64,000 nt of DNA from Gracilinanus agilis (Eukaryota). The stretch spans positions 312,155,007 through 312,219,006 of the forward strand of contig NC_058134.1 of the NCBI RefSeq assembly GCF_016433145.1, read 5' to 3'. The position numbers and the translations under genes were made by a program. The notes below the pieces were generated by a model. It worked only from the letters and a program-made list of their open reading frames with translations, was not told the origin of the DNA and searched no databases. Shown here piece after piece: positions 1 to 64,000 of this stretch (position 1 is its first letter; every line of letters begins with the position of its first letter).

Positions 1-60
1 TCCCTCCCTCCCTCCCTCCCTCCCTCCCCTCTTTCCTCTCTCCCTCCCTCTCTTCCCTTT
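1..60. repeat. (TCCC)n / pyrimidine-rich simple repeat
   Basis: Direct reading: tccctccctccctccc... Confidence 0.95.
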
Positions 61-440
61 CTCAGCAAGTATTGAGTACTTATTATGTGCCCAACACTGT
101 GCTAAGCCCTTGGGATACAAAAAGGGCGAGAACAGTCCATGCTCCCAAGGCGTGCACATTCTGTTGGGGTGGACACCATGGGGCTCTCCCGTTACAGACA
201 AGCTTCATAGTGGCTAGGTGAAAGTTTATATGAAAGGGGAGCCATTAGGAGCTGGGAGCAGGTAGGACTAGAAAAAGTGCCTTAGCGAAGATGGGGTTTG
301 GGCTGAGTTGAGAAGAAATCCAGAAGCAGAGGCAGAGGCGGAGGGGATAGCCAGGGGGAAATGGACCGTTGTCATTGGGTAAGGAGCAGTAATTAGGGCA
401 GAGCACCAGGATCTTGGAGTATTGCTGGAGAGTGAAATGT
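61..440 (-). mobile_element. L2 LINE 3' fragment (ancient)
   Basis: Starts with the typical reverse-complement L2 tail (aagtattgagtacttattatgtgcccaacactgtgctaagccctgggg-like), followed by purine-rich L2 body. Confidence 0.7.
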
Positions 441-2479
441 AAGAACCCTGGAAGACTGGGGAGGAGCCCGTTTAATGCCAAACAGAGGACTTCTATTTCC
501 CCTGCCCATAATAGTGCTTTGGAACCATACATGATAGATATACAAGAATGGTTCCAATTGAATGTAGATGATCTTTGCTTGGAAGAATCAGTGTTTTGTT
601 TCCTTCCCAGCTCTACCGAAGCTGTGGTTTGGGGAAAAGGGAGCATTAGGTACCCTGACTTCCCTGATGTGGGCTCTCCTATTGCACCCAAATCCACATT
701 GACATAGCAGCTGGAATTCCATGAGAACCAAATATTTACTTTAACTTGTTGGCTTGATAATGAATAAATTATTCGCTTTATTTAATTTTATTATCCTGAG
801 CAATAGGAATTTGGCTAAAGATTAACTTTCCGGAGCATTTGGCTTCAACTGGGTTAATTAAATTTCATTTTCAAACTAACCCAAACTTTGTCCGTCTGTG
901 AGGAAATGTCAGTGGCTTGCCAAGGAATTAGGACGACTACTGAGAGAGGGTCCCCTCTCTGATCTACCTCGCAGTAATTCTGTTAATTAACAAATAAATA
1001 AATAAATAGTGCTATTTGGTTTCAGAATATCCTGGATGAGTTCCAGAGAAGTTGACTTCATCTATTTAGTGCATTATGCACAGGAACAATGAGTGCAATT
1101 TTATAGTTTATGAAAATACAGGCATTGACACCACTTGAGGTGATTAGCCAAAATAGAGTTTATTTGGTGGTTCTTTTGCCATTTTGAGTTTGTATTTGAT
1201 GTGCGACACCATGGTAAGCTCATTTTCATTTCATTCTCCTGGGAAGTAAGGGAGTAGTTTCTGCTCCAAAAGTTCATGTTTCTTTTTATTTAGGCCAGCG
1301 ATCTTTGGAGGAAACGTGAAAGAGCATATAAACTTGCGCATCTGTGTGCCTGCTACGTTGTATTGTATTTTATGGTTTGCCTCGCCCGTGGCTGACCGTC
1401 CTTGATGTCGTTAGCAGCCATTTGTAGCCTAACTTCGGGAATGCTGGGAAAGTGCAGGGCACATGTGGAATAATGGCACGAGCACCAAGACGATGATCCT
1501 GAGCAGCCAGCCACGCTCTGTGGAGATCGTCCACTTTAGCGGTCAGGCTCGGCCCCGGAAGCCAGGTCTTCTGACTCCTACGTCAGTGTCTGCTTCTTTC
1601 TTTCCTTTAAAGAATGATTATTGTAATGCAGTTTTCATGCCTCCTTTTTCCTTGGTAATTCTATTGCTCTTTCTTTTTTCCCATTTGGACCACGAATTTG
1701 ATGGCTAAGGTAAGGGTTGTGTGCGAGGATATTCAAATCCAAAAAAGGCCAAGTCCTGTGTCAGATTCCTTTGTTCTAAAGCTGTTTGGGGTTTTAAAGA
1801 GCCGGGGCCTACAAGCCAAGATGTCTCTTGAAGGAATTCCCCTTCAGCATTACTTTATGTGTCTTCTTAGAGAACTCGGTGCTCAAGAGATCAGCTCTTA
1901 CCCGAGAGTCAGTTTTCAGAACAAAACTTTTTTGGCGAGCTTAAGCAGCGTGGGAGAGGCAGGGGCTAAGAAACTAAAAGGAAATTTGAAAATATTTTGG
2001 CTTTCCTTTTTTTTGAGAACAGGCAGCTTTTTGGAAATGTTCATTTTTGCTTTGGGACCTGGAAGGAAAGATTAGAGAATAATGGCTGTTTCAGTAACAA
2101 ACTGTTTGAATAATGTTCTGAAAAAATGAAATCTAGCTTCCTCCCCAACTAGACAAGCTTGCATTATCAGCTTATCCTTTTCTCTGACCTTTCTCTCAAT
2201 CTTGCTGCCTTGAAATCTAGAGAACTGTGAGTGCTAAACAGCATGGCATTGGACTGCGTTTTTCAAATGGGAAAGATAAGTGAAGGACAGAGTACTGCAG
2301 GAAGGTGAAGAAATGAATATTAGGGTGTGTTATTAATAAGCAACATATTCTTATGATCCATCTTTCCCCTTTGATTGGTCAGACTCCACTTGGGAAGGGC
2401 ACGAATAAGCATTCAGATCCCTCGGGGCTCCCCAGACATCTGCTGGTTAGCCAGATGGAGCCATTCCGGGGCGCAGTTT

Positions 2480-3225
2480 GGAACAAGGCTCAAAGGCTCT
2501 AAAACGGCACTTGCCCTTTGACCCATCAACACGGGCACTTGGTCTTTATCCTGAGGAGATTTAAAAAGAACCAGGACAGGACCTAAACGTACAGAAATAT
2601 TTATCACAGCTTTCCACGGGAGCCAAGAATTGGAAACTGAAGGGATGTCCGTCCACTGGGGAGTGGCTGAACAAGCTGTGGTCTGTGATTGTGGTAGAAA
2701 ACTGTTGGCCAAAACAAATGACCAGGAGGTTGATTTCAGAGAGTTACCCAACCCGATGCAAAGCGAAGTGAGCGGAACCAGAACTTTGTACCTAGTAGCA
2801 ACAGTATTTCTTGATGACCAGCCGTGTATGACCCTGGTTGTCCTCAGCAATGCAGGGATCCAAGACTCATGATGGAAAATGCCATTTGCCCTCTAAGAAA
2901 GAACTGATGGGGGCCGAATGCAGGCTGAAATATAAGTATATATATAAGAAATGTAAGTCCTCCTCCTCCTCCTCGTCCTTGTCCTTGTCCTCCTCGTCTT
3001 CCTTCTCCTTTTCCCTTCTTCCTTCTTCCACAAAATGACTGATATTGAAAAATGTTTTGCATGTACAATCTATGTCAGGTTGCACTGTCTCAAGTAAGGG
3101 GGAGTGCAAGGAGAGAAGGAAGGAAGGTCAGAAGAAGGGAGAGCATTTGGAATTCAAAACTTTACAAAAATGATGTTAAATTTTTCTTTTTACATATGAT
3201 GGGGGGAAAATAAAACATTTAAAAT
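2480..3225 (+). mobile_element. Marsupial L1 3' end (ORF2 C-terminus + 3'UTR)
   Basis: Motifs ccctttgacccatca, gagccaagaattggaaactgaagggatgtcc, atgcaaagcgaagtgagcggaaccagaac; ends AATAAAACATTTAAAA. Confidence 0.85.
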
Positions 3226-3284
3226 GATGACAACAACAGGTCGAGCATTCCTTAAATGTCAGGTTGTGGGTGGGGAGGGGTAGG

Positions 3285-3525
3285 GTGTCATTTTCAGTCA
3301 TATTCAGTTCTTTGTGATCCCATTCAGGGACTTTTTTTTCTTGGCAAAGTTACTAATGTGGTTGGTCATTTCCTTCCTTCTGCAGTTCATTTTACAGTTA
3401 AGGAAACTGAGGCAAACAGAGCTAAGAGACTTGCCCAGGATCACACAGCTAGTCTGAGGTCAGATTTGAATCTAGGAAGATGATGCTAAGCCTGGATTTC
3501 TATCCACTGTGCCACCTAGCTGCCT
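3285..3525 (-). mobile_element. MAR1-type CORE-SINE
   Basis: tttgtgatcccatt...ttggcaaag...cattttacagttaaggaaactgaggcaaacag...acttgcccaggatcacacagctag...ccactgtgccacctagctgcc. Confidence 0.85.
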
Positions 3526-3539
3526 AAGAGGAAAGTAGT

Positions 3540-4660
3540 TTTTAAAAATAATTTTTATTTTTTTTTCATTAAATATTTTCCAGTTACATGTAAAAACAAA
3601 GTTTTAAGTTTTTAAAATTTTGAATTCCAAATTTCATATCTCTCCCTCTCCCTCTCTTCCCCTCTCCCTTGTTGGGGGAGGTAAACAGTTTGATTTCACA
3701 TATATATGTGTGTTTGTATAAAATGTATTTCCATATTAGCCAGGTTGTAGAAGAAAATACAAATAAAATAAAACATAAAGAAAAAACTTTTAAAGAACTC
3801 TTCAGTCTGCACTGAGTATTCATTAGTTTTGTCTTCTGAAGGGGGAGAGTATTTTTCATCATGGGTCCTTTGGAAAGTCTTGAATTGTTGCCGTGATCAG
3901 AATAGCTAAGCCTTTCACAGCTGATTATCCTTACAGTATTGTTGGTACTGAGTACAATCTTCTCCTGGTTTTGCATCAGTTCATACAGGTCTTCCCAAGT
4001 TTTTCTGAAACCATCACTTCTTATAGCACAGTAGTATTCTATCACCGTCATGTATCACAACTTGTTCAGCTATTTCTTCATTGATGGGCATCCTCTCAAT
4101 TTCCAATTCTTTGTCATCATAAAAAGAGCTTCTGTGAATATTTCTGAATGTATGTGTGGGTCCTTTCCCCTCTTCTTTGATCTCTTTGGAGTATAGACCT
4201 AGTGGTGGTATTTATTGCTGGGTCAGAGGGTATGCAGAGTTAGAGCCCTTTGGGCTTAGATCCACATTATTCTCTACAATGATTAGACTAGTTTCAACTC
4301 TATCAACAATGCATTAGTGTCCCAATTTCTCCACATCCCCTCCAACATTTATCATTTTCCTTTTTTGCCAAGTTAGCCAATCTGATAGGTAAAGGTGGTA
4401 CCTCAGAGTTGTTTTAATTTGCATTTCTCTAATTAATAGTGATTTAGACCATTTTTTCCTTGGGATTTCTTCTTCTGAAAACTGTCTATTCATATCCTTT
4501 GGCCATTTATCAATTGAGGAGTGACTCTTGTTTTTATAAATTTGGCTTACTTCCCTGTATATTTGAGAAAATAAAACTTGCTGCAAAATTTTCTCGTTTC
4601 CTCTTTTCCTTCTAATTTTGACTGTCAGTTTTGTTTGTTCAAAAATACATTTTCATTTTT
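3540..4660 (-). mobile_element. Marsupial L1 3' end
   Basis: T-rich tail, then reverse-complement L1 3'UTR and ORF2 C-terminus (track ORF 4314..4586- reads REMQIKTTLRYHL). Confidence 0.9.
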
Positions 4661-7600
4661 GCACTTTTACTTTGTTGTGGTTTGTTGTGTCCTTCCTTTG
4701 GTGACTTAATTTCCAAATGAAATTTGTTCATGGATGATCATCAAACTTTTAAATAATCATTTACAATAGTATTCTGTACTACGCCACTCATTTTTTTTTA
4801 ATTCAGTTTAACAAGTACTAGGAACTTCTGTTGTCTTTTGATGTCGAACCTGACTTATTTTTGGAATTAAATTCTCAAAATTATATTTCCAAACGACTCT
4901 GTAAGAAACTTGGACTCTACCTGATAAGCCGTCACCTTTGAGGAATGGCTAGTTAAAATTTCATCTACAAGAAAGCATTTTAAGGTTAAAGCGAGAGGTT
5001 TTAAAAAATCTTCATTGCCTGTTTACAGAGGACGGTAACGGATTACTGTGAACTCAAAATGCCAAGCCCCTTTTAAAAGGGAAATGTCTCATCAAAGCAG
5101 AAAGGAGAACATTTCAACAACAACCAGGGTTCGTTTTTTCTTCCCCCTGCTATGCCAGCGTTGTGGTGCCGCCACTTTTTCTTCATTTGAAGACCATGTA
5201 GTGAAATGGATAGTAGTTTGGGAGCAGGTCGTGTTCTAGGATGCCACATTGACGTTTTCCTTTCCCGTTAGCTTGAGAAAGAAACAGAACGGATTTGTCA
5301 GGGTCGGTGATTCACCAGAACGGAGACATTTGATGGGCAGCAGGACCACTCTGCCACCTTTGAAACAAAGAGCTGGCTGCCTTGTAGGCTGCCATCTGGC
5401 TTGGAGAGCTTGTACTATGCCAAGAGACGCAGCCCACATGCAGAAAAGTTGTGCTTGAGGGCAGGAGGAAAGGTCTTCTTTTTTCTGGGTCTGCAATTTG
5501 TAGAACAGTGTCATTTATGTTGAGTTTCATTCCTGCCGTTAAATAGTCCAATAAATGCCTTCCCCTTTTTCTTTTGATTGAGTTTTTTGTTTCATTTTCT
5601 GCACCTTTTTCTAAAAAGGATGCTTCCCTCCTCTTTGGTGTTTATCTTCCCTTTCTGTCTATTTCTTAGTTTTATTCTTTAAATTGTGGTCTTTATATTT
5701 GTTTATTCCTTCTTTTATGGAATTCTTAGAGACTGAAGTTGTCTCTCTACTGGTTATCTTTGGTGCTGCTTTTAATGCCGGCGCTTTGGGGGGGAGGGGG
5801 TTCTCTTCTTCTCCTCTGTGTGTTTGTGTTCCCAACTAGTTGTTCTAGCTTCCGTTTCTTGAATGAGCTTTAGCTAGAGTGGATGCAAGTGTTCCGTTCT
5901 GCTCATTACTTCTCAGTTGGGCCTGAGTGGAAAGACAAGGGCAGGGGCCTGAGGAAGTACTTGGGCATATAAGGACAAAAAATAGGATCGAGGTATTTCA
6001 GTTTCTTAGTGTCTCTTGCTATGAGGCTCATGGCTGATGGCAGATAGAGAGCGCGAGACCGTGTGTGTGGCCGCGGGGGAACTAAGGAGCCTGCAGGGTC
6101 ACTGAGGCCCAGGATCCGGGTGCTGCGCGCATTTCGGGGCACATAAGCGCATGTTTTGAAGTCTTCCAATGTCAGGCAGAAGTGAGAGTGGAAACAAAGA
6201 GTGGGAAATGGGCCCGGCATCCGGCGGGAGATGAGGGAGAATGACCTGGAGCTCCCAGGTGAGAAGCCCAGGCTTGATGCCATGCAGCTGGCCCAAGTTA
6301 CTAAGTGATGGAGGCCAAGAGAGTCCACAAGTGACCGAGGAGCGCAGGGAGGATTGCAATTCTTCTTCCAGACCAGTGTGTCCTGGCTGGGAAAGGAGGT
6401 TGGTCAGAGATGCAGGGCCATCTGGGCAAAGCTGGGTTTCTCTGAAACTCCCATAAGATAAAAATAGCATGAGAAGGGCTGCTGGGGAGCTTGGTGCACA
6501 GAGGAAGTGGGAAGTCCTGGGTTCAGATCTCAGACACCTCCTAGCCGGGTGACCCTGGGCAAGTCCCTGTGTAAAGGGTAAAATTATGTTTGGACTGGCT
6601 ATTTAAGAGTTTTGGTCGCCAGGAATCAGTTTTCACAAGTCAGGATGACTTTTATGGTAGCTTATTTACAACTATGAAGAGTGAAGGTAGGGAAAATGAG
6701 AGAGAGAGAGAGAGAATGAGGGAGAAGGAAGGAACCAAGCAGGGTTTCAGCGGCCCCAGCAAAGGGGGGGCACAGAGGTAATTAAAGAAGGCTACTAGCA
6801 TGAGGCCTCCTCTAAGACAAGAGGCCTCTTTCGGAGAGGCTGGAGCCTCCAGAAACGCCAAGGAGAGGGAGTCAGCCTTAACTTCCCCACGTGACAATTC
6901 AAAGGGGAAGCCGTCTGAGGTCTCCCCTGAGCTCCTCCAAGGGCCAAAAGCCCCCGCACAGGAACACGTGGACCAATGGCAGCCTCAGCCCTGTTTCGGG
7001 GTGCCCAGGGGGCAGCCACTTGTTTCTGATGTGTCAGTCACTAGCACGTGTGGCTCCCAGACCTCCCCCTCGCCCCTTGAGGCTAAGTTGGGTGGGAGAT
7101 GTTGCCCCCAGCTGCCCAGCCCTTGCTGCTCTTCTCCCTTGGGAACGCCATTCAGTGCCAATTCTGAATAGAAGTGAGGTTTAAACAATGGGCTCGAAGG
7201 GAGGAGAAGTTCATTTTTTATGAACAGAACGCCACAGGGCCCACGTCTCTGCGGCATTGCTTCTGCCCTGGTCCCTTCACTAAAGCTTCTTTCTCGGGGT
7301 TAGCCGTAGCCTCCACTTACCAGACCTCATTTCAGCATTTCAGGCCTCCTCTGGGCAAAGGTCCGACCTCTTGCCCTGCGCGTTTGGCACGGGCTCCTCC
7401 TTTCCCCACCTGGACGGCCCATGCTCTTGGCTCTCTCGCTCCTCTCCCTGCTTGCTGGCCGCTTCTCTTTCTTCTCTGCTAAATGTCCATCTTTGTGGCC
7501 GGGGCGCCAGCAGCCTGCCTCCACCCACGTGGTCAAAGCTTGTCACTTGTGCCCTCCAGTGGGCAGATGGTGCCATGCGCGCCCCCGCAGCCTCCCTCCC

Positions 7601-9160
7601 CGTCCCGGCTCGCTCTCAAGCAGCAGCACTATTTGGTGTCCTTCACTCAAGCTTTGTTTGCTGCTCTTTTAACTCCAGGACTTCCCTCTGGCCACTGGGA
7701 CCGGTAGAGACGGGCGAGTGTCTGAGCCTTCCCAGGCTGGGCCCGGCCTCGCTTTGCAGGAGAACGTGATACGGGTTACCCTGAGTATGTTCCCGTAAAC
7801 TCGTTATGATAACCGTTCTTGTATGTCGTTTGCTCTTCTCAGGTAGATTTTCTCTTCTCCAAAGGGATGGACGGTGCTGCTTTGTTTAGTCTGGGTGTCC
7901 CCGTGCCTGTCACCGGGCTTGTCGCTTAGAAACATTCGTTTATCATCCATTCAGGGTTCTTTAGGGCACGAGACAAGTCCTGGGTTAGAGCCTGGAATGT
8001 GAGGCCTCCTCTGGGCAAAGGCCCGGCTTCTCTTTCCGTGCCTGCTGTCTTTGGCGAGGCTCTGGTTACCGTCTGGAGGGAGGCAGAGGCTTTGGCCTTT
8101 CTCTTCTTTGTGCCTCCTTTTCCTCCTGGGGCCCCCCATCTCTCTCCAGCTGGCTTCCTCCAGCGAGCTTTCCTTATTACGGGAGCCCAGTGTAAAGCCC
8201 GCAGGCGGCTCTTCTTCAGGCACCCTCCTGGTCTTCCTTCTTCTCCTTGTGTGGGCAGACATGCCCTGTTTTCTTGAATTTCTTCTAAAGTGAGAGACAA
8301 AAACACTTCATGCTTTTCTGCCTCATCCTCCCCCAAACTCAGTCAGGTGCTCTTGCCCATTTGCTCTCTGTCTGTCTGTCTGTCTGTCTCTTGCTTGTTT
8401 TTGCTTACGATCAAACTCAGCTTGGAATGTATTATGTTGTCTCGTCACAGGGTGGGAAGAGGCCATCTGGTGCATCTGCTGTGTTAAGAGATTTCCATGG
8501 CGATAGCGCACCGGACTGGTCCCGTCGGTCCCTTCTGTTCTGCGGTGTTGTCTAGTTCTGAAGAAGGCTCGCCAGGTTAGGAGCATTTCAGCATAGCCAG
8601 CAGCCACAGGGAGCCACTTGTTTCAGCTGGGAAGTGACAGCATGGCTCCTCCTGAAAGAAGTGCTGCTGCCTCGCCGACTTTGGGGCATTTGTGCCAGAG
8701 ACTGGCATGAGGCTGGTCACTGTTTGTTTCGGACTTTGGGAAGACGAGGTCAGCTCCGTGAGGAAGGGGGGCCCTTCCTGTTGTAGCCTTGAATCTCTGG
8801 GACCCCGTTAACTCTTACTAGCGCGGTCTGGTTCTTCAGCGGCTCTTGCCATCTGCTGTATGGTATCGTGCAGGCCTGCTTCTGTAGGAGAACTCTGTAG
8901 ACGTGTTCTCAAGCCACCCCTCAGTTTATCAGTCTGCAGAACATCTCTGCGCAGACACCAAGGTAATTTCTCACACTCGAATCAGCCTTGCGTCGCAGGA
9001 AGACTTGGGTTTGGAGTCAGATGACTTCTTAAGGGTATGAATCTGCCCCTTCTTGTGGCTCATCTCAACTTGCTACCTGTCTCTTCTATAAGCATTATGA
9101 TCCTTTTGCCATTGACCTTGCAGGTTTATAATGAGAATGCTTCTCCCCCAGCTCCATCTC

Positions 9161-9191
<31 letters not shown>

Positions 9192-9329
9192 CCCTCCTGC
9201 TTCCCTCCCTCTCTCTCAACTCAAGCTGAAGTGTGTCATGCTGTCTGATCACAGGGTGGGAAATCATAACCCTTTACATCTCTCGCATCCGTAGCCTTCT
9301 TTCCAAAGCACGCAGCAACAGCTCCCCAC

Positions 9330-9990
9330 AGTAAACATTTATGAAGCTTCCTCTAGGCAAGACACTGCGCCAAGTGCTGGGCACACAAAGAAAGGGGTGA
9401 AAGACATCGTTCCTTCCCTTGAAGAGCCCAGATTCTAACGGGAGAGACAATATAAAAGAACTCTGTACATAGAGACACATGAAGCGGAGTCTTGAAGGAA
9501 GCCTGGGAAGGAAGAAGGAAGTGGGGTGGGAGGGATCTGGTTTTAGGCATGGGGAAGGACCAAAGGAAAGACACGGACCAGGACTGCCTGGTACTGTGTC
9601 CAGGGAGTGGCTCTTGTAGATTACCTGGAGGGGAAACCGAGGCGGGCTGCCCTGGACTTTACATGCTGCAGTGAAGCTACTGAGCAGAGCCTGGAGGCAG
9701 ATTAACTTTGAGGCTGGGGAGAATTATGGCCCCAAGCCTGGAGCGCTCGGGGCCTCCTAGAATTTAGATGGCACAAATGGCCAGATTTACACCAGATGGG
9801 TACAGCAGAGGTGCTGAGTCTGACCCTGAGGAGATGGCACCCTTGACAATAATAGGAAAGTCGTCAAGAGGACCGGGTTGGGGAGCAGAGACAACTGTCT
9901 AAAGGCAGCAGGGCTGGGGGGGTCTGGTTGTCATTTACATGGAGATGATAATAGAACCTGTGGCCTTCCATGCAAGCTAGCGGAGATGCC
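9330..9990 (-). mobile_element. L2 LINE fragment
   Basis: L2 tail-like start (aaacatttatgaagcttcc...gtgctgggcaca) followed by purine-rich L2 body. Confidence 0.65.
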
Positions 9991-10004
9991 GAGATAGCCC
10001 AGAG

Positions 10005-10085
10005 TAGAGGTTCTTAATCTTTTGTGTCTCAGACTCTGCAGTCTGCTGGAACCTAGGAAGCCCTCCTTAGAATACTTTCTAAAAA
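10005..10085 (+). mobile_element. hAT-Charlie (MER3-like) DNA transposon fragment
   Basis: agaggttcttaatcttttgtgt...gcagtctgctggaacctaggaagccctccttagaata resembles the recalled MER3-type end. Short and diverged. Confidence 0.4.
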
Positions 10086-10349
10086 CTAAACTGTTTTTCA
10101 ATGATCAAACATTTTTTTTTCTCTCCCCCCCCCTTAAATTTCACTAGGGAAAGTAAACCAAAACTCTTCCAATAACTCTATGTGATCAAAGACAGCCATT
10201 CCCACACAGACCATGCGTTTCTGTCTTGTTTGGTATGTTTAGTCTGTTGCTTCCCTTTCCAGAAGGGATGCAGCATTTTTCATCCTCAGCCCTTTAAAAG
10301 CATGGCTGATAACTAGAAAGAGAAAACAGAAGGGGAAGGAACAGGCGTT

Positions 10350-10560
10350 TGTTTGTTAAGTGCGTCCTATGTGTCAGACACTGTACGCAAATAGAATCCC
10401 TTTGATCTCACAATGACTCTATGAGGTAGGAACTGTCATTATCCCCCTTTTATGGTTGAGTAAACTGAGGCAGACAGGTCTTTCTTGCTACTAGTGTCTG
10501 TGGCCAGATTTGAATCAGGTCTTCCTGCCTGACTGCAGGCTCAGCCACTAAGCCACCTCA
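10350..10560 (-). mobile_element. MIR/CORE-SINE
   Basis: ctcacaatgactctatgaggtaggaactgtcattatccccctttt...taaactgaggc. Confidence 0.7.
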
Positions 10561-10849
10561 CTACCCCGGTCATCGTCATCGTACTCATTGGAGTTCTGAA
10601 GTATTTAAAAATGATTTGTTTTTACAGTGGGGTTAGAGTATGGATTGTTCTGGTCCTGCATCAGTTCACACCTTTGGTGTCCACCTTTCAGCCTGCTCTC
10701 ACCTGGGGTGCCGAGAAGCTGTGCCGGGCACAACTTGGGAAATCTGCCTCAGCAGATGGGCTAAAACTGGGTGGCGGGAAGAACACTGAGAGAGCTCTGG
10801 CCGATGTCAGTGCCAAGGTCTTCCCTTGCAGGCCAGGCCACTGCCTGAC

Positions 10850-12080
10850 TCTGGAAGGGAACGGACTCAGCACCTTCACAAAAATCGCCTGTACAGTAGG
10901 ACCTAAAAGCCTCACAGCCAAATGCAGAAAAGGAGAAATAGTAACAGCATCGTTTTCAGGCCATAATGCTATAAAAATGTCACTCACCAAAGGGCTGCTG
11001 GGAAAAAAAGGCTAAAAATTAATTGGGAACTCGACGACCTTATCCTCAGAGAACCAATCATAGAGACGGTCAACAGTATCATTAAAGAGGATGACAGGGA
11101 GCTGATATTTCACCAAAGTAGTATACAGGGGGAAATGTATATAGCTCAAAATGCTTTACATCAGGAAAACAGAGAACGAACAGATTCATGAATCAATGGG
11201 TAGGCAACAATTAGAAAAAGAACAAACTTTAAATTCCCAATTAGAAAGCCTGAAAATCAAAGGAGAAATGAGTAAAATTGAAAGTATTTGAACTAACTAT
11301 TGAAACCCATTGAACTAAATAAAGCAAGGAACTGGTTACCTGACAAAAGCCATAAAATAGATAAACCAGTGGTTAATATGATTTAAAAGGAAGGGAGAAA
11401 ACCAAGTTAGCAGTGTCAAAAATGAAAAGGGCAAATTCATATCCAATGAAGAGGAAATTAAAGCAATTCCTACGTGTTATTTTGCCCAATTTTGTGCCAA
11501 CAAAACTGACACTCTAAGAGAAATATCTTCACATTTATGTAATTTTACCAAATATTTGCCAAAATACAAATTGACCAGATTAATGGAAGAGGAAATAAAA
11601 TCTCAGATAAAGAAATGGAATAGGTTACCAATGAACTCTCTAAGGAAGAAGCCCCAGGCAGGGCTACATAGATTCACAAGTGAATTCAACAAAATTTAAA
11701 GAACAATTGATTCCATATACATGTAACGTCTATTCCATGTACTTACTAACTCTGTGTGTGTGTATGTATATGGAGAAACAGCTGAAAAAAGAATTCTACC
11801 AGATTCTTTTTATGACACAAATATGGTGCTAATGCCTAAACCAGAAAGCGAACAGAGAAAGGAGACTCTGGACCAATCTCCCTAAGGAATATGGATGCAA
11901 AAATTTTAGATAAAACACTAGTAAGGAGATTAAAGCAATATATCACAAGGATCATACACGATGGCCAGGTAGGTTTTGTATAGGCACGCATTAGGACAAC
12001 TCAGCTTGATTGACCATCTCTGTAACAAAACCAACAGAAACTGTATGATTGATTATCTCAGTAGATGGCAGAAAAAGCGA
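10850..12080 (+). mobile_element. L1 ORF2 fragment (endonuclease end to RT start), degenerate
   Basis: Reads as TFTKI..VG.KSLTAKCRK.EIV.ASFS.HNAIK (L1 EN, consensus HGTFTKIDH...FSDHNAIK) and ends near IIS.DAEK. Confidence 0.88.
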
Positions 12081-14544
12081 GGATCTTAAGAGACCAGCTT
12101 CCATCTTGGAGGAGGCCTCGTGCTTACTCACTGCTGGCCCTCCTGGCTGAGGACTAGTACAGGTATTATCTCTAACCTCTCCCACATTTCTCTACTCTAT
12201 TGTTTCCCCTCTAATTTGGTAATAAACTTCTGTCTTGAGAGATATGATTTTAGTGACCACGTTATTTCATATAATTTAAGTCCAACCTTTAAATTTAACC
12301 TCTACACACCTCGGTTTCCCCTTCTTTCTTTGATCTCTCCAGGCACCAGGGCCTCCTCATAAAGTACACAGGTTTACCAAGAAAATCATATTAAAATGTA
12401 ATTATCAAAGTGTAGTTTTTAAAGTTCGTGTTCCCTAAGTTCAGTATTCCTCGTGTAGAGGGATAAGAGGACCCGGGACAAAACTTTGGGGGGGTAGCTA
12501 AGGAGAGTGAGCGTGCCAGGAACAAAGAAGCCCAGGGGAGTCTCTGAAAGGAGCCTTCAGACCGGTAGGAGATCGAGGATAGCACCCAAAGACCTAGAAA
12601 GGAGAAAGGACGCAGGCAGAGCCTGGGCAGAGCAGGGCCAGAGGTTTGCAAGAATGAGGATTGGGAAAAGAACATGATCTTTAGCATTAAGAAATCATTG
12701 GTAGCTTTGGAAGGGTCAGTTTTAGTTGGATGATGAAGTGTGATTCCAGCCTGGAGGATTTCAGCGGGAAGGGGAGAAGCTTCTGCTGTAGCCTGTAGTT
12801 CTGTTAGCCTGCAAGGACTGGGGTGGGAGGAGAAAGATGTGGAACCATAGATGGCCCGAATGATGGGCTCAGGGCAGGGCTCTTCCGGACGAGGGAAACA
12901 TTGGCGTAGCCGGGATGGAGGCCCTAAGTAGGAAGAGTATGATGGTGGGGCGTCCGCCAGGGAAACTGAGGAGGAGGAGGAGGAGGAGGAGCGCTGCTTC
13001 CTCTTGGGCAGGGAAGGGCACTTGAAATTCCTCCAGGCTACATGGAACTGCAGGTTCCGGGGGGCCTCAGGACCGGAGAACCCCCGCTTAGACAAGTAGC
13101 AACGAACGTCAACTTCTTGGTGACTTGAAGCAGCCGAGGCCGGTGTGCGACGGGCTGCGTTTCCCCGGCTGCTCCAGGTTTCGCCTGGGATCTTCCGTGG
13201 GTTAGAACTGTGAGCCCAAGGTAGGTCCATTTGTGCTTGGGTTCTCCAGTTGTTTTGGAACCTCTTCCTTCCAGGACATCTTTGGGAGAGACACTAGGAT
13301 CAGAAAGGACAGAAGAGGTGAATCACGGGTCTGCTCACAGGTCTAGAGAGCTCAAAAAACTAGAATTTACTCTCTGAAGTCCACAGTTGAATCCGGCAGC
13401 TCAGTGATTCTTTTTAACCTGCTCGAGAATTTCCGGCATTTTCCTCGTTTCTCATAACTTTGAATAGCTTTCATCAATCTTTGTTTCCTGTTTTTATGTA
13501 ACAAAAGAACCTCCAAGCAACTTCATTAACATTCGTCCTAGAAACACATCTGAGACTGTGATGCAGCCGTGAAGCCTTGTTAAATGAAAGTGCCAGAACC
13601 AAAAACTTGTGCTCAAAGCACATTAGATTACCGATTATCCCCTAATCTCGTGTGATTCTGAGCTCTGGAGTGGGCACGGCTCGGCCAAAGACCTTCATCG
13701 CATCTGATCCCTTTGTTTTAAAAATGAATGTTTAGAAAAATCAGAATCTTTCCCCAGGAGCCAGCCAGTGTTGGAAGCGTTTGTTGTTGTGGCCGCCCTT
13801 AAAAAGCTTTATTGATCCTTCCCCGCAGTTCCAGGCTCGCCTCTCCCGGGACAGAGGAATTCCTCGCTGGTAGTTTATTAGCCGCCTGGTCCTGATGGTG
13901 AATGAAGTGTGGCTGCCATGCCCTTTTCCCTTTTCTTTTCTCTTGGTTCCTTGTTTCCCACACTCCCGCTTCCACTTTAATTTCCCCGTTCATTTGAGTT
14001 ATAACCTGTAGTATAGTTTGATCGATTTGCTGCCTCATTTTACTAAAATGTGTTGAGGAAGCCAAGACTCTTCCCATTAATTACAAAAATAATTACTATT
14101 TGCTGATCCTCTTGCATGCCATTCTTTGAAATGGATGCGTAATTGCGTTTGTTGGTCAAGGGACAGTTAATTCTGGGTTGAGATTTATGTGACTTCTTCA
14201 TATTTGAGAGGACGAGAACCTTTTGCAATTTAAGGAGAGAACGGATATGTCGCATGCTAGACAGCTTCACTCTTAGACAGCATTTACTCTTAGTGAAAGA
14301 CTGAAATAAAAAAATTACTTTTTTAAATCCAGTATAGCGTGTCCCAAAAATTTTAGTGCAGTTGTCAGCCTTAATACCTTAAAAGATTTAGTAGCTTGAA
14401 AATGCACTAAGACTTTGGGGGCATCCTATGTTATTAGTTAATGCTCTGGTGGGAAGACTTCCATATTTTATATTGTAAAAACAAGTGGTTCATTGTTGGA
14501 TCAACATGCTCAATTCATAGGCATGGAAGTGGGTTCATTAAAAA

Positions 14545-15680
14545 AACTTTTTTTTTCAGTTATCAGATACATTTTTTTTCTCCTCCATCTTTCCATTCCT
14601 CCCTGGGGAGGGAGGAGGGAGAAGAATAAAACCCTGGTAACAAAGCTTAGTTGGGCAAAACAGATTCCTTTTACTAGCTGAGGCTACAAATATGTACGTC
14701 ATTATACGTATTAGTCTATCATTTCTCTGGCAGGAGGTATGGCGTTCTTTATCAGAGGTCCTTTGGAATCATGATTGATCGTCGATTTAATCAAACTTCT
14801 TAATTCTTTCAAAATTGTTCATGGTCACAGTATTGACGTCAGAGTATAAATTGTTCTATTTCATCTCATTTCACTCTGCAAAAGTTCGTACAGCTATTTC
14901 CAATTTTCTCCAAAATTGGCTTTCTTCCTCCCCCCCCCCATACAATAATATAGCAATACATTAACATCCCATAACTTGTTCCGATATTCTCTGGTTGAAG
15001 GACATTTCCTTAGTTTTCTGTTCTTTGCCACTGCCAAAAGAACCAAAGAATATTTTTTGTACATACACATCCTGTTGTTCTTGGGTCAGAGGGTATGGCA
15101 CGTTAGAGATGTCCCATGGTTACCCGTTGCTTCCTGGCATGATCGTACTGATTGGAGGCTCTCCTTGCAGGCCTCACTGTGCCTGTTTTACGCTGCTCCA
15201 ACAGCACCGTCGTTTTCCTTTTTTTGTCCCCTTACCAATCTCATCCGATCCAGATACTTTACTTTTACTTTCTCTGATTATTAATGACTTGGAACATTTT
15301 TTCACATGGCTATAAATAACTCAGATATATTCACTTGAGAACTACCTGTTCATATCCTTCAACCATTTATCAGTTAGGAAATGGCTCTTAGTTTTATACA
15401 TTTAAATCATTCTTATGTCTTAGAAATGAGACCTTTATCAGAGAAATTTACTGTAAAGAATTTCTTCCAGTTCATTGTTTTCCTTCTAACCTTAGCTGGG
15501 TTAGATTTGATTGTGCAAGACCTTAATTTTATGTAATCAGAATAGTCCACTTTATCTTTTGTGATTTTTTTTTATCACTTCATTATGAATACTTCCCCTT
15601 TTTATAGATTCAAAAGGTAGTTTCTTCCTTGTTCCTCTAATTTATGATCTGACCTTTTATAGCTTAGTATATGTTTTATT
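14545..15680 (-). mobile_element. L1 3' segment (3'UTR to ORF2 HDLDIK region)
   Basis: T-rich tail at 14548, then marsupial L1 3'UTR and ORF2 C-terminal reverse complement. Confidence 0.85.
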
Positions 15681-15689
15681 TGTGTCAGA

Positions 15690-16440
15690 TAAAGGAAGAC
15701 CGAATACCTACTAGATATAACAGAGACAAGAAAAAGAATTTCTTCAGGAAATGAGCATAGGTAAAGAGAAAACAAAGTCATTCTTTTTTATAGATGATAT
15801 ATATTTGGGGAATCCTAAAAAGAGTCAACTAAGAATTAATTAAAACAATAAATTCAGCAAAGTTGTTAAATGTAAAATAAGTCTGTGGAAATCATTAGCA
15901 TTTCTGTTTGTTGACTAAAAAAGAGCTAGAATAAGACATTCTATTCAGAAGAACTAGAGAAGTTATAAAATATTTAGAGGTGTATCTAACAAATATACTC
16001 TGGAACTATATAAATATCATTTGTTCATGGGTAGGTTGAGCCAGTAGAATAAAAAGGACAATAATACATAAATTAATTTACTTATCAGTGCTATTTGAAT
16101 CAAAGTATGTTTTTTGGGCAAGAAAAAAATAATTCATATGGAAGAGCAAAAGGTCAAGAATCTTAAGGGAAGAAAGCTATCAATACTGGATTTAACTGTA
16201 CTCCAAAGCAAAAGATCTGCTACTAGTTAAAAAATGCAGAGTACAATCAGGAGAACAGAGTAGCTGCACAAAATATAATAACACACTTCTTAGGGTTCAA
16301 ACCCAGAGACCTCAGTTACTGGGGGAGAGATTCACTGTTTCTTCAAACCTTCTGGGAAAATTGGATAAAGGTCTGCCAGAGATTAGGTTTAGCCCCATCA
16401 CGGTATACCATGTGCCAATGGAAGCATGACCCAGATAAAA
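15690..16440 (+). mobile_element. L1 ORF2 RT-to-C-terminal segment, inverted relative to 14545-15680
   Basis: IG.EK.KSF.F.DD.Y..NP (degenerate LFADDMIVYLENP) near 15760-15820; ends in WENW...LG..H.T.YT...W.HD.DIK. Confidence 0.85.
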
Positions 16441-16682
16441 AACACTTGTCTTTCAGATTTATGGGACGCTAAGACCACACAACCTGATTGGCTTGAGCTC
16501 CCCATACTCAGCTTTTGGATCTATGGATGGGGATTAAAGATACCAGGCTAGAGTAGTCGTGGTCTATTTAGATTTGGTGGGTGGTTGAGACCACAGCGGT
16601 CACCATACCCTGATGACTGATTGACCAGACAGTTGTCACAGAGATAGGGAGATATTCCTTAACTTACTCAGGACACCGAGGT

Positions 16683-16872
16683 CCTCTACCCATTTTTTTT
16701 TTTTAAACCCTGAACTTCTGGGTATTGACTTATAGGTGGAAGATTGGTAAGGGTAGGCAATGGGGGTCAAGTGACTTGCCCACGGTTACACAGCTGGGAA
16801 ATGTCTGAGGCCAGATTTGAACCTAGGACCTCCTGTCTCTAGGCCTGACTCTCACTCCCTCTACCCATTTTT
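16683..16872 (-). mobile_element. Opossum-type SINE (SINE-1_MD-like), 5'-truncated, with TSD
   Basis: CORE gtcaagtgacttgcccacggttacacagctggg; direct repeat CCTCTACCCATTTTT at 16683-16697 and 16858-16872. Confidence 0.93.
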
Positions 16873-17249
16873 AAAAAGAAAAGGGTAAATGTAAATTTTT
16901 GTTTCTTTGAAAAATATGTGAAAAAAGAAAACTGTGGATTTTTGTAGAATAGGGGGTATTAAGAACCAACTGTCACATATTTCCTATGTCTGGTGATCAC
17001 CCTTCTCCCAAATTCTAAAGTATATTCTAATATTTCCACATTTAATTTCAACTTTTCACCTTTTATTAGTGAACTGAGGCCCCCTACTCTAATAAACATG
17101 ATTTATTTATTTATTTAATAGATTGGAGGGACCTTTTTAGATAGAAATGGGAATCACTAAACCATATGTAGAAAACCATATATTAACATTATCTCTGTTT
17201 TATTGTATTTTTATTTATTTCATTAAATATTTCCCAATTATATTTTAAT

Positions 17250-17478
17250 CTGAGCACCTGAGAGATGGGTCTGCTGTCAAGAAGACTTATCTTCCTGAGT
17301 ATGAATCTGGCCTCAGACACTTGTGTAACCCTGGGCAAATCACTTAACTCTATTTGTTTCTGTTTCCTCATCTATAAAATGACCTGTAGAAGGAAATGGC
17401 AAACCACTCTAGTATCTTTGTCAAGAAAACTCCAAATGGGATCACCAAGAATTAGATACAACTGAAATTACTGTTCAA
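17250..17478 (+). mobile_element. MAR1-type CORE-SINE
   Basis: ctggcctcagacactt...ccctgggcaaatcacttaac...aggaaatggcaaaccactctagtatctttgtcaagaaaactccaaatggg. Confidence 0.85.
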
Positions 17479-17980
17479 CACTTTTTAATCTGGCTTGGCC
17501 CCAACTCCAAATTTGTTGCCTGCCACCATGTTTTATGCCACTGAGATTTATATAGTTAATCAGCTCTGATAATATGGGGTCAAATATAAAATAAAGTAAA
17601 TTCTGAAGTCTTCTTAGGTTATTTTGCAAAATTCTTTATAATTAAAAGATTTCTCCTAGCTGTAATATCTTATATTTTATTTCCTTGTCTTTTCATGGAG
17701 TGATAAAATCTGAAAGTACTTCTATTTTAAAAATATTGGCAAATATTCAGTGTTCCCCTTAACATAGATGGGCAGATGGAACTGAATCAAGGTAAGAATA
17801 GACTGCAGAGAGGCCCTGAGCAAAGCCGATGGAGCCATATTTTAATTACTGCCCCATTCTGTGTTTATGTCCCATTAATGCTTCAAAAATAAATTAAGAG
17901 GTTTTTCTTTTCTTAGTCTGGAAAAAAAAATGCAGTTCCTCCCTCATTGTCCTCGCCCCTGATGCTTGGTTTCTATTATT

Positions 17981-18291
17981 TGTAAGAAATAAAATTAATA
18001 TAGAGTGATAAAATTAAAAATATCATGGTTTCAAGGGTTTATTGAAAGCCATTTAGAAAAATGAAGCCACGTGCCTATTGAGTTATTTTAAAGGGACCTG
18101 CCATTTACCTGTTCCTCCCATCCTCCTGTTCCACAATCACAAAAGCGGAAGTACCAATGCCATCCTCAGTCTTTATACTCCTGGTTATGTAATTATACTT
18201 CCTGCTCACCTGATTATACAAGAGGAATCATGGGAAGTGTAGTTTGAAAGAGATCTAAATGTTCAAGAACTCCTAAATTTCCATTATCACA
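17981..18291 (-). mobile_element. ERV solo LTR (related to 60895-61275)
   Basis: TG...CA termini; shares tgtaa..taatataga.tgata, ccacgtgcc, ggaagtacca and aatcatgg.aa.tgtagttt with the 60.9-kb LTR. Confidence 0.7.
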
Positions 18292-19112
18292 TTTTGTAAG
18301 TTGTCGAATGATCACCTTGGAGCATTTGAGTCTCTGTAGCTACACGTGGGCTTTGGGGTGTATCAGGACAATGAACCGTCACAGGAGATGCTCAGTATGC
18401 TCAGTATGACCCTATGGGTGTTGGGGCCAGGGTGGTCTGATTTAGTTAGAAAGAACATAGGATTTTAATGAGGCTTTGTCAGACTGGATCACCACTCAAG
18501 GTTCAGAATGGTGACTGGCCCAAATTGGATTGCACTGGGTCTGGGTGGAGGAAAGGGCATTCCCTGACTAAATGAGAGTCCTTCCAGCCTAAGCCAGCAG
18601 GAGTAACCTTGCCCTGGTTTATAGTTGTCCCGTGGAATGAGATAACGAATAAAATAATATTAAAACTTTGTTTTCTTGAAGCCCTGAGGATGTATCCTAA
18701 GAAGTTTGTGAGTTTTAATATGGGAACATCAGCTTTCTTTTGTTGTCTCCTGTATTATTAATATGTACTTGGAAAAGAGATGTGTCTCTGTGTTTCTTTT
18801 CTAGTCTAGATCTCTCTACCTAATCATGTAAAGTCCTTTGATGATAGTGTTTGGTTTCTGAAATTTAAAATAAAATTAGAACCATTTCATTTTCTTTCCT
18901 TCATATTATCAATTAGAGCATAAGTTTCACACCATCAGTATTCACGGCTCGGCTGTTGTGTCCTCTATCCTACCTCAGGCAAGGGGAAATGAGAAGTTAT
19001 GTGTGATTTTTTAAAAGTTCTTTTCCATTTAAGTTTTCATTCCCTTTTCCTTAGTTTATTTTGGTTGTTTTTTGTTCATAAAACGTTCTTTTTTGTTTCT
19101 GTTGTTGTGTAG

Positions 19113-19178
19113 TTTTGTACCAATGGCTAGAAGCACATCGTCATGGCAAGAGCCAAGATGAAGTAAACACAGTTTCAG
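19113..19178 (+). CDS. DENND5B: DENND5B alternative (cassette) exon in intron 1, 66 nt, phase 1-1, encoding (V)LYQWLEAHRHGKSQDEVNTVS(G)
   Basis: T-rich tract ending TGTGTAG (AG 19111-19112) and donor CAG|GTAAAA. The frame is open and symmetric. The peptide closely resembles the recalled mammalian DENND5B long-isoform insert VLYQWLEADRHGKSQGAANTTS, which sits just before GENFDQSP. Confidence 0.88.
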
Positions 19179-19674
19179 GTAAAAAAAAAAAAAAAAAAAA
19201 AAGGTGGGATTTAACAGTCATCAGCCCATGAATCCTTTGGGGCAATGTGTCTACTTAGCTTTGCTCAAATAAGCTTTTGGATATGGTTGAGTAGTTCTAG
19301 TTTTTTTGTTTATATGTTAATTTTCTCTAAAACCTTATTTTATGTTGACTGTTTTTCCCCCTTTTTGTCCCCAGCACATTTCACAATTCATTGGCACATA
19401 GTAAGTTCTTATTGAATGATTGATTGGCCTTCAGTGACATGTATTCTCCTTTCTCAAGAGGAAATAAGTTCATTGCCTATGTAGTCTAGCCAAAGAGTCT
19501 ACTTGGGGTTTAAATTAAATTCAATCTCTGTATTTTTATCATCAGTGGATTTTGCAAGTATGCATGCATTTGTAACCCATATTTTTCTTTTGGACTTTGC
19601 ATGTGCTTCCTTTGCTTTTGCTGCCCCCTTCTGTATCTGTACCTTGCACTTAGTCTCCATAAAAAGTCTTTAGA

Positions 19675-19863
19675 GGGGGCAGCTGGGCAGCTCAGTGGAA
19701 TGAGAGTCAGGCCTAGAGATGGGAGGTCCTAGGTTCAAATCTGGCCTCAGACACTTCCCAGCTGTGTGACCCTGGGCAAGTCACTTGACCCCCATTGCCC
19801 ACCCTTACCACTCTTCCACCAAGGAGCCAATACACAGAAGTTAAGGGTTTAAAAAAAAAAAAA
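19675..19863 (+). mobile_element. Opossum-type SINE (SINE-1_MD-like), full length
   Basis: ggggcagctgggcagctcagtgg tRNA-like head, CORE, A-tail; imperfect TSD aaaaagt(c/t)ttta. Confidence 0.95.
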
Positions 19864-20599
19864 GTTTTTACTTAGGTGCTTTTTTTTTGTTTTGTTTTCC
19901 TATCTAATTATAGGTACACTTTGTTTTCTGGGAAATTGGGGTATCCTCTTAAAAACTTCATTCCTTCCTTAATGCTATTTTCAGCTTGTTTTCTGGGTTG
20001 TTATTAGTTTACCAGATAGATGCTCTGTGGGCTGAGAGCTCTGAGAAACCCCTCCCTGTGCTGAATCAATTGACCCTTGCTGATAGCTTAAAGACTTTCC
20101 TCAGGCTTGGGTATAAGCTTGATCTCACTCAGAACTTGATCAGGTCAGGGGCTGATCAAATTCTAGCCCCAAGCTTAGGCTCAAGTTTCTGGTCTCCAGG
20201 TGTTCTTGATTAAATCAGGCACACCCTTGATTGCCCCGCCCTGAAGCTCTGTCTTTAGTTTGGGGCAAAAAGATCTTGGGGGGGAGGGCTCCCTCTGAGA
20301 ACTTTGTCCTCACCTCAAACCATGGATTATGTCCTCATCCCAAACCCAGACTGGGATTCCTGGCTTTGCTCTGGGCCCACAGGGATCAGCCCCCTTCATC
20401 CCAGATTGCCCTGGGCTAGGACTCCAGACTTCTCCACAGGTTTGAAATTTCCAGGGGTATGAGTTGGCTTGGACCACTATTTGCCCAGGCAGGATTCCAG
20501 GGTCTGAATGTTAGCTGGAGTTTAAGTTTGAAACCTGGTACAGCAGGTGTGGGGAGTGGAGGGGGGTTGTGGTTTGCTTTTGGCTTGCTCTTCACTCGC

Positions 20600-21900
20600 T
20601 GCAATGCCTCTTGCTAGCTTTGCTCCTTTTTCACCTCAGTTCTCTAGATGGTCTCTGACTAAATTTTGGGTTTTTCTTTTCTTGAAGGTTGTTTCACTCT
20701 GTTTCCTTGTTGGTTCTTTCACTCCTGTATTCATTTTGTGGCGATATTTTACTCTTGGTCAGAAAGAACTTTCATGGTGACTTGGAGTTGCTGTCCTAGT
20801 TACTCCTCCATCTTTGCTGTTGATGTTCTTGGTATTTCTTTTAGGAGGTGACAGTGGATTATTTCTGTTTCCGCTTTGCCTTCTGATTCCAAGAGTTCTG
20901 GGCATGGTTAAGATTTTTTGAAATCCCATATCTATCTGCACTTTTTTTTGTTCTTTTTGTTACATATGGTGCTTGGAGATCCAGTGATTTTTAAGATTTG
21001 CTTCCTTGACCTGTTTTGTAGGTCAGTTTGTTTTTGCTTTGAGGTATCTTATTATTCATTCAATAATTAATTTATTTCTTTTAGCCTGTTGGCTTTGTTT
21101 TATTTTATTTTATTTTATTTTTAGGCCCTTACCTTCCGTCGTGGAGTTAATACTGTGTATTGGCTCCAAGGCAGAAGAGTGGTAAGGGTAGGCAATGGGG
21201 GTCAAGTGACTTGCCCAGGGTCACACAGCTGGGAAGTGTCTGAGGCCAGATTTGAACCCAGGACCTCCCGTCTCTAGGCCTGGCTCTCAATCCTCTGAGC
21301 TACCCAGCTCCACCCTGTTGGCTTTGTTTTAATATTCCTTGTTGCTTTATGAAGTTCTGGCTTCTGTTCAGTTCATTCTAATTTCTGAAGTGTTTGTTAC
21401 TTGGGCAGGGTTTTGTACTTCATATGCCAAGCTGCTCACTTCCTTTCCAGTTCTTTCTTCTACAACTCTCCTTTCTTTCCCATTTTTTCCTTCTTGTTTA
21501 TTTATAAAAACATTTTACATTCTTTTTCTAAAAAAGACAAAGCTACATCTTTTTCAAGAATTCCAATTGAGTTTGGGCCCAGTTTCTCTGAGGCATTGCT
21601 TGTATATGGGCTGAGCTCCTTCTTTTCTTGTGTGTTTGTCTTAAGCGTTCCTGCCACTATAGTAGTTCATTGGGGTTTGTTTGTTTGCTCATTCTTCTAA
21701 CCTACTTCCTGACTTTGGATATGGTGTTGGGAGCTCTACCTACATATATGTGTGGAGGGAAGGTCTGGGCTCATCTTGTTGCTGCCAAGTTCTTGGGCAT
21801 TTTTGTGGAATGTCAAGGACAGACTGGGCCCCTGCAAGGTTTCGCTGCTCCTACAGTGGTCTGGGCCAGGGCAGAGTCTGTCTGCTGCTCTCCTTGGCTA
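20600..21900 (-). mobile_element. Old L1 ORF1/5' region, interrupted by the SINE at 21085-21331
   Basis: Reverse complement of about 20840-20905 encodes a PELLESEGK.E.E.IH.SPPKR-like L1 ORF1 peptide. Confidence 0.7.
21085..21331 (-). mobile_element. Opossum-type SINE (SINE-1_MD-like), full length, with 18-bp TSD
   Basis: TSD CCTGTTGGCTTTGTTTTA at 21085-21102 and 21314-21331; (TTTTA)n tail. Confidence 0.97.
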
Positions 21901-23223
21901 AGCTCTGCTAATCGATTCTAAGACTAAAGAGGGGGGAAAAAAGGAAAAGCTGTCGCTGGGGGAGAAGAGTAAACTGCAGAAAGGGTGACGTATCATCCCA
22001 CATTCCTCTCTTCAATGCAAGTGTTTAGTGAACGTTTACTCCGTGCTAGACGCCGGCTTGAATACTGAGGAATAGACCGGCAAACCTGGGACAAACACTT
22101 CGTGGGAAAGGAAAGAATCTTCGTTTTGGAAACTACCTGGAAAGAAATCTAGTTTTCCCACCACCAATCCAGGAATCCTTCCTGAGGCTTGACTGACAAG
22201 TGTGAGCCCTCGCTAATGGGGAGCTTCCTAGGCCCACTTCCTCTCTAACTTTTCTCTCATTGCTTTCTTTGGTAAAAATTACTTTTATTCTGAATGTAAA
22301 CGTCAGCCAGAATAGCCATTTGCAGACCCAGAAAGCCGCACTCTTCTGTAGAGCGGGCCTTTCTTTTTAGGGGATCACCCGCCTTCCTTAAAAGCTTTCC
22401 TGCTTGTCGGGCCTCACTGGCCTGACTGTTCTTTTCCCTCTATTTAAAGAAGAAGAAGAAAATGCCTTAATGCTGTTTTTCTTTTTGCCTCCTCTGGCCA
22501 TTCCGTTTGCATATACTCCCCTACCCTGGTGGGGAAGAAAACAAACCAAATGTGACTGCCCAAATCGGAGGCGAACAGTCAGCTCCCACAAAGACCTGGG
22601 ACGTGCTCTAGTAAGTGATTGTCCCAGTCACCATCGGGAAGTCCCTACACAGGAGGAAAGAAGACCCAATCCCCCTTGACCCCCTCCAAACACAGGACCA
22701 GCACAGATTTCGCCTGCATATCCTCTGCTCTGGGGGCAGAAGGAACAGAGGACTCCCTCAAAAAACACCCAGAGCAGGAATCTGGAATATCTTGGTTCAG
22801 TCTCTGGCTTGATGGAGGTGCTCCAGCTTGTTTCTCTTTGGATTTCTTGATGACTGTTGAGGCTGGTATTGTTTTAGATGTTTGATGGAGGCCACGTGTG
22901 CCTCCTCTGTTAAGGTTCACATAGCCTCCTCTGGATGATCTTTCCACAGCAATATTTGTCAAGAGTGATACCAGTCCATAACTCAAGAAAAACCGCCTTT
23001 CTTTTATTGTTGTAATGTTACGGGTCTGGAATCAAATGGGTTCAAACTGAGGGGGAATGATACCAAGTTTATAATTAATTCAGTGTCTTTAATTATTCAT
23101 AAAATTTAAAATAAATCTATCTACAAAAAGTCTTGAGAAACCCCAACTCAGTCATAATAGAGGCAATGCCAACGTATTTTAAAGGCTTTGGTTACTAAAT
23201 CTTAGTTGTTTGTTTCCTTCTAG

Positions 23224-23333
23224 GAGAAAACTTTGACCAAAGTCCTTTGAGAAGAACTTTCAAGTCCAGGGTTTTGGCCCACTACCCGCAGAATGTAGAA
23301 TGGAACCCCTTTGACCAAGATGCAGTAAATATG
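23224..23333 (+). CDS. DENND5B: DENND5B exon 2 (110 nt; uDENN start): (G)[36 protein letters not shown]
   Basis: Acceptor TTCCTTCTAG, donor ATG|GTATGT. Translation matches the DENND5B N-terminus and joins in frame to exon 3 (LCMPKG). Confidence 0.97.
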
Positions 23334-23459
23334 GTATGTATTTTTCTTCTGCCAGTCAGTGTCTGCCAGGTGATGGGAGGAAGGGCTGGGAAAGACTTCC
23401 TGGAGGAAATGGGATTTAGGGAAGTGACTCGGTTGGAGGCGTGCAGTCATTTTGGGAGC

Positions 23460-23990
23460 TGAATAGAGGTTGGACTGGAGTGGGGGTGCCACATCAGAGA
23501 AGGGGGCATATTGGAGGGGAGATGCGAAGGTGGAATGGTCAGAGCTTGGTAACAAATTGGATTTGGGGGGAGGTGGGCTAGGGGGTGAGAGGAGGGAGGA
23601 TTTAAGGGTGACACCCAGGTTGTGGACAAGGGACTGGGGGGGCGGGTCGCCCTCTCACAGTAATGGGGAAGGTAGGAGAGGCGAAGGGTTTGGGGGGACG
23701 ATATTGAGTCCAGTTTGAGATGCCCACTGGAGAGCCAGTTCTACCTTTTTTCAAGCGAAAGTTCTTATACTGCTGCCTTCTGAGAGCTAATATGAATTGA
23801 CACATAGATGCTGTCTGTCATCAAGCAGAGCTAAGCAGTTCGTTTGAGTGAGCCGTCAGTGAGTGCCCATCATGTGCCCGGCTTTGGGCTAGATCCTGAA
23901 GATAAGTAAGAGCGAGGCAGGCCTGACCTCAGAGATCTGACCCTCCACGGGGGCATCAGCACGCACCCAGAGGACTAAACACTTGATGTA
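23460..23990 (-). mobile_element. L2 fragments
   Basis: Purine-rich L2 body (gagtccagtttgagatgcccactgg) and an L2 tail (gagtgcccatcatgtgcccggc). Confidence 0.6.
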
Positions 23991-25321
23991 GACCTCGGAT
24001 GGGCCAATGAGCTCGAGGGAGATCAGAAAAGACTTCCTGATTGCAAACTGAGGGGAGGTTCCACCAGTTGGGGAACAAACTGTGGCACGCGTTGCTGGTG
24101 GAGTCCTGGGTGCGGTGAGAAATGATAAGCAAGGTGCTTTCAGAAAAAGCTGGAGAGAAGCAAGCAGGAGCAGGAGAGCGCTGTACACGGTGACAGCAAT
24201 GCCGGACGAGGGTGGTCTGTGAAAGTGGGGCTCCTCTCAGCGGCGCAGAGATCTGAGACAGCCCGGAAAGACTTGGGGTGCGGAATGCTCTCCCCCTCCA
24301 GAGAAAGGACGGCTGGAGTCGTCCTTCCCTTCTGTGTCTTTAGGCTTTGGTTGTGTGTGAGTTTGCTTTTACAACCATGACCAATATGGAAGTGGGTTCT
24401 ATATGACAATAAAAATAAAATTAAAAAGGAAAAGACTTCTCGTAGAAATTGGTGCCTGAGTCTAAGGGAGGTGTAAGAGGCTGCACCCAAAGAGGAAGAG
24501 TGTGTCAGTAACCCGAGCCCCTGGGCTCAGCCCTGGAGACACCTGGAAAAGCAGAAGACAGTCGTGCCTTCAAGGAGCTCACCGCAGAGCAGGGCTAGTA
24601 CCTGGGTCCCCTCCTTATATGCAAGGGGGGCTGGGAGGGGTGCTCTGGGGCCTACCATCTGCTTTTTCCAACCCAAGAAAGAGATACTGAGGAGGGGCGA
24701 AGAGCAGAGCTAGTGTGATCTTGGAAGTCAGCAGAGCAGCCAGGTGGGAAACGAGGAGACGGAGCATCTCATCCCTGGAAGACTATTTTAGGCCTGGAGA
24801 CAGATTGTATTGCTGTGGAAATAGAGGGAAAAATGTCATATTGGTTACACGAGTGTCTTGTGTGTTAAAAACCTAGAAAGCTCCGTGGGAGCTGGATTGC
24901 GAGGGGCCGGGAGTTTTTATTTTGTCTCGGAAGCACTTGAGTCTCCCAGGACGGTGATTGGGAAGGACGTTTGGAAGCCCGTCCCCTCAAGGCTACTTGA
25001 CTCTGCATCCCACTAAAAAGAATCAAATCGACCGGATTAAAGAAACGAATGGCACATCGTTGGGGTGAACTTATTTGATGTACATGGAAATGCCAGCCAA
25101 GGATCTTGGGTGGAGAGGAGGGAGAACCCCCACAGGCTGCCCCGGGCCCCAGAAGTGTGCTTCCCCTGAGAAGGCAGAAGAGGGGCCACGGTACACGCCA
25201 CTGACTGAAACATGGGGCTCGTGCCGTCTCCTCACTGGGGGCTCCGCTCCCTCACTTTTTAATCTCCATTCCCACGACTGAGCAGAAGCTGCTCTCGCCC
25301 AGGTCACCGACCTTTTCTGAG

Positions 25322-25358
25322 TTCTTCTTCTGTCTGTCTGTCTCCCTCCCTCTCTCTC

Positions 25359-25399
<41 letters not shown>

Positions 25400-25435
25400 G
25401 TCTGTCTGTCTCTCCCTTCCCCCCTCTCTCCCCTC
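25322..25435. repeat. Compound (TCTG)n/(TC)n microsatellite
   Basis: Direct reading. Confidence 0.95.
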
Positions 25436-25651
25436 ATGATTTAGAGCTTTTTTTTTTTTTCAGTTGACTGTAGATAGCTTTGATTTCTTCTGAAAGCTGC
25501 CAGGCCTGCCCTTTAACCGTGTATCAACTAGGGAATATTTGGCTCTAATTTTTGTCAGTTGGGCTCAGTTCCCTTTATATTTGAGAAGTGAGGCCTTTAT
25601 CAAAGAAACTCACTGTAAAATTTTTTGCCAGCCGAATAATTCTTAAATAGA

Positions 25652-25742
25652 ATTTGCTTACTAATGAGGCAAAAGCAATGATAATACATGTGATGTATGT
25701 ATGTATATATTATCATTGATTTTGCCTCATTAGTAAGCAAAT
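25652..25742. repeat. Near-perfect inverted repeat (35-bp arms, 1 mismatch, 21-nt spacer)
   Basis: ATTTGCTTACTAATGAGGCAAAAGCAATGATAATA (25652-25686) is the reverse complement of TATTATCATTGATTTTGCCTCATTAGTAAGCAAAT (25708-25742) at 34/35 positions. Confidence 0.97.
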
Positions 25743-26379
25743 GTTTAGGTCATAAATGATAAGTCATTCACTCTAGAGAAAATGCAGTAGGGGCAGCTGG
25801 GCGGTACAGTGGGTAGAGGACTAGGTTTGGGGGAAGGTCTGGATTCCAAGGTGGTCCCAGCGATTTAATTTAATGGGAATGGCATTGAGGAAGTAGATGA
25901 GGCTAGGTAGTATTGTCATTTTAATTACAAAGCCAGGAATTGTATACACATAATTACAAAACACCTTTTATACAAATAAAACCACATTTAAATAGTTGGG
26001 AGAAATATTCTTTGTTCCTGGATGGGCAGAGCCTACTTCCACCTCCAAAGATGGAACTGATAAATAGCAAGACATTGTTTTAGACATCTTTTTGTCAAAG
26101 TATGCCTTCCCTAATTAGGGGGAGAGGAGGAAGGGAGAGAGTTAACTGGGTATTTTAATGTATCACAAATAAATTTAAATTTAAAAAAAATGTCTACACT
26201 CCCAAACTCTCCAGCTTTGTGACCCTGGGTAAGTCACTTAGCCCTCTTTGCCTAGCCCTTGCCCTTTTCTCTTAGATTTGTTCCTAAGACAGAAGGTAAG
26301 GATTTTTTTCTTTTAAATCAAGAGAAAGCAGCAGTGATCAGTGTGTCACACACAATTAACCCGTAAAGGTCCCTGCAGT

Positions 26380-27208
26380 AGCTGTAGGGAAGGGGGGCAA
26401 TTACTTCTAGAAGCCCGGTAGGGAGAAACAGGAAGGAGGGCTCCAGGCACTTTGCTGACCTCAGGCCCTTGGGAACAGTTCAGGTGGGACGAAGCTGTTC
26501 TCTGCTACCTGCTCCTCTCTTGCTCCTAATCTTCTCCCTCCCAGGGCAAAGCTTTCGTCTTCGGCTCCGAAGTCGAGGAAATGCAACAAGTTTTTAAAAG
26601 TCTCACATTTAGCCAGAAAGGGCACCGAGCAAGTGCTCGGCTTTGTGATGGCAAACAGAATTGCAGCCTGTTTTCCCTGAAATCAGTCTGCAAAGCAACG
26701 CTTTTCCTTTCACTGCAGCCTCCCAGGCTGATCCTGCTGGGCTCCTGCTGCCTTTTTTCTCTCCTGGAATCTTCAGTGGATCCAGGGGTTGTCCTCGGAG
26801 CCTCCTCTTGGTTGTGATTGGCCTGAGGAGGGAAAGCGCAGACTTTCTGACACAGGCCTTCCCCCTTCTGTCCCAGATGCTCCCGAGGTCCTTTAGGTGG
26901 AGCTAGACAAAGACACACCCTGAGGGTCCCAGGCAGACCCCTTCCCCGCCTGAGTGCCTGCGTAGGACTGCAGAGTCACATCCACACCAGGACCTCTCCT
27001 ACTCCCTGCTGTAAAGAATATAAAAACCTCTGCACTGAGGCATTCTGGGAGCAGCCCCCAGGGTCGCTCCACTCATGCTGTCTTGCTGGCTAATAATTCT
27101 GTGTAATTAGTAAATTTCTCTTTTTTACTTTTAAGCTAAGTGTCGGAGTCCTCTCACTCTTGAGACAGGTTTCTTTCCCGAACCCAGGAGTTCCCCTCCC
27201 CCATATCA
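26380..27208 (+). mobile_element. ERV solo LTR, sense to DENND5B (left boundary approximate)
   Basis: TATAAAA at 27019-27025, AGTAAA at 27109-27114, U5-like end ...CCCATATCA. No PBS follows and no TSD was identified. Confidence 0.7.
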
Positions 27209-28832
27209 CTTTCCAGGTTGTTACCTGACTTACTAGTTGGTAGTTTTACCCTCCCAAACCCTGAGATGCTGCTTCAGTCATTTCTCTTATTCAGACATGT
27301 CCTCTGAGGTCTCTATTTAGTCCTCTTAACCTTTGGCCTCCATTTTTTCTGGAAAACATTTTGGTTTTTGTGTTTGGGGATTTTATCAGGGTTTTCCTGG
27401 TCTATTCATTTTCCTCCTCCTTTCACAAGTGTACTATTCATTTACAAATGGAAAACAGCTTTTCTGGACCTCATTTGATAGACCAGAGTTCCTCACCCCC
27501 ATAGGAGCCTTAGCTAGTTTTCCCCAAAAGGCAACAAAACTGTCCCTGGAGCTTAATTGGCAAATGTCAAACTGTTGCCTCTGGGTAGAATCTGGCCTGA
27601 CTAAGGTCATAAATCCTCATAAAAAGACCCAGCTGGGTGGAGTCAGATCCCTTTGCCCCCATGAGTCCCTGGCAGTGGCCTCCTCTGGGTTGGGCATGTT
27701 TTCATCTACTTGAACCAAGTGCCCCTGTGGAATGAGTGGCTGGGAAGCCTCCTCTGTTAGCTGTCAGATGACCTCTGAGTGAGCAAATAGGGTCTGACTG
27801 AGAGTGGGGCCCAAAGTCAGTCTGTCACAAGCCAGGGAATTTTTACTCCTTTCTAGTCCTTCCTACAAGCCAGCCTGCTCTTGTGTGAAGGAAACAGCAT
27901 TTTACACAGATTGGGGAAGAGTCGAGGAAGGCCTCTGAACAGAACAAGGGGAAAGGAATGGTGACTAAGGAATGCTAAAAATTAAGGAGGCAGAGGAGGT
28001 AATTAAAGAGATGGGCTCCTGCAGGAGATGAGAGTAGTGGGATCCAAGGTGTACAAGCGGGAGCTGATGTTAGGAAGAAGAAGGGACATTTCTTCCAAGG
28101 CTGGAGCAAAGGAGAAAAGAATGAGAGATAAAAGAGATGAGATTTGGGGCAGGAAATAAGGGAGAAGGAGTTTATGTTGATGGCCCCAATTTTGCAGCAA
28201 TGTATGATAGCAAGGTCTTTTTTTGAATTGGGAATGGTGCAGGTAGATGAAGGAGAGAAGAGAAGGTTTGGAGCACATTGCATAAAACGAGGCAGGAAGC
28301 ACACGGCAGCAGCTGCACCCATGTGATATCAATTTATAGTGGACCGGAACAAAGTTGGGCAACTTCCTCCAGGGGCGTTAAGCAATTAATATAGAAAACA
28401 TTCAACTGGATACCTGGAGGGGACTTGGCTCCGCTCTCTATATGTTTGAGAAATGAGACTTAAATCAGAGAAATTTACTGTAAAAATTTCCTGTATTTTC
28501 TGCTTTTCTTCTAGTCTGGGACTGTTGCATTGGTTTTGTTGTGCAAACCCGTTTTAATGTAATATAATTAGAATTGTCTGTTTTATGTCCCCTAATGCTC
28601 TCTTTATTTGGTTATAAATTCTTTCCTGAGATTTGGGAATTCCTTTAATGAATAGACCAGGCCTGTGACTCAGAGCATGAGGAGTTGGAGCAAAGGCTTA
28701 GGGCAGTATACATTAGGAATAATTTGTTATTTTTAAAAATTAATTTGTTTGTTACATTAAGATTTCTGGCTAACTCCCTCCCCTCTCTGCACTAGGGAAG
28801 GCATCATTTGGAAAAAAGATACATGATAAAAG

Positions 28833-29005
28833 GACAGCCAGGTGGACCCAGTAGATGGTCTAGAGTTGGGTGGTCCTGGGTTCAAATGTAGCCACAGACA
28901 CGTCCTAGCTGTGTGACCCTGGGCAAGTCACTTAACTTTGTTTGCCTAGCCCTTGCCCTTCTGTCATAGGGTTGTTACTAAGACAAAGAAATATAGGGAT
29001 TAAAT
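28833..29005 (+). mobile_element. Marsupial CORE-SINE
   Basis: gtcctgggttcaaat...cctagctgtgtgaccctgggcaagtcacttaac...gcctagcccttgcccttctg. Confidence 0.85.
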
Positions 29006-29008
29006 TTA

Positions 29009-29640
29009 TGATTGGACTAAATATAAGAATATGTGGTCACCAATTTAAAAATAATTAATACAGCTCAGGTCAGAAATGACTCTTTAGCAGCTTTATTTAC
29101 AAAAAGAGAAGAAGGGTGAAAGTAGAGAAATATGAAAGAGGGTAGAGTAAGATATCTAACCTAACACTAAATATTTGCTCCAGCCCCTGACTCAACCCAG
29201 GCAGGGCTAATTAGCCCTCAGCTGGAGGGCCGGGTGGTGAATACCTCTCCGGAAACTAATCTCTCCAGAAGCCAGGAAAGGAGTTAGCTTTTCACTCACC
29301 CAAGCAGTGGCTCCAAAGGGAGAAGATCCAAGAGCAGTCTTACCAGAGTCCCCTTGGCCTCCTTGCTCCATATTCAGCCCAAAAACCTCCTGTCAGGAAG
29401 TTTCAGCCTCTTTTAAAGACCTTTCTTAACGTCACTTCCTGTCCCGCCCTCCACTTTTATGGGGACCAATTACAGTCTTTAAATTTGCTTAGCACTGTCC
29501 AGGGGGGCAGTCGGTGGCTTCTGGAGGTGTAAACCACTTTAGGAGGTGGTTTGTGGACCTCCCCTGTTTAAGTAGGAGTGTCTTCATTTTTTGGTTGATT
29601 AAATTTAAAAGTAATAAGGGGAGAGTTAATCCTATCTTCA
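29009..29640 (-). mobile_element. ERV solo LTR (same family as 35408-36069)
   Basis: Shares ccacttt.a..ggaccaat..cagtctt.aattt.cttag.actg and ggggagagttaatcc with the 35.4-36.1 kb copy. Confidence 0.7.
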
Positions 29641-31975
29641 GAGAGAGAGAAACTGTTTTACTTGTTTCTCTTGGTCACTTCTTTCTCTGGAGGTGGATAT
29701 GCACACATTATTCTTCGTACAGAATTTCTGTCCCTGTTGATGATTTTCTCTTGCTTCTGCTCATTTCCTCCTCCTCATTTCACGCAGGTCTTTTCCAGGC
29801 TTTTAAAAAATTCGCCCGCCCGTCATTTCTCCTGACGCAGCAGTACTGTGAAAGGTCTTCCAGGGAAGGTTTCTGGGTTTATGAGATTGTTCTTCCAGCA
29901 GGTGACTAACTCGGAGCACTGGGCTAGCTCAGGCTCGTTATGCAGAACAGAAATGATTTTTCCCCTGCTGGGAGCCCCCCAGAGGCACGAGAGGAGAACC
30001 CCTCAGAGAAATAAGGGTACCCATCAGGTTTCCATCAAGTCAGTGCAGATGGCAGAGCCCTGCATGGATCCCTGTTGTTTGAAAATCAGGCCACGGGATG
30101 GATGGATAACCCAATCAGACCCCTCTGTGTGACTCTCTTCTGACCAACACTTTTTATTATTGAAATTATTATAATCTATGTACATTTTTTAGGATAGCCT
30201 TGAGTAGTATAGATATGAAAATTCCCTTATAGAAATTCCCTTATGAAAAATCCCTTTATAGAAATCCCCTAATTAATTACTCTATAATAAACCAGCATTT
30301 AATGAGTTAACAGTTCATACTCTCAGTAAAATAGCAGAAGCTGCTTTAATCTTTTGCTCTGTCTCAGGAGTTTGAAGGACACAGTATGAATAAGCCAAAA
30401 TATTCTCACGCTTTACTACTTTCCCACGTTAGACTTGTCCCCCCGAATTTGAGAGTTCTCACACTTTATTCTGCTTTTGAAATACATTGAAGGTTCTTTT
30501 TATTGAAATAAAACTTAGATAAAGTAGGGTTTTGGTAGTCTTGAAGACTGTTTAGACTAGGTATAATCTTTTTTATACCTAGTTCAGTGTGCCAACTCTT
30601 ATGTAATTGGTATAACCTTGAGTTCTTCTATGTTTTGATTTTGAAATGTAAATTTTCCCAGCATTTGTGTGACTGTGCGAGAAAGGTATAAAAAATAAAA
30701 TTTCACAGGAAGTGCTCAGAACAGCTTCCACAAATCCACTGTGTCTCCGACTCTCTTCTTTCTTCCCTAAACTGAATACCTTCCCAGATCCCCGGAGCTG
30801 CTGGCTGGCTTCCAGGGCTCCCCATTATTCATGGAGTGTTTAATGAAGACTTCGTAGTTCATACATGTTCACACTTGGCCTCTAACACAAGTAGAGTGAA
30901 CATTCATGCTTTACTCGCTAAGAAGATTAATATCATAATCATCAGTTTATGTAGCTTTCTGCCTGTTGGGAAGGGGACATTCATGTTGCTCCCTCTTGGT
31001 CTCTCCAACATCGCCCCACCCTGGCTCCTCTCAGAACAAGAGCAGATCTTGGAAAGGGGGAGCAGTGAGCCATTGTTTGGGAACAGATGGGACTTTTTGT
31101 CACTTGACTGATCATGAAATCCAGCCTGAACTTGAAAGTGAAGCCTGTACTTCTAGCAGAAGAGCAGGCTGGAGGGATGAGCAAGGGTAAAAAAATTAGA
31201 GCAGAAATAAGAAAAGTATATTGGGAAGAAACCCCAGAACCATCCTGGTTCCCTCACTCCCCCTTCAGCTTCTCTCTGTCCAGCCCTTAGACTACCATGT
31301 TTCTGTACTGTTTTTCTGTCCTGATGTTGCTGAAAATCCCTTTAGCATGATTCTTCAGTAGCAAACTCAGAATGATCATCTCTCCAGGAGCAATGACATC
31401 TTTAACTACTCACTAATACAAGCATTTCATTGTACACTGGTCCAGAGGGCTGTGGTCCTCTCTCGCACTCACATTCCCCAGGCCTGAGCCCACACGGACT
31501 CAGTCAGGTTCGTTCCTGAGGGAATCGTGTGCTGAAGAAAGGCTGTTTTCATCTGTTCTGCCTGACTCATTAAAGGCCATGCAAAAAATGACCAAACCAA
31601 AGCGTCCTTTCTAGAAAGATGCTCACCGTTCCTCTTCATTTGACAACAGTTCTTTAATTCCATGTTTCTATTCTTCTTGCTTCAGTGGCTGTACAAGAGA
31701 ATCTCTGAGTTTAATTTTCAGTAAATAAGTTCCAGATTGTAAAGCAGTAAGCAGTGATTTTCCAAGCTGCCCTCATTCAGCATTTTCTGTGGGGAAAGTT
31801 TGGCTTCCGTGGGAAACTGAGTCTGTCCTCTCACATGATCCTCAGGTGGTCAGAACAGGGGCTCACAGAAATGTTCAGTGACCCCAGCAAGTTGTAAGGA
31901 TTACAAGATTATAAGGATTATAAGAACGGTTTGACTAAATGTAGGAGTTAAAAAAGAATTGTTGTGGTCGCCGTT

Positions 31976-32191
31976 TATAAAATTAACTTTTTTTTTTTTT
32001 AACCCTTGTACTTCGGTGTATTGTCTCATAGGTGGAAGATTGGTAAGGGTGGGCAATGGGGGTCAAGTGACTTGCCCAGGGTCACATAGCTGGGAAGTGG
32101 CTGAGGCCGGATTTGAACCCAGGACCTCCTGTCTCTAGGCCTGGCTCTCACTCCACTGAGCTACCCAGCTGCCCCTATAAAATTAACTTTT
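31976..32191 (-). mobile_element. Opossum-type SINE (SINE-1_MD-like), full length, with 16-bp TSD
   Basis: TSD TATAAAATTAACTTTT at 31976-31991 and 32176-32191. Confidence 0.97.
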
Positions 32192-32821
32192 AATTCATGA
32201 GGCTGATTAGTAGCTTTACACAAGGTAGAACTAGTAAGGAGGGAAATACAAGAAGGAGGTAGAAAATATTGCCCAGCTAAAGGCCAGTCTGAAGACATCC
32301 ACCTGGACTCCGACAAAGGCTCTCAGGTGCGATCTCCAGCCAGGAGTCCTGGTGGTCTCTTCAGCAGGGGCCGTCCCCCGCAGGCACCAGCAGAGACGGC
32401 CTCCCTCAGCCAGAACCACCAGGGCAGTAGAAATGAAGCAGAATGGCCTCGGCTGGCTTTTATGAGCAGTTTTCTCTGCCACTTCCTGTCTCTCTGGGTT
32501 CTCCTGCCTTTCGCTGTGGGCTGCTCTGTCACATCTCAGGAGGAACCAATCAAAGTCTCTCAATTTGCCTGGGGGGTGGGAGTAGGGGGGCAGTGCTTGT
32601 GGTCCTTTAGTAAGTGTGAACTCTTTGTTAGGGACTTAGTGTAAAGTAGGGGTGCTTCAGGCTCCTCCTCATCGATTCACTTCGACAAAGGGAATAAAAA
32701 ATGCCCTTTCACGGAGGGCTGAAGCTGGGGGGAGCCCCTGTTTTCGTGGGCTTCCTTTAAGCATCGGCCCATTGCCAGGTAAGCTCTCTGCCTGACCTGA
32801 CTTTGCCTTCATTCCCCACAG

Positions 32822-33488
32822 CTTTGTATGCCGAAAGGGCTGTCGTTCAGGACTCACAAGGACAGCAGAGACCCCCAGTTCCATTCCTTTATCATCACCC
32901 GGGAAGACGGCTCGCGCACCTACGGCTTCGTGCTCACCTTCTATGAGGAGGTGACGAGCAAGCAGATCTGCACGGCCATGCACACCCTGTACCAGATGCA
33001 CAATGCCGAGCGTTACAGCGGCGTCTGCGCCTCGTCCTCCTGCAGTCTGGACTCCCTCACCGGCAGCATGGATGAGGGAGATGCAACGTCCCTCGCCAAG
33101 CTCCAGCGCTACAACTCCTACGACATCGGCAGAGACACCCTGTATGTCTCCAAAAGCATTTGTCTGATCACTCCTCTGCCCTTCATGCAAGCTTGCAAGA
33201 AGTTCCTGCTTCAGCTCTATAAGGCCGTGAGCTCCCAGCAGCCCCCACCCTTACCGCTCGAGAGCTACATCCACAACATCCTTTACGAGGTGCCCCTTCC
33301 TCCCCCGGGCAGGTCGCTCAAGTTCTACGGTGTTTACGAGCCTGTCATTTGCCAGAGGCCCGGACCCAACGAACTCCCCCTTTCAGACTATCCTCTTTGG
33401 GAAGTCTTTGAGCTTCTGGGGCTGGAGAATCTCGTTCAGGTGTTCACATGTGTTCTTCTAGAAATGCAGATTCTCTTATATTCGCAAG
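32822..33488 (+). CDS. DENND5B: DENND5B exon 3 (667 nt; uDENN/cDENN): [43 protein letters not shown]...[11 protein letters not shown]
   Basis: Acceptor CCCCACAG (AG 32820-32821), donor CAAG|GTGAGT. ORF-track entry 32828..33535 covers it. DENN-family motifs present. Confidence 0.98.
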
Positions 33489-33502
33489 GTGAGTCCTTAT
33501 TT

Positions 33503-33762
33503 TTGTTGTGGTTCACCATACTCAGTCGGGTCTGACTCTTTGTGATCCCATTTGGAGGGGTTCTTGGCAGAGATTGTGGAGTGGTTGCCCATTTCCTCCT
33601 CCATCTCATTTTACAGATGAGGAAACCAACGCAAACAGAGTTGAGTGTTTTTTCCAGGGTTGCACAGTTTTAGTAAGTGTCTGAGGCTAGATTTGAACTC
33701 AGGAAGATGAGTCTTCCCGCCTTCAGGTCTGGCATTCTATCCACTGTGCCGCCTAGCTGCCC
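33503..33762 (-). mobile_element. MAR1-type CORE-SINE immediately downstream of exon 3
   Basis: gactctttgtgatcccatttgg...ttcttggcagag...cattttacagatgaggaaac...ccactgtgccgcctagctgccc. Confidence 0.88.
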
Positions 33763-34109
33763 CATTACTTCTCTCATATCATCATAATTTCTTGTTATGC
33801 TCTAATTCCAATAACATCCTCCCTCACAAATAAAGGGAAATTATTTTTTAAAAATACTTTATCTGAAAACATTTTGCAGCATCCTGTCTTCAGATTTGCC
33901 ACCTACCTGCCAGGAAGAAAACACACTTCATTAGTGTACCCTAGAATAGAAATTAGAGGTTGCCTTTAGTCTCCGATCAGTCTCGGCTGCCCCTGAGGGC
34001 TATCCTCATCAGAGTCAGTGTGGAGGTTGTGTTCATCGGTGCCCCCGTCCCCTTTTGTCCCCTGTAGCAGTTCATAGGAACCTTGCCCTAGTTCTCGAAT
34101 GTTCTAATA

Positions 34110-34800
34110 GGGGTGTTTTTTATTTTTCTTTATTTTATTCCAGTAACAAATGTACACCTAAGTGTTCCAAGGCTACATGATTCTTGTTGTCTCCCTCCCC
34201 TCTTCCATCCTCCCTTCTGGAGCTGACAAGAGATTCCGCTGGGTTGGACATGCATCATTGTTCAGAACCTGTTTCTGCTTATTCCTTTTTGTCAGAGTGA
34301 TCTTTTAACGCCCAACCCCCCATCCTGCAGCCAGATAAACAAGGGATCAATCACAAATTCTCTTCTGCTTTTCCGCTCCCACAGTTCTTTCTCTCGATGT
34401 GGAGAGCCGCTTTCTCCAAGTCCCTCGGCACAGTCCTGGCTCATTGCGTGCTGCTGGTAGCAAGTCAGTTACACGGATCGGGCTACAATGTATCCTGTGC
34501 ACAGCTTCTCCCGGTTGTGCCCATCTCACCCTGCACCCAGCTCTTTCTGAAAGCACCTGCCTGTTGTTCCTTACAGCACAGTAATAGTCCATCCATAGCT
34601 GTATATTTTGAGCAGAGTGGTACTCCCTTTACACCTACCCGAAGGCTATATTTTGTTTGCTTCCCAACAGGTGAACCCCCTCTTTGTTCCTAGATCTTTC
34701 CTTCTCTCTCTTCTGCCTCTCTGTGGCTTTTCCAATGTAATTCTAAATTGTTTTCCAAAGCCCCTGAACCATTTCCATTTCCATCTATAGTACATCAGTA
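34110..34800 (-). mobile_element. L1 3'UTR fragment
   Basis: T-rich tail and reverse-complement marsupial L1 3'UTR. Confidence 0.7.
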
Positions 34801-35407
34801 CACAAGGCAACTGAATTCAGAGATTTCTCCTGTTCCAGAGGATAAATAATAAAAGAAACCTTCTCAAAGGAGAGGAATACTGACACTCCGGATGCTACAC
34901 ATATCACTGAGTTTTACTTAAGTGGTTTAGTGTTACCAGGGAAGGTTCTGTGTCTGGGGGGTAGAGGGGACGGATGGAGGGCCGCTGGACGCAAAAGCTG
35001 TTTTGGAAAATGGATGTGGTGTCAAAAACAAAAGGCTTCAGTGTTTTATCCAGGCTCTCTTCACACAACCATATCACCACTGGTCCTTCGTCTTTTACTC
35101 TCTCTCAGTCTGATAAGGGCGATGGAAAACCTTAAAAGAGTTTTTCATTAACGTTTCCTGTACTGGTAACTTCTCCATTTTTCAAGGAGATTTAGTAACT
35201 TCTGCCCTGTCCGCTCTTCATGCCACACTTTTGTAAACTACACAGTTGTTTGCTGTTATACTTCAGTGAACCATGAAGGTGTAGAGCCACGTGGAGAGTT
35301 TTCAAACACTCACCCACGTCTCTCCAGCATATTATGATTTTAACATGGTTGGAGAGCCGGCATATGGCAGAGGCAGTTTTGTTATTAAAAAATGGAAGGA
35401 GCCAAGT

Positions 35408-36216
35408 TGTGGCAGTGTGCCCTGGGCCTCTTTATGAAGGGAGAATAACTTTAGAGACATGGAAATGAAGCAGAAGAAAATTACCTGGTGATACTTGGGA
35501 ACTGAGTGAACAGGAAAACCATTTCTCTCAGACTAAAAGTGAGATGATACAACAGCCAATAAATGCAAGGACACTGTCATTCATGTCAGCCTTCAGCCAA
35601 GGGCCCGGTGATGAATAAAGCAAGGACTCCAGCCACAAAGCCTCTTCCAAGATGGGGGCCTCTCCAGAGGCTAGTCCATACAGAAGGCCAGGAAAGGATT
35701 CAGCCTTTTTATTCACCCACATGGTAGTCCTAAAGGAAGGTCCAAGAGCTGCCTCACCAATGTCAGGGTCTCAGGTCCATAAAGCAAATCCTTCACCAGC
35801 CTCCAACTCTAAACTCCAAAGAACTCCCCCTCACAGGAAGTTACAACTGCTTTTAAAGATGTTTCTTTGCGTCACTTCTTGTGCCTTCCTCCACTTTACG
35901 TGGACCAATCGTAGTCTTAGAATTTTCTTAGGACTGGCAGTCAGTCATTTCTCATTTGTCACCCACTTTTAGCATACATGGTTTATAGACCTCAAGCATA
36001 ATGTGGGGTGTATGCACTTCTGGAATTAAATCTAAAAGTGGACAGGGGAGAGTTAATCCCATTTTCACAATCCCCTGTGTGATCCTTTGGAAAACTAGTC
36101 TCCCCGATGGATCATTTGACATAATCAACTTGTACCCCTAAAAATCTTCTAACTACAGGTGCATACAATATTGCATCTTCTAAGAGGAAACTACAATAGT
36201 TAGAGATAAGAGGGAA

Positions 36217-36257
<41 letters not shown>

Positions 36258-36570
36258 ACACACATTGACAAAAGGCCAATAATTAGGGGGCAGTCCCCTT
36301 TGGCATAAGAGTTCACATTCAGAAAAAATGTATTCAACCCCTTTCAGTTCAATCAATTGCACCCCAAAGTTCATTCTTGATCTTCTTGATTCAGTGTAGG
36401 TTTCGGCAAGCATCTTTCTCCAGACGATTCATTTTCTGAATTCAAGGAGTTAGCAAGCTTCTTTCCCTGAAATTTTTCTCAAACAAAATTTTAAATCATG
36501 GATTTTATAAAAATATATACAGGTTTGAAGTCTCAAATGCAGAGAATTGAATGAAACTGTTGGCTCTAGA
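35408..36570 (-). mobile_element. ERV remnant: 3' LTR (35408-36069) plus adjoining non-coding internal sequence (36070-36570)
   Basis: On the minus strand a short purine tract (AGGGGAT) precedes TGTGAAAATGGG. The internal part is homologous to 61340-62240 (cattgacaaaa.gcc, ggggcagtcccct.tggcataagag, gcaccccaaagttca). Confidence 0.65.
36220..36252. repeat. (GA)n microsatellite
   Basis: Direct reading. Confidence 0.95.
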
Positions 36571-36656
36571 GCTTCTTAGGCCAAAGACTTGGAGTTTCTA
36601 CCTGAAAGAAGATTTAATATGCTAAAGAAGTTTGAAAATATATATGTAATATACAT

Positions 36657-37234
36657 TGTAAATGTTAAAATTAATGGTTTGTCCAATTATATGAAAATTA
36701 TAAATCTTTTATTTATAAAAGAGGTAGAAAGAGTGAAAGTACAAAAGGGTAGAAAAGACATTAACCTATTTAATTAAATATTGTTCCAGTGCTTGGCTCA
36801 GCCAGGACTTGTTAACCTTCTATCAGAATTAAACTCTCTCCAGAAGAAAGGAAGGGAAAACCAGCCATCCACTCCCCCAAGACAATGACTGATGCTGAAT
36901 GCGATGCCTGAGACCTACTTTCTTCTTTGAGCCAACCTTTTACTTGAAGCTGACTTCCTTCTTGGAGTGACTCTCTTCTTGGAGTTCACTCTCTACTAGC
37001 CTCCTTCACCAGATTCCTTCACCAGCCTCCCTCCTCAGGGATTTTCATGGCTTTTATGGTGGTTTCTTATCCCTGCCCCTTTTCACGGGGACCAACGACA
37101 GCTTCCAAATTGTCTGAGTTCTCACCTTTGAATTCACACCTTTCTGAATGTGTAAACTCTTAAATTTCTGGCTTGTTCTCACCTAGCATCAAGTAAGGTG
37201 TGAACTCACAGAGAACCAAGAATTCCCTTTCACA
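36657..37234 (-). mobile_element. ERV solo LTR (578 bp) with 4-bp TSD
   Basis: TG...CA ends, ACAT duplicated at 36653-36656 and 37235-37238, AATAAA on the minus strand near its 3' end. A 4-bp TSD is typical of ERV1-class elements. Confidence 0.85.
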
Positions 37235-37479
37235 ACATCTATATAAAATAAATACATAATATGGTTATGTAATTTATTTTTAATATTCTTATTATTGTTG
37301 AGTTCCAAATTTTCTATGTCCCTTCTCCATCCATTGAGAATGTAAGCAACATGACATTAGTTGTACATGTGAAATCCTGCAAAAACATATTTCCACGTTA
37401 GCCACGTTGCCCAACAAAGGGCAAGAAAAAGGGCCGACCTCTAAGGGAAAGCCTGGAAGGGCCTGAACACCAACCAACA

Positions 37480-37970
37480 AGATTTATGCAGAATATGTTG
37501 GATATAATGCCCAGAGGGAAGGCAAACAGGGAGAGGCTTCTTGTGGAATTTTAGAAGCAAATTGAAGGAAACCAGGAGGCAAAGATGATGAGAGAAAGCA
37601 TTCTGTGCTTGAGGGACTGTCCATAAAAATCTCCAGGATTGGGAGGTGCAAATGTCTCATTCAAGGGTGGTGACTCTGAATTGAAAAATATACAGAGAAG
37701 GGGAGGTATAGCGTGTAAAAGAACTGAAAAGCTGGGGGCAGATCAATAAGGGCTCCAAAAGCTAAACAGAGGATTTAATTGGATCCTGAAAGTAATAGGG
37801 AGCCACTGGAGTTTCTTGAATAGAGGATAGTGCTTTAGAAAAATCACTTTGACAGCTGAATGGAAAATGGACTGGAACAGGGAGAGACTTGTGGAAGACA
37901 ACCCATCAGCAGACTATTGCAATAGTCCAAGTGTGAGGAGATGAGGGTCTGTACCAATGTGGTGACACTA
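37480..37970 (-). mobile_element. L2 fragment
   Basis: gggagccactggagtttcttgaatag...ttagaaaaatcactttgacagctg...gactattgcaatagtccaag, the reverse complement of L2 ORF2 3' sequence. Confidence 0.8.
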
Positions 37971-38599
37971 TGGGAGAAGGAACAGGAAAACTTGAATTCC
38001 TATCCTACTCATTAGCTGTTTAACTTAACCTCTCCTAGACCTCGGTTTCCTTATCTGTGATATGGTTATAATAAATAGCTTTCAACTCCCAGGGTTGTTA
38101 CGAGGATAAAACAAGGTAATTGGGAAATCAGTATAAAAGCTAGTAATTGTGGTTATTTTTAAGTCTGGTCTTCTAATAGGGATGTGATGAACTTCTACCT
38201 TGAGCTTGTGCTGAGGGAGCAGGAAGTTATTCCTTACAATGCCATCACTTGTTTCCCGAGACATGCAATCTGGTGGATAACTTTGTGATATTTGAGACAG
38301 TGGGGGCTCCTCTCCCGAGCACGTGCCGCTTCCTTCGTTCATGGGAGCCAGCGCCTGGCGCACAGTTTTCTTTCTGCCTCAGTTCTCGGCCTCTTGCTAG
38401 AGTACTTCAGGCTGCCTGTTGATGCTCCCTCAAATAACCAGATTTTAAGAAGGTGCTCCAAGGTCTCCCTTTGCTTGACCCCTTCCTCCTACCCTGCTGC
38501 TGCGGTCACTTACTTCCATGTTCACAGGCTCCCAAATCCCTTTGTTCCGTGGTAGCCCTTCATTATTCTGTGGCCTCCCTCCTTCCCCGTTCTTGTCCC

Positions 38600-39400
38600 A
38601 GGCCACAGCATCTGCACCCCTGTGAGCCCTCGTGGAGTCCATCTCCCCGTGGCTCGTTATCCCTTGCCCAATTCCATCCTTGAATTCCTCCCGACGTTTG
38701 TCTCCTTCACTCCTATTCGTGCCCTGCCAAACAGAGCCCTCTTGTAGCTCATTCCCAAGTCCCTGCCTCCTGCGGCGGCTGTTCTCGTGTCTCCTTCAGC
38801 CTCGGCCACGCTACGCTGCGTCCCCCCAGCTCAGGGCCTTCTCTGAAGTGGCCGCTGGGAGAGCTGCCTCTTTGGCCTTCCTCGCCAGCCGATATCACGC
38901 AGGCACCTTCCACTGCCCTCTCTCCGGCCAGCTCTAATGGCCTTTTCTTGACCGTCAGGTATTCTTCCAAGTACCCGCCTCGCGCCTGCCCGGCCGTCCT
39001 TTCCTGTTCTCCTTGGCTGGCTCTCTTCACCCTCATGTTGGGCGGCCCTGAGACGGTCCCGCCGTGGACCCTCGAGCTGGCCTCCTCGCAGCTTCCCAGC
39101 CTGGACGCTCCCAAAAGAAGAGGCTCTTCCCCTGCCTCCTCATGTGCAGCTTCGCAAAGCTCGTCCCTCCCTCCACGTGCCCCTCCGGTCAGCCCTTTTT
39201 CATCCGGCCTCCACTAGCTGCCAGCACTGTTTCCATAAAGCGCAGGAGTGACCGGGTCCCCCAGTCCTCGGTCAGCCCTCGGGGCTCCCTGGCCCCCCAG
39301 GACCACATAGGAGGTGCTGTCCCTCACCGGCGGCCTCTTCCTCTCTCCATCTCCTAGAGTCAAGGCCCTGCGGCCTTCTCGCTACTGCTTGTGGGCCTCG
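38600..39400 (+). mobile_element. L2 ORF2 3' fragment, strongly GC-shifted
   Basis: ctccactagctgccagcactgtttccataaagcgcaggagtgaccgggtccc aligns by eye to recalled L2 ctccacacagcagccagagtgatctttctaaaatgcaaatctgatcatgtcac. Confidence 0.65.
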
Positions 39401-39621
39401 ACTCCTCGGGGCCTAGAACGGTGTGCGCGCACGAGACGAGAAGCAAGGACAGGCTAGCTCTGACGGTACAAAGACTAAACAAAATCATCCCTGCGGGAAA
39501 ATGCGCCCGGGGGAATCTGGAATAAGAAGAGCACAACAAGGAGCCGCTTCAGCAAGCCTTGATCTTCTTAGATTTCTCAAGCATGGTCTGGTCAGATAGA
39601 AGAGGGCGGCCGGGGCAGGCG

Positions 39622-39786
39622 TTTTCCTGGGGTGCCCATTTTCCAGGGTGCCCACTTTCCTGGGTGCCTGTTTTCTGGGGTGCCCACTTTCCCGGGTGCC
39701 CATTTTTCTGGGGCACTCATTTTCCCGGGGCGCCTATTTTCCAGGGCACCCGTTTTCCCAGGGTGCCCGTTTTCCCGGGGTGCCCT
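39622..39786. repeat. Minisatellite, 10 copies of a 16-17 bp unit TTTTCCNGGG(G)TGCCCR
   Basis: Ten units delimited by hand between 39622 and 39786. Confidence 0.95.
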
Positions 39787-39896
39787 GCCAGTGCTGAATC
39801 TCAAAGGGAAAGCATTCATTCTCTAGTTGTGTGAGCCCAAGAGTCGTCCCAGGATTCTGTGCTTTTACTTAGTGCCATTTCCCTCTCTTTTTGCAG

Positions 39897-40084
39897 ATTA
39901 TCAGCGCCTGATGACAGTGGCAGAAGGGATCACCACACTCTTGTTCCCGTTTCAGTGGCAGCATGTCTATGTCCCCATTCTTCCTGCTTCCCTCCTTCAT
40001 TTTCTTGATGCTCCCGTCCCTTATCTGATGGGTCTCCAGTCAAAAGAAGGAACCGATCGCTCTAAACTAGAACTTCCGCAGGAG
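39897..40084 (+). CDS. DENND5B: DENND5B exon 4 (188 nt; cDENN): (D)[62 protein letters not shown]
   Basis: Acceptor TTTTTGCAG, donor GAG|GTAAAC. Contains the canonical c[18 protein letters not shown]...DAPVPYLMG motif. Phase 1 entry continues exon 3. Confidence 0.98.
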
Positions 40085-40539
40085 GTAAACTTTTTCACGA
40101 TTTAGGACGCTTTTGCTTTTGGTTCATATTTTAAGTAAAGTTTAAAAAAGTACCCAAGTTCTTTTCCCCCCTCCCTTTTCGTACTCTTTGTTTTTTTAAA
40201 CCCATTTCTGTTACTCTGGTTAAGGACGTTCTCAGGGAGGGACCCACCTAGGAATGCAGGCGGGCACCTTCTCTGCCACTTCGGGCCTTGTTTTTTAGAA
40301 TCTTTTTATACTTAGATGTTGCTCCCTCTGTCGCCGTCCTTCCTGGGGACTCCTGGGAGCTCCGGGATTGGCCCTGGGGGTGCTCTTGACTCCTCGAGCC
40401 CTTTTTAACCCCTTCCCTGCCACTGGAACTAGAGCTGGGGCATGGGGGGTGGGGGTGGCTCAGGCCTGGAGGCCGGACCTCAGGCAGCAGCTACTTGCGG
40501 GGCAGCCTGGGCCAAGAGCACATCGTGGGTGCCCCATAA

Positions 40540-41050
40540 GTGTTCCCTATTTTGTTCTCTCGGCTCCTCACCATATTCTTGATGTTCGAGCTCTGGGTTC
40601 CGGTGGTGACTTTTTACACTGGGTGCTTCCTTTCAGGGGGTAATCGGGGCCTTGTCTCGGACCTTGGCTCTGATTCTCCTCGATCCGGCCCATTTTTCAT
40701 GGACGGTTTCATGATTGGCTTTTGTATGGATTGTGGTTTTCTCAGGAAGTCCAAAGATTCTCCCTTATCTTTTCAGGTCTGCTTCTTTTGATCTCAGCAG
40801 TCCAAAAACCTTTCTTGCTTTTTTTCAGGCTTTTCATTTTGTTCTAATATTACTGCCGTCTCCTAGACTGGACTTGTGTTTGGTCTCTTCCTGGGAATCG
40901 ATTTCTTCAATAAAGTGGACTTTTTTTCTTTGTACTTTTTTTCCTTTGGCTTCTTTCCTCCAGAACTTTTATTTCATTTTTTAGTTTCTTCCATCTTTAT
41001 TTCTGGTTTTTGAATAGTTCTTATGGAAAAATAAATTTTTCCCATTGAAT
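40540..41050 (-). mobile_element. Old L1 ORF1 fragment, GC-shifted
   Basis: cctttcagggggtaatcgggg...gattctcctcgatccggcccattttcatggacggtttc parallels the L1 ORF1 reverse-strand text seen at 47050-47130. Confidence 0.55.
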
Positions 41051-41439
41051 TTCTGCTTAGTAGTTATTATAGAATTAGACTTACAATAATTATTAATGCT
41101 TCAAGTGTTTTCTTTTATTGACTCAACACTCCTTCTTTAGTACTTGAGTCATAGCTTTATGGGGGGGGGGACTGTCTGCTGCTGAATTTTGGGGTGGGCT
41201 AATCTGCTCTGCTTGACTTCTTTTGGCAAAACCTCATGGGTTTTGCATCCACTCCAGGATTTTTGAGGTTCAGAAGGAGGGCAGTTAAAGACTCTGGAGC
41301 CTGGGGGCTGCCCCTGCCCCGGGGCTTGGCCAGAAGAGCTCTCCTTTCCTTTTAAACAGGAATATCTGATCAAATACAATATTTAACGACAAATGATAGA
41401 AGGGAGAGGTTTTGTTACAGCCACCATATCAATGTGTTG

Positions 41440-41850
41440 GATGGGCCAGGCTGCTCAGAACTTCTCCCCGTCACCCATTTGTCTCTGGGCTCAGCTCTGG
41501 GCTCTCCAGGCTTGTCAGGGCCCCTCGGCCAGCAGTAAGTAGGCTCACACTGGAATCCGCCTGGATTCCTCTTCCTCTGGGGTCTTTTCCTCCGATGAGT
41601 CTACCCTTCCTTGAGCCTCTGTTTTCAGGAAGGGCCTCGGTGAGCCGTTTTCTTTCCTTCTCTCTTCTTCCAGCCTTCAGTCTCCTGCCTCTGGCCGGTA
41701 CCTTCTCCTTTTTCAGCTTCCCCTCTTCCCGTGGAATGGAAGCTCCTTGAGGGCAGGAGCGGCCTTTTTGGTCCTCGTCTTCTCTGCCAGGGCTTAGCAG
41801 AGTGCTTGGCACATAGTAAGCATTTAATAAATGTTTGTCAATTGCATTTG
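41440..41850 (+). mobile_element. L2 3' end
   Basis: gaagctccttgagggcagg...cagagtgcttggcacatagtaagcatttaataaatg (canonical L2 tail). Confidence 0.85.
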
Positions 41851-41879
41851 AAATAGTTATCAAAAAATAGATATATTTT

Positions 41880-42084
41880 GGGGGCAGCTGGGTAGCTCAG
41901 TGGATGGAGAGCCAGGCCTAGAGATGGGAGGTCCTGGGTTCCAATCCGGCCTCAGACACTTCCTAGCTGTGTGACCCTGGGCAAGTCACTTGACCCCCAT
42001 TGCCTACCCTCACCACTCTTCTGCCTTGGAACCAATACACAGTATTGACTCTAAGTCAGAAGGTGAGAGTTTTTAAAAAAAAAA
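41880..42084 (+). mobile_element. Opossum-type SINE (SINE-1_MD-like), full length
   Basis: ggggcagctgggtagctcagtgg head, CORE, cttggaaccaatacacagtattgactc tail, poly-A; imperfect TSD agatat(a/g)tttt. Confidence 0.96.
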
Positions 42085-45000
42085 GATATGTTTTTAGCGG
42101 GTTTTTTTCATTTATTAGTTTTTTCCATTACAACCGCATACCATAACTTGTTCAGCCGTTCTCTAGACGAGGGGCGGCCCCTCAGTTTCTAATTCTTTGC
42201 TGCTACAAAAGGAGCTGCTATAAATATTTTGGCACAAACTCGTCTCCTTTCTAAAATCTCTTTGGGGTACAGACCTAGCAGTAATATTGCTGGACCACAG
42301 GGCAAGCACAGTTTTAAAGTTCTTTGAGCATAGTTCCAAATCGCTATCCGGAATGGCTGGATCAGTTTGTAGCTCTGCCAACAGTGGATTAGTGTCCCGA
42401 TTTTGCTACATCCCTCCGACATTTATTTTTTTCCTTTTCTGTCAGATTAGCCAATATGATAAGTGTGAGGAGGGGATACCTCAAGGTTATTTTAATTTGT
42501 ACTTTTTTAATTAAGAGCAATTTAGAGCATTTTTTTCATGTGATTTTATATAACCTTGATTTCTTCATCTGAAAATTGCCTGTTCATGTCCTTTTACCAT
42601 TTATCAATTGGGGAATGATTTGGATTATTATAAATTTGAGTCCGTTCTCTATAAACATTTTTCCTAGCTTTCTCCTCTTCATCTAATCACGCTTACATTG
42701 GTTTTGTTTGTGCAAAAACTTTTTTGGGGGGGGTTTAATATAATCAAAGTTACCCATTTTATATTCTGCAGAGCTTTCTATCTCTCTTTTAATTACAAGT
42801 TCTTCTCTTAACCATAGATCTGATGGCTATCCATTTGAACCTTATCTTGGTGTAGGATGTGAAATGTTGCTCTACTCCCAGGCTCTATCTTGCCTTTTTT
42901 CCAGTTTTCCCAACAGGTATTGTCAAACAGTGATCTCTTGTCCCCGAAGCCTGAATCTTTGGGTTTATCAGACTCTGACTAACTCTGGTCTTTACTTTTA
43001 TGTGTCGTGTGGCTAATCTCCTCCACTGGTCTACGGCTCTGTTTCTTAGCCAGGTCCAGGCTCTTTTGATGAATGCCGCTTTCTAATACAATTTGAGATC
43101 TGATACTCCTACGCCACCTTCTTTCACATTTTTTTTTCAGTGATTCCCAGGAGATTCTTGATCTTTTGTTTTTCCACATTTGTTTTGTTAGTGTTTTTTC
43201 TAGTTCTGTAAAATAATTTGGGGGCAATTCAATTAGTGTGGCACTGAATGAGTAAATTAATTTGGGTGGGGTTATCATTTTTATTATATTGGCTCTACCT
43301 ACCCAGAAGCAAATAACATTTTTCCACTTGTTTAGATCTGACTATATTTTGTGAAAAGTGTTTTGTAATTGTGTTCATATAATTCCTGGATTTGTCTTAT
43401 TTTAAATTATCTACAGTTAATTTAAATAGAATTTCTTATCAGCCTCTTGTTGCTGGGCTTTGTTGGTCTGGTCATATAAAGGAATGCTGTTGATTTATGT
43501 AGATTTATTTTCTATTCTGCAACTTTGCTCAAGTCGTTATTTCAGCTAGTTTTTTAGTTGACTCTTTAGGACTATCTAAGTATATCATCATATTATCTAC
43601 AAAGAGTAATCGTTTTATTTCTTCATTGCTTATTCTAATTCTTCTAATTCCTTTTTCTCTTCTTATTTCTACAGCTAGTGTTTCTAGTACTATATTAAAT
43701 TATAGAGGTGATAATGGGCATCCTTGCTTCACCTCTGATCTTGTTGGGAAGGCGTCTAGTTTATCTCTATTACAGATTATGCTTGCCAATAAGTTTTAAG
43801 TAGATAATATTTGTCATTTTAAGGAATTTTCCATTAATTCCTGTGTTCTGTAATGTTTTTAATAGGAATGGATGTTTTATTTTATCAGAAACTTTTTCTG
43901 TATCTATTGAGAAAATCATATGATTTCTGTTGGTTTTGTTATTGATATGGTCAGTTATGCTGATGGTTTTCCTAATATTGAACCAGCCCTGCATTCCTGG
44001 TATAAATCCCACTTGGGTTTAATATATGATCTTCATGCTATATTGCTGTAACCTCCTTGCTAGTATTTTATATAAAATTTTTGCATCAATATTCATTAGT
44101 GAGATTCGTCTCATTTTCTTTGTTTTTGCTCTTTCAGATTTAATTATCAATATTATATTTATACTTTAAAAAGAATTTGGTAGGATGCCTTCTTCAGCTA
44201 TTTTTTCCGATAGTATGGGAATTAACTGCTTTTTATGAATCCGTCTGGCCCTGGGGACTTTTTCTTAGGGAGTTCATTGATGGCTTGTTCAATTTCTTTT
44301 TCTGGGTTGGGATTATTTAAGTATTCTATTACCTCTTTAATCTAGGCAATTTATATTTTTGTAAATATTCACCCATCTCACTTAGACTGTCAGATTTGTT
44401 AGCATGTAATTTGTAAGATAGCGCCTAATAATTGTTTTAATTTCTTCTTCACTGGTGATGCATTCACGCTCTTCACCTTTGATATTGGTAATTTGGTTTT
44501 CTTCTTTCTAATGTTCAAATTAATCAATGGTTTATCTTTTTGGGAGGGGTTCCTGATTAAACCAGTTTTTAGTTTTATTAGTTCAATTATTTCAGTTTTA
44601 CTAATTTCATCATTTATTTTCAGGATTTCCAATTTAGTGTTTAATTGGGGATTTTAAATTTGTTCTTTATCTAATCTTTTTATTTGCATACTCAATTCAT
44701 TGATCAGTTCTTTCTCTATTTTATTGATGTAAACAATTAGAGATATAAATTTCCCCCTTACATTTTGCTTTGTTGTCTCATTGTTGTCTTTTTCCTTATT
44801 TATTGTTTCTATAAGTTTCTAAGATAAGTTCCTTGATCCGCTTATTCTTTAGGATTAAAGTATTAAAGTTTCCAATTACTTCTTAATCTCTTTCCATGGA
44901 CTTCTGTTGAACATTATTTTTATTGCATTTTGATCTGAAAAGAGTGCATTCAGTATTTCTGCTTTTCTGCATTTCATTGTGAGGTTTTTATGTCCATATA

Positions 45001-45683
45001 ATACATGATAATTTTTTGTGTACGTGCCATGCAGTACTGAAAAAAAATGTATTCTTTTCTATTCTCATTCAGCTTTCTACAAAGGCCAATCATTTCTAAC
45101 TTTTCTAAAAATTCTTTTCACTTCCTTTTTTTTTCTGTTTTGTTAGAATTATCGAATTCTAAGAGGAAAAAGTTGAGATTCCCCCTTAGCATATTTTTAT
45201 TATCTATTTTCTCCTGTAATTCATTTAACTTTTCCATTAAAATTTGGATGCTGTACCACTTGGCGCATATGTATTTAATATTGCTATTACTTCAGTATCT
45301 CTGGTACCTTTTAGCAAGATGAAATTTCCTTCCTTATCTCTTTTAATTAGATCTCTTTTTGCTTTGACGTGTCTGACATGATGATCGCTACGCCTGCTTT
45401 TTTAAATATTAGCTGAGGCATAAGAAGGTCTACTCCAACTCTTCACCTTTATTCTGTAAGTGTGTGCACTTCAAATGTGTTTCTTGCAAACAGCATAATG
45501 GAGGGTTCTGGTTTTTCATCCATTCTGCCGTTTGCTTCCATTTTATAGGTGAGTTCATCCTAGTCACATTTCCAGTTAACTATTTATTTCCCTCCATCCT
45601 GCCTGCCCTCTGTTTATTCTTCTCTTTTCTTTCACCATATCCCTTTTTGCAAGTGTTTTACTGCCGAACACCGTCTTCCCTTC

Positions 45684-46274
45684 TGTAGAACAGTTATAAG
45701 TAAAGTTATGCGTGTGTGAAGAGGGCAAAGGCATGGGACAGCAGAGTAAGAAATTCTAGAATTCTACTGGAGAGAGTCAGTTAGCTTAGGCTGGAGAATT
45801 CATTCTCTTTTTACCTGAGGAGAGGCTGGACTTCTCCATCCTCCCTGCTTCCCTGTTACCTGATTGAAACATCTATTGGGCTTCCTGAGGGATCCTGGAC
45901 AGCTGAGCCATCTGTCGGTGAGAATCTGCTTGGAGTCCTTGTGGACCCAAAACCCTCTCCTTGGGCCCTGTCCTGCCCTCCATCGCCACCAAAAAGGGGG
46001 GTTTGTTTGGGCTTAGGGGAGGATATTTATATTAGGGTCGGGGTCCCTAGATAGACAGGTGAGCTCAGTGTAGGTAACAGGACACTGAGACCTTGTGGGG
46101 TTTAGATAGAAACCTTCAGTCTAAGTTGCCCAATTACCTTCTTACTTTTCCCTTGTTACAATTAAACCACTTTTATGTATAATCTTAATGGGTTTGAGTT
46201 TCATCTCAGAGTCTGGCGCTGCCGGCCCTGTGCTTGGGTGGCCTTCCCAGAACCCAGGTGACTCTTCTGATACA
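45684..46274 (+). mobile_element. LTR-like insertion nested in L1
   Basis: Non-L1 block starting TGTAG and ending ...TACA, with ATTAAA near 46161. No clean TSD found. Confidence 0.55.
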
Positions 46275-47131
46275 GCCCCTAAACCCACCTTAATATTTCA
46301 ATTCCCTTTTCCCTGTGCCTTTCTCCTTCCTTTTAAGGAAATACAGATTTCTACATTTAACAGAATATGTACTTTATCCCATCTTTGAGCGAAGTCTGGT
46401 GAGAGTAAGGTTTAAGTGTTGTCTGCCCCACCCCCATCTTGCCCTTCGGTGTAATAGCTTTTTCACCTTCTTTTATGTGAGCTAATTCATCCCATTTTGT
46501 CTCTTCCTTCCCTCTTCTCCCAGTGTAGCCTTCTCTCTTCCCTCTTAGTTTTTCTTTATGTCTTCCCATTACAGACAGTTCACATCCACACCCTCCTAAT
46601 TGCCCTAATTTTGATAAAGATCACAGGAATTAGAAGTATGATCTCATATAAAATTATACACAGTTTGACAATTTAACTTTATTTTCTCTTTCCTATTTAC
46701 CTTCTCATGCTTCTCTTGAGTCTTCTCTTTGAATGTCAAGTTTTCTATGGAGCTCTCGTCTTTTCATTAGGAATTCTTGAAAGTTCTCAATGTCGTTAAA
46801 TACCCATTTTTCCCCCCTTGAAACATTATACTGAGTTTCTCTGGGTTGCTGATCCTAGGTTGTCATTGTAATTCCTTTGTCTTCCAGTGACCCTCTAAGG
46901 TGGAAGCTGCCAAGTCTGGTGTAATTCTGTTTGTGGCTCTGTGATATTTGAATTGTTTCTGGCTGCCAAAAATATTTTTTCTTTGTTCTGGGAGTTCTGG
47001 AATTTGTCTATAATATTTCTGAGATTTTTCCTTTTAGGATAGGATCTCTTTCGGGATGTGACAAATGGATTCTTTTAATTTCCATTTCACCCTCTGATTC
47101 TAGGATATCAGGACAGTTTTCCTTGATAATT

Positions 47132-48011
47132 TATAGAGAGCCAGCTCTATATTTTGGGGGGTCCTGAGTGGCATTTAATGGCATCGGATTGAAAAGACAG
47201 GAAACAGAACCCGAGAGCAGCCAGACTAGTGGTTAGCTCATAGCTGCTCCAACTTCATGGAGTCTTGAGTTTAATTATATTCTGGTTTCAAACAAAGAAC
47301 ACAGAGAAAGAGTCACAGCTGTGAAGGGGTTACAAATCATACACAAACCCATTAAAGTCTAAAAAGTAGAGAGATAGGTCCAGGGTCAAGGGTCAAATTC
47401 CAACCACCAATTAGTAGGAAGTTAATTCTGGGAGCAGAAATATATTTCATGGAGATTTTTACTAATGGCGTTCTCTCCAGGACTGCACCTGGGCAGATAA
47501 GTTCTTATCTAACTTTGTCTGTGTCCGGCCTTGATTGTCTAAGTAATATATTTTTCGGAGTTCCAGCTTCTTAATTATCAGGGAGAGAAATGGTTAACTC
47601 AGTAGCTGCTGGTCTGCTCAGGACTCAAAGCTTCCCAATAAGAATACTGAGAAAAGGTGGGGATCTGAAAAGGAGTCAAAAGAGGAGCCTCAGATTTTAC
47701 CTTAGACGGCCCATTCTGTCTGTCCTGACATGCAGTGCAGAAAAAATCATACCCACAGTTTTACTTGCCGATGATTCTGTAATGGATCCAGATAAAGTAT
47801 CTATTACAGACTCTGTTTCTCTAAATGACTCCCAATAGCCTCCTGGAGGGGTCAAGTTGTTTTTGGATTAACCAACCTGCTGGCACCAGAGCTTTTCAGG
47901 GCTCTGGTCACCAGGACCAAATACAAAGCCTGCCTCAGCTTGGATTGGTCACGGAGGGAATCCAGATAACAGGCCCTCTCCTGACCCTATTTCTCCAATT
48001 GGCTCTCTGCA
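47132..48011 (-). mobile_element. 880-bp solo-LTR-like insertion in L1 ORF1 with 6-bp TSD
   Basis: ATAATT at 47126-47131 and 48012-48017; inverted ends TATAGAGAGCCA / TGGCTCTCTGCA; the L1 text resumes in register on both sides. Confidence 0.8.
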
Positions 48012-48066
48012 ATAATTTCACTTAGTATGATATGTAGGTTCTTTTTTCCACTTTTGGTTTTCAGGC

Positions 48067-48225
48067 AGTCTAGTAATTCTTTTTTTTTCTTTTTCTTTTT
48101 TAATTTTGAATATTTTCCCATAGTTATGTGTTTCATGTTCTTCCCTCTCCCCCAAACCTCCCAGCCCCCCTTAGCTGACACACAGTTCCACTGGGTTTTA
48201 CATGTATCATAGTCTAGTAATTCTT
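48067..48225 (-). mobile_element. About 130-bp 5'-truncated young L1 3' end with 15-bp TSD
   Basis: AGTCTAGTAATTCTT at 48067-48081 and 48211-48225 flanking a T-tail plus L1 3'UTR. Confidence 0.9.
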
Positions 48226-49231
48226 AAATTATTTCACCATGATCCATTTTTCAGGTCAATTATCTTTCCAATGAGAAATTTCATATTTTCTTCTATTTCT
48301 TCATTCTTTTGCTTTTGTTCGATTGTTTCTTGAAACCTCATGAAGTCATTTTCTGCTTATCTAATTCTAATATTTAAGCAATCTACAGTGAGCTTATATA
48401 TCTCCTTTCCTATTTGTCTAGTTCTACTTCTAAAAATGTTTTCTTTATTTGAATTTGGCCAATTCTACTTTTTGAGGAGTTGTTTTCCTTCGCAGATTTT
48501 TTAATATCTCTCCCTTTTTCTGGGTTTCCTTTACCAAGCTGTTGATGCTTTTTTCCTATGGCTTTCTTTCATTGCTCTCATTCTTCCCCATCACTCCACC
48601 CCACCCCCCACCCATTTTTCTTCTTACTCTCTTAAAGTCCCTTTTTGAGCTCTTTCATTAACTCTTCTGGGGCCTGAGACCAATTTATATATTCTTTGAT
48701 GCTTCACATGTAGCTGTTTTGTCAGTGCTGTTTTATTCTATATTTACATCTTGAACCTGGAGTTAGATTCTTTTTTTGTTGTTCATTTTTTGTCAGCTTA
48801 TTTTTTACTGTACATTGAAGTTGAGCCCTGTTTGTGAATTGGAGAGAGTGTTGTCCCATTTTTCTTGTGCTGAGGCTTGGGGCTGTGCTTCTGGTTAGCA
48901 CCCAGCCCTGTAACCTAGCTGCTGGCTTACACTAGCAGTGGATCTCCCTGCTGGCTTGTACTGATGGGAAACCTCACTGCTGCCTCCCCCTGGCGGGAGA
49001 CCTCCCTGTGGCTCTGGATTAGGCAGACCCACTCCTGGACAGCTCCAGGGCTGGAGCTTTGCTATTGGCTGGCCGGGGCAGAGCCTCAGTTCTGATTGCT
49101 CCTTCCGGTGGGTAGTTTTTATTAGTTATTAGGAGACTAACCTGTCCTTGCTGTTTCGAAGATCTCGATGGTTCTTGCATTTAGAAGTGGGTGAATTTTG
49201 ATGCTGATACCATTTTCCTCTTTCTTTTCAG

Positions 49232-49762
49232 GCAAACCTATGCTTTGTGGACATAGATAATCATTTCATCGAACTGCCTGAAGAATTTCCACAGTTCCCT
49301 AATAAGTTGGATTTTATCCAGGAAATCTCCGAAGTGCTCCTTCAGTTTGGAATCCCGCCAGAAGGGGGCCTCCACTACAGCGAGAGCAGCATCAAACTCA
49401 AGAATATGGTTCTGAAGGACTGGGTCAGCGACAAGAAGAACGGCAACGTCTCGGCCAACACGATCCACATGTACGAGTTCCTGAAAGGCAACGAAACCAT
49501 CGCCCGCCTCCAGGCGCTCACCAAGAGGACGGGCGTAAGCGTGGACCAAGTGGCCCTCTCTCCCGCGCTGGCCGAGAAGAAGCTAAAACTGCAGTGCGAG
49601 GAGGCCGAGCTGAGGGACTATAAGCTCAACGTCCAGCTGCGGGAGGTCTTTGCCAACCGCTTCACACAGATGTTTGCCGATTACGAGGCTTTCGTGATCC
49701 AGACGGCCCAGGACATGGAGTCGTGGCTGACCAATAGGGAGCAGATGCAGAACTTCGACAAA
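49232..49762 (+). CDS. DENND5B: DENND5B exon 5 (531 nt; cDENN end/dDENN): [23 protein letters not shown]...[43 protein letters not shown]
   Basis: Acceptor TTCTTTTCAG, donor AAA|GTAAAG, phase 0-0. ORF-track entry 49247..49801. Confidence 0.98.
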
Positions 49763-51469
49763 GTAAAGAATTCTCTTTTCCTCTCATCCCCAGGGGTTTA
49801 GAATGTATTTGTACGTAGATTCAAGGTGGCAGCATTGCTACAAAGTAAAAAAGGTTTCAAGAAATCAAGTTGATTCCCTTTTTAGAATGTTGAAAATGAC
49901 CCCCGCAGACCGTCCCCCACCTGCCACTAGGCATTTTCTCATTTTGGGGGCTGTGTAGTGGCTGCGGCTTATTTTCCCCCAGATTCCCAAGCCCACCCGA
50001 GGCCTTTCCAAGTGGTACAGAGTGGGCGAGTGCTTAATGGATGCCAGCCTAAGAGCGTCCCTCCCTGTCCCGCCTCAAACACTATTTCTGTTCAGGAGGG
50101 CCTTAGGGGCCTTCTGTAGTAGAGGCAGGTCCCCCAGAGCTAACAAAGATGGGCATTGGTCGTGCCCCTCGTCCGTGGGGAGAGGCTGGCCTGGGAGCGG
50201 GGCTGCAGCATCTGCGTGGATGAGCGGCGATCGCTGTCCAGTGGGAGAGTCGAGTCATGGACAGCTGTTGCCTTTCCCACCTCTTGTTTTTTAGAGAAAG
50301 AATAGCCTACAGACGTCATGTTGGCAAAGACAGGAGAGTCGTATTCCTAGAAAAGGCCCAAAAAGGCTGTATCAAAGGGGGGAGGTACCGCAGGTTGAGG
50401 AACAGGACTCGCCTGAGTGATGGCGGGGTGAGAAGATCACTGCCGGCCTCAGGCTCGTGTCATGTTCGCCCCAGAACTGGCCCAGGGTCGAGGCAAGACT
50501 AGGGCCCTACGGCAGCATCAGGAGGGCTGAACCCCACATTTGGCCTCGTGGCTCTTGTACACAGGAGTCGAGGCTGCATTTGGAAGTACTTTTTTAGTTT
50601 TCCTTTTTCTGTTGAGAATGTCTCGTACCGTCCCCAAGAACTCTCCTGTATGTTACAAACCCTTGAAAAGTTTGAAATGTGCTTGTGATATCTCACTTTT
50701 TCTAATCTAAAAGTGCCCATCGTCTGTTTTGGCTGTAAACGTTACATTTTTCTGAAATGAAATCTGTTCTTTTTCCAGTTTAATCTTATGGGAAAGTCAG
50801 TGTCAGATTGGCTTTGAGTACAAACTGTTTACTTCATTCCAGGTCAGAAAAGAGGAGGAAGAGTTAGATTGTTAACAGAATGCCAGGATTCTCATCAGGA
50901 ATTTGTAAGAAAGCAAGGCAACATAGTAGCATCAGCTTTCAGCTTTCCAGAGCGAATTATCAGTGTTCCTTTGTGAGTCGAAGGCACCTTGAGAAATGCG
51001 GGGTAGAGCTTAGTCCTCTGCGAGTCATCGCCGTTAAAGAATAAAATGGGAGATGAAAGAAGTCCGAGTTCTGCCTTTAACATTATTCCTGCTCCCTAAT
51101 GACATCCTCAGGTCCTTGAAGTGCATCCAAAGTGCCTCCTCTACTCTTCTTTGGGACGTCCAGTTAATATGTTTCTGGTGGTAAACTGGATAAAGAAAGG
51201 GGAGAGAAAAGCCAGATCAACCCACCTTTATTAAGCTCCTACTGTTTGCCAGGCACTGGGCGTTAGCAGTTTTTCTCCATTAAGGAATGTTTCCAATGGG
51301 AAGGGCACTGGACAACCTTATGTGTGAGAACAACTTTCATGAACTGTGGCCAGATTCCACCTGCCCAGAAATCTCCCAGAGAGCTGGCAACTTTCAGCAT
51401 TTCCTTTTAGCCCTTCTTTTCCATCTTAGGGTCAGTCCCGAGTCCTGGGTCCAAGGCAGCCAAGTGACA

Positions 51470-51920
51470 GGGGCTAGACAGTTGAGGGTAAGTGACTTAC
51501 CTAGGGTCATGCAAATAGGAAGTTTCTGAGGCCAAACCTGCAATGAGGTCCTCTTGTCTCCAGACCTGGCTCTCTCCATTGAGCATACCTGGCTACTCCT
51601 TCAGTATTTCTTAATCTTGTATGTCTGGTATTGAATTTGATTATTTTTATGCCTGTTCTATGAAAGGCAGCTAGATAACACAGTAGATAAAGCTTTGGAC
51701 CCAGAGTCAGAAGACCTGAGTTCAAATCTGCCTCAAACATTTTCTAACTGGGTAACTCTAGACAAATCACTAAGGCCCTTTCTGCCCCAGTTTCCTTGTT
51801 TGCAAAATAAAGGGATAATAACTAATATCTGCTAAAATAAGGATAACCTAAAAAGAAATATTTGCAAAGTGGTTAGCCCAGTGCCTGGCATATAGCAGAC
51901 ATTTAAGAAGTGTTTATTTC
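51470..51920. mobile_element. Two CORE-SINE/MIR copies in divergent orientation
   Basis: Minus copy (taagtgacttacctagggtcatgc...) at 51470-51600; plus copy (ccagagtcagaagacctgagttcaaat...gcccagtgcctggcatatag) at 51665-51920. Confidence 0.7.
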
Positions 51921-52059
51921 TTTCCTTTTTATCAAACAGAGAGATTCGTATGCCCCCTGGGATTTGTCATTGAACAAACACAAATTCCTATCAAAATTAA
52001 GGGCTGGTTTTTCTTTCCTCCCTGTAGATCTCAAATTGTAAGTCCTCAACTAGTCATTA

Positions 52060-53900
52060 AGCACTTAGTGTTCACTCTCCCGAGTTTTGGGAGTAGAAGG
52101 AAGAAGTCGAAACAACCCTTGTTTTCAAGGAAGTTACAAGACGTGTAATAATAATTATAATAGTGATAGCCAACGTTTCCCCAGAACTCTTGGGCTTGAA
52201 ACGTACTTTACACCTAATCTCATTTGATCCTCACATATATAAGGGAATCTCAGAGGGGAAAGGCCCTGCAGTAGATGACATTTCAGCCGATTCTTTAAGG
52301 AGCCAGAAATTCCGAGATGTGGAGCTGGGGAAGGAGGCTCTCCCAGGCATGGAGATAAATTGCCAGGGCGAGAGCAGAAAGATGGAGAAGCTCGTGGGCC
52401 AAAGGGCAAGTCGTCTAGAATGGCCAGATCACAGAGTTCATGGAGGGAGATGTGTGGGAAAGGAGGGCAGAGCTAGAGAGAGGAAGGAGCCACACAGTCG
52501 AGCTTTATGAGGCCGAGGAATTCACATCCGATCTGAAAGACGGTACCGAGCGAGTAGAGGATGAGACGATCACAGCAGCGTCATAGGAAACGCAGTTTGG
52601 CAGCTGTGTGGGAGCTTGATTGGAGCGTGTGGAGAGGTCTGAGCGAGGGACGCCACGCAGGAGGCTAGGCAAGAAGCGATGATGGCCTGACCCAAGGTGG
52701 CAGCGAGTGAGGGATGGAGGCAAGATTAGTATCTGTGAACCTAAGGGATGGGCCGGTGGTGATTTCCTCAGCAGTAATTAACTTAATACTCAAGCCTGGA
52801 GTCTGAAAGGGAGATTGGAGGTGTAGATAGACCTCGGTGAGCCACCTCATAGAGAAGATGATTAAACGAGCCAAGGCCAGGGAAGTCACCGAGAGAAAGA
52901 ACATTGGGTGGAAGGCTCAGGCCAGAGCAGGGGGGCTACGACCACTGCCAGTGAGCAAGGAGCACTACAGCTGGCAGGAGGAGGGACAGCGTCACAGAAA
53001 CCAGAGAGAAAAGGGCGAGAAGCACGAGGCGGGGGTCACAAGTTTGGAATCCTACAGAAAGGAAACCAACAGTCTTTGTCATTCTGTTGCCAGTAGCCTC
53101 CATAGAGCAGTTTGAGTTTGATGATGAGCTTAGAAACTAGACTGCAGAGACTGTAGAGGGGGAGAGCTAGCAAATATCTCTATAAGATATAAGATATATT
53201 TGGCTTTTTTAAGGGATTTGGCTGAGAGAGGGAGGAGAACTGTCAGACGAGAACTTGTGGGGATTGTGAGACCAAGCAAAAAAAATGAATGCTGGGAGGA
53301 ATTTGGAGTGTCTGTACAAATTAGGGAAAGAATTACTCGTGAGGGATTGAAGATGAGAGAGGGATGGTAGTGGGGGCTAGAGAACAGACTGCTGGAGGAG
53401 TGGGAGAAGACAGGTCCAAGGTTAAGTATGAAATGAGCAAGTCCTTGGCAAGAATCAGACTGGCGTGAAGAAGGAAAAGGTAGATGTCAGGAGTAGGCGA
53501 GATGAGAAGAGGGAACTCCTGACAGAGGGTCTTAGTTTTTGAGTTATGTAAGAGGTGAGGTCCTCCGCTGAGAGGCGCCTTGGGAGACACTTGGGAGGAG
53601 AAAGGACGGTTGGAATAGCTGTTGTAGAGGGAGAGATGGAGAATCGGTTAAGGAACACTTGAGATTTAATAACATAAATTTATGGTGAACCTGTTGGACC
53701 TCCTTGAGCTCTAGGCAGTAGCAGTTGAGTAGAAGCAGAGGAGGAGGACAGGAGTCACCAGAGATGGGGCTTAGCAAGGTGTGATTGGCAGCAGGAAAGG
53801 GGAGCCCCAAGGAATTTGAGAGAAGAGGATAGTGTGGAGCTGAATTGGATCACGGAGGGGTTGAGAGGAGACTGGTATAGCCAGGACGGGGGGAGGGGGA
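52060..53900 (-). mobile_element. Long L2 fragment
   Basis: Purine-rich reverse-strand L2 ORF2 text (gtttgagtttgatgatgag, gagggattgaagatgagagaggg, ggagtcaccagagatggggc). Confidence 0.7.
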
Positions 53901-54421
53901 GGATGCCCTGGGAAAGTAGAAGAATTGATTAGAGGTCATGGTGAGGCTGAAGAGCAGGGCTAGCCATACATAGGACACTCCAAAGGAAAGACAAAATTAA
54001 CGCTTAGGATGTAAGAAAGGAATTTTTGAGCTCCTGAAATGGAACTGTAGTATTTGTGGGTAATGAGAAGATCAGTCCCATGACCATCCCTGTCATAGCT
54101 GAGATGGAATGGAAAAGTCGGTCATGGGACCGCCTGGGAATTCACAGTGTTGAAGGGGATATGGGCATGTGTGTAGAAATTCCTAGCATGCCATCAGGAG
54201 CTGAAATGCGTATTAGTGGGCTTGATTGTAAGTCATTATAAATTGAAAATCAAGGATGCCAAGATTGGTCCTTGGAGGGCTCTTGCAATTTCAGAGGCCA
54301 TTTTTATGCTGAGAGATTAGAAGGTGGAATTGAAAGGAGGACGGACCTCAATAATATGAGGGTGTAACCGATAGCAATAAAGAGGGCCATCATCACTAAT
54401 TGCCTACTTATCTCATTACAG

Positions 54422-54653
54422 GCTTCTTTCCTGTCCGATCAGCCTGAGCCTTATCTCCCATTTCTTTCACACTTCATTGAAACACAGATGTTTGCCACCT
54501 TTGTTGACAATAAAATTATGTCCCAGTGGGAGGAAAAAGATCCTCTCCTTCGGGTCTTTGACTCCAGGATTGAGAAGCTGAGGCTGTATAATGTCAGAGC
54601 ACCGGTTTTGCGGACCTCCATTTATCAGAGATGCAGCACTTTAAAAGAAGCAG
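54422..54653 (+). CDS. DENND5B: DENND5B exon 6 (232 nt; dDENN): [77 protein letters not shown]
   Basis: Branch-like CACTAAT upstream, acceptor TCATTACAG, donor GCAG|GTACAT. Contains the dDENN motif [21 protein letters not shown]. Confidence 0.98.
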
Positions 54654-56984
54654 GTACATCCAGTTTGACACTTAAAGTACAATTTCATATCTGTTCCTCT
54701 TTCTTTTTCCATGTAATTCCCATCATGCGTGTTCATTTTTTTCTCCCTTTGCCACACAGCAAGGTTTTCTCCCAGTGACCTGTGTCTGATGAAATTTGGG
54801 GCCTGAGGAAGAAGGAAGACAAGGATGTCTGCCTTTTGTTATTTTTTCCCCATATTTTCTGGGGAACAGGTTCATACCCTCTTTGGCTTAGTTCTCAATT
54901 TCGGGGGAAAACAATAAATATAATGAAACATGATTAGAATCAACTAAATGCTAAGGTCCCAAGATGTTAGTTTCTGTCCCTTTATTTATGCCCCGAAAGA
55001 AGCATTTCTCCACCACTTTTCCCTGGATCATTCAGAAAATCTTGGTTTTTCCGTAATAAATCTGAGATGCCTCCTGACTTATATAAATATCGATGGATTT
55101 GACTGGTCAAAATAATGCACACACAGTACCCACAAATAACAGTCTGATTCATAACCGCCATTAATAAGAGGCAGCGAAGTCATTAAAATGAGGGATTTCC
55201 CCCCCTTTATAACTGGATTAATGGCAGATTTTAGGCTTGATTTTTCTTTTCGAGTGTGAATACAGCCCTTGAAGCAATCTTTTAATATGGGAATGCGGAA
55301 TTGGGGATATTTTACTTAATAGTAAGCTATTTTCTGTGCACAGATGGCATGGATTGAAACTCTTGACTATTAGCAGGAACAAAAAAGTACCCCTAGTTCC
55401 AAATCCTTGGTGAATTGCAAAATGAACTCTTCAGTAGAAAAGGATGAGTGGGAAAGTAGTTTTAAGCTCTTGCACTCTGCTAAATGCTAGAGATACATAC
55501 AGAAAAACAGATAGTCCCTACTTTCAAGGAGCTCACATCCAAGAAGGAAGAGTCAGGTCAGATGGAAAGGCTCCATCCATGGTCCTTAGGATATAGCAGC
55601 AGTCATGGCCTTTTTTCCCTTTAATTCCTTTTAGTTCTCTTAATTTTCCTGATAAAAACTGCATCCATTTCTGGTATTGAATCATTCATTGGACCTTGGC
55701 AGCAAAGACTTTTCCGAATTTCCAGTAGCTGTGTGGTCCCAGGAGGCAAGAATTACACAATCTGTGGAAGTAGTTGTCCATTTCTGTCTCCACTAGAGCC
55801 GACTCCCTCATTGAAGGCTTTCAGGGCTGGAAGCCCAGCTGGTAGTCTGGAGGTGTGAGTGGAGAGTTTAGGGGGCGGGGGCTCTTTAGCTTAGTGTCCC
55901 GGGCTTTGGAGGCTGAGGGATGATGTCGGTAGTTGCCCTTATCTTTCTCTCAGGCTGCCTTACTGTTTTAGCTAGGCTCGCTAGCTTCCCACCTGTGGTT
56001 CATAAGTAGTTGCTCTCTTTACCACAGTAGTTACTTTCCTAGGAAGTGGTTGTGGGAGTTGGGTTGGAAGCAAAGTCAGTGATCTGGGAGGCACTGCACT
56101 TCTGGGGTTCTTGGACCCAACTGACTCCCAGTGGCCATTGGTCAGAGGTAGGTGGTAATGGTGGGAGGGCAGATCCTTTCTCCCCTCAGTTCTGGTTGGA
56201 GAAGAGGAGCTGTTGGTCTGGAGGGTGCAGATATTCTCTGGTTTTTGGGGCCTGGGGTCCTGGGCTGTCACCATCTTGATCTAAAAGGAGTTATAGACAA
56301 GGTAATGATGGTCCAAATTGCCTGAAAAGTGCCATCTCTTTGTCTCACATTTAGGGTTAGGGTTGGGTTGGATCAGCCTTCCTGCCTTATGGGTAGTTCT
56401 CCCAGTCTGTTTTCTAACCTGTAAAAGAGAGAATCCTACTTAGAGTGACTGTCTCATAGAAATCAAGGCTTTACCTGGCAATTCCCCATAACCAGTCCTT
56501 CTCCCTTATAAGTGTTGGGGTTACTTGAATGTAATTGATTCCTATGAAAAGGGGGGAAAAGGAAACAGTTAACTCATGTGTGGAGTGGAATCCGGAGGTC
56601 TGCACCCCAAAGTCAGTCTACTGAGCAGACAGGAGACTGGATAAGATGCTGGCAGAGAAAAGGCAGCCTTTATTAGGAAGGGGAGAGGCCACAGGCTGCT
56701 CTGAGTGATCGACCCAACTGCAATGTCCAAGGCTATACAAGTAAACTCAGAACTGATAGGAATTTAACATAATGCTTCTCTTTTAGTTACCCCCCACCAC
56801 CTGGGTACAATACAATGTCTGTATGTGTTCTATTTTCTTTATCTTGTCCTTCTCTCCTTAAGTTTCCCAGCGTTCTGAAACTCGTGGGAGCATTCCTCAA
56901 GTTTGCAATTTCCAAGTTGAGTCAGAGTTTAGACATGGCCAAGGCCTTTTGTACTGAAACATTTGATAGAGAGAGTCAAGATTT

Positions 56985-57665
56985 TTTTTTTAAACTATTT
57001 AATAGACTTTTTCCATGGTTCCATGATTCGTGTTCTTTCCCTCCCCTCCTCCCACCACTGTGTTATTCATGTATTATTGTTCAGAACTCATTTCCATATT
57101 GATACTATTTGCAATACGATGATCATTTAGAGTCAACATCCCCAATCATATCCCCATCAAACCATGTGATCACTCCTATGTTTTTCATCTGTGTTTCTGC
57201 TCCCACAGTTCTTTCTCAGGATGTGGATACATTCTTCCTCATAAGTCCTCAAGATTGTCCTGGGTCATTGCATTGTTACTAGTTGAGAAGTCAGTTACAT
57301 TCGATTGTGTTACAATGTATCCATCTCTGTGTACAATGTTCTCCTGCTTCTGCTCCACATGGAATTCCTCCAGTTCATCATTCCTTTCAACACAATAATA
57401 TTCCATCACTATCAGATACCACAATTTGTTCATCCATTCCCCAATCGAGGGATATCCCCTCATTTTCCAATTTTTTGCCACCACTAAGAGCACAGCTATG
57501 AATGTTTTTGTACAAGTCTTTTTCCATGTTGTCTCTGGGATACAAACCCAGCAGTGGGATGACTGAATCAAAGGACAGGCAGTCTTTGATAGCCTTTTGG
57601 GTATGATTCCAAATTACCCTCCGGAATGGTTGGATCAATTCATAACTCCACCAGCAATGTATTAA
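56985..57665 (-). mobile_element. L1 3' end
   Basis: T-tail, L1 3'UTR and ORF2 C-terminus (track ORF 57239..57571-: KTFIAVLLVVAKNWKMRGYPSIGEWMNKLWY). Confidence 0.92.
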
Positions 57666-58799
57666 CAAGGGAGTCAAGATTATAGCTGTAAGTTTAGGAC
57701 TTTTCCCAAGGGAATTTTCCATCACCATTTCTCAGTTTCTAACCTCTTTTATCCTTTGAATACTGACTGTCAGAGCTATTTGGAATCCATAAGGAAAAGG
57801 AGGGAAAATGAGGGGGTTTGGCCACATTAGAAAAGAGTGAATTAAAGCTGCCTGGGGAGAAAGATTTCTCTACTCTTCATAAGAAGAGATTGGTACCTCT
57901 CTTCTGAAGAGCTCCTAACTTTAACTAATTTTCTATAGAAAGTTGCTAATCTAAAATTACTAACTAATATATGCTGGCGGATAATCCATGATTTCAACCC
58001 ACACACTGAGATTATGTCATTGACTTTTCCTCTTATGTGTTTTCCTTATATGGGCCCAGAGTGCACAAGTAATTAACCCTCAACTAATTAGGTAATTGAA
58101 CTTTTGCAAATAAGCAGTGATCTTCTAGAAACTGAAAGCATTTAACTGATCTACTACACTTTAGTAGTAAAGTAACTTTAGAGAGAGATCTCAGATCTTC
58201 TGAAAGTGTCTTGGTAGCCTCAGAATCCGTTTCTACCAGTGGCCCCCAAAGGTTGCTGGAACTGCTCTTCGAGGAGGTAGCAAAGTGGTTTAAATCAATT
58301 CTGCAGCCTGCCATATGTGGTCCTTTTTGGACATGAGTCTGTGGCTGTTATAAGTGCCTCATAGTGCCAGGAATACTCTCCTCATTTTGACCCAGTTCAA
58401 AAGGTAGAAGAAGTCTTGGCTTTGATTCCATTAGTTCATCTCAAAAAACAATAAGCCGTCACGTGTATGGCCCAGATCAGATTATTTCCCGTCTCCAAGT
58501 GGGGGGAGGGAAGGGTACCATTTGGGTCTTTTAATTTTAGAAAACATATGTTGAACATCTATTACATGTAACTGAGAAGAAAATATCTTTGAATTTAACA
58601 AACATCGCCAATACAAAAGAGTAAGAAAAACAAGTCTTGTATTTCATGAAGGCATTGATCCATTATAGTTTTATATCTCTTAAGCCAAGCTGTTAATTAC
58701 CTTCCCAGTTCTTTCTTCCATAGCTCTCATTTCTTTTCCTCCTTCCCTCCAGTGTTCTAATTACACTTATAAAAACTTTTTTTCTCATTTCATCCTTTC

Positions 58800-59540
58800 T
58801 AGAAGTTCTAGTTGAGTGTGTGTCCAGGCTGGGTTTCTCTTTGACACTTGCCTATAGATAGTCTGTGGCCATTCTCTTCTGCTTGGGTCTTGAGCATTCG
58901 TTCTGCCACACTCATGGTTCATTATATTGGGGTTCTTTTTCCTCTGCTAGCCGTCTTCCTGATTTGGGGCTTTCTCTTCAGGCTGGGCTCTGCCGTACTT
59001 CTGCAGGAAAAGTCTCTGCTGTTTCTGTTGCTGCACAATCACGGGCTGTTGAGTGTTGTGTTATTCCCTGATCTCCGGCAAAGCTTTCAGGATTTCCTAA
59101 GCAGTCTGAGCCAGAGCAAAGTCTGTTCCTTCTTCCGTGGTCTGACCTCTGCAAATTCCTAGAGGGAGTTTGGCTTATACGAGAACAGACTGCCGCCAGA
59201 TTCAGCCCCTCTCCCACAACGGGAAAACTAGTGGTTCAGAGCCGCAGAATCGTAGTCTGCCGCCGCCTGAACTTACTCCTTTTTCAGTTTCCAAGGGCTC
59301 CCTTGCCTGGGAACACCACCATCCCGCACAGGGCCCCGGGATGCGTAACCTAGAATGGGGGAGCACAAGGAAGCCCTTGTGTGCAGTGGGGCTTACATTC
59401 CCCATGTTCCCACTCCAACTTTCTCTGGCTTTCTCCATCAGGATTTGCCTGCTGCCTTTTATAGACACATTTAGAGGAGTTTGTGGTGGAGAGCCCGCCA
59501 TAGTGCTCTTTGCCACTCTGCCATCTTGTCCCACCTCTTC
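58800..59540 (-). mobile_element. L1 5'UTR/ORF1 start fragment
   Basis: Ends in ccactctgccatcttgtcccacc, the typical reverse complement of an L1 5' terminus. Confidence 0.6.
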
Positions 59541-60580
59541 TGATCCGTTTTCCACACACTTGGCTACTGAGTGGTTCTTCTCATGTGGCTCTTGTGCCAG
59601 GAAACTCCAGAGGCTCCCCGGGGCCCCTAGCATGGAACAGAAGTGCCTTTACTTGGTTTTTACTACTTCCTGAGCCCCTCATTGTCCCTCATTCCCTTCT
59701 CTCCCCTCTCCTGGCTAGCTCACCTGGCCTTCTTGCTCTTCCTCCTGCCCTGGCTATCTCCTGTGTCCTAACATTCTCTCCCTCCGCTGCCACTGCGATT
59801 CTCTGCCTAAAGGAGAAGGCTGGGTACATGAGAATAGGGAAGGAAGCGATAAAGCTAGACGCGCCTCCTCAGCATGCAGGCCCCGCACAGGGAAGAGCGT
59901 GGAGGAAATGCCAAGTGAGCTGCTTGTTTGGGGCTGGCCTTCCCGGGACACTTCTAAAGAGAGCCTAAATAAGGAGCCAGATGTCCAATGGAGGAATGGA
60001 TGGACGATTTGGAACAGGGAGGTTTTAAACCCAAAATGACCTCGAGCATCAGTTAATACATCTTTGTTCGTAGTGCCTCCTAAGCCTGAGCCTGTGTGCC
60101 AGGCACGGTGCTGAGTGCTGGGGCCCAAAGAGACAGAGACAGGACAGTCCCTGCCCTCCACGAGCTCAGGGTCTGCTGGCAGAGACCAGCTGGCTACGTG
60201 TCCCTACACATTCTGAGTAAATTTGAGCATCAGGATGAACAGGGAGGAATTCAAAGAGGCCTTGGGGAAGTTTTCCTATGGAAAATGGAATTTCTTGAGA
60301 TTTAAAGAAAGCCAGAAAAGCCAGGAGGCAGGGAGAGAGGGACAGACAGACCGAGAGAGAGAAAGACACAGGGGAAAGAGGGGGAGGGAGGTAGAAAAAT
60401 GGGGGGGGCCTCTGGAGGACTTTGGGGGCTTGGCTGCCATGGGAACACAGGAAAGCAGGTTGGGCCTGCTTTTGGCTTCTTCTTGCCCAGGGAAAATCAG
60501 GGCCTTTTCCTTCAGTTGGAGCAGGAGGAAAAAGCCCTTTGGAGGAAATGTCTTTAATGGCGTCCCTGTCTTCTCTGCAG

Positions 60581-60722
60581 CTCAGGCCATTGAGCAGCGG
60601 CTGATGAAGATGGACCACAGCGCCATACACCCCCATTTACTGGACATGAAGATCGGCCAAGGCAGATACGAGCAGGGCTTCTTTCCGAAGCTGCAGGCGG
60701 ATGTCCTGACCACCAACCATAA
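60581..60722 (+). CDS. DENND5B: DENND5B exon 7 (142 nt): (A)[46 protein letters not shown]
   Basis: Acceptor TTCTCTGCAG, donor AA|GTAAGT, phase 1 entry continues exon 6. Peptide matches DENND5 [21 protein letters not shown]. Confidence 0.96.
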
Positions 60723-60894
60723 GTAAGTGAAGGATGGCGCCGTGCCTGGGGGAAAAGGGGCTCTGGTGGCCGCAGTAAATGTCCATTTGGGTTTCACGTG
60801 AGCAGGCGAGGTTTCTCACCAGGCCGCGGAGCACCTGGCTGGGCAGCCTGGCCACTGAGACCCTGGCCCGGCCCTGTGCATTGGGTTAGGGCAG

Positions 60895-62240
60895 TGTAAT
60901 AGTTAAAAATAATATAGACTGATATTAAAAGGAGAAGTAATATTTTAATCACGGCCATCTTGGTATAATAAATCGACCACGTGCCTGGCTAAGATCTATT
61001 TCAAAAATGCCTCTTCCAGCCATTACCTTCTGTACCTTCCCTCAGTGCCAAAGAGGAAGTACCAAGCCTGACCACCCAATTTAAGCCACACTCTACATTG
61101 GTTCACGTTGATTGATGTCATCATGTCAAAAACCGGAAACCCATTGAATCATGGAAAATGTAGTTTCAAAGTCCCCCAAATGTCCACAGGAAGTCTGTCA
61201 CACATCTAAGTATTCCAAGGCTCAAATGAGCCTCAAATACCTCTCAATGGAACCCCCCAAATTCCAAATAACACATTTCCCGCCCTGAGATCTGGCGAAA
61301 AAGACTGGTATTTTTCGGTGGATCTTATAAAACATAGTCAACTTCTAAATTACAGGAATTTTGAGATAAAAGAAAGAGGATAAAAAGTAGCTGCATTGAC
61401 AAAAAGCCAATTTGGGGCAGTCCCCTATTGGCATAAGAGTGTACATTTAAAAACAAATGCATTCAACTCATTCAACTCCCCATAGTTCAATCAACTGCAC
61501 CCCAAAGTTCAATTTGGATCTTCATGATCCAGTGAAGGCTCTTCAGGCATCTTCATGGTCTCTTCATCAAACTGGTTTGTTGTCTGGATTCTGGGGAAAT
61601 GGCAATTTTCTTATCCTGAAATTACTCTCAAAATAATTTAAACTTTACATTATAGATTATAAAACATACATTTCCTTCTGAGAATTATACATTATTATTA
61701 TTATTATTATTCCTGTTGACTCCTTAGGAGCATAGGGCCGCAACCATCTCTCGCCAACGGACTCTGTTCTGGGCAACTTCCCCCAGCTGGGCCCATGTCA
61801 TTCCGACTGTTTTTGTTTCATTTTCGGCAGATCTTCGCCAGGTCTGTTTTGGTTTTCCGACTTTCCCCCTCCCTGAAGGGTTCCAGCTCAATGCTTGTCT
61901 GGCTACGTTGTCTTCCGGTTTTCGTAGCGTATGTCCTATCCATCTCCACTTACGTTTCTTTATGTCCTGACTAATGGGATACTGGATTGTTCTTTCCCAG
62001 AGACTAGATTGGAGATCTTTTCATTACCCCCCTGAAATTACTCCTAAAAGAGTTAAAATTTTTTTTTGCATTATAGATTATAATACAGATATTATGATTA
62101 TAAAACTTGCACGCACACACCCCTGAGGAAAATTTTGGGTGCCTAGTCACTCCAAATGATCATTTACATAATCATCTTCTACCCACAAAGGTCTTCTAAC
62201 TACAATAGTTAGAGATAAGAGGGGAATGGAAGAGAGAGAA
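60895..62240 (-). mobile_element. ERV remnant: LTR (60895-61275) plus non-coding internal sequence, interrupted by an RTE insertion
   Basis: On the minus strand, PPT-like GGGCGGGAAA (61276-61285) precedes TGTGTT. The LTR is homologous to 17981-18291 and the internal region to 36070-36570. Confidence 0.7.
61691..62025 (-). mobile_element. RTE-clade LINE 3' end with (TAA)n tail
   Basis: 61999-61724 (-) translates without interruption: WERTIQYPISQDIKKRKWRWIGHTLRKPEDNVARQALSWNPSGRGKVGKPKQTWRRSAENETKTVGMTWAQLGEVAQNRVRWREMVAALCS*, the RTE C-terminal signature (WIGHTLRK...AL.WNP.G...G.P...W). Confidence 0.92.
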
Positions 62241-62869
62241 TGCAAAACCAATGTTTGTTAAGCCCATTTTGTTCTTGCCTGCCGATTATCTGATTGTCTC
62301 GGAAGCTGCCCAGGGATGGCTGTTCAAGTGCTTGGCTTTTTCTCTGTGAGTTTGCTTATTTTTTAGCTAGTTTTGAGGCTTCTGTGAAAGGGGAGAGTCT
62401 GGTGAGCCCCAAGAAGGGCACTCTTAGGCCTAGGAGGCAGGAGAGCGGAGGAGTCCGGACTCTGGCCTAGGCATGCTGCAGGCCCATGTCCTGAGAACAG
62501 CAGCGATTGATATTTCTTGAAGCTGAACATAACCCAGATTTTCGGACACCAAGTCCGCTGCTTTTTTAGTTCATTAAACATTTTTTCTTTACTTTTTATG
62601 AATTCAATCAGAAAAACCCCCATAAACTCCCATGTAAACACTGTAAAGGAGGATTATATATGAAACCTTGAACTCTTCCATCAATTCTTTTTTAAAGGCT
62701 GTCCCCACCTGGTTTTCCTTTCATCCATGCTGGGGGAGGGGCTGGCCTTTCCTAGGATTAGGATCTGGCTTCAGACTCTTCCCAGCTCTGTGACCCGGGC
62801 ACATCCCTTCACCTCTTTGCCTGCATCCAGGAGAGGAGGAAATGGCGAAGCCCCTGCAGGGTTTTATTG

Positions 62870-63790
62870 AGAAGACCCAGCTGGGGTCAGGAAGAGTCAG
62901 CCCCAACTGACCCAAAGGCACCCCCAGAGATGCACATCAGGAGCATCCTGGCCGGGGACTGCGCAGGGAGACACGGGGTTCAGATCCTGAATTTGGGGAA
63001 AGCCGGAGTCCTGATTGGGATCCACCCAGCACAGAATGGGCCACGGGCACTGCGTCTTCTTGACCCAAGGCTGCTGCCGAGGTCTGAAATGAGACGGAGG
63101 AAAGGAGGGATCCCCACAGATGAAGGGGGAGCGGGCAGAGGTGAAGGCCGTCTCACTAGGGAGAGGAGAGCTCAGGACAGAGAGTGAGGGGGTGAGAAAA
63201 GTGGCCCGGAGGAGATGAGAGGAGACCCCTGGCTGTCCCTGGCTGTAGGACCCTGGTCCCAGTTCGAGGGCAGAAAAGAGTGGTAAGAGATAGGAGAGCA
63301 CCGACCATGCCGCTCCACCATGGACGAAGGGAAACGTAAAGCTCCCCAGAACTAGCTCCAAACATAGAGGCACAAAATCTTGAAAGCTGAGCCAGAGCTA
63401 GGCCCCAGAAGGAAGAGCCCAGCTCTAACTTAAAGGTAAAAGAAAGGCCAGAAAAATGAGCAAACATCATAAAAAAAGATCCCAACCATAGAAAGTTACT
63501 TTGGTAACAGGCAAAGTCAAGACCTAAACTCAGAAGAAGACAGTGAAATCAAAGCAGCTACATTCAAAACCTTGGGGGGGAGTAAGAGGGGATGTGACTC
63601 AGGCCCTGGAAGAACTCCAAAAGGGTGATAAAGATCAAATAAGAGAGGCAGAGGAAAAATGGGGAAAAGAAAGTAATGCAAGAAAGTCAATGGCTTGATA
63701 AAGGAGCTACCAAAAATACTAAAGAAAATACTTTAAATTCAGAAAGAGGCACAAAAAAACCACTGAATTAAGCTTCTTAAAAAGAAGAAT
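62870..63790 (+). mobile_element. L1 5'UTR and ORF1 N-terminus (degenerate)
   Basis: ATG AGC AAA CAT CAT...cccaaccatagaaagttactttgg (MSKHH..PTIESYFG-type marsupial ORF1 start) near 63457. Confidence 0.7.
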
Positions 63791-63791
63791 T

Positions 63792-63992
63792 GGGAACAGC
63801 TGGGTAGCTCAGTGGATTGAGAGCCAGGCCTAGAGACAGGAGGTCCTGGGTTCAAATCTGGCATCAGACACTTCCTAGCTGGGTGACCCTGGGCAAGTCA
63901 CTTGACCCCCATTGTATACCCCATTGTCTACCTTCTTCCTTGGAGCCAATACGCAGTATTGTATCCAAGATGGAAGGTGAGGGTTAAAAAAA
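63792..63992 (+). mobile_element. Opossum-type SINE (SINE-1_MD-like)
   Basis: gggaacagctgggtagctcagtggattgagagccaggcctagag head, CORE, cttggagccaatacgcagtattg tail, A-rich end. Confidence 0.95.
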
Positions 63993-64000
63993 GAAATAAA

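Follow-up and report, generated by a model that had tools for sequence, protein, structure and literature searches.

The marsupial copy of DENND5B exon 2, a probable ancient alternative cassette with a proposed regulatory role in the longin lobe

Introduction

DENND5B is an exchange factor for Rab39 (PMC2958468), and variants of DENND5B and of its paralogue DENND5A lead to neurodevelopmental disease (PMC10940048). A small second exon of DENND5B is listed in public gene models from a wide range of species, placentals among them, and these models comprise isoforms both with and without it. The exon is therefore already known from annotation. It is genuine and very old, and its recognition in another genome is no new discovery. 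A search of the accessible literature found no paper that discusses the insert encoded by DENND5B exon 2 and no functional data on it.

Here we describe this exon in a 64,000-nucleotide stretch of the genome of the marsupial Gracilinanus agilis (hereafter the window; all positions refer to it). An initial annotation, made from the sequence alone, had pointed to a hidden in-frame cassette exon of DENND5B. The exon was indeed hidden from the track of open reading frames, but not from public gene models, many of which list the cassette. Our analysis makes it very probable that positions 19113-19178 are the marsupial copy of DENND5B exon 2, an ancient alternative cassette for which we propose a regulatory role in the protein. 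Beyond the initial annotation, we assign the cassette to the vertebrate ancestor of both paralogues, describe a conserved element at its acceptor and place the insert inside the longin lobe of the protein.

Position, reading frame and splice sites

The cassette exon (exon 2) lies on the forward strand at 19113-19178, between an AG at 19111-19112 and a GT at 19179-19180. It is a separate small exon of 66 nucleotides, a multiple of three, with phase 1-1. The first two nucleotides (TT) complete a Val codon that opens with the G of the upstream exon, 19115-19177 reads LYQWLEAHRHGKSQDEVNTVS without a stop codon, and the last G forms a split Gly codon with the GA at 23224-23225. The product is (V)LYQWLEAHRHGKSQDEVNTVS, and the whole 22-residue peptide is VLYQWLEAHRHGKSQDEVNTVS. 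Coordinates, splice-site ends, phase and translation agree exactly with those first proposed.

The acceptor region spans 19068-19112 on the same strand, and the sequence directly 5′ of the exon ends in ...ttcttttttgtttctgttgttgtgtAG. A TTCAT site resembling a branch point is present at 19075-19079, with its A at 19078, 34 nucleotides before the acceptor. It shares the acceptor side with a T/G-rich tract, TTTTTTGTTTCTGTTGTTGTGTAG. The donor region (19179-19202, forward strand) begins GTAAAA, with no G at position +5, and contains a run of 22 A nucleotides at 19181-19202. No GCATG was seen by eye within about 200 nucleotides of the cassette.

Splice-site shape by itself is no evidence for an exon, because positions 10-23223 of the window contain 1024 open phase-1 segments of 30 to 150 nucleotides bounded by AG and GT, and 35 of these are exactly 66 nucleotides long. 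Such abundance is what could favor reading 19113-19178 as a chance segment of intron unrelated to DENND5B coding sequence. However, when residues 1-105 of skink DENND5B X2 (P0229) were compared with the window by tblastn, this segment alone matched the orthologous insert, with 17 of 24 residues identical at 19112-19183 (E 1.4e-7). The other matches were to exon 3 and the start of exon 4, and nothing else fell below E 0.3. In addition, the position, length and phase of the segment equal those of a snake exon, and its peptide is conserved among other cassettes, as described below. These findings refute a chance origin, to which we give practically no weight. The evidence for the exon is thus its homology rather than the shape of its splice sites.

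The host gene

The next constitutive exon downstream (exon 3) lies about 4 kb from the cassette, at 23224-23333 on the forward strand. It has 110 nucleotides, AG and GT ends and phase 1 to 0, and it encodes GENFDQ...DAVNM, 36 residues after the split Gly. The Pfam uDENN match begins within this exon. A protein search with these 36 residues returned mostly anonymous single-exon fragments, and identity to the best seven protein matches was 92-94%. Compared with skink DENND5B, exon 3 shows 90% identity, versus 80% for bird DENND5A.

The large exon 4 (32822-33487, forward strand) encodes 222 amino acids comprising the end of uDENN (PF03456, 2e-12) and the first two thirds of the DENN core (PF02141, 4.9e-33). 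Its identity is 92% to bird DEN5B versus 71-72% to DEN5A. Further exons on the forward strand were located approximately by tblastn: one for the DENN core at 39896-40090 (PF02141, 3.5e-22) and one for dDENN at 54419-54661 (PF03455, 2.1e-15). Two other DENND5B exons were found by tblastn at about 49229-49786 and 60577-60714. A Pfam scan of three window exons, each searched singly, gives uDENN, DENN and dDENN in this order on one strand, and the RUN/PLAT part of DENND5B lies beyond the window. Because the domain series is that of a DENND5 protein and the exons are closer to 5B than to 5A, the sequence comparison identifies the gene carrying the cassette as DENND5B. The cassette itself is of the 5B type (LYQWLEA) and not of the 5A type (LCQYIQA).

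Motif and tblastn searches of the window did not find exon 1, which ends ...RFAHYFVLCGIDADSGLEPDELA. Since exon 1 lies outside the window, more than 19 kb of intron 1 must precede the cassette. Its downstream neighbor, the GENF[DE]Q exon, is present at 23224-23333, and the upstream neighbor was read from other species and from an exon-1 fragment of the wombat (P0443), which ends ...EPDELA+G as the 5′ junction of the cassette requires. Protein searches with exon 4 and with N-terminal fragments returned no marsupial isoform containing the insert; the only marsupial N-terminal record was P0443, in which exon 1 is read into the intron.

Intron 1 also includes a GC-rich block (0.52-0.55) at 6000-10000. 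Runs resembling tetranucleotide repeats occur near 8350-8450, 9100-9250 and 25250-25440, and in translations of open reading frames such runs appear as RQTDRQTD.

Homologous inserts in other vertebrates

Residues 1-330 of a hagfish DENND5B-like protein, used as a search query, matched 120 vertebrate models of DENND5A and DENND5B. Both flanking exons could be located in 116 of these, and every one of the 116 has an insert between ...EPDEL[AS] and GENF[DE]Q. It reads VLYQWLEADRHGKSSDTANRTS in lizards, snakes and turtles, VLYKWLEADLHGKSSDTADKTS in birds, VLYQWLEADRHGRSQD... in frogs and ALCQWLEAERYGRSQDTPCPNKAS in sharks and rays. The DENND5A insert has 24 residues, and the cyclostome forms begin ALIEWLKDEKSG... 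in lamprey and AFLQSMRTD... in hagfish. Three distant DENND5-type sequences that are presumed to be invertebrate (P0078, P0114 and P0128) have nothing at this site.

Models from seals (Mirounga, Halichoerus) and the wood mouse carry the placental insert VLYQWLEADRHGKSQDTANTTS, whereas that of Grammomys ends ...ANSTS. The window peptide is identical to the seal and wood-mouse inserts at 18 of 22 residues, and to the most similar sauropsid inserts, for example those of a skink and the Komodo dragon, at 16 of 22. Homologous peptides are thus found in DENND5B models from lampreys to placentals. This bears out three proposals of the initial annotation: that the segment is an in-frame DENND5B cassette, that it corresponds to the insert of the longer mammalian isoform, and that DENND5A has an insert at the same position.

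When 25 distinct cassettes of 22 residues are compared, positions 1-3, 5-8, 11, 12 and 16 hardly change, but the tail is variable. The window sequence differs from all 25 at positions 9 (His in place of Asp or Glu), 17, 18 and 21. In its head, which follows the pattern V-L-Y-[QK]-W-L-E-A-x-[RL]-H-G, 11 of the first 12 residues are the majority residue and the exception is the His at position 9. A conserved N-terminal LYQWLEA..HGKSQ and a diverging tail had been noted in the initial annotation, and the comparison shows much the same division, with the head kept as VLYQWLEA.RHG.

Some frog DENND5B models (P0478, P0485, P0165, P0213, P0133 and P0487) have shortened cassettes of 16, 17, 20 or 21 residues versus 22-23, and Pelodytes shows two cassette lengths within one species. 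These length variants suggest alternative donors in the variable tail.

Orthologous exons and selection

The garter snake DENND5B locus (L001) provides a complete comparison, with exon 1 at 1001-1129, the cassette at 9968-10033 and exon 3 at 16603-16712. The snake cassette has 66 nucleotides, AG and GT ends and the same phase as that of the window, and 46 of the 66 nucleotides are identical. In icefish DENND5A (L002), the homologous exon at 7833-7904 is likewise separate, with 72 nucleotides and the same phase. The orthologous loci of a flycatcher (Pitangus), the whale shark, the habu and the toad-headed agama exceed 100 kb.

Between window and snake, the 11 codons that follow the split Val (LYQWLEA.RHG) differ by four synonymous changes and one replacement, whereas the last 10 codons of the cassette contain seven replacements. 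This difference between head and tail shows, at the level of codon comparison, purifying selection on the cassette head.

Alternative inclusion and age of the cassette

Automatic gene models from 11 species include 14 pairs of isoforms whose proteins are identical apart from the insert segment. For DENND5B, these pairs come from the snakes Crotalus tigris (X1/X2 and X3/X4) and Vipera latastei (T1/T2), the lizard Hemicordylus capensis (X5/X1), the frogs Mixophyes fleayi (X1/X2 and X3/X4), Discoglossus pictus (T3/T4) and Hyla sarda (X2/X3), the lamprey Petromyzon marinus (X1/X4 and X3/X5) and the hagfish Myxine glutinosa (X1/X3). For DENND5A, they come from the tarpon Megalops cyprinoides (X2/X3) and the skates Leucoraja erinacea (X1/X4) and Amblyraja radiata (X2/X6). 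The insert is likewise absent from several passerine models of 1268 residues. Many homology-based bird models named "DEN5A protein, partial" (the P0038 cluster and P0293) run from ...EPDELS straight onto GENFEQ; we left them out of the evidence for skipping because such pipelines easily miss small exons.

The human gene appears to offer a further example. A common DENND5B variant, p.Arg52Lys, is numbered in NM_144973.4 (PMC10940048). When a 42-residue placental exon 1 (lemur P0424) is joined straight to exon 3, the first Arg falls at position 52, and with the insert it falls at position 74. Because p.Arg52 fits the direct junction, the human reference isoform appears to have no insert. Thus, the reference numbering of a disease-linked gene seems to omit this segment.

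Because pairs with and without the insert are annotated from hagfish and lamprey upward, the gene models identify the cassette as an alternative exon that dates to the vertebrate ancestor and is present in both paralogues. The initial annotation had inferred conservation since the therian ancestor; conservation is upheld, but the cassette is far older than that, since models with or without it are annotated for hagfish and lamprey as well as for mammals, and for DENND5A as well as DENND5B.

It is conceivable that in this marsupial the exon is real but always included, an ordinary coding exon that the track of open reading frames missed. The long T-rich tract at its acceptor and its good CAG|GTAA donor would suit such an exon. 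On the other hand, snakes, a lizard, frogs, lamprey and hagfish have both skipped and included forms in their annotation, as do fishes and skates in the case of DENND5A; the human reference isoform appears to have no insert; and the flanking sequence described below has the characteristics of regulated exons. We therefore consider constitutive inclusion improbable, and it is likely that Gracilinanus agilis also makes both isoforms of this alternative exon.

In models from the grey seal (X4, P0521), the painted turtle (X4, P0495) and Crotalus adamanteus (P0510), a different short first exon is spliced straight onto the cassette. Because this alternative first exon joins the cassette directly, these three products do not have the strand of the longin lobe that exon 1 encodes. 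Window positions 1-19112 contain no credible match to the alternative first exons of the seal, turtle and rattlesnake models.

Conserved sequence at the acceptor

The 45 nucleotides before the window acceptor (19068-19112) match positions 9923-9967 of the garter snake locus at 38 of 45 positions (z 6.2), and none of 3000 shuffles was as good. For control flanks of the same two loci, z was 0.0 at exon 3 and 2.2 at exon 4, and the downstream flank of the cassette is weakly similar (z 1.8). Similarity extends to the paralogue: the last 30 nucleotides before the acceptor match icefish DENND5A (L002, 7803-7832) at 23 of 30 positions (z 4.1; 2 of 5000 shuffles as good), versus z 0.1 and 1.8 for mismatched controls. 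Window, snake DENND5B and icefish DENND5A have the pattern TCAT...TTTTTGTTT...TGTTGTGTAG in common. A T/G-rich acceptor motif of the form TTTTTGTTT...TGTT(G/A)TGTAG is present in the same three genes. This shared T/G-rich motif is a candidate for a very old site of a splicing regulator.

The donors read GTAAAA in the window, gtaaaaagaaac in the snake and gtaaccc in icefish DENND5A. All three begin GTAA and none has a G at +5, so a donor without this G is common to them. The run of 22 A nucleotides is specific to the window and represents an expansion in this lineage, because the snake has gtaaaaagaaac at that place. Conserved intron flanks together with a sub-optimal donor are typical of regulated alternative exons.

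The same comparison bears on whether the segment might be a relic, an ancestral exon that is no longer spliced in marsupials and survives by chance. Lineage-specific changes in the peptide (three in the tail, and a His where others have Asp or Glu at position 9) and the odd run of 22 A nucleotides right behind the donor are what such a relic might display. However, the frame, AG, GT, branch-point-like site and 18 of 22 residues are intact, and the intronic acceptor block retains its 38 of 45 identities even to a snake. Marsupials and placentals separated roughly 160 million years ago. Because unused sequence would not stay so conserved, a relic is very unlikely, and we continue to regard the segment as a probable alternative exon.

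Place of the insert in the protein

The fold of this region was predicted with AF2 on the public skink orthologue rather than on a joined marsupial protein. In the skink protein the insert corresponds to residues 39-60, and the Pfam uDENN match begins at residue 76. A model of residues 1-245, based on 50 aligned sequences, has a mean pLDDT of 68 and a pTM of 0.62; a longer one that covers residues 1-640 reached a mean pLDDT of 53 and was of poor quality. The shorter model includes a strand at 20-25, a helix at 36-48 (block pLDDT 70 and 67), a segment at 52-61 with values below 50 and the next strand at 76-81; strands and helices of the lobe follow after residue 61. Thus, the cassette head, together with PDELA of exon 1, is predicted to be helical and the tail to be disordered. 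The initial annotation had suggested a short helical module, and a helix in the head is indeed predicted, at moderate confidence. We do not call this helix amphipathic, because its hydrophobic moment is no higher than in shuffled sequences.

A Foldseek search of the model against the PDB returned nothing significant. With VIA-align, residues 12-243 of the model align with residues 8-130 of the longin lobe of DENND1B (3TW8_A) over 114 residues (Z 9.3, rmsd 4.1 Å), and further matches are DENND1A (Z 9.1) and other longin domains (Z 7-8). The skink model thus places the insert, with moderate confidence, in the longin (uDENN) lobe, where it separates strand 1 from strand 2. The initial annotation had put it ahead of the uDENN domain, which is correct for the Pfam match; structurally, however, the insert lies inside the longin lobe, after its first strand.

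Proposed splicing and function

We propose that the cassette can be spliced between exon 1 (...GLEPDELA + G) and the exon at 23224. Its inclusion would lengthen by 22 residues the link that leads from strand 1 of the longin (uDENN) lobe to strand 2. Skipping would join ...EPDELA directly to GENFDQ, as in the presumed invertebrate DENND5 sequences. The choice between the two might be governed by the conserved T/G-rich acceptor element and by the donor without a G at +5. In the longer protein, the head (PDELA-VLYQWLEA.R) may fold into a short helix that lies on the longin lobe, with the tail, rich in Ser, Thr and Asp, as a possible flexible linker. A helix with a flexible tail on this lobe would be expected to tune partner binding or self-regulation rather than catalysis itself. 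We therefore suggest, with less assurance than that both isoforms are made, that the insert modulates the interactions or self-regulation of the Rab39 exchange factor and not its catalytic site.

A bolder version of this proposal is that the cassette is a rare splicing switch, kept for more than 500 million years since the vertebrate ancestor in both DENND5 paralogues and in cyclostomes. In it, the T/G-rich acceptor element and a deliberately weak donor would toggle the first-loop helix and so change the partners or membranes that the protein engages. The age is our own estimate, and we regard this extended scheme as speculative and somewhat doubtful.

Two practical consequences follow. With a coding exon of 66 nucleotides about 4 kb 5′ of the first exon visible as an open reading frame, DENND5B gene models should offer both isoforms. 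The insert is also a reasonable candidate for a functional study of isoforms, because annotation shows inclusion and skipping for DENND5A as well as DENND5B, in species that range from hagfish to mammals, and an intronic element is conserved.

Comparison with known systems

The closest known counterparts are the annotated second exons of DENND5B in RefSeq/Gnomon models of placentals, sauropsids and amphibians, for example those of Halichoerus grypus (X1), Apodemus sylvaticus (X3) and Crotalus tigris (X1/X3). The window exon has in common with them the gene, the site between ...EPDELA and GENFDQ, the length of 66 nucleotides or 22 amino acids, phase 1-1 and 16-18 of 22 residues. Relative to the DENND5B exon 2 of snake, the acceptor flank is also kept. 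The window exon differs from the annotated exons in the His at position 9, in a tail that reads QDEVNTVS and not QDTANTTS, and in the run of 22 A nucleotides after the donor.

The DENND5A exon occupies the same site in the same phase, shares the core xL[YC]Q[WY][LI][EQ]A...G, is annotated as both included and skipped (tarpon, skates) and follows a similar T/G-rich acceptor (...TTTTTGTTT...TGTTGTGTAG). However, it has 72 nucleotides and 24 residues rather than 66 nucleotides, its middle and tail are different, and it belongs to another gene. The DENND5B-like cassettes of the cyclostomes Petromyzon, Lampetra and Myxine also correspond in site and are annotated with and without the insert, but they have 25 residues, of which only the first few (ALIEWL or AFLQSM) resemble the gnathostome head.

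In presumed invertebrate DENND5, by sequence alignment, there is nothing at the insert site, unlike in the vertebrate proteins. With respect to structure, the closest described system is the DENND1B longin lobe bound to Rab35 (PDB 3TW8), with which the modelled DENND5B lobe aligns such that the cassette falls inside the lobe after the first strand. The marsupial cassette is thus no new kind of element, and its nearest relatives are the second exons already annotated in DENND5B.
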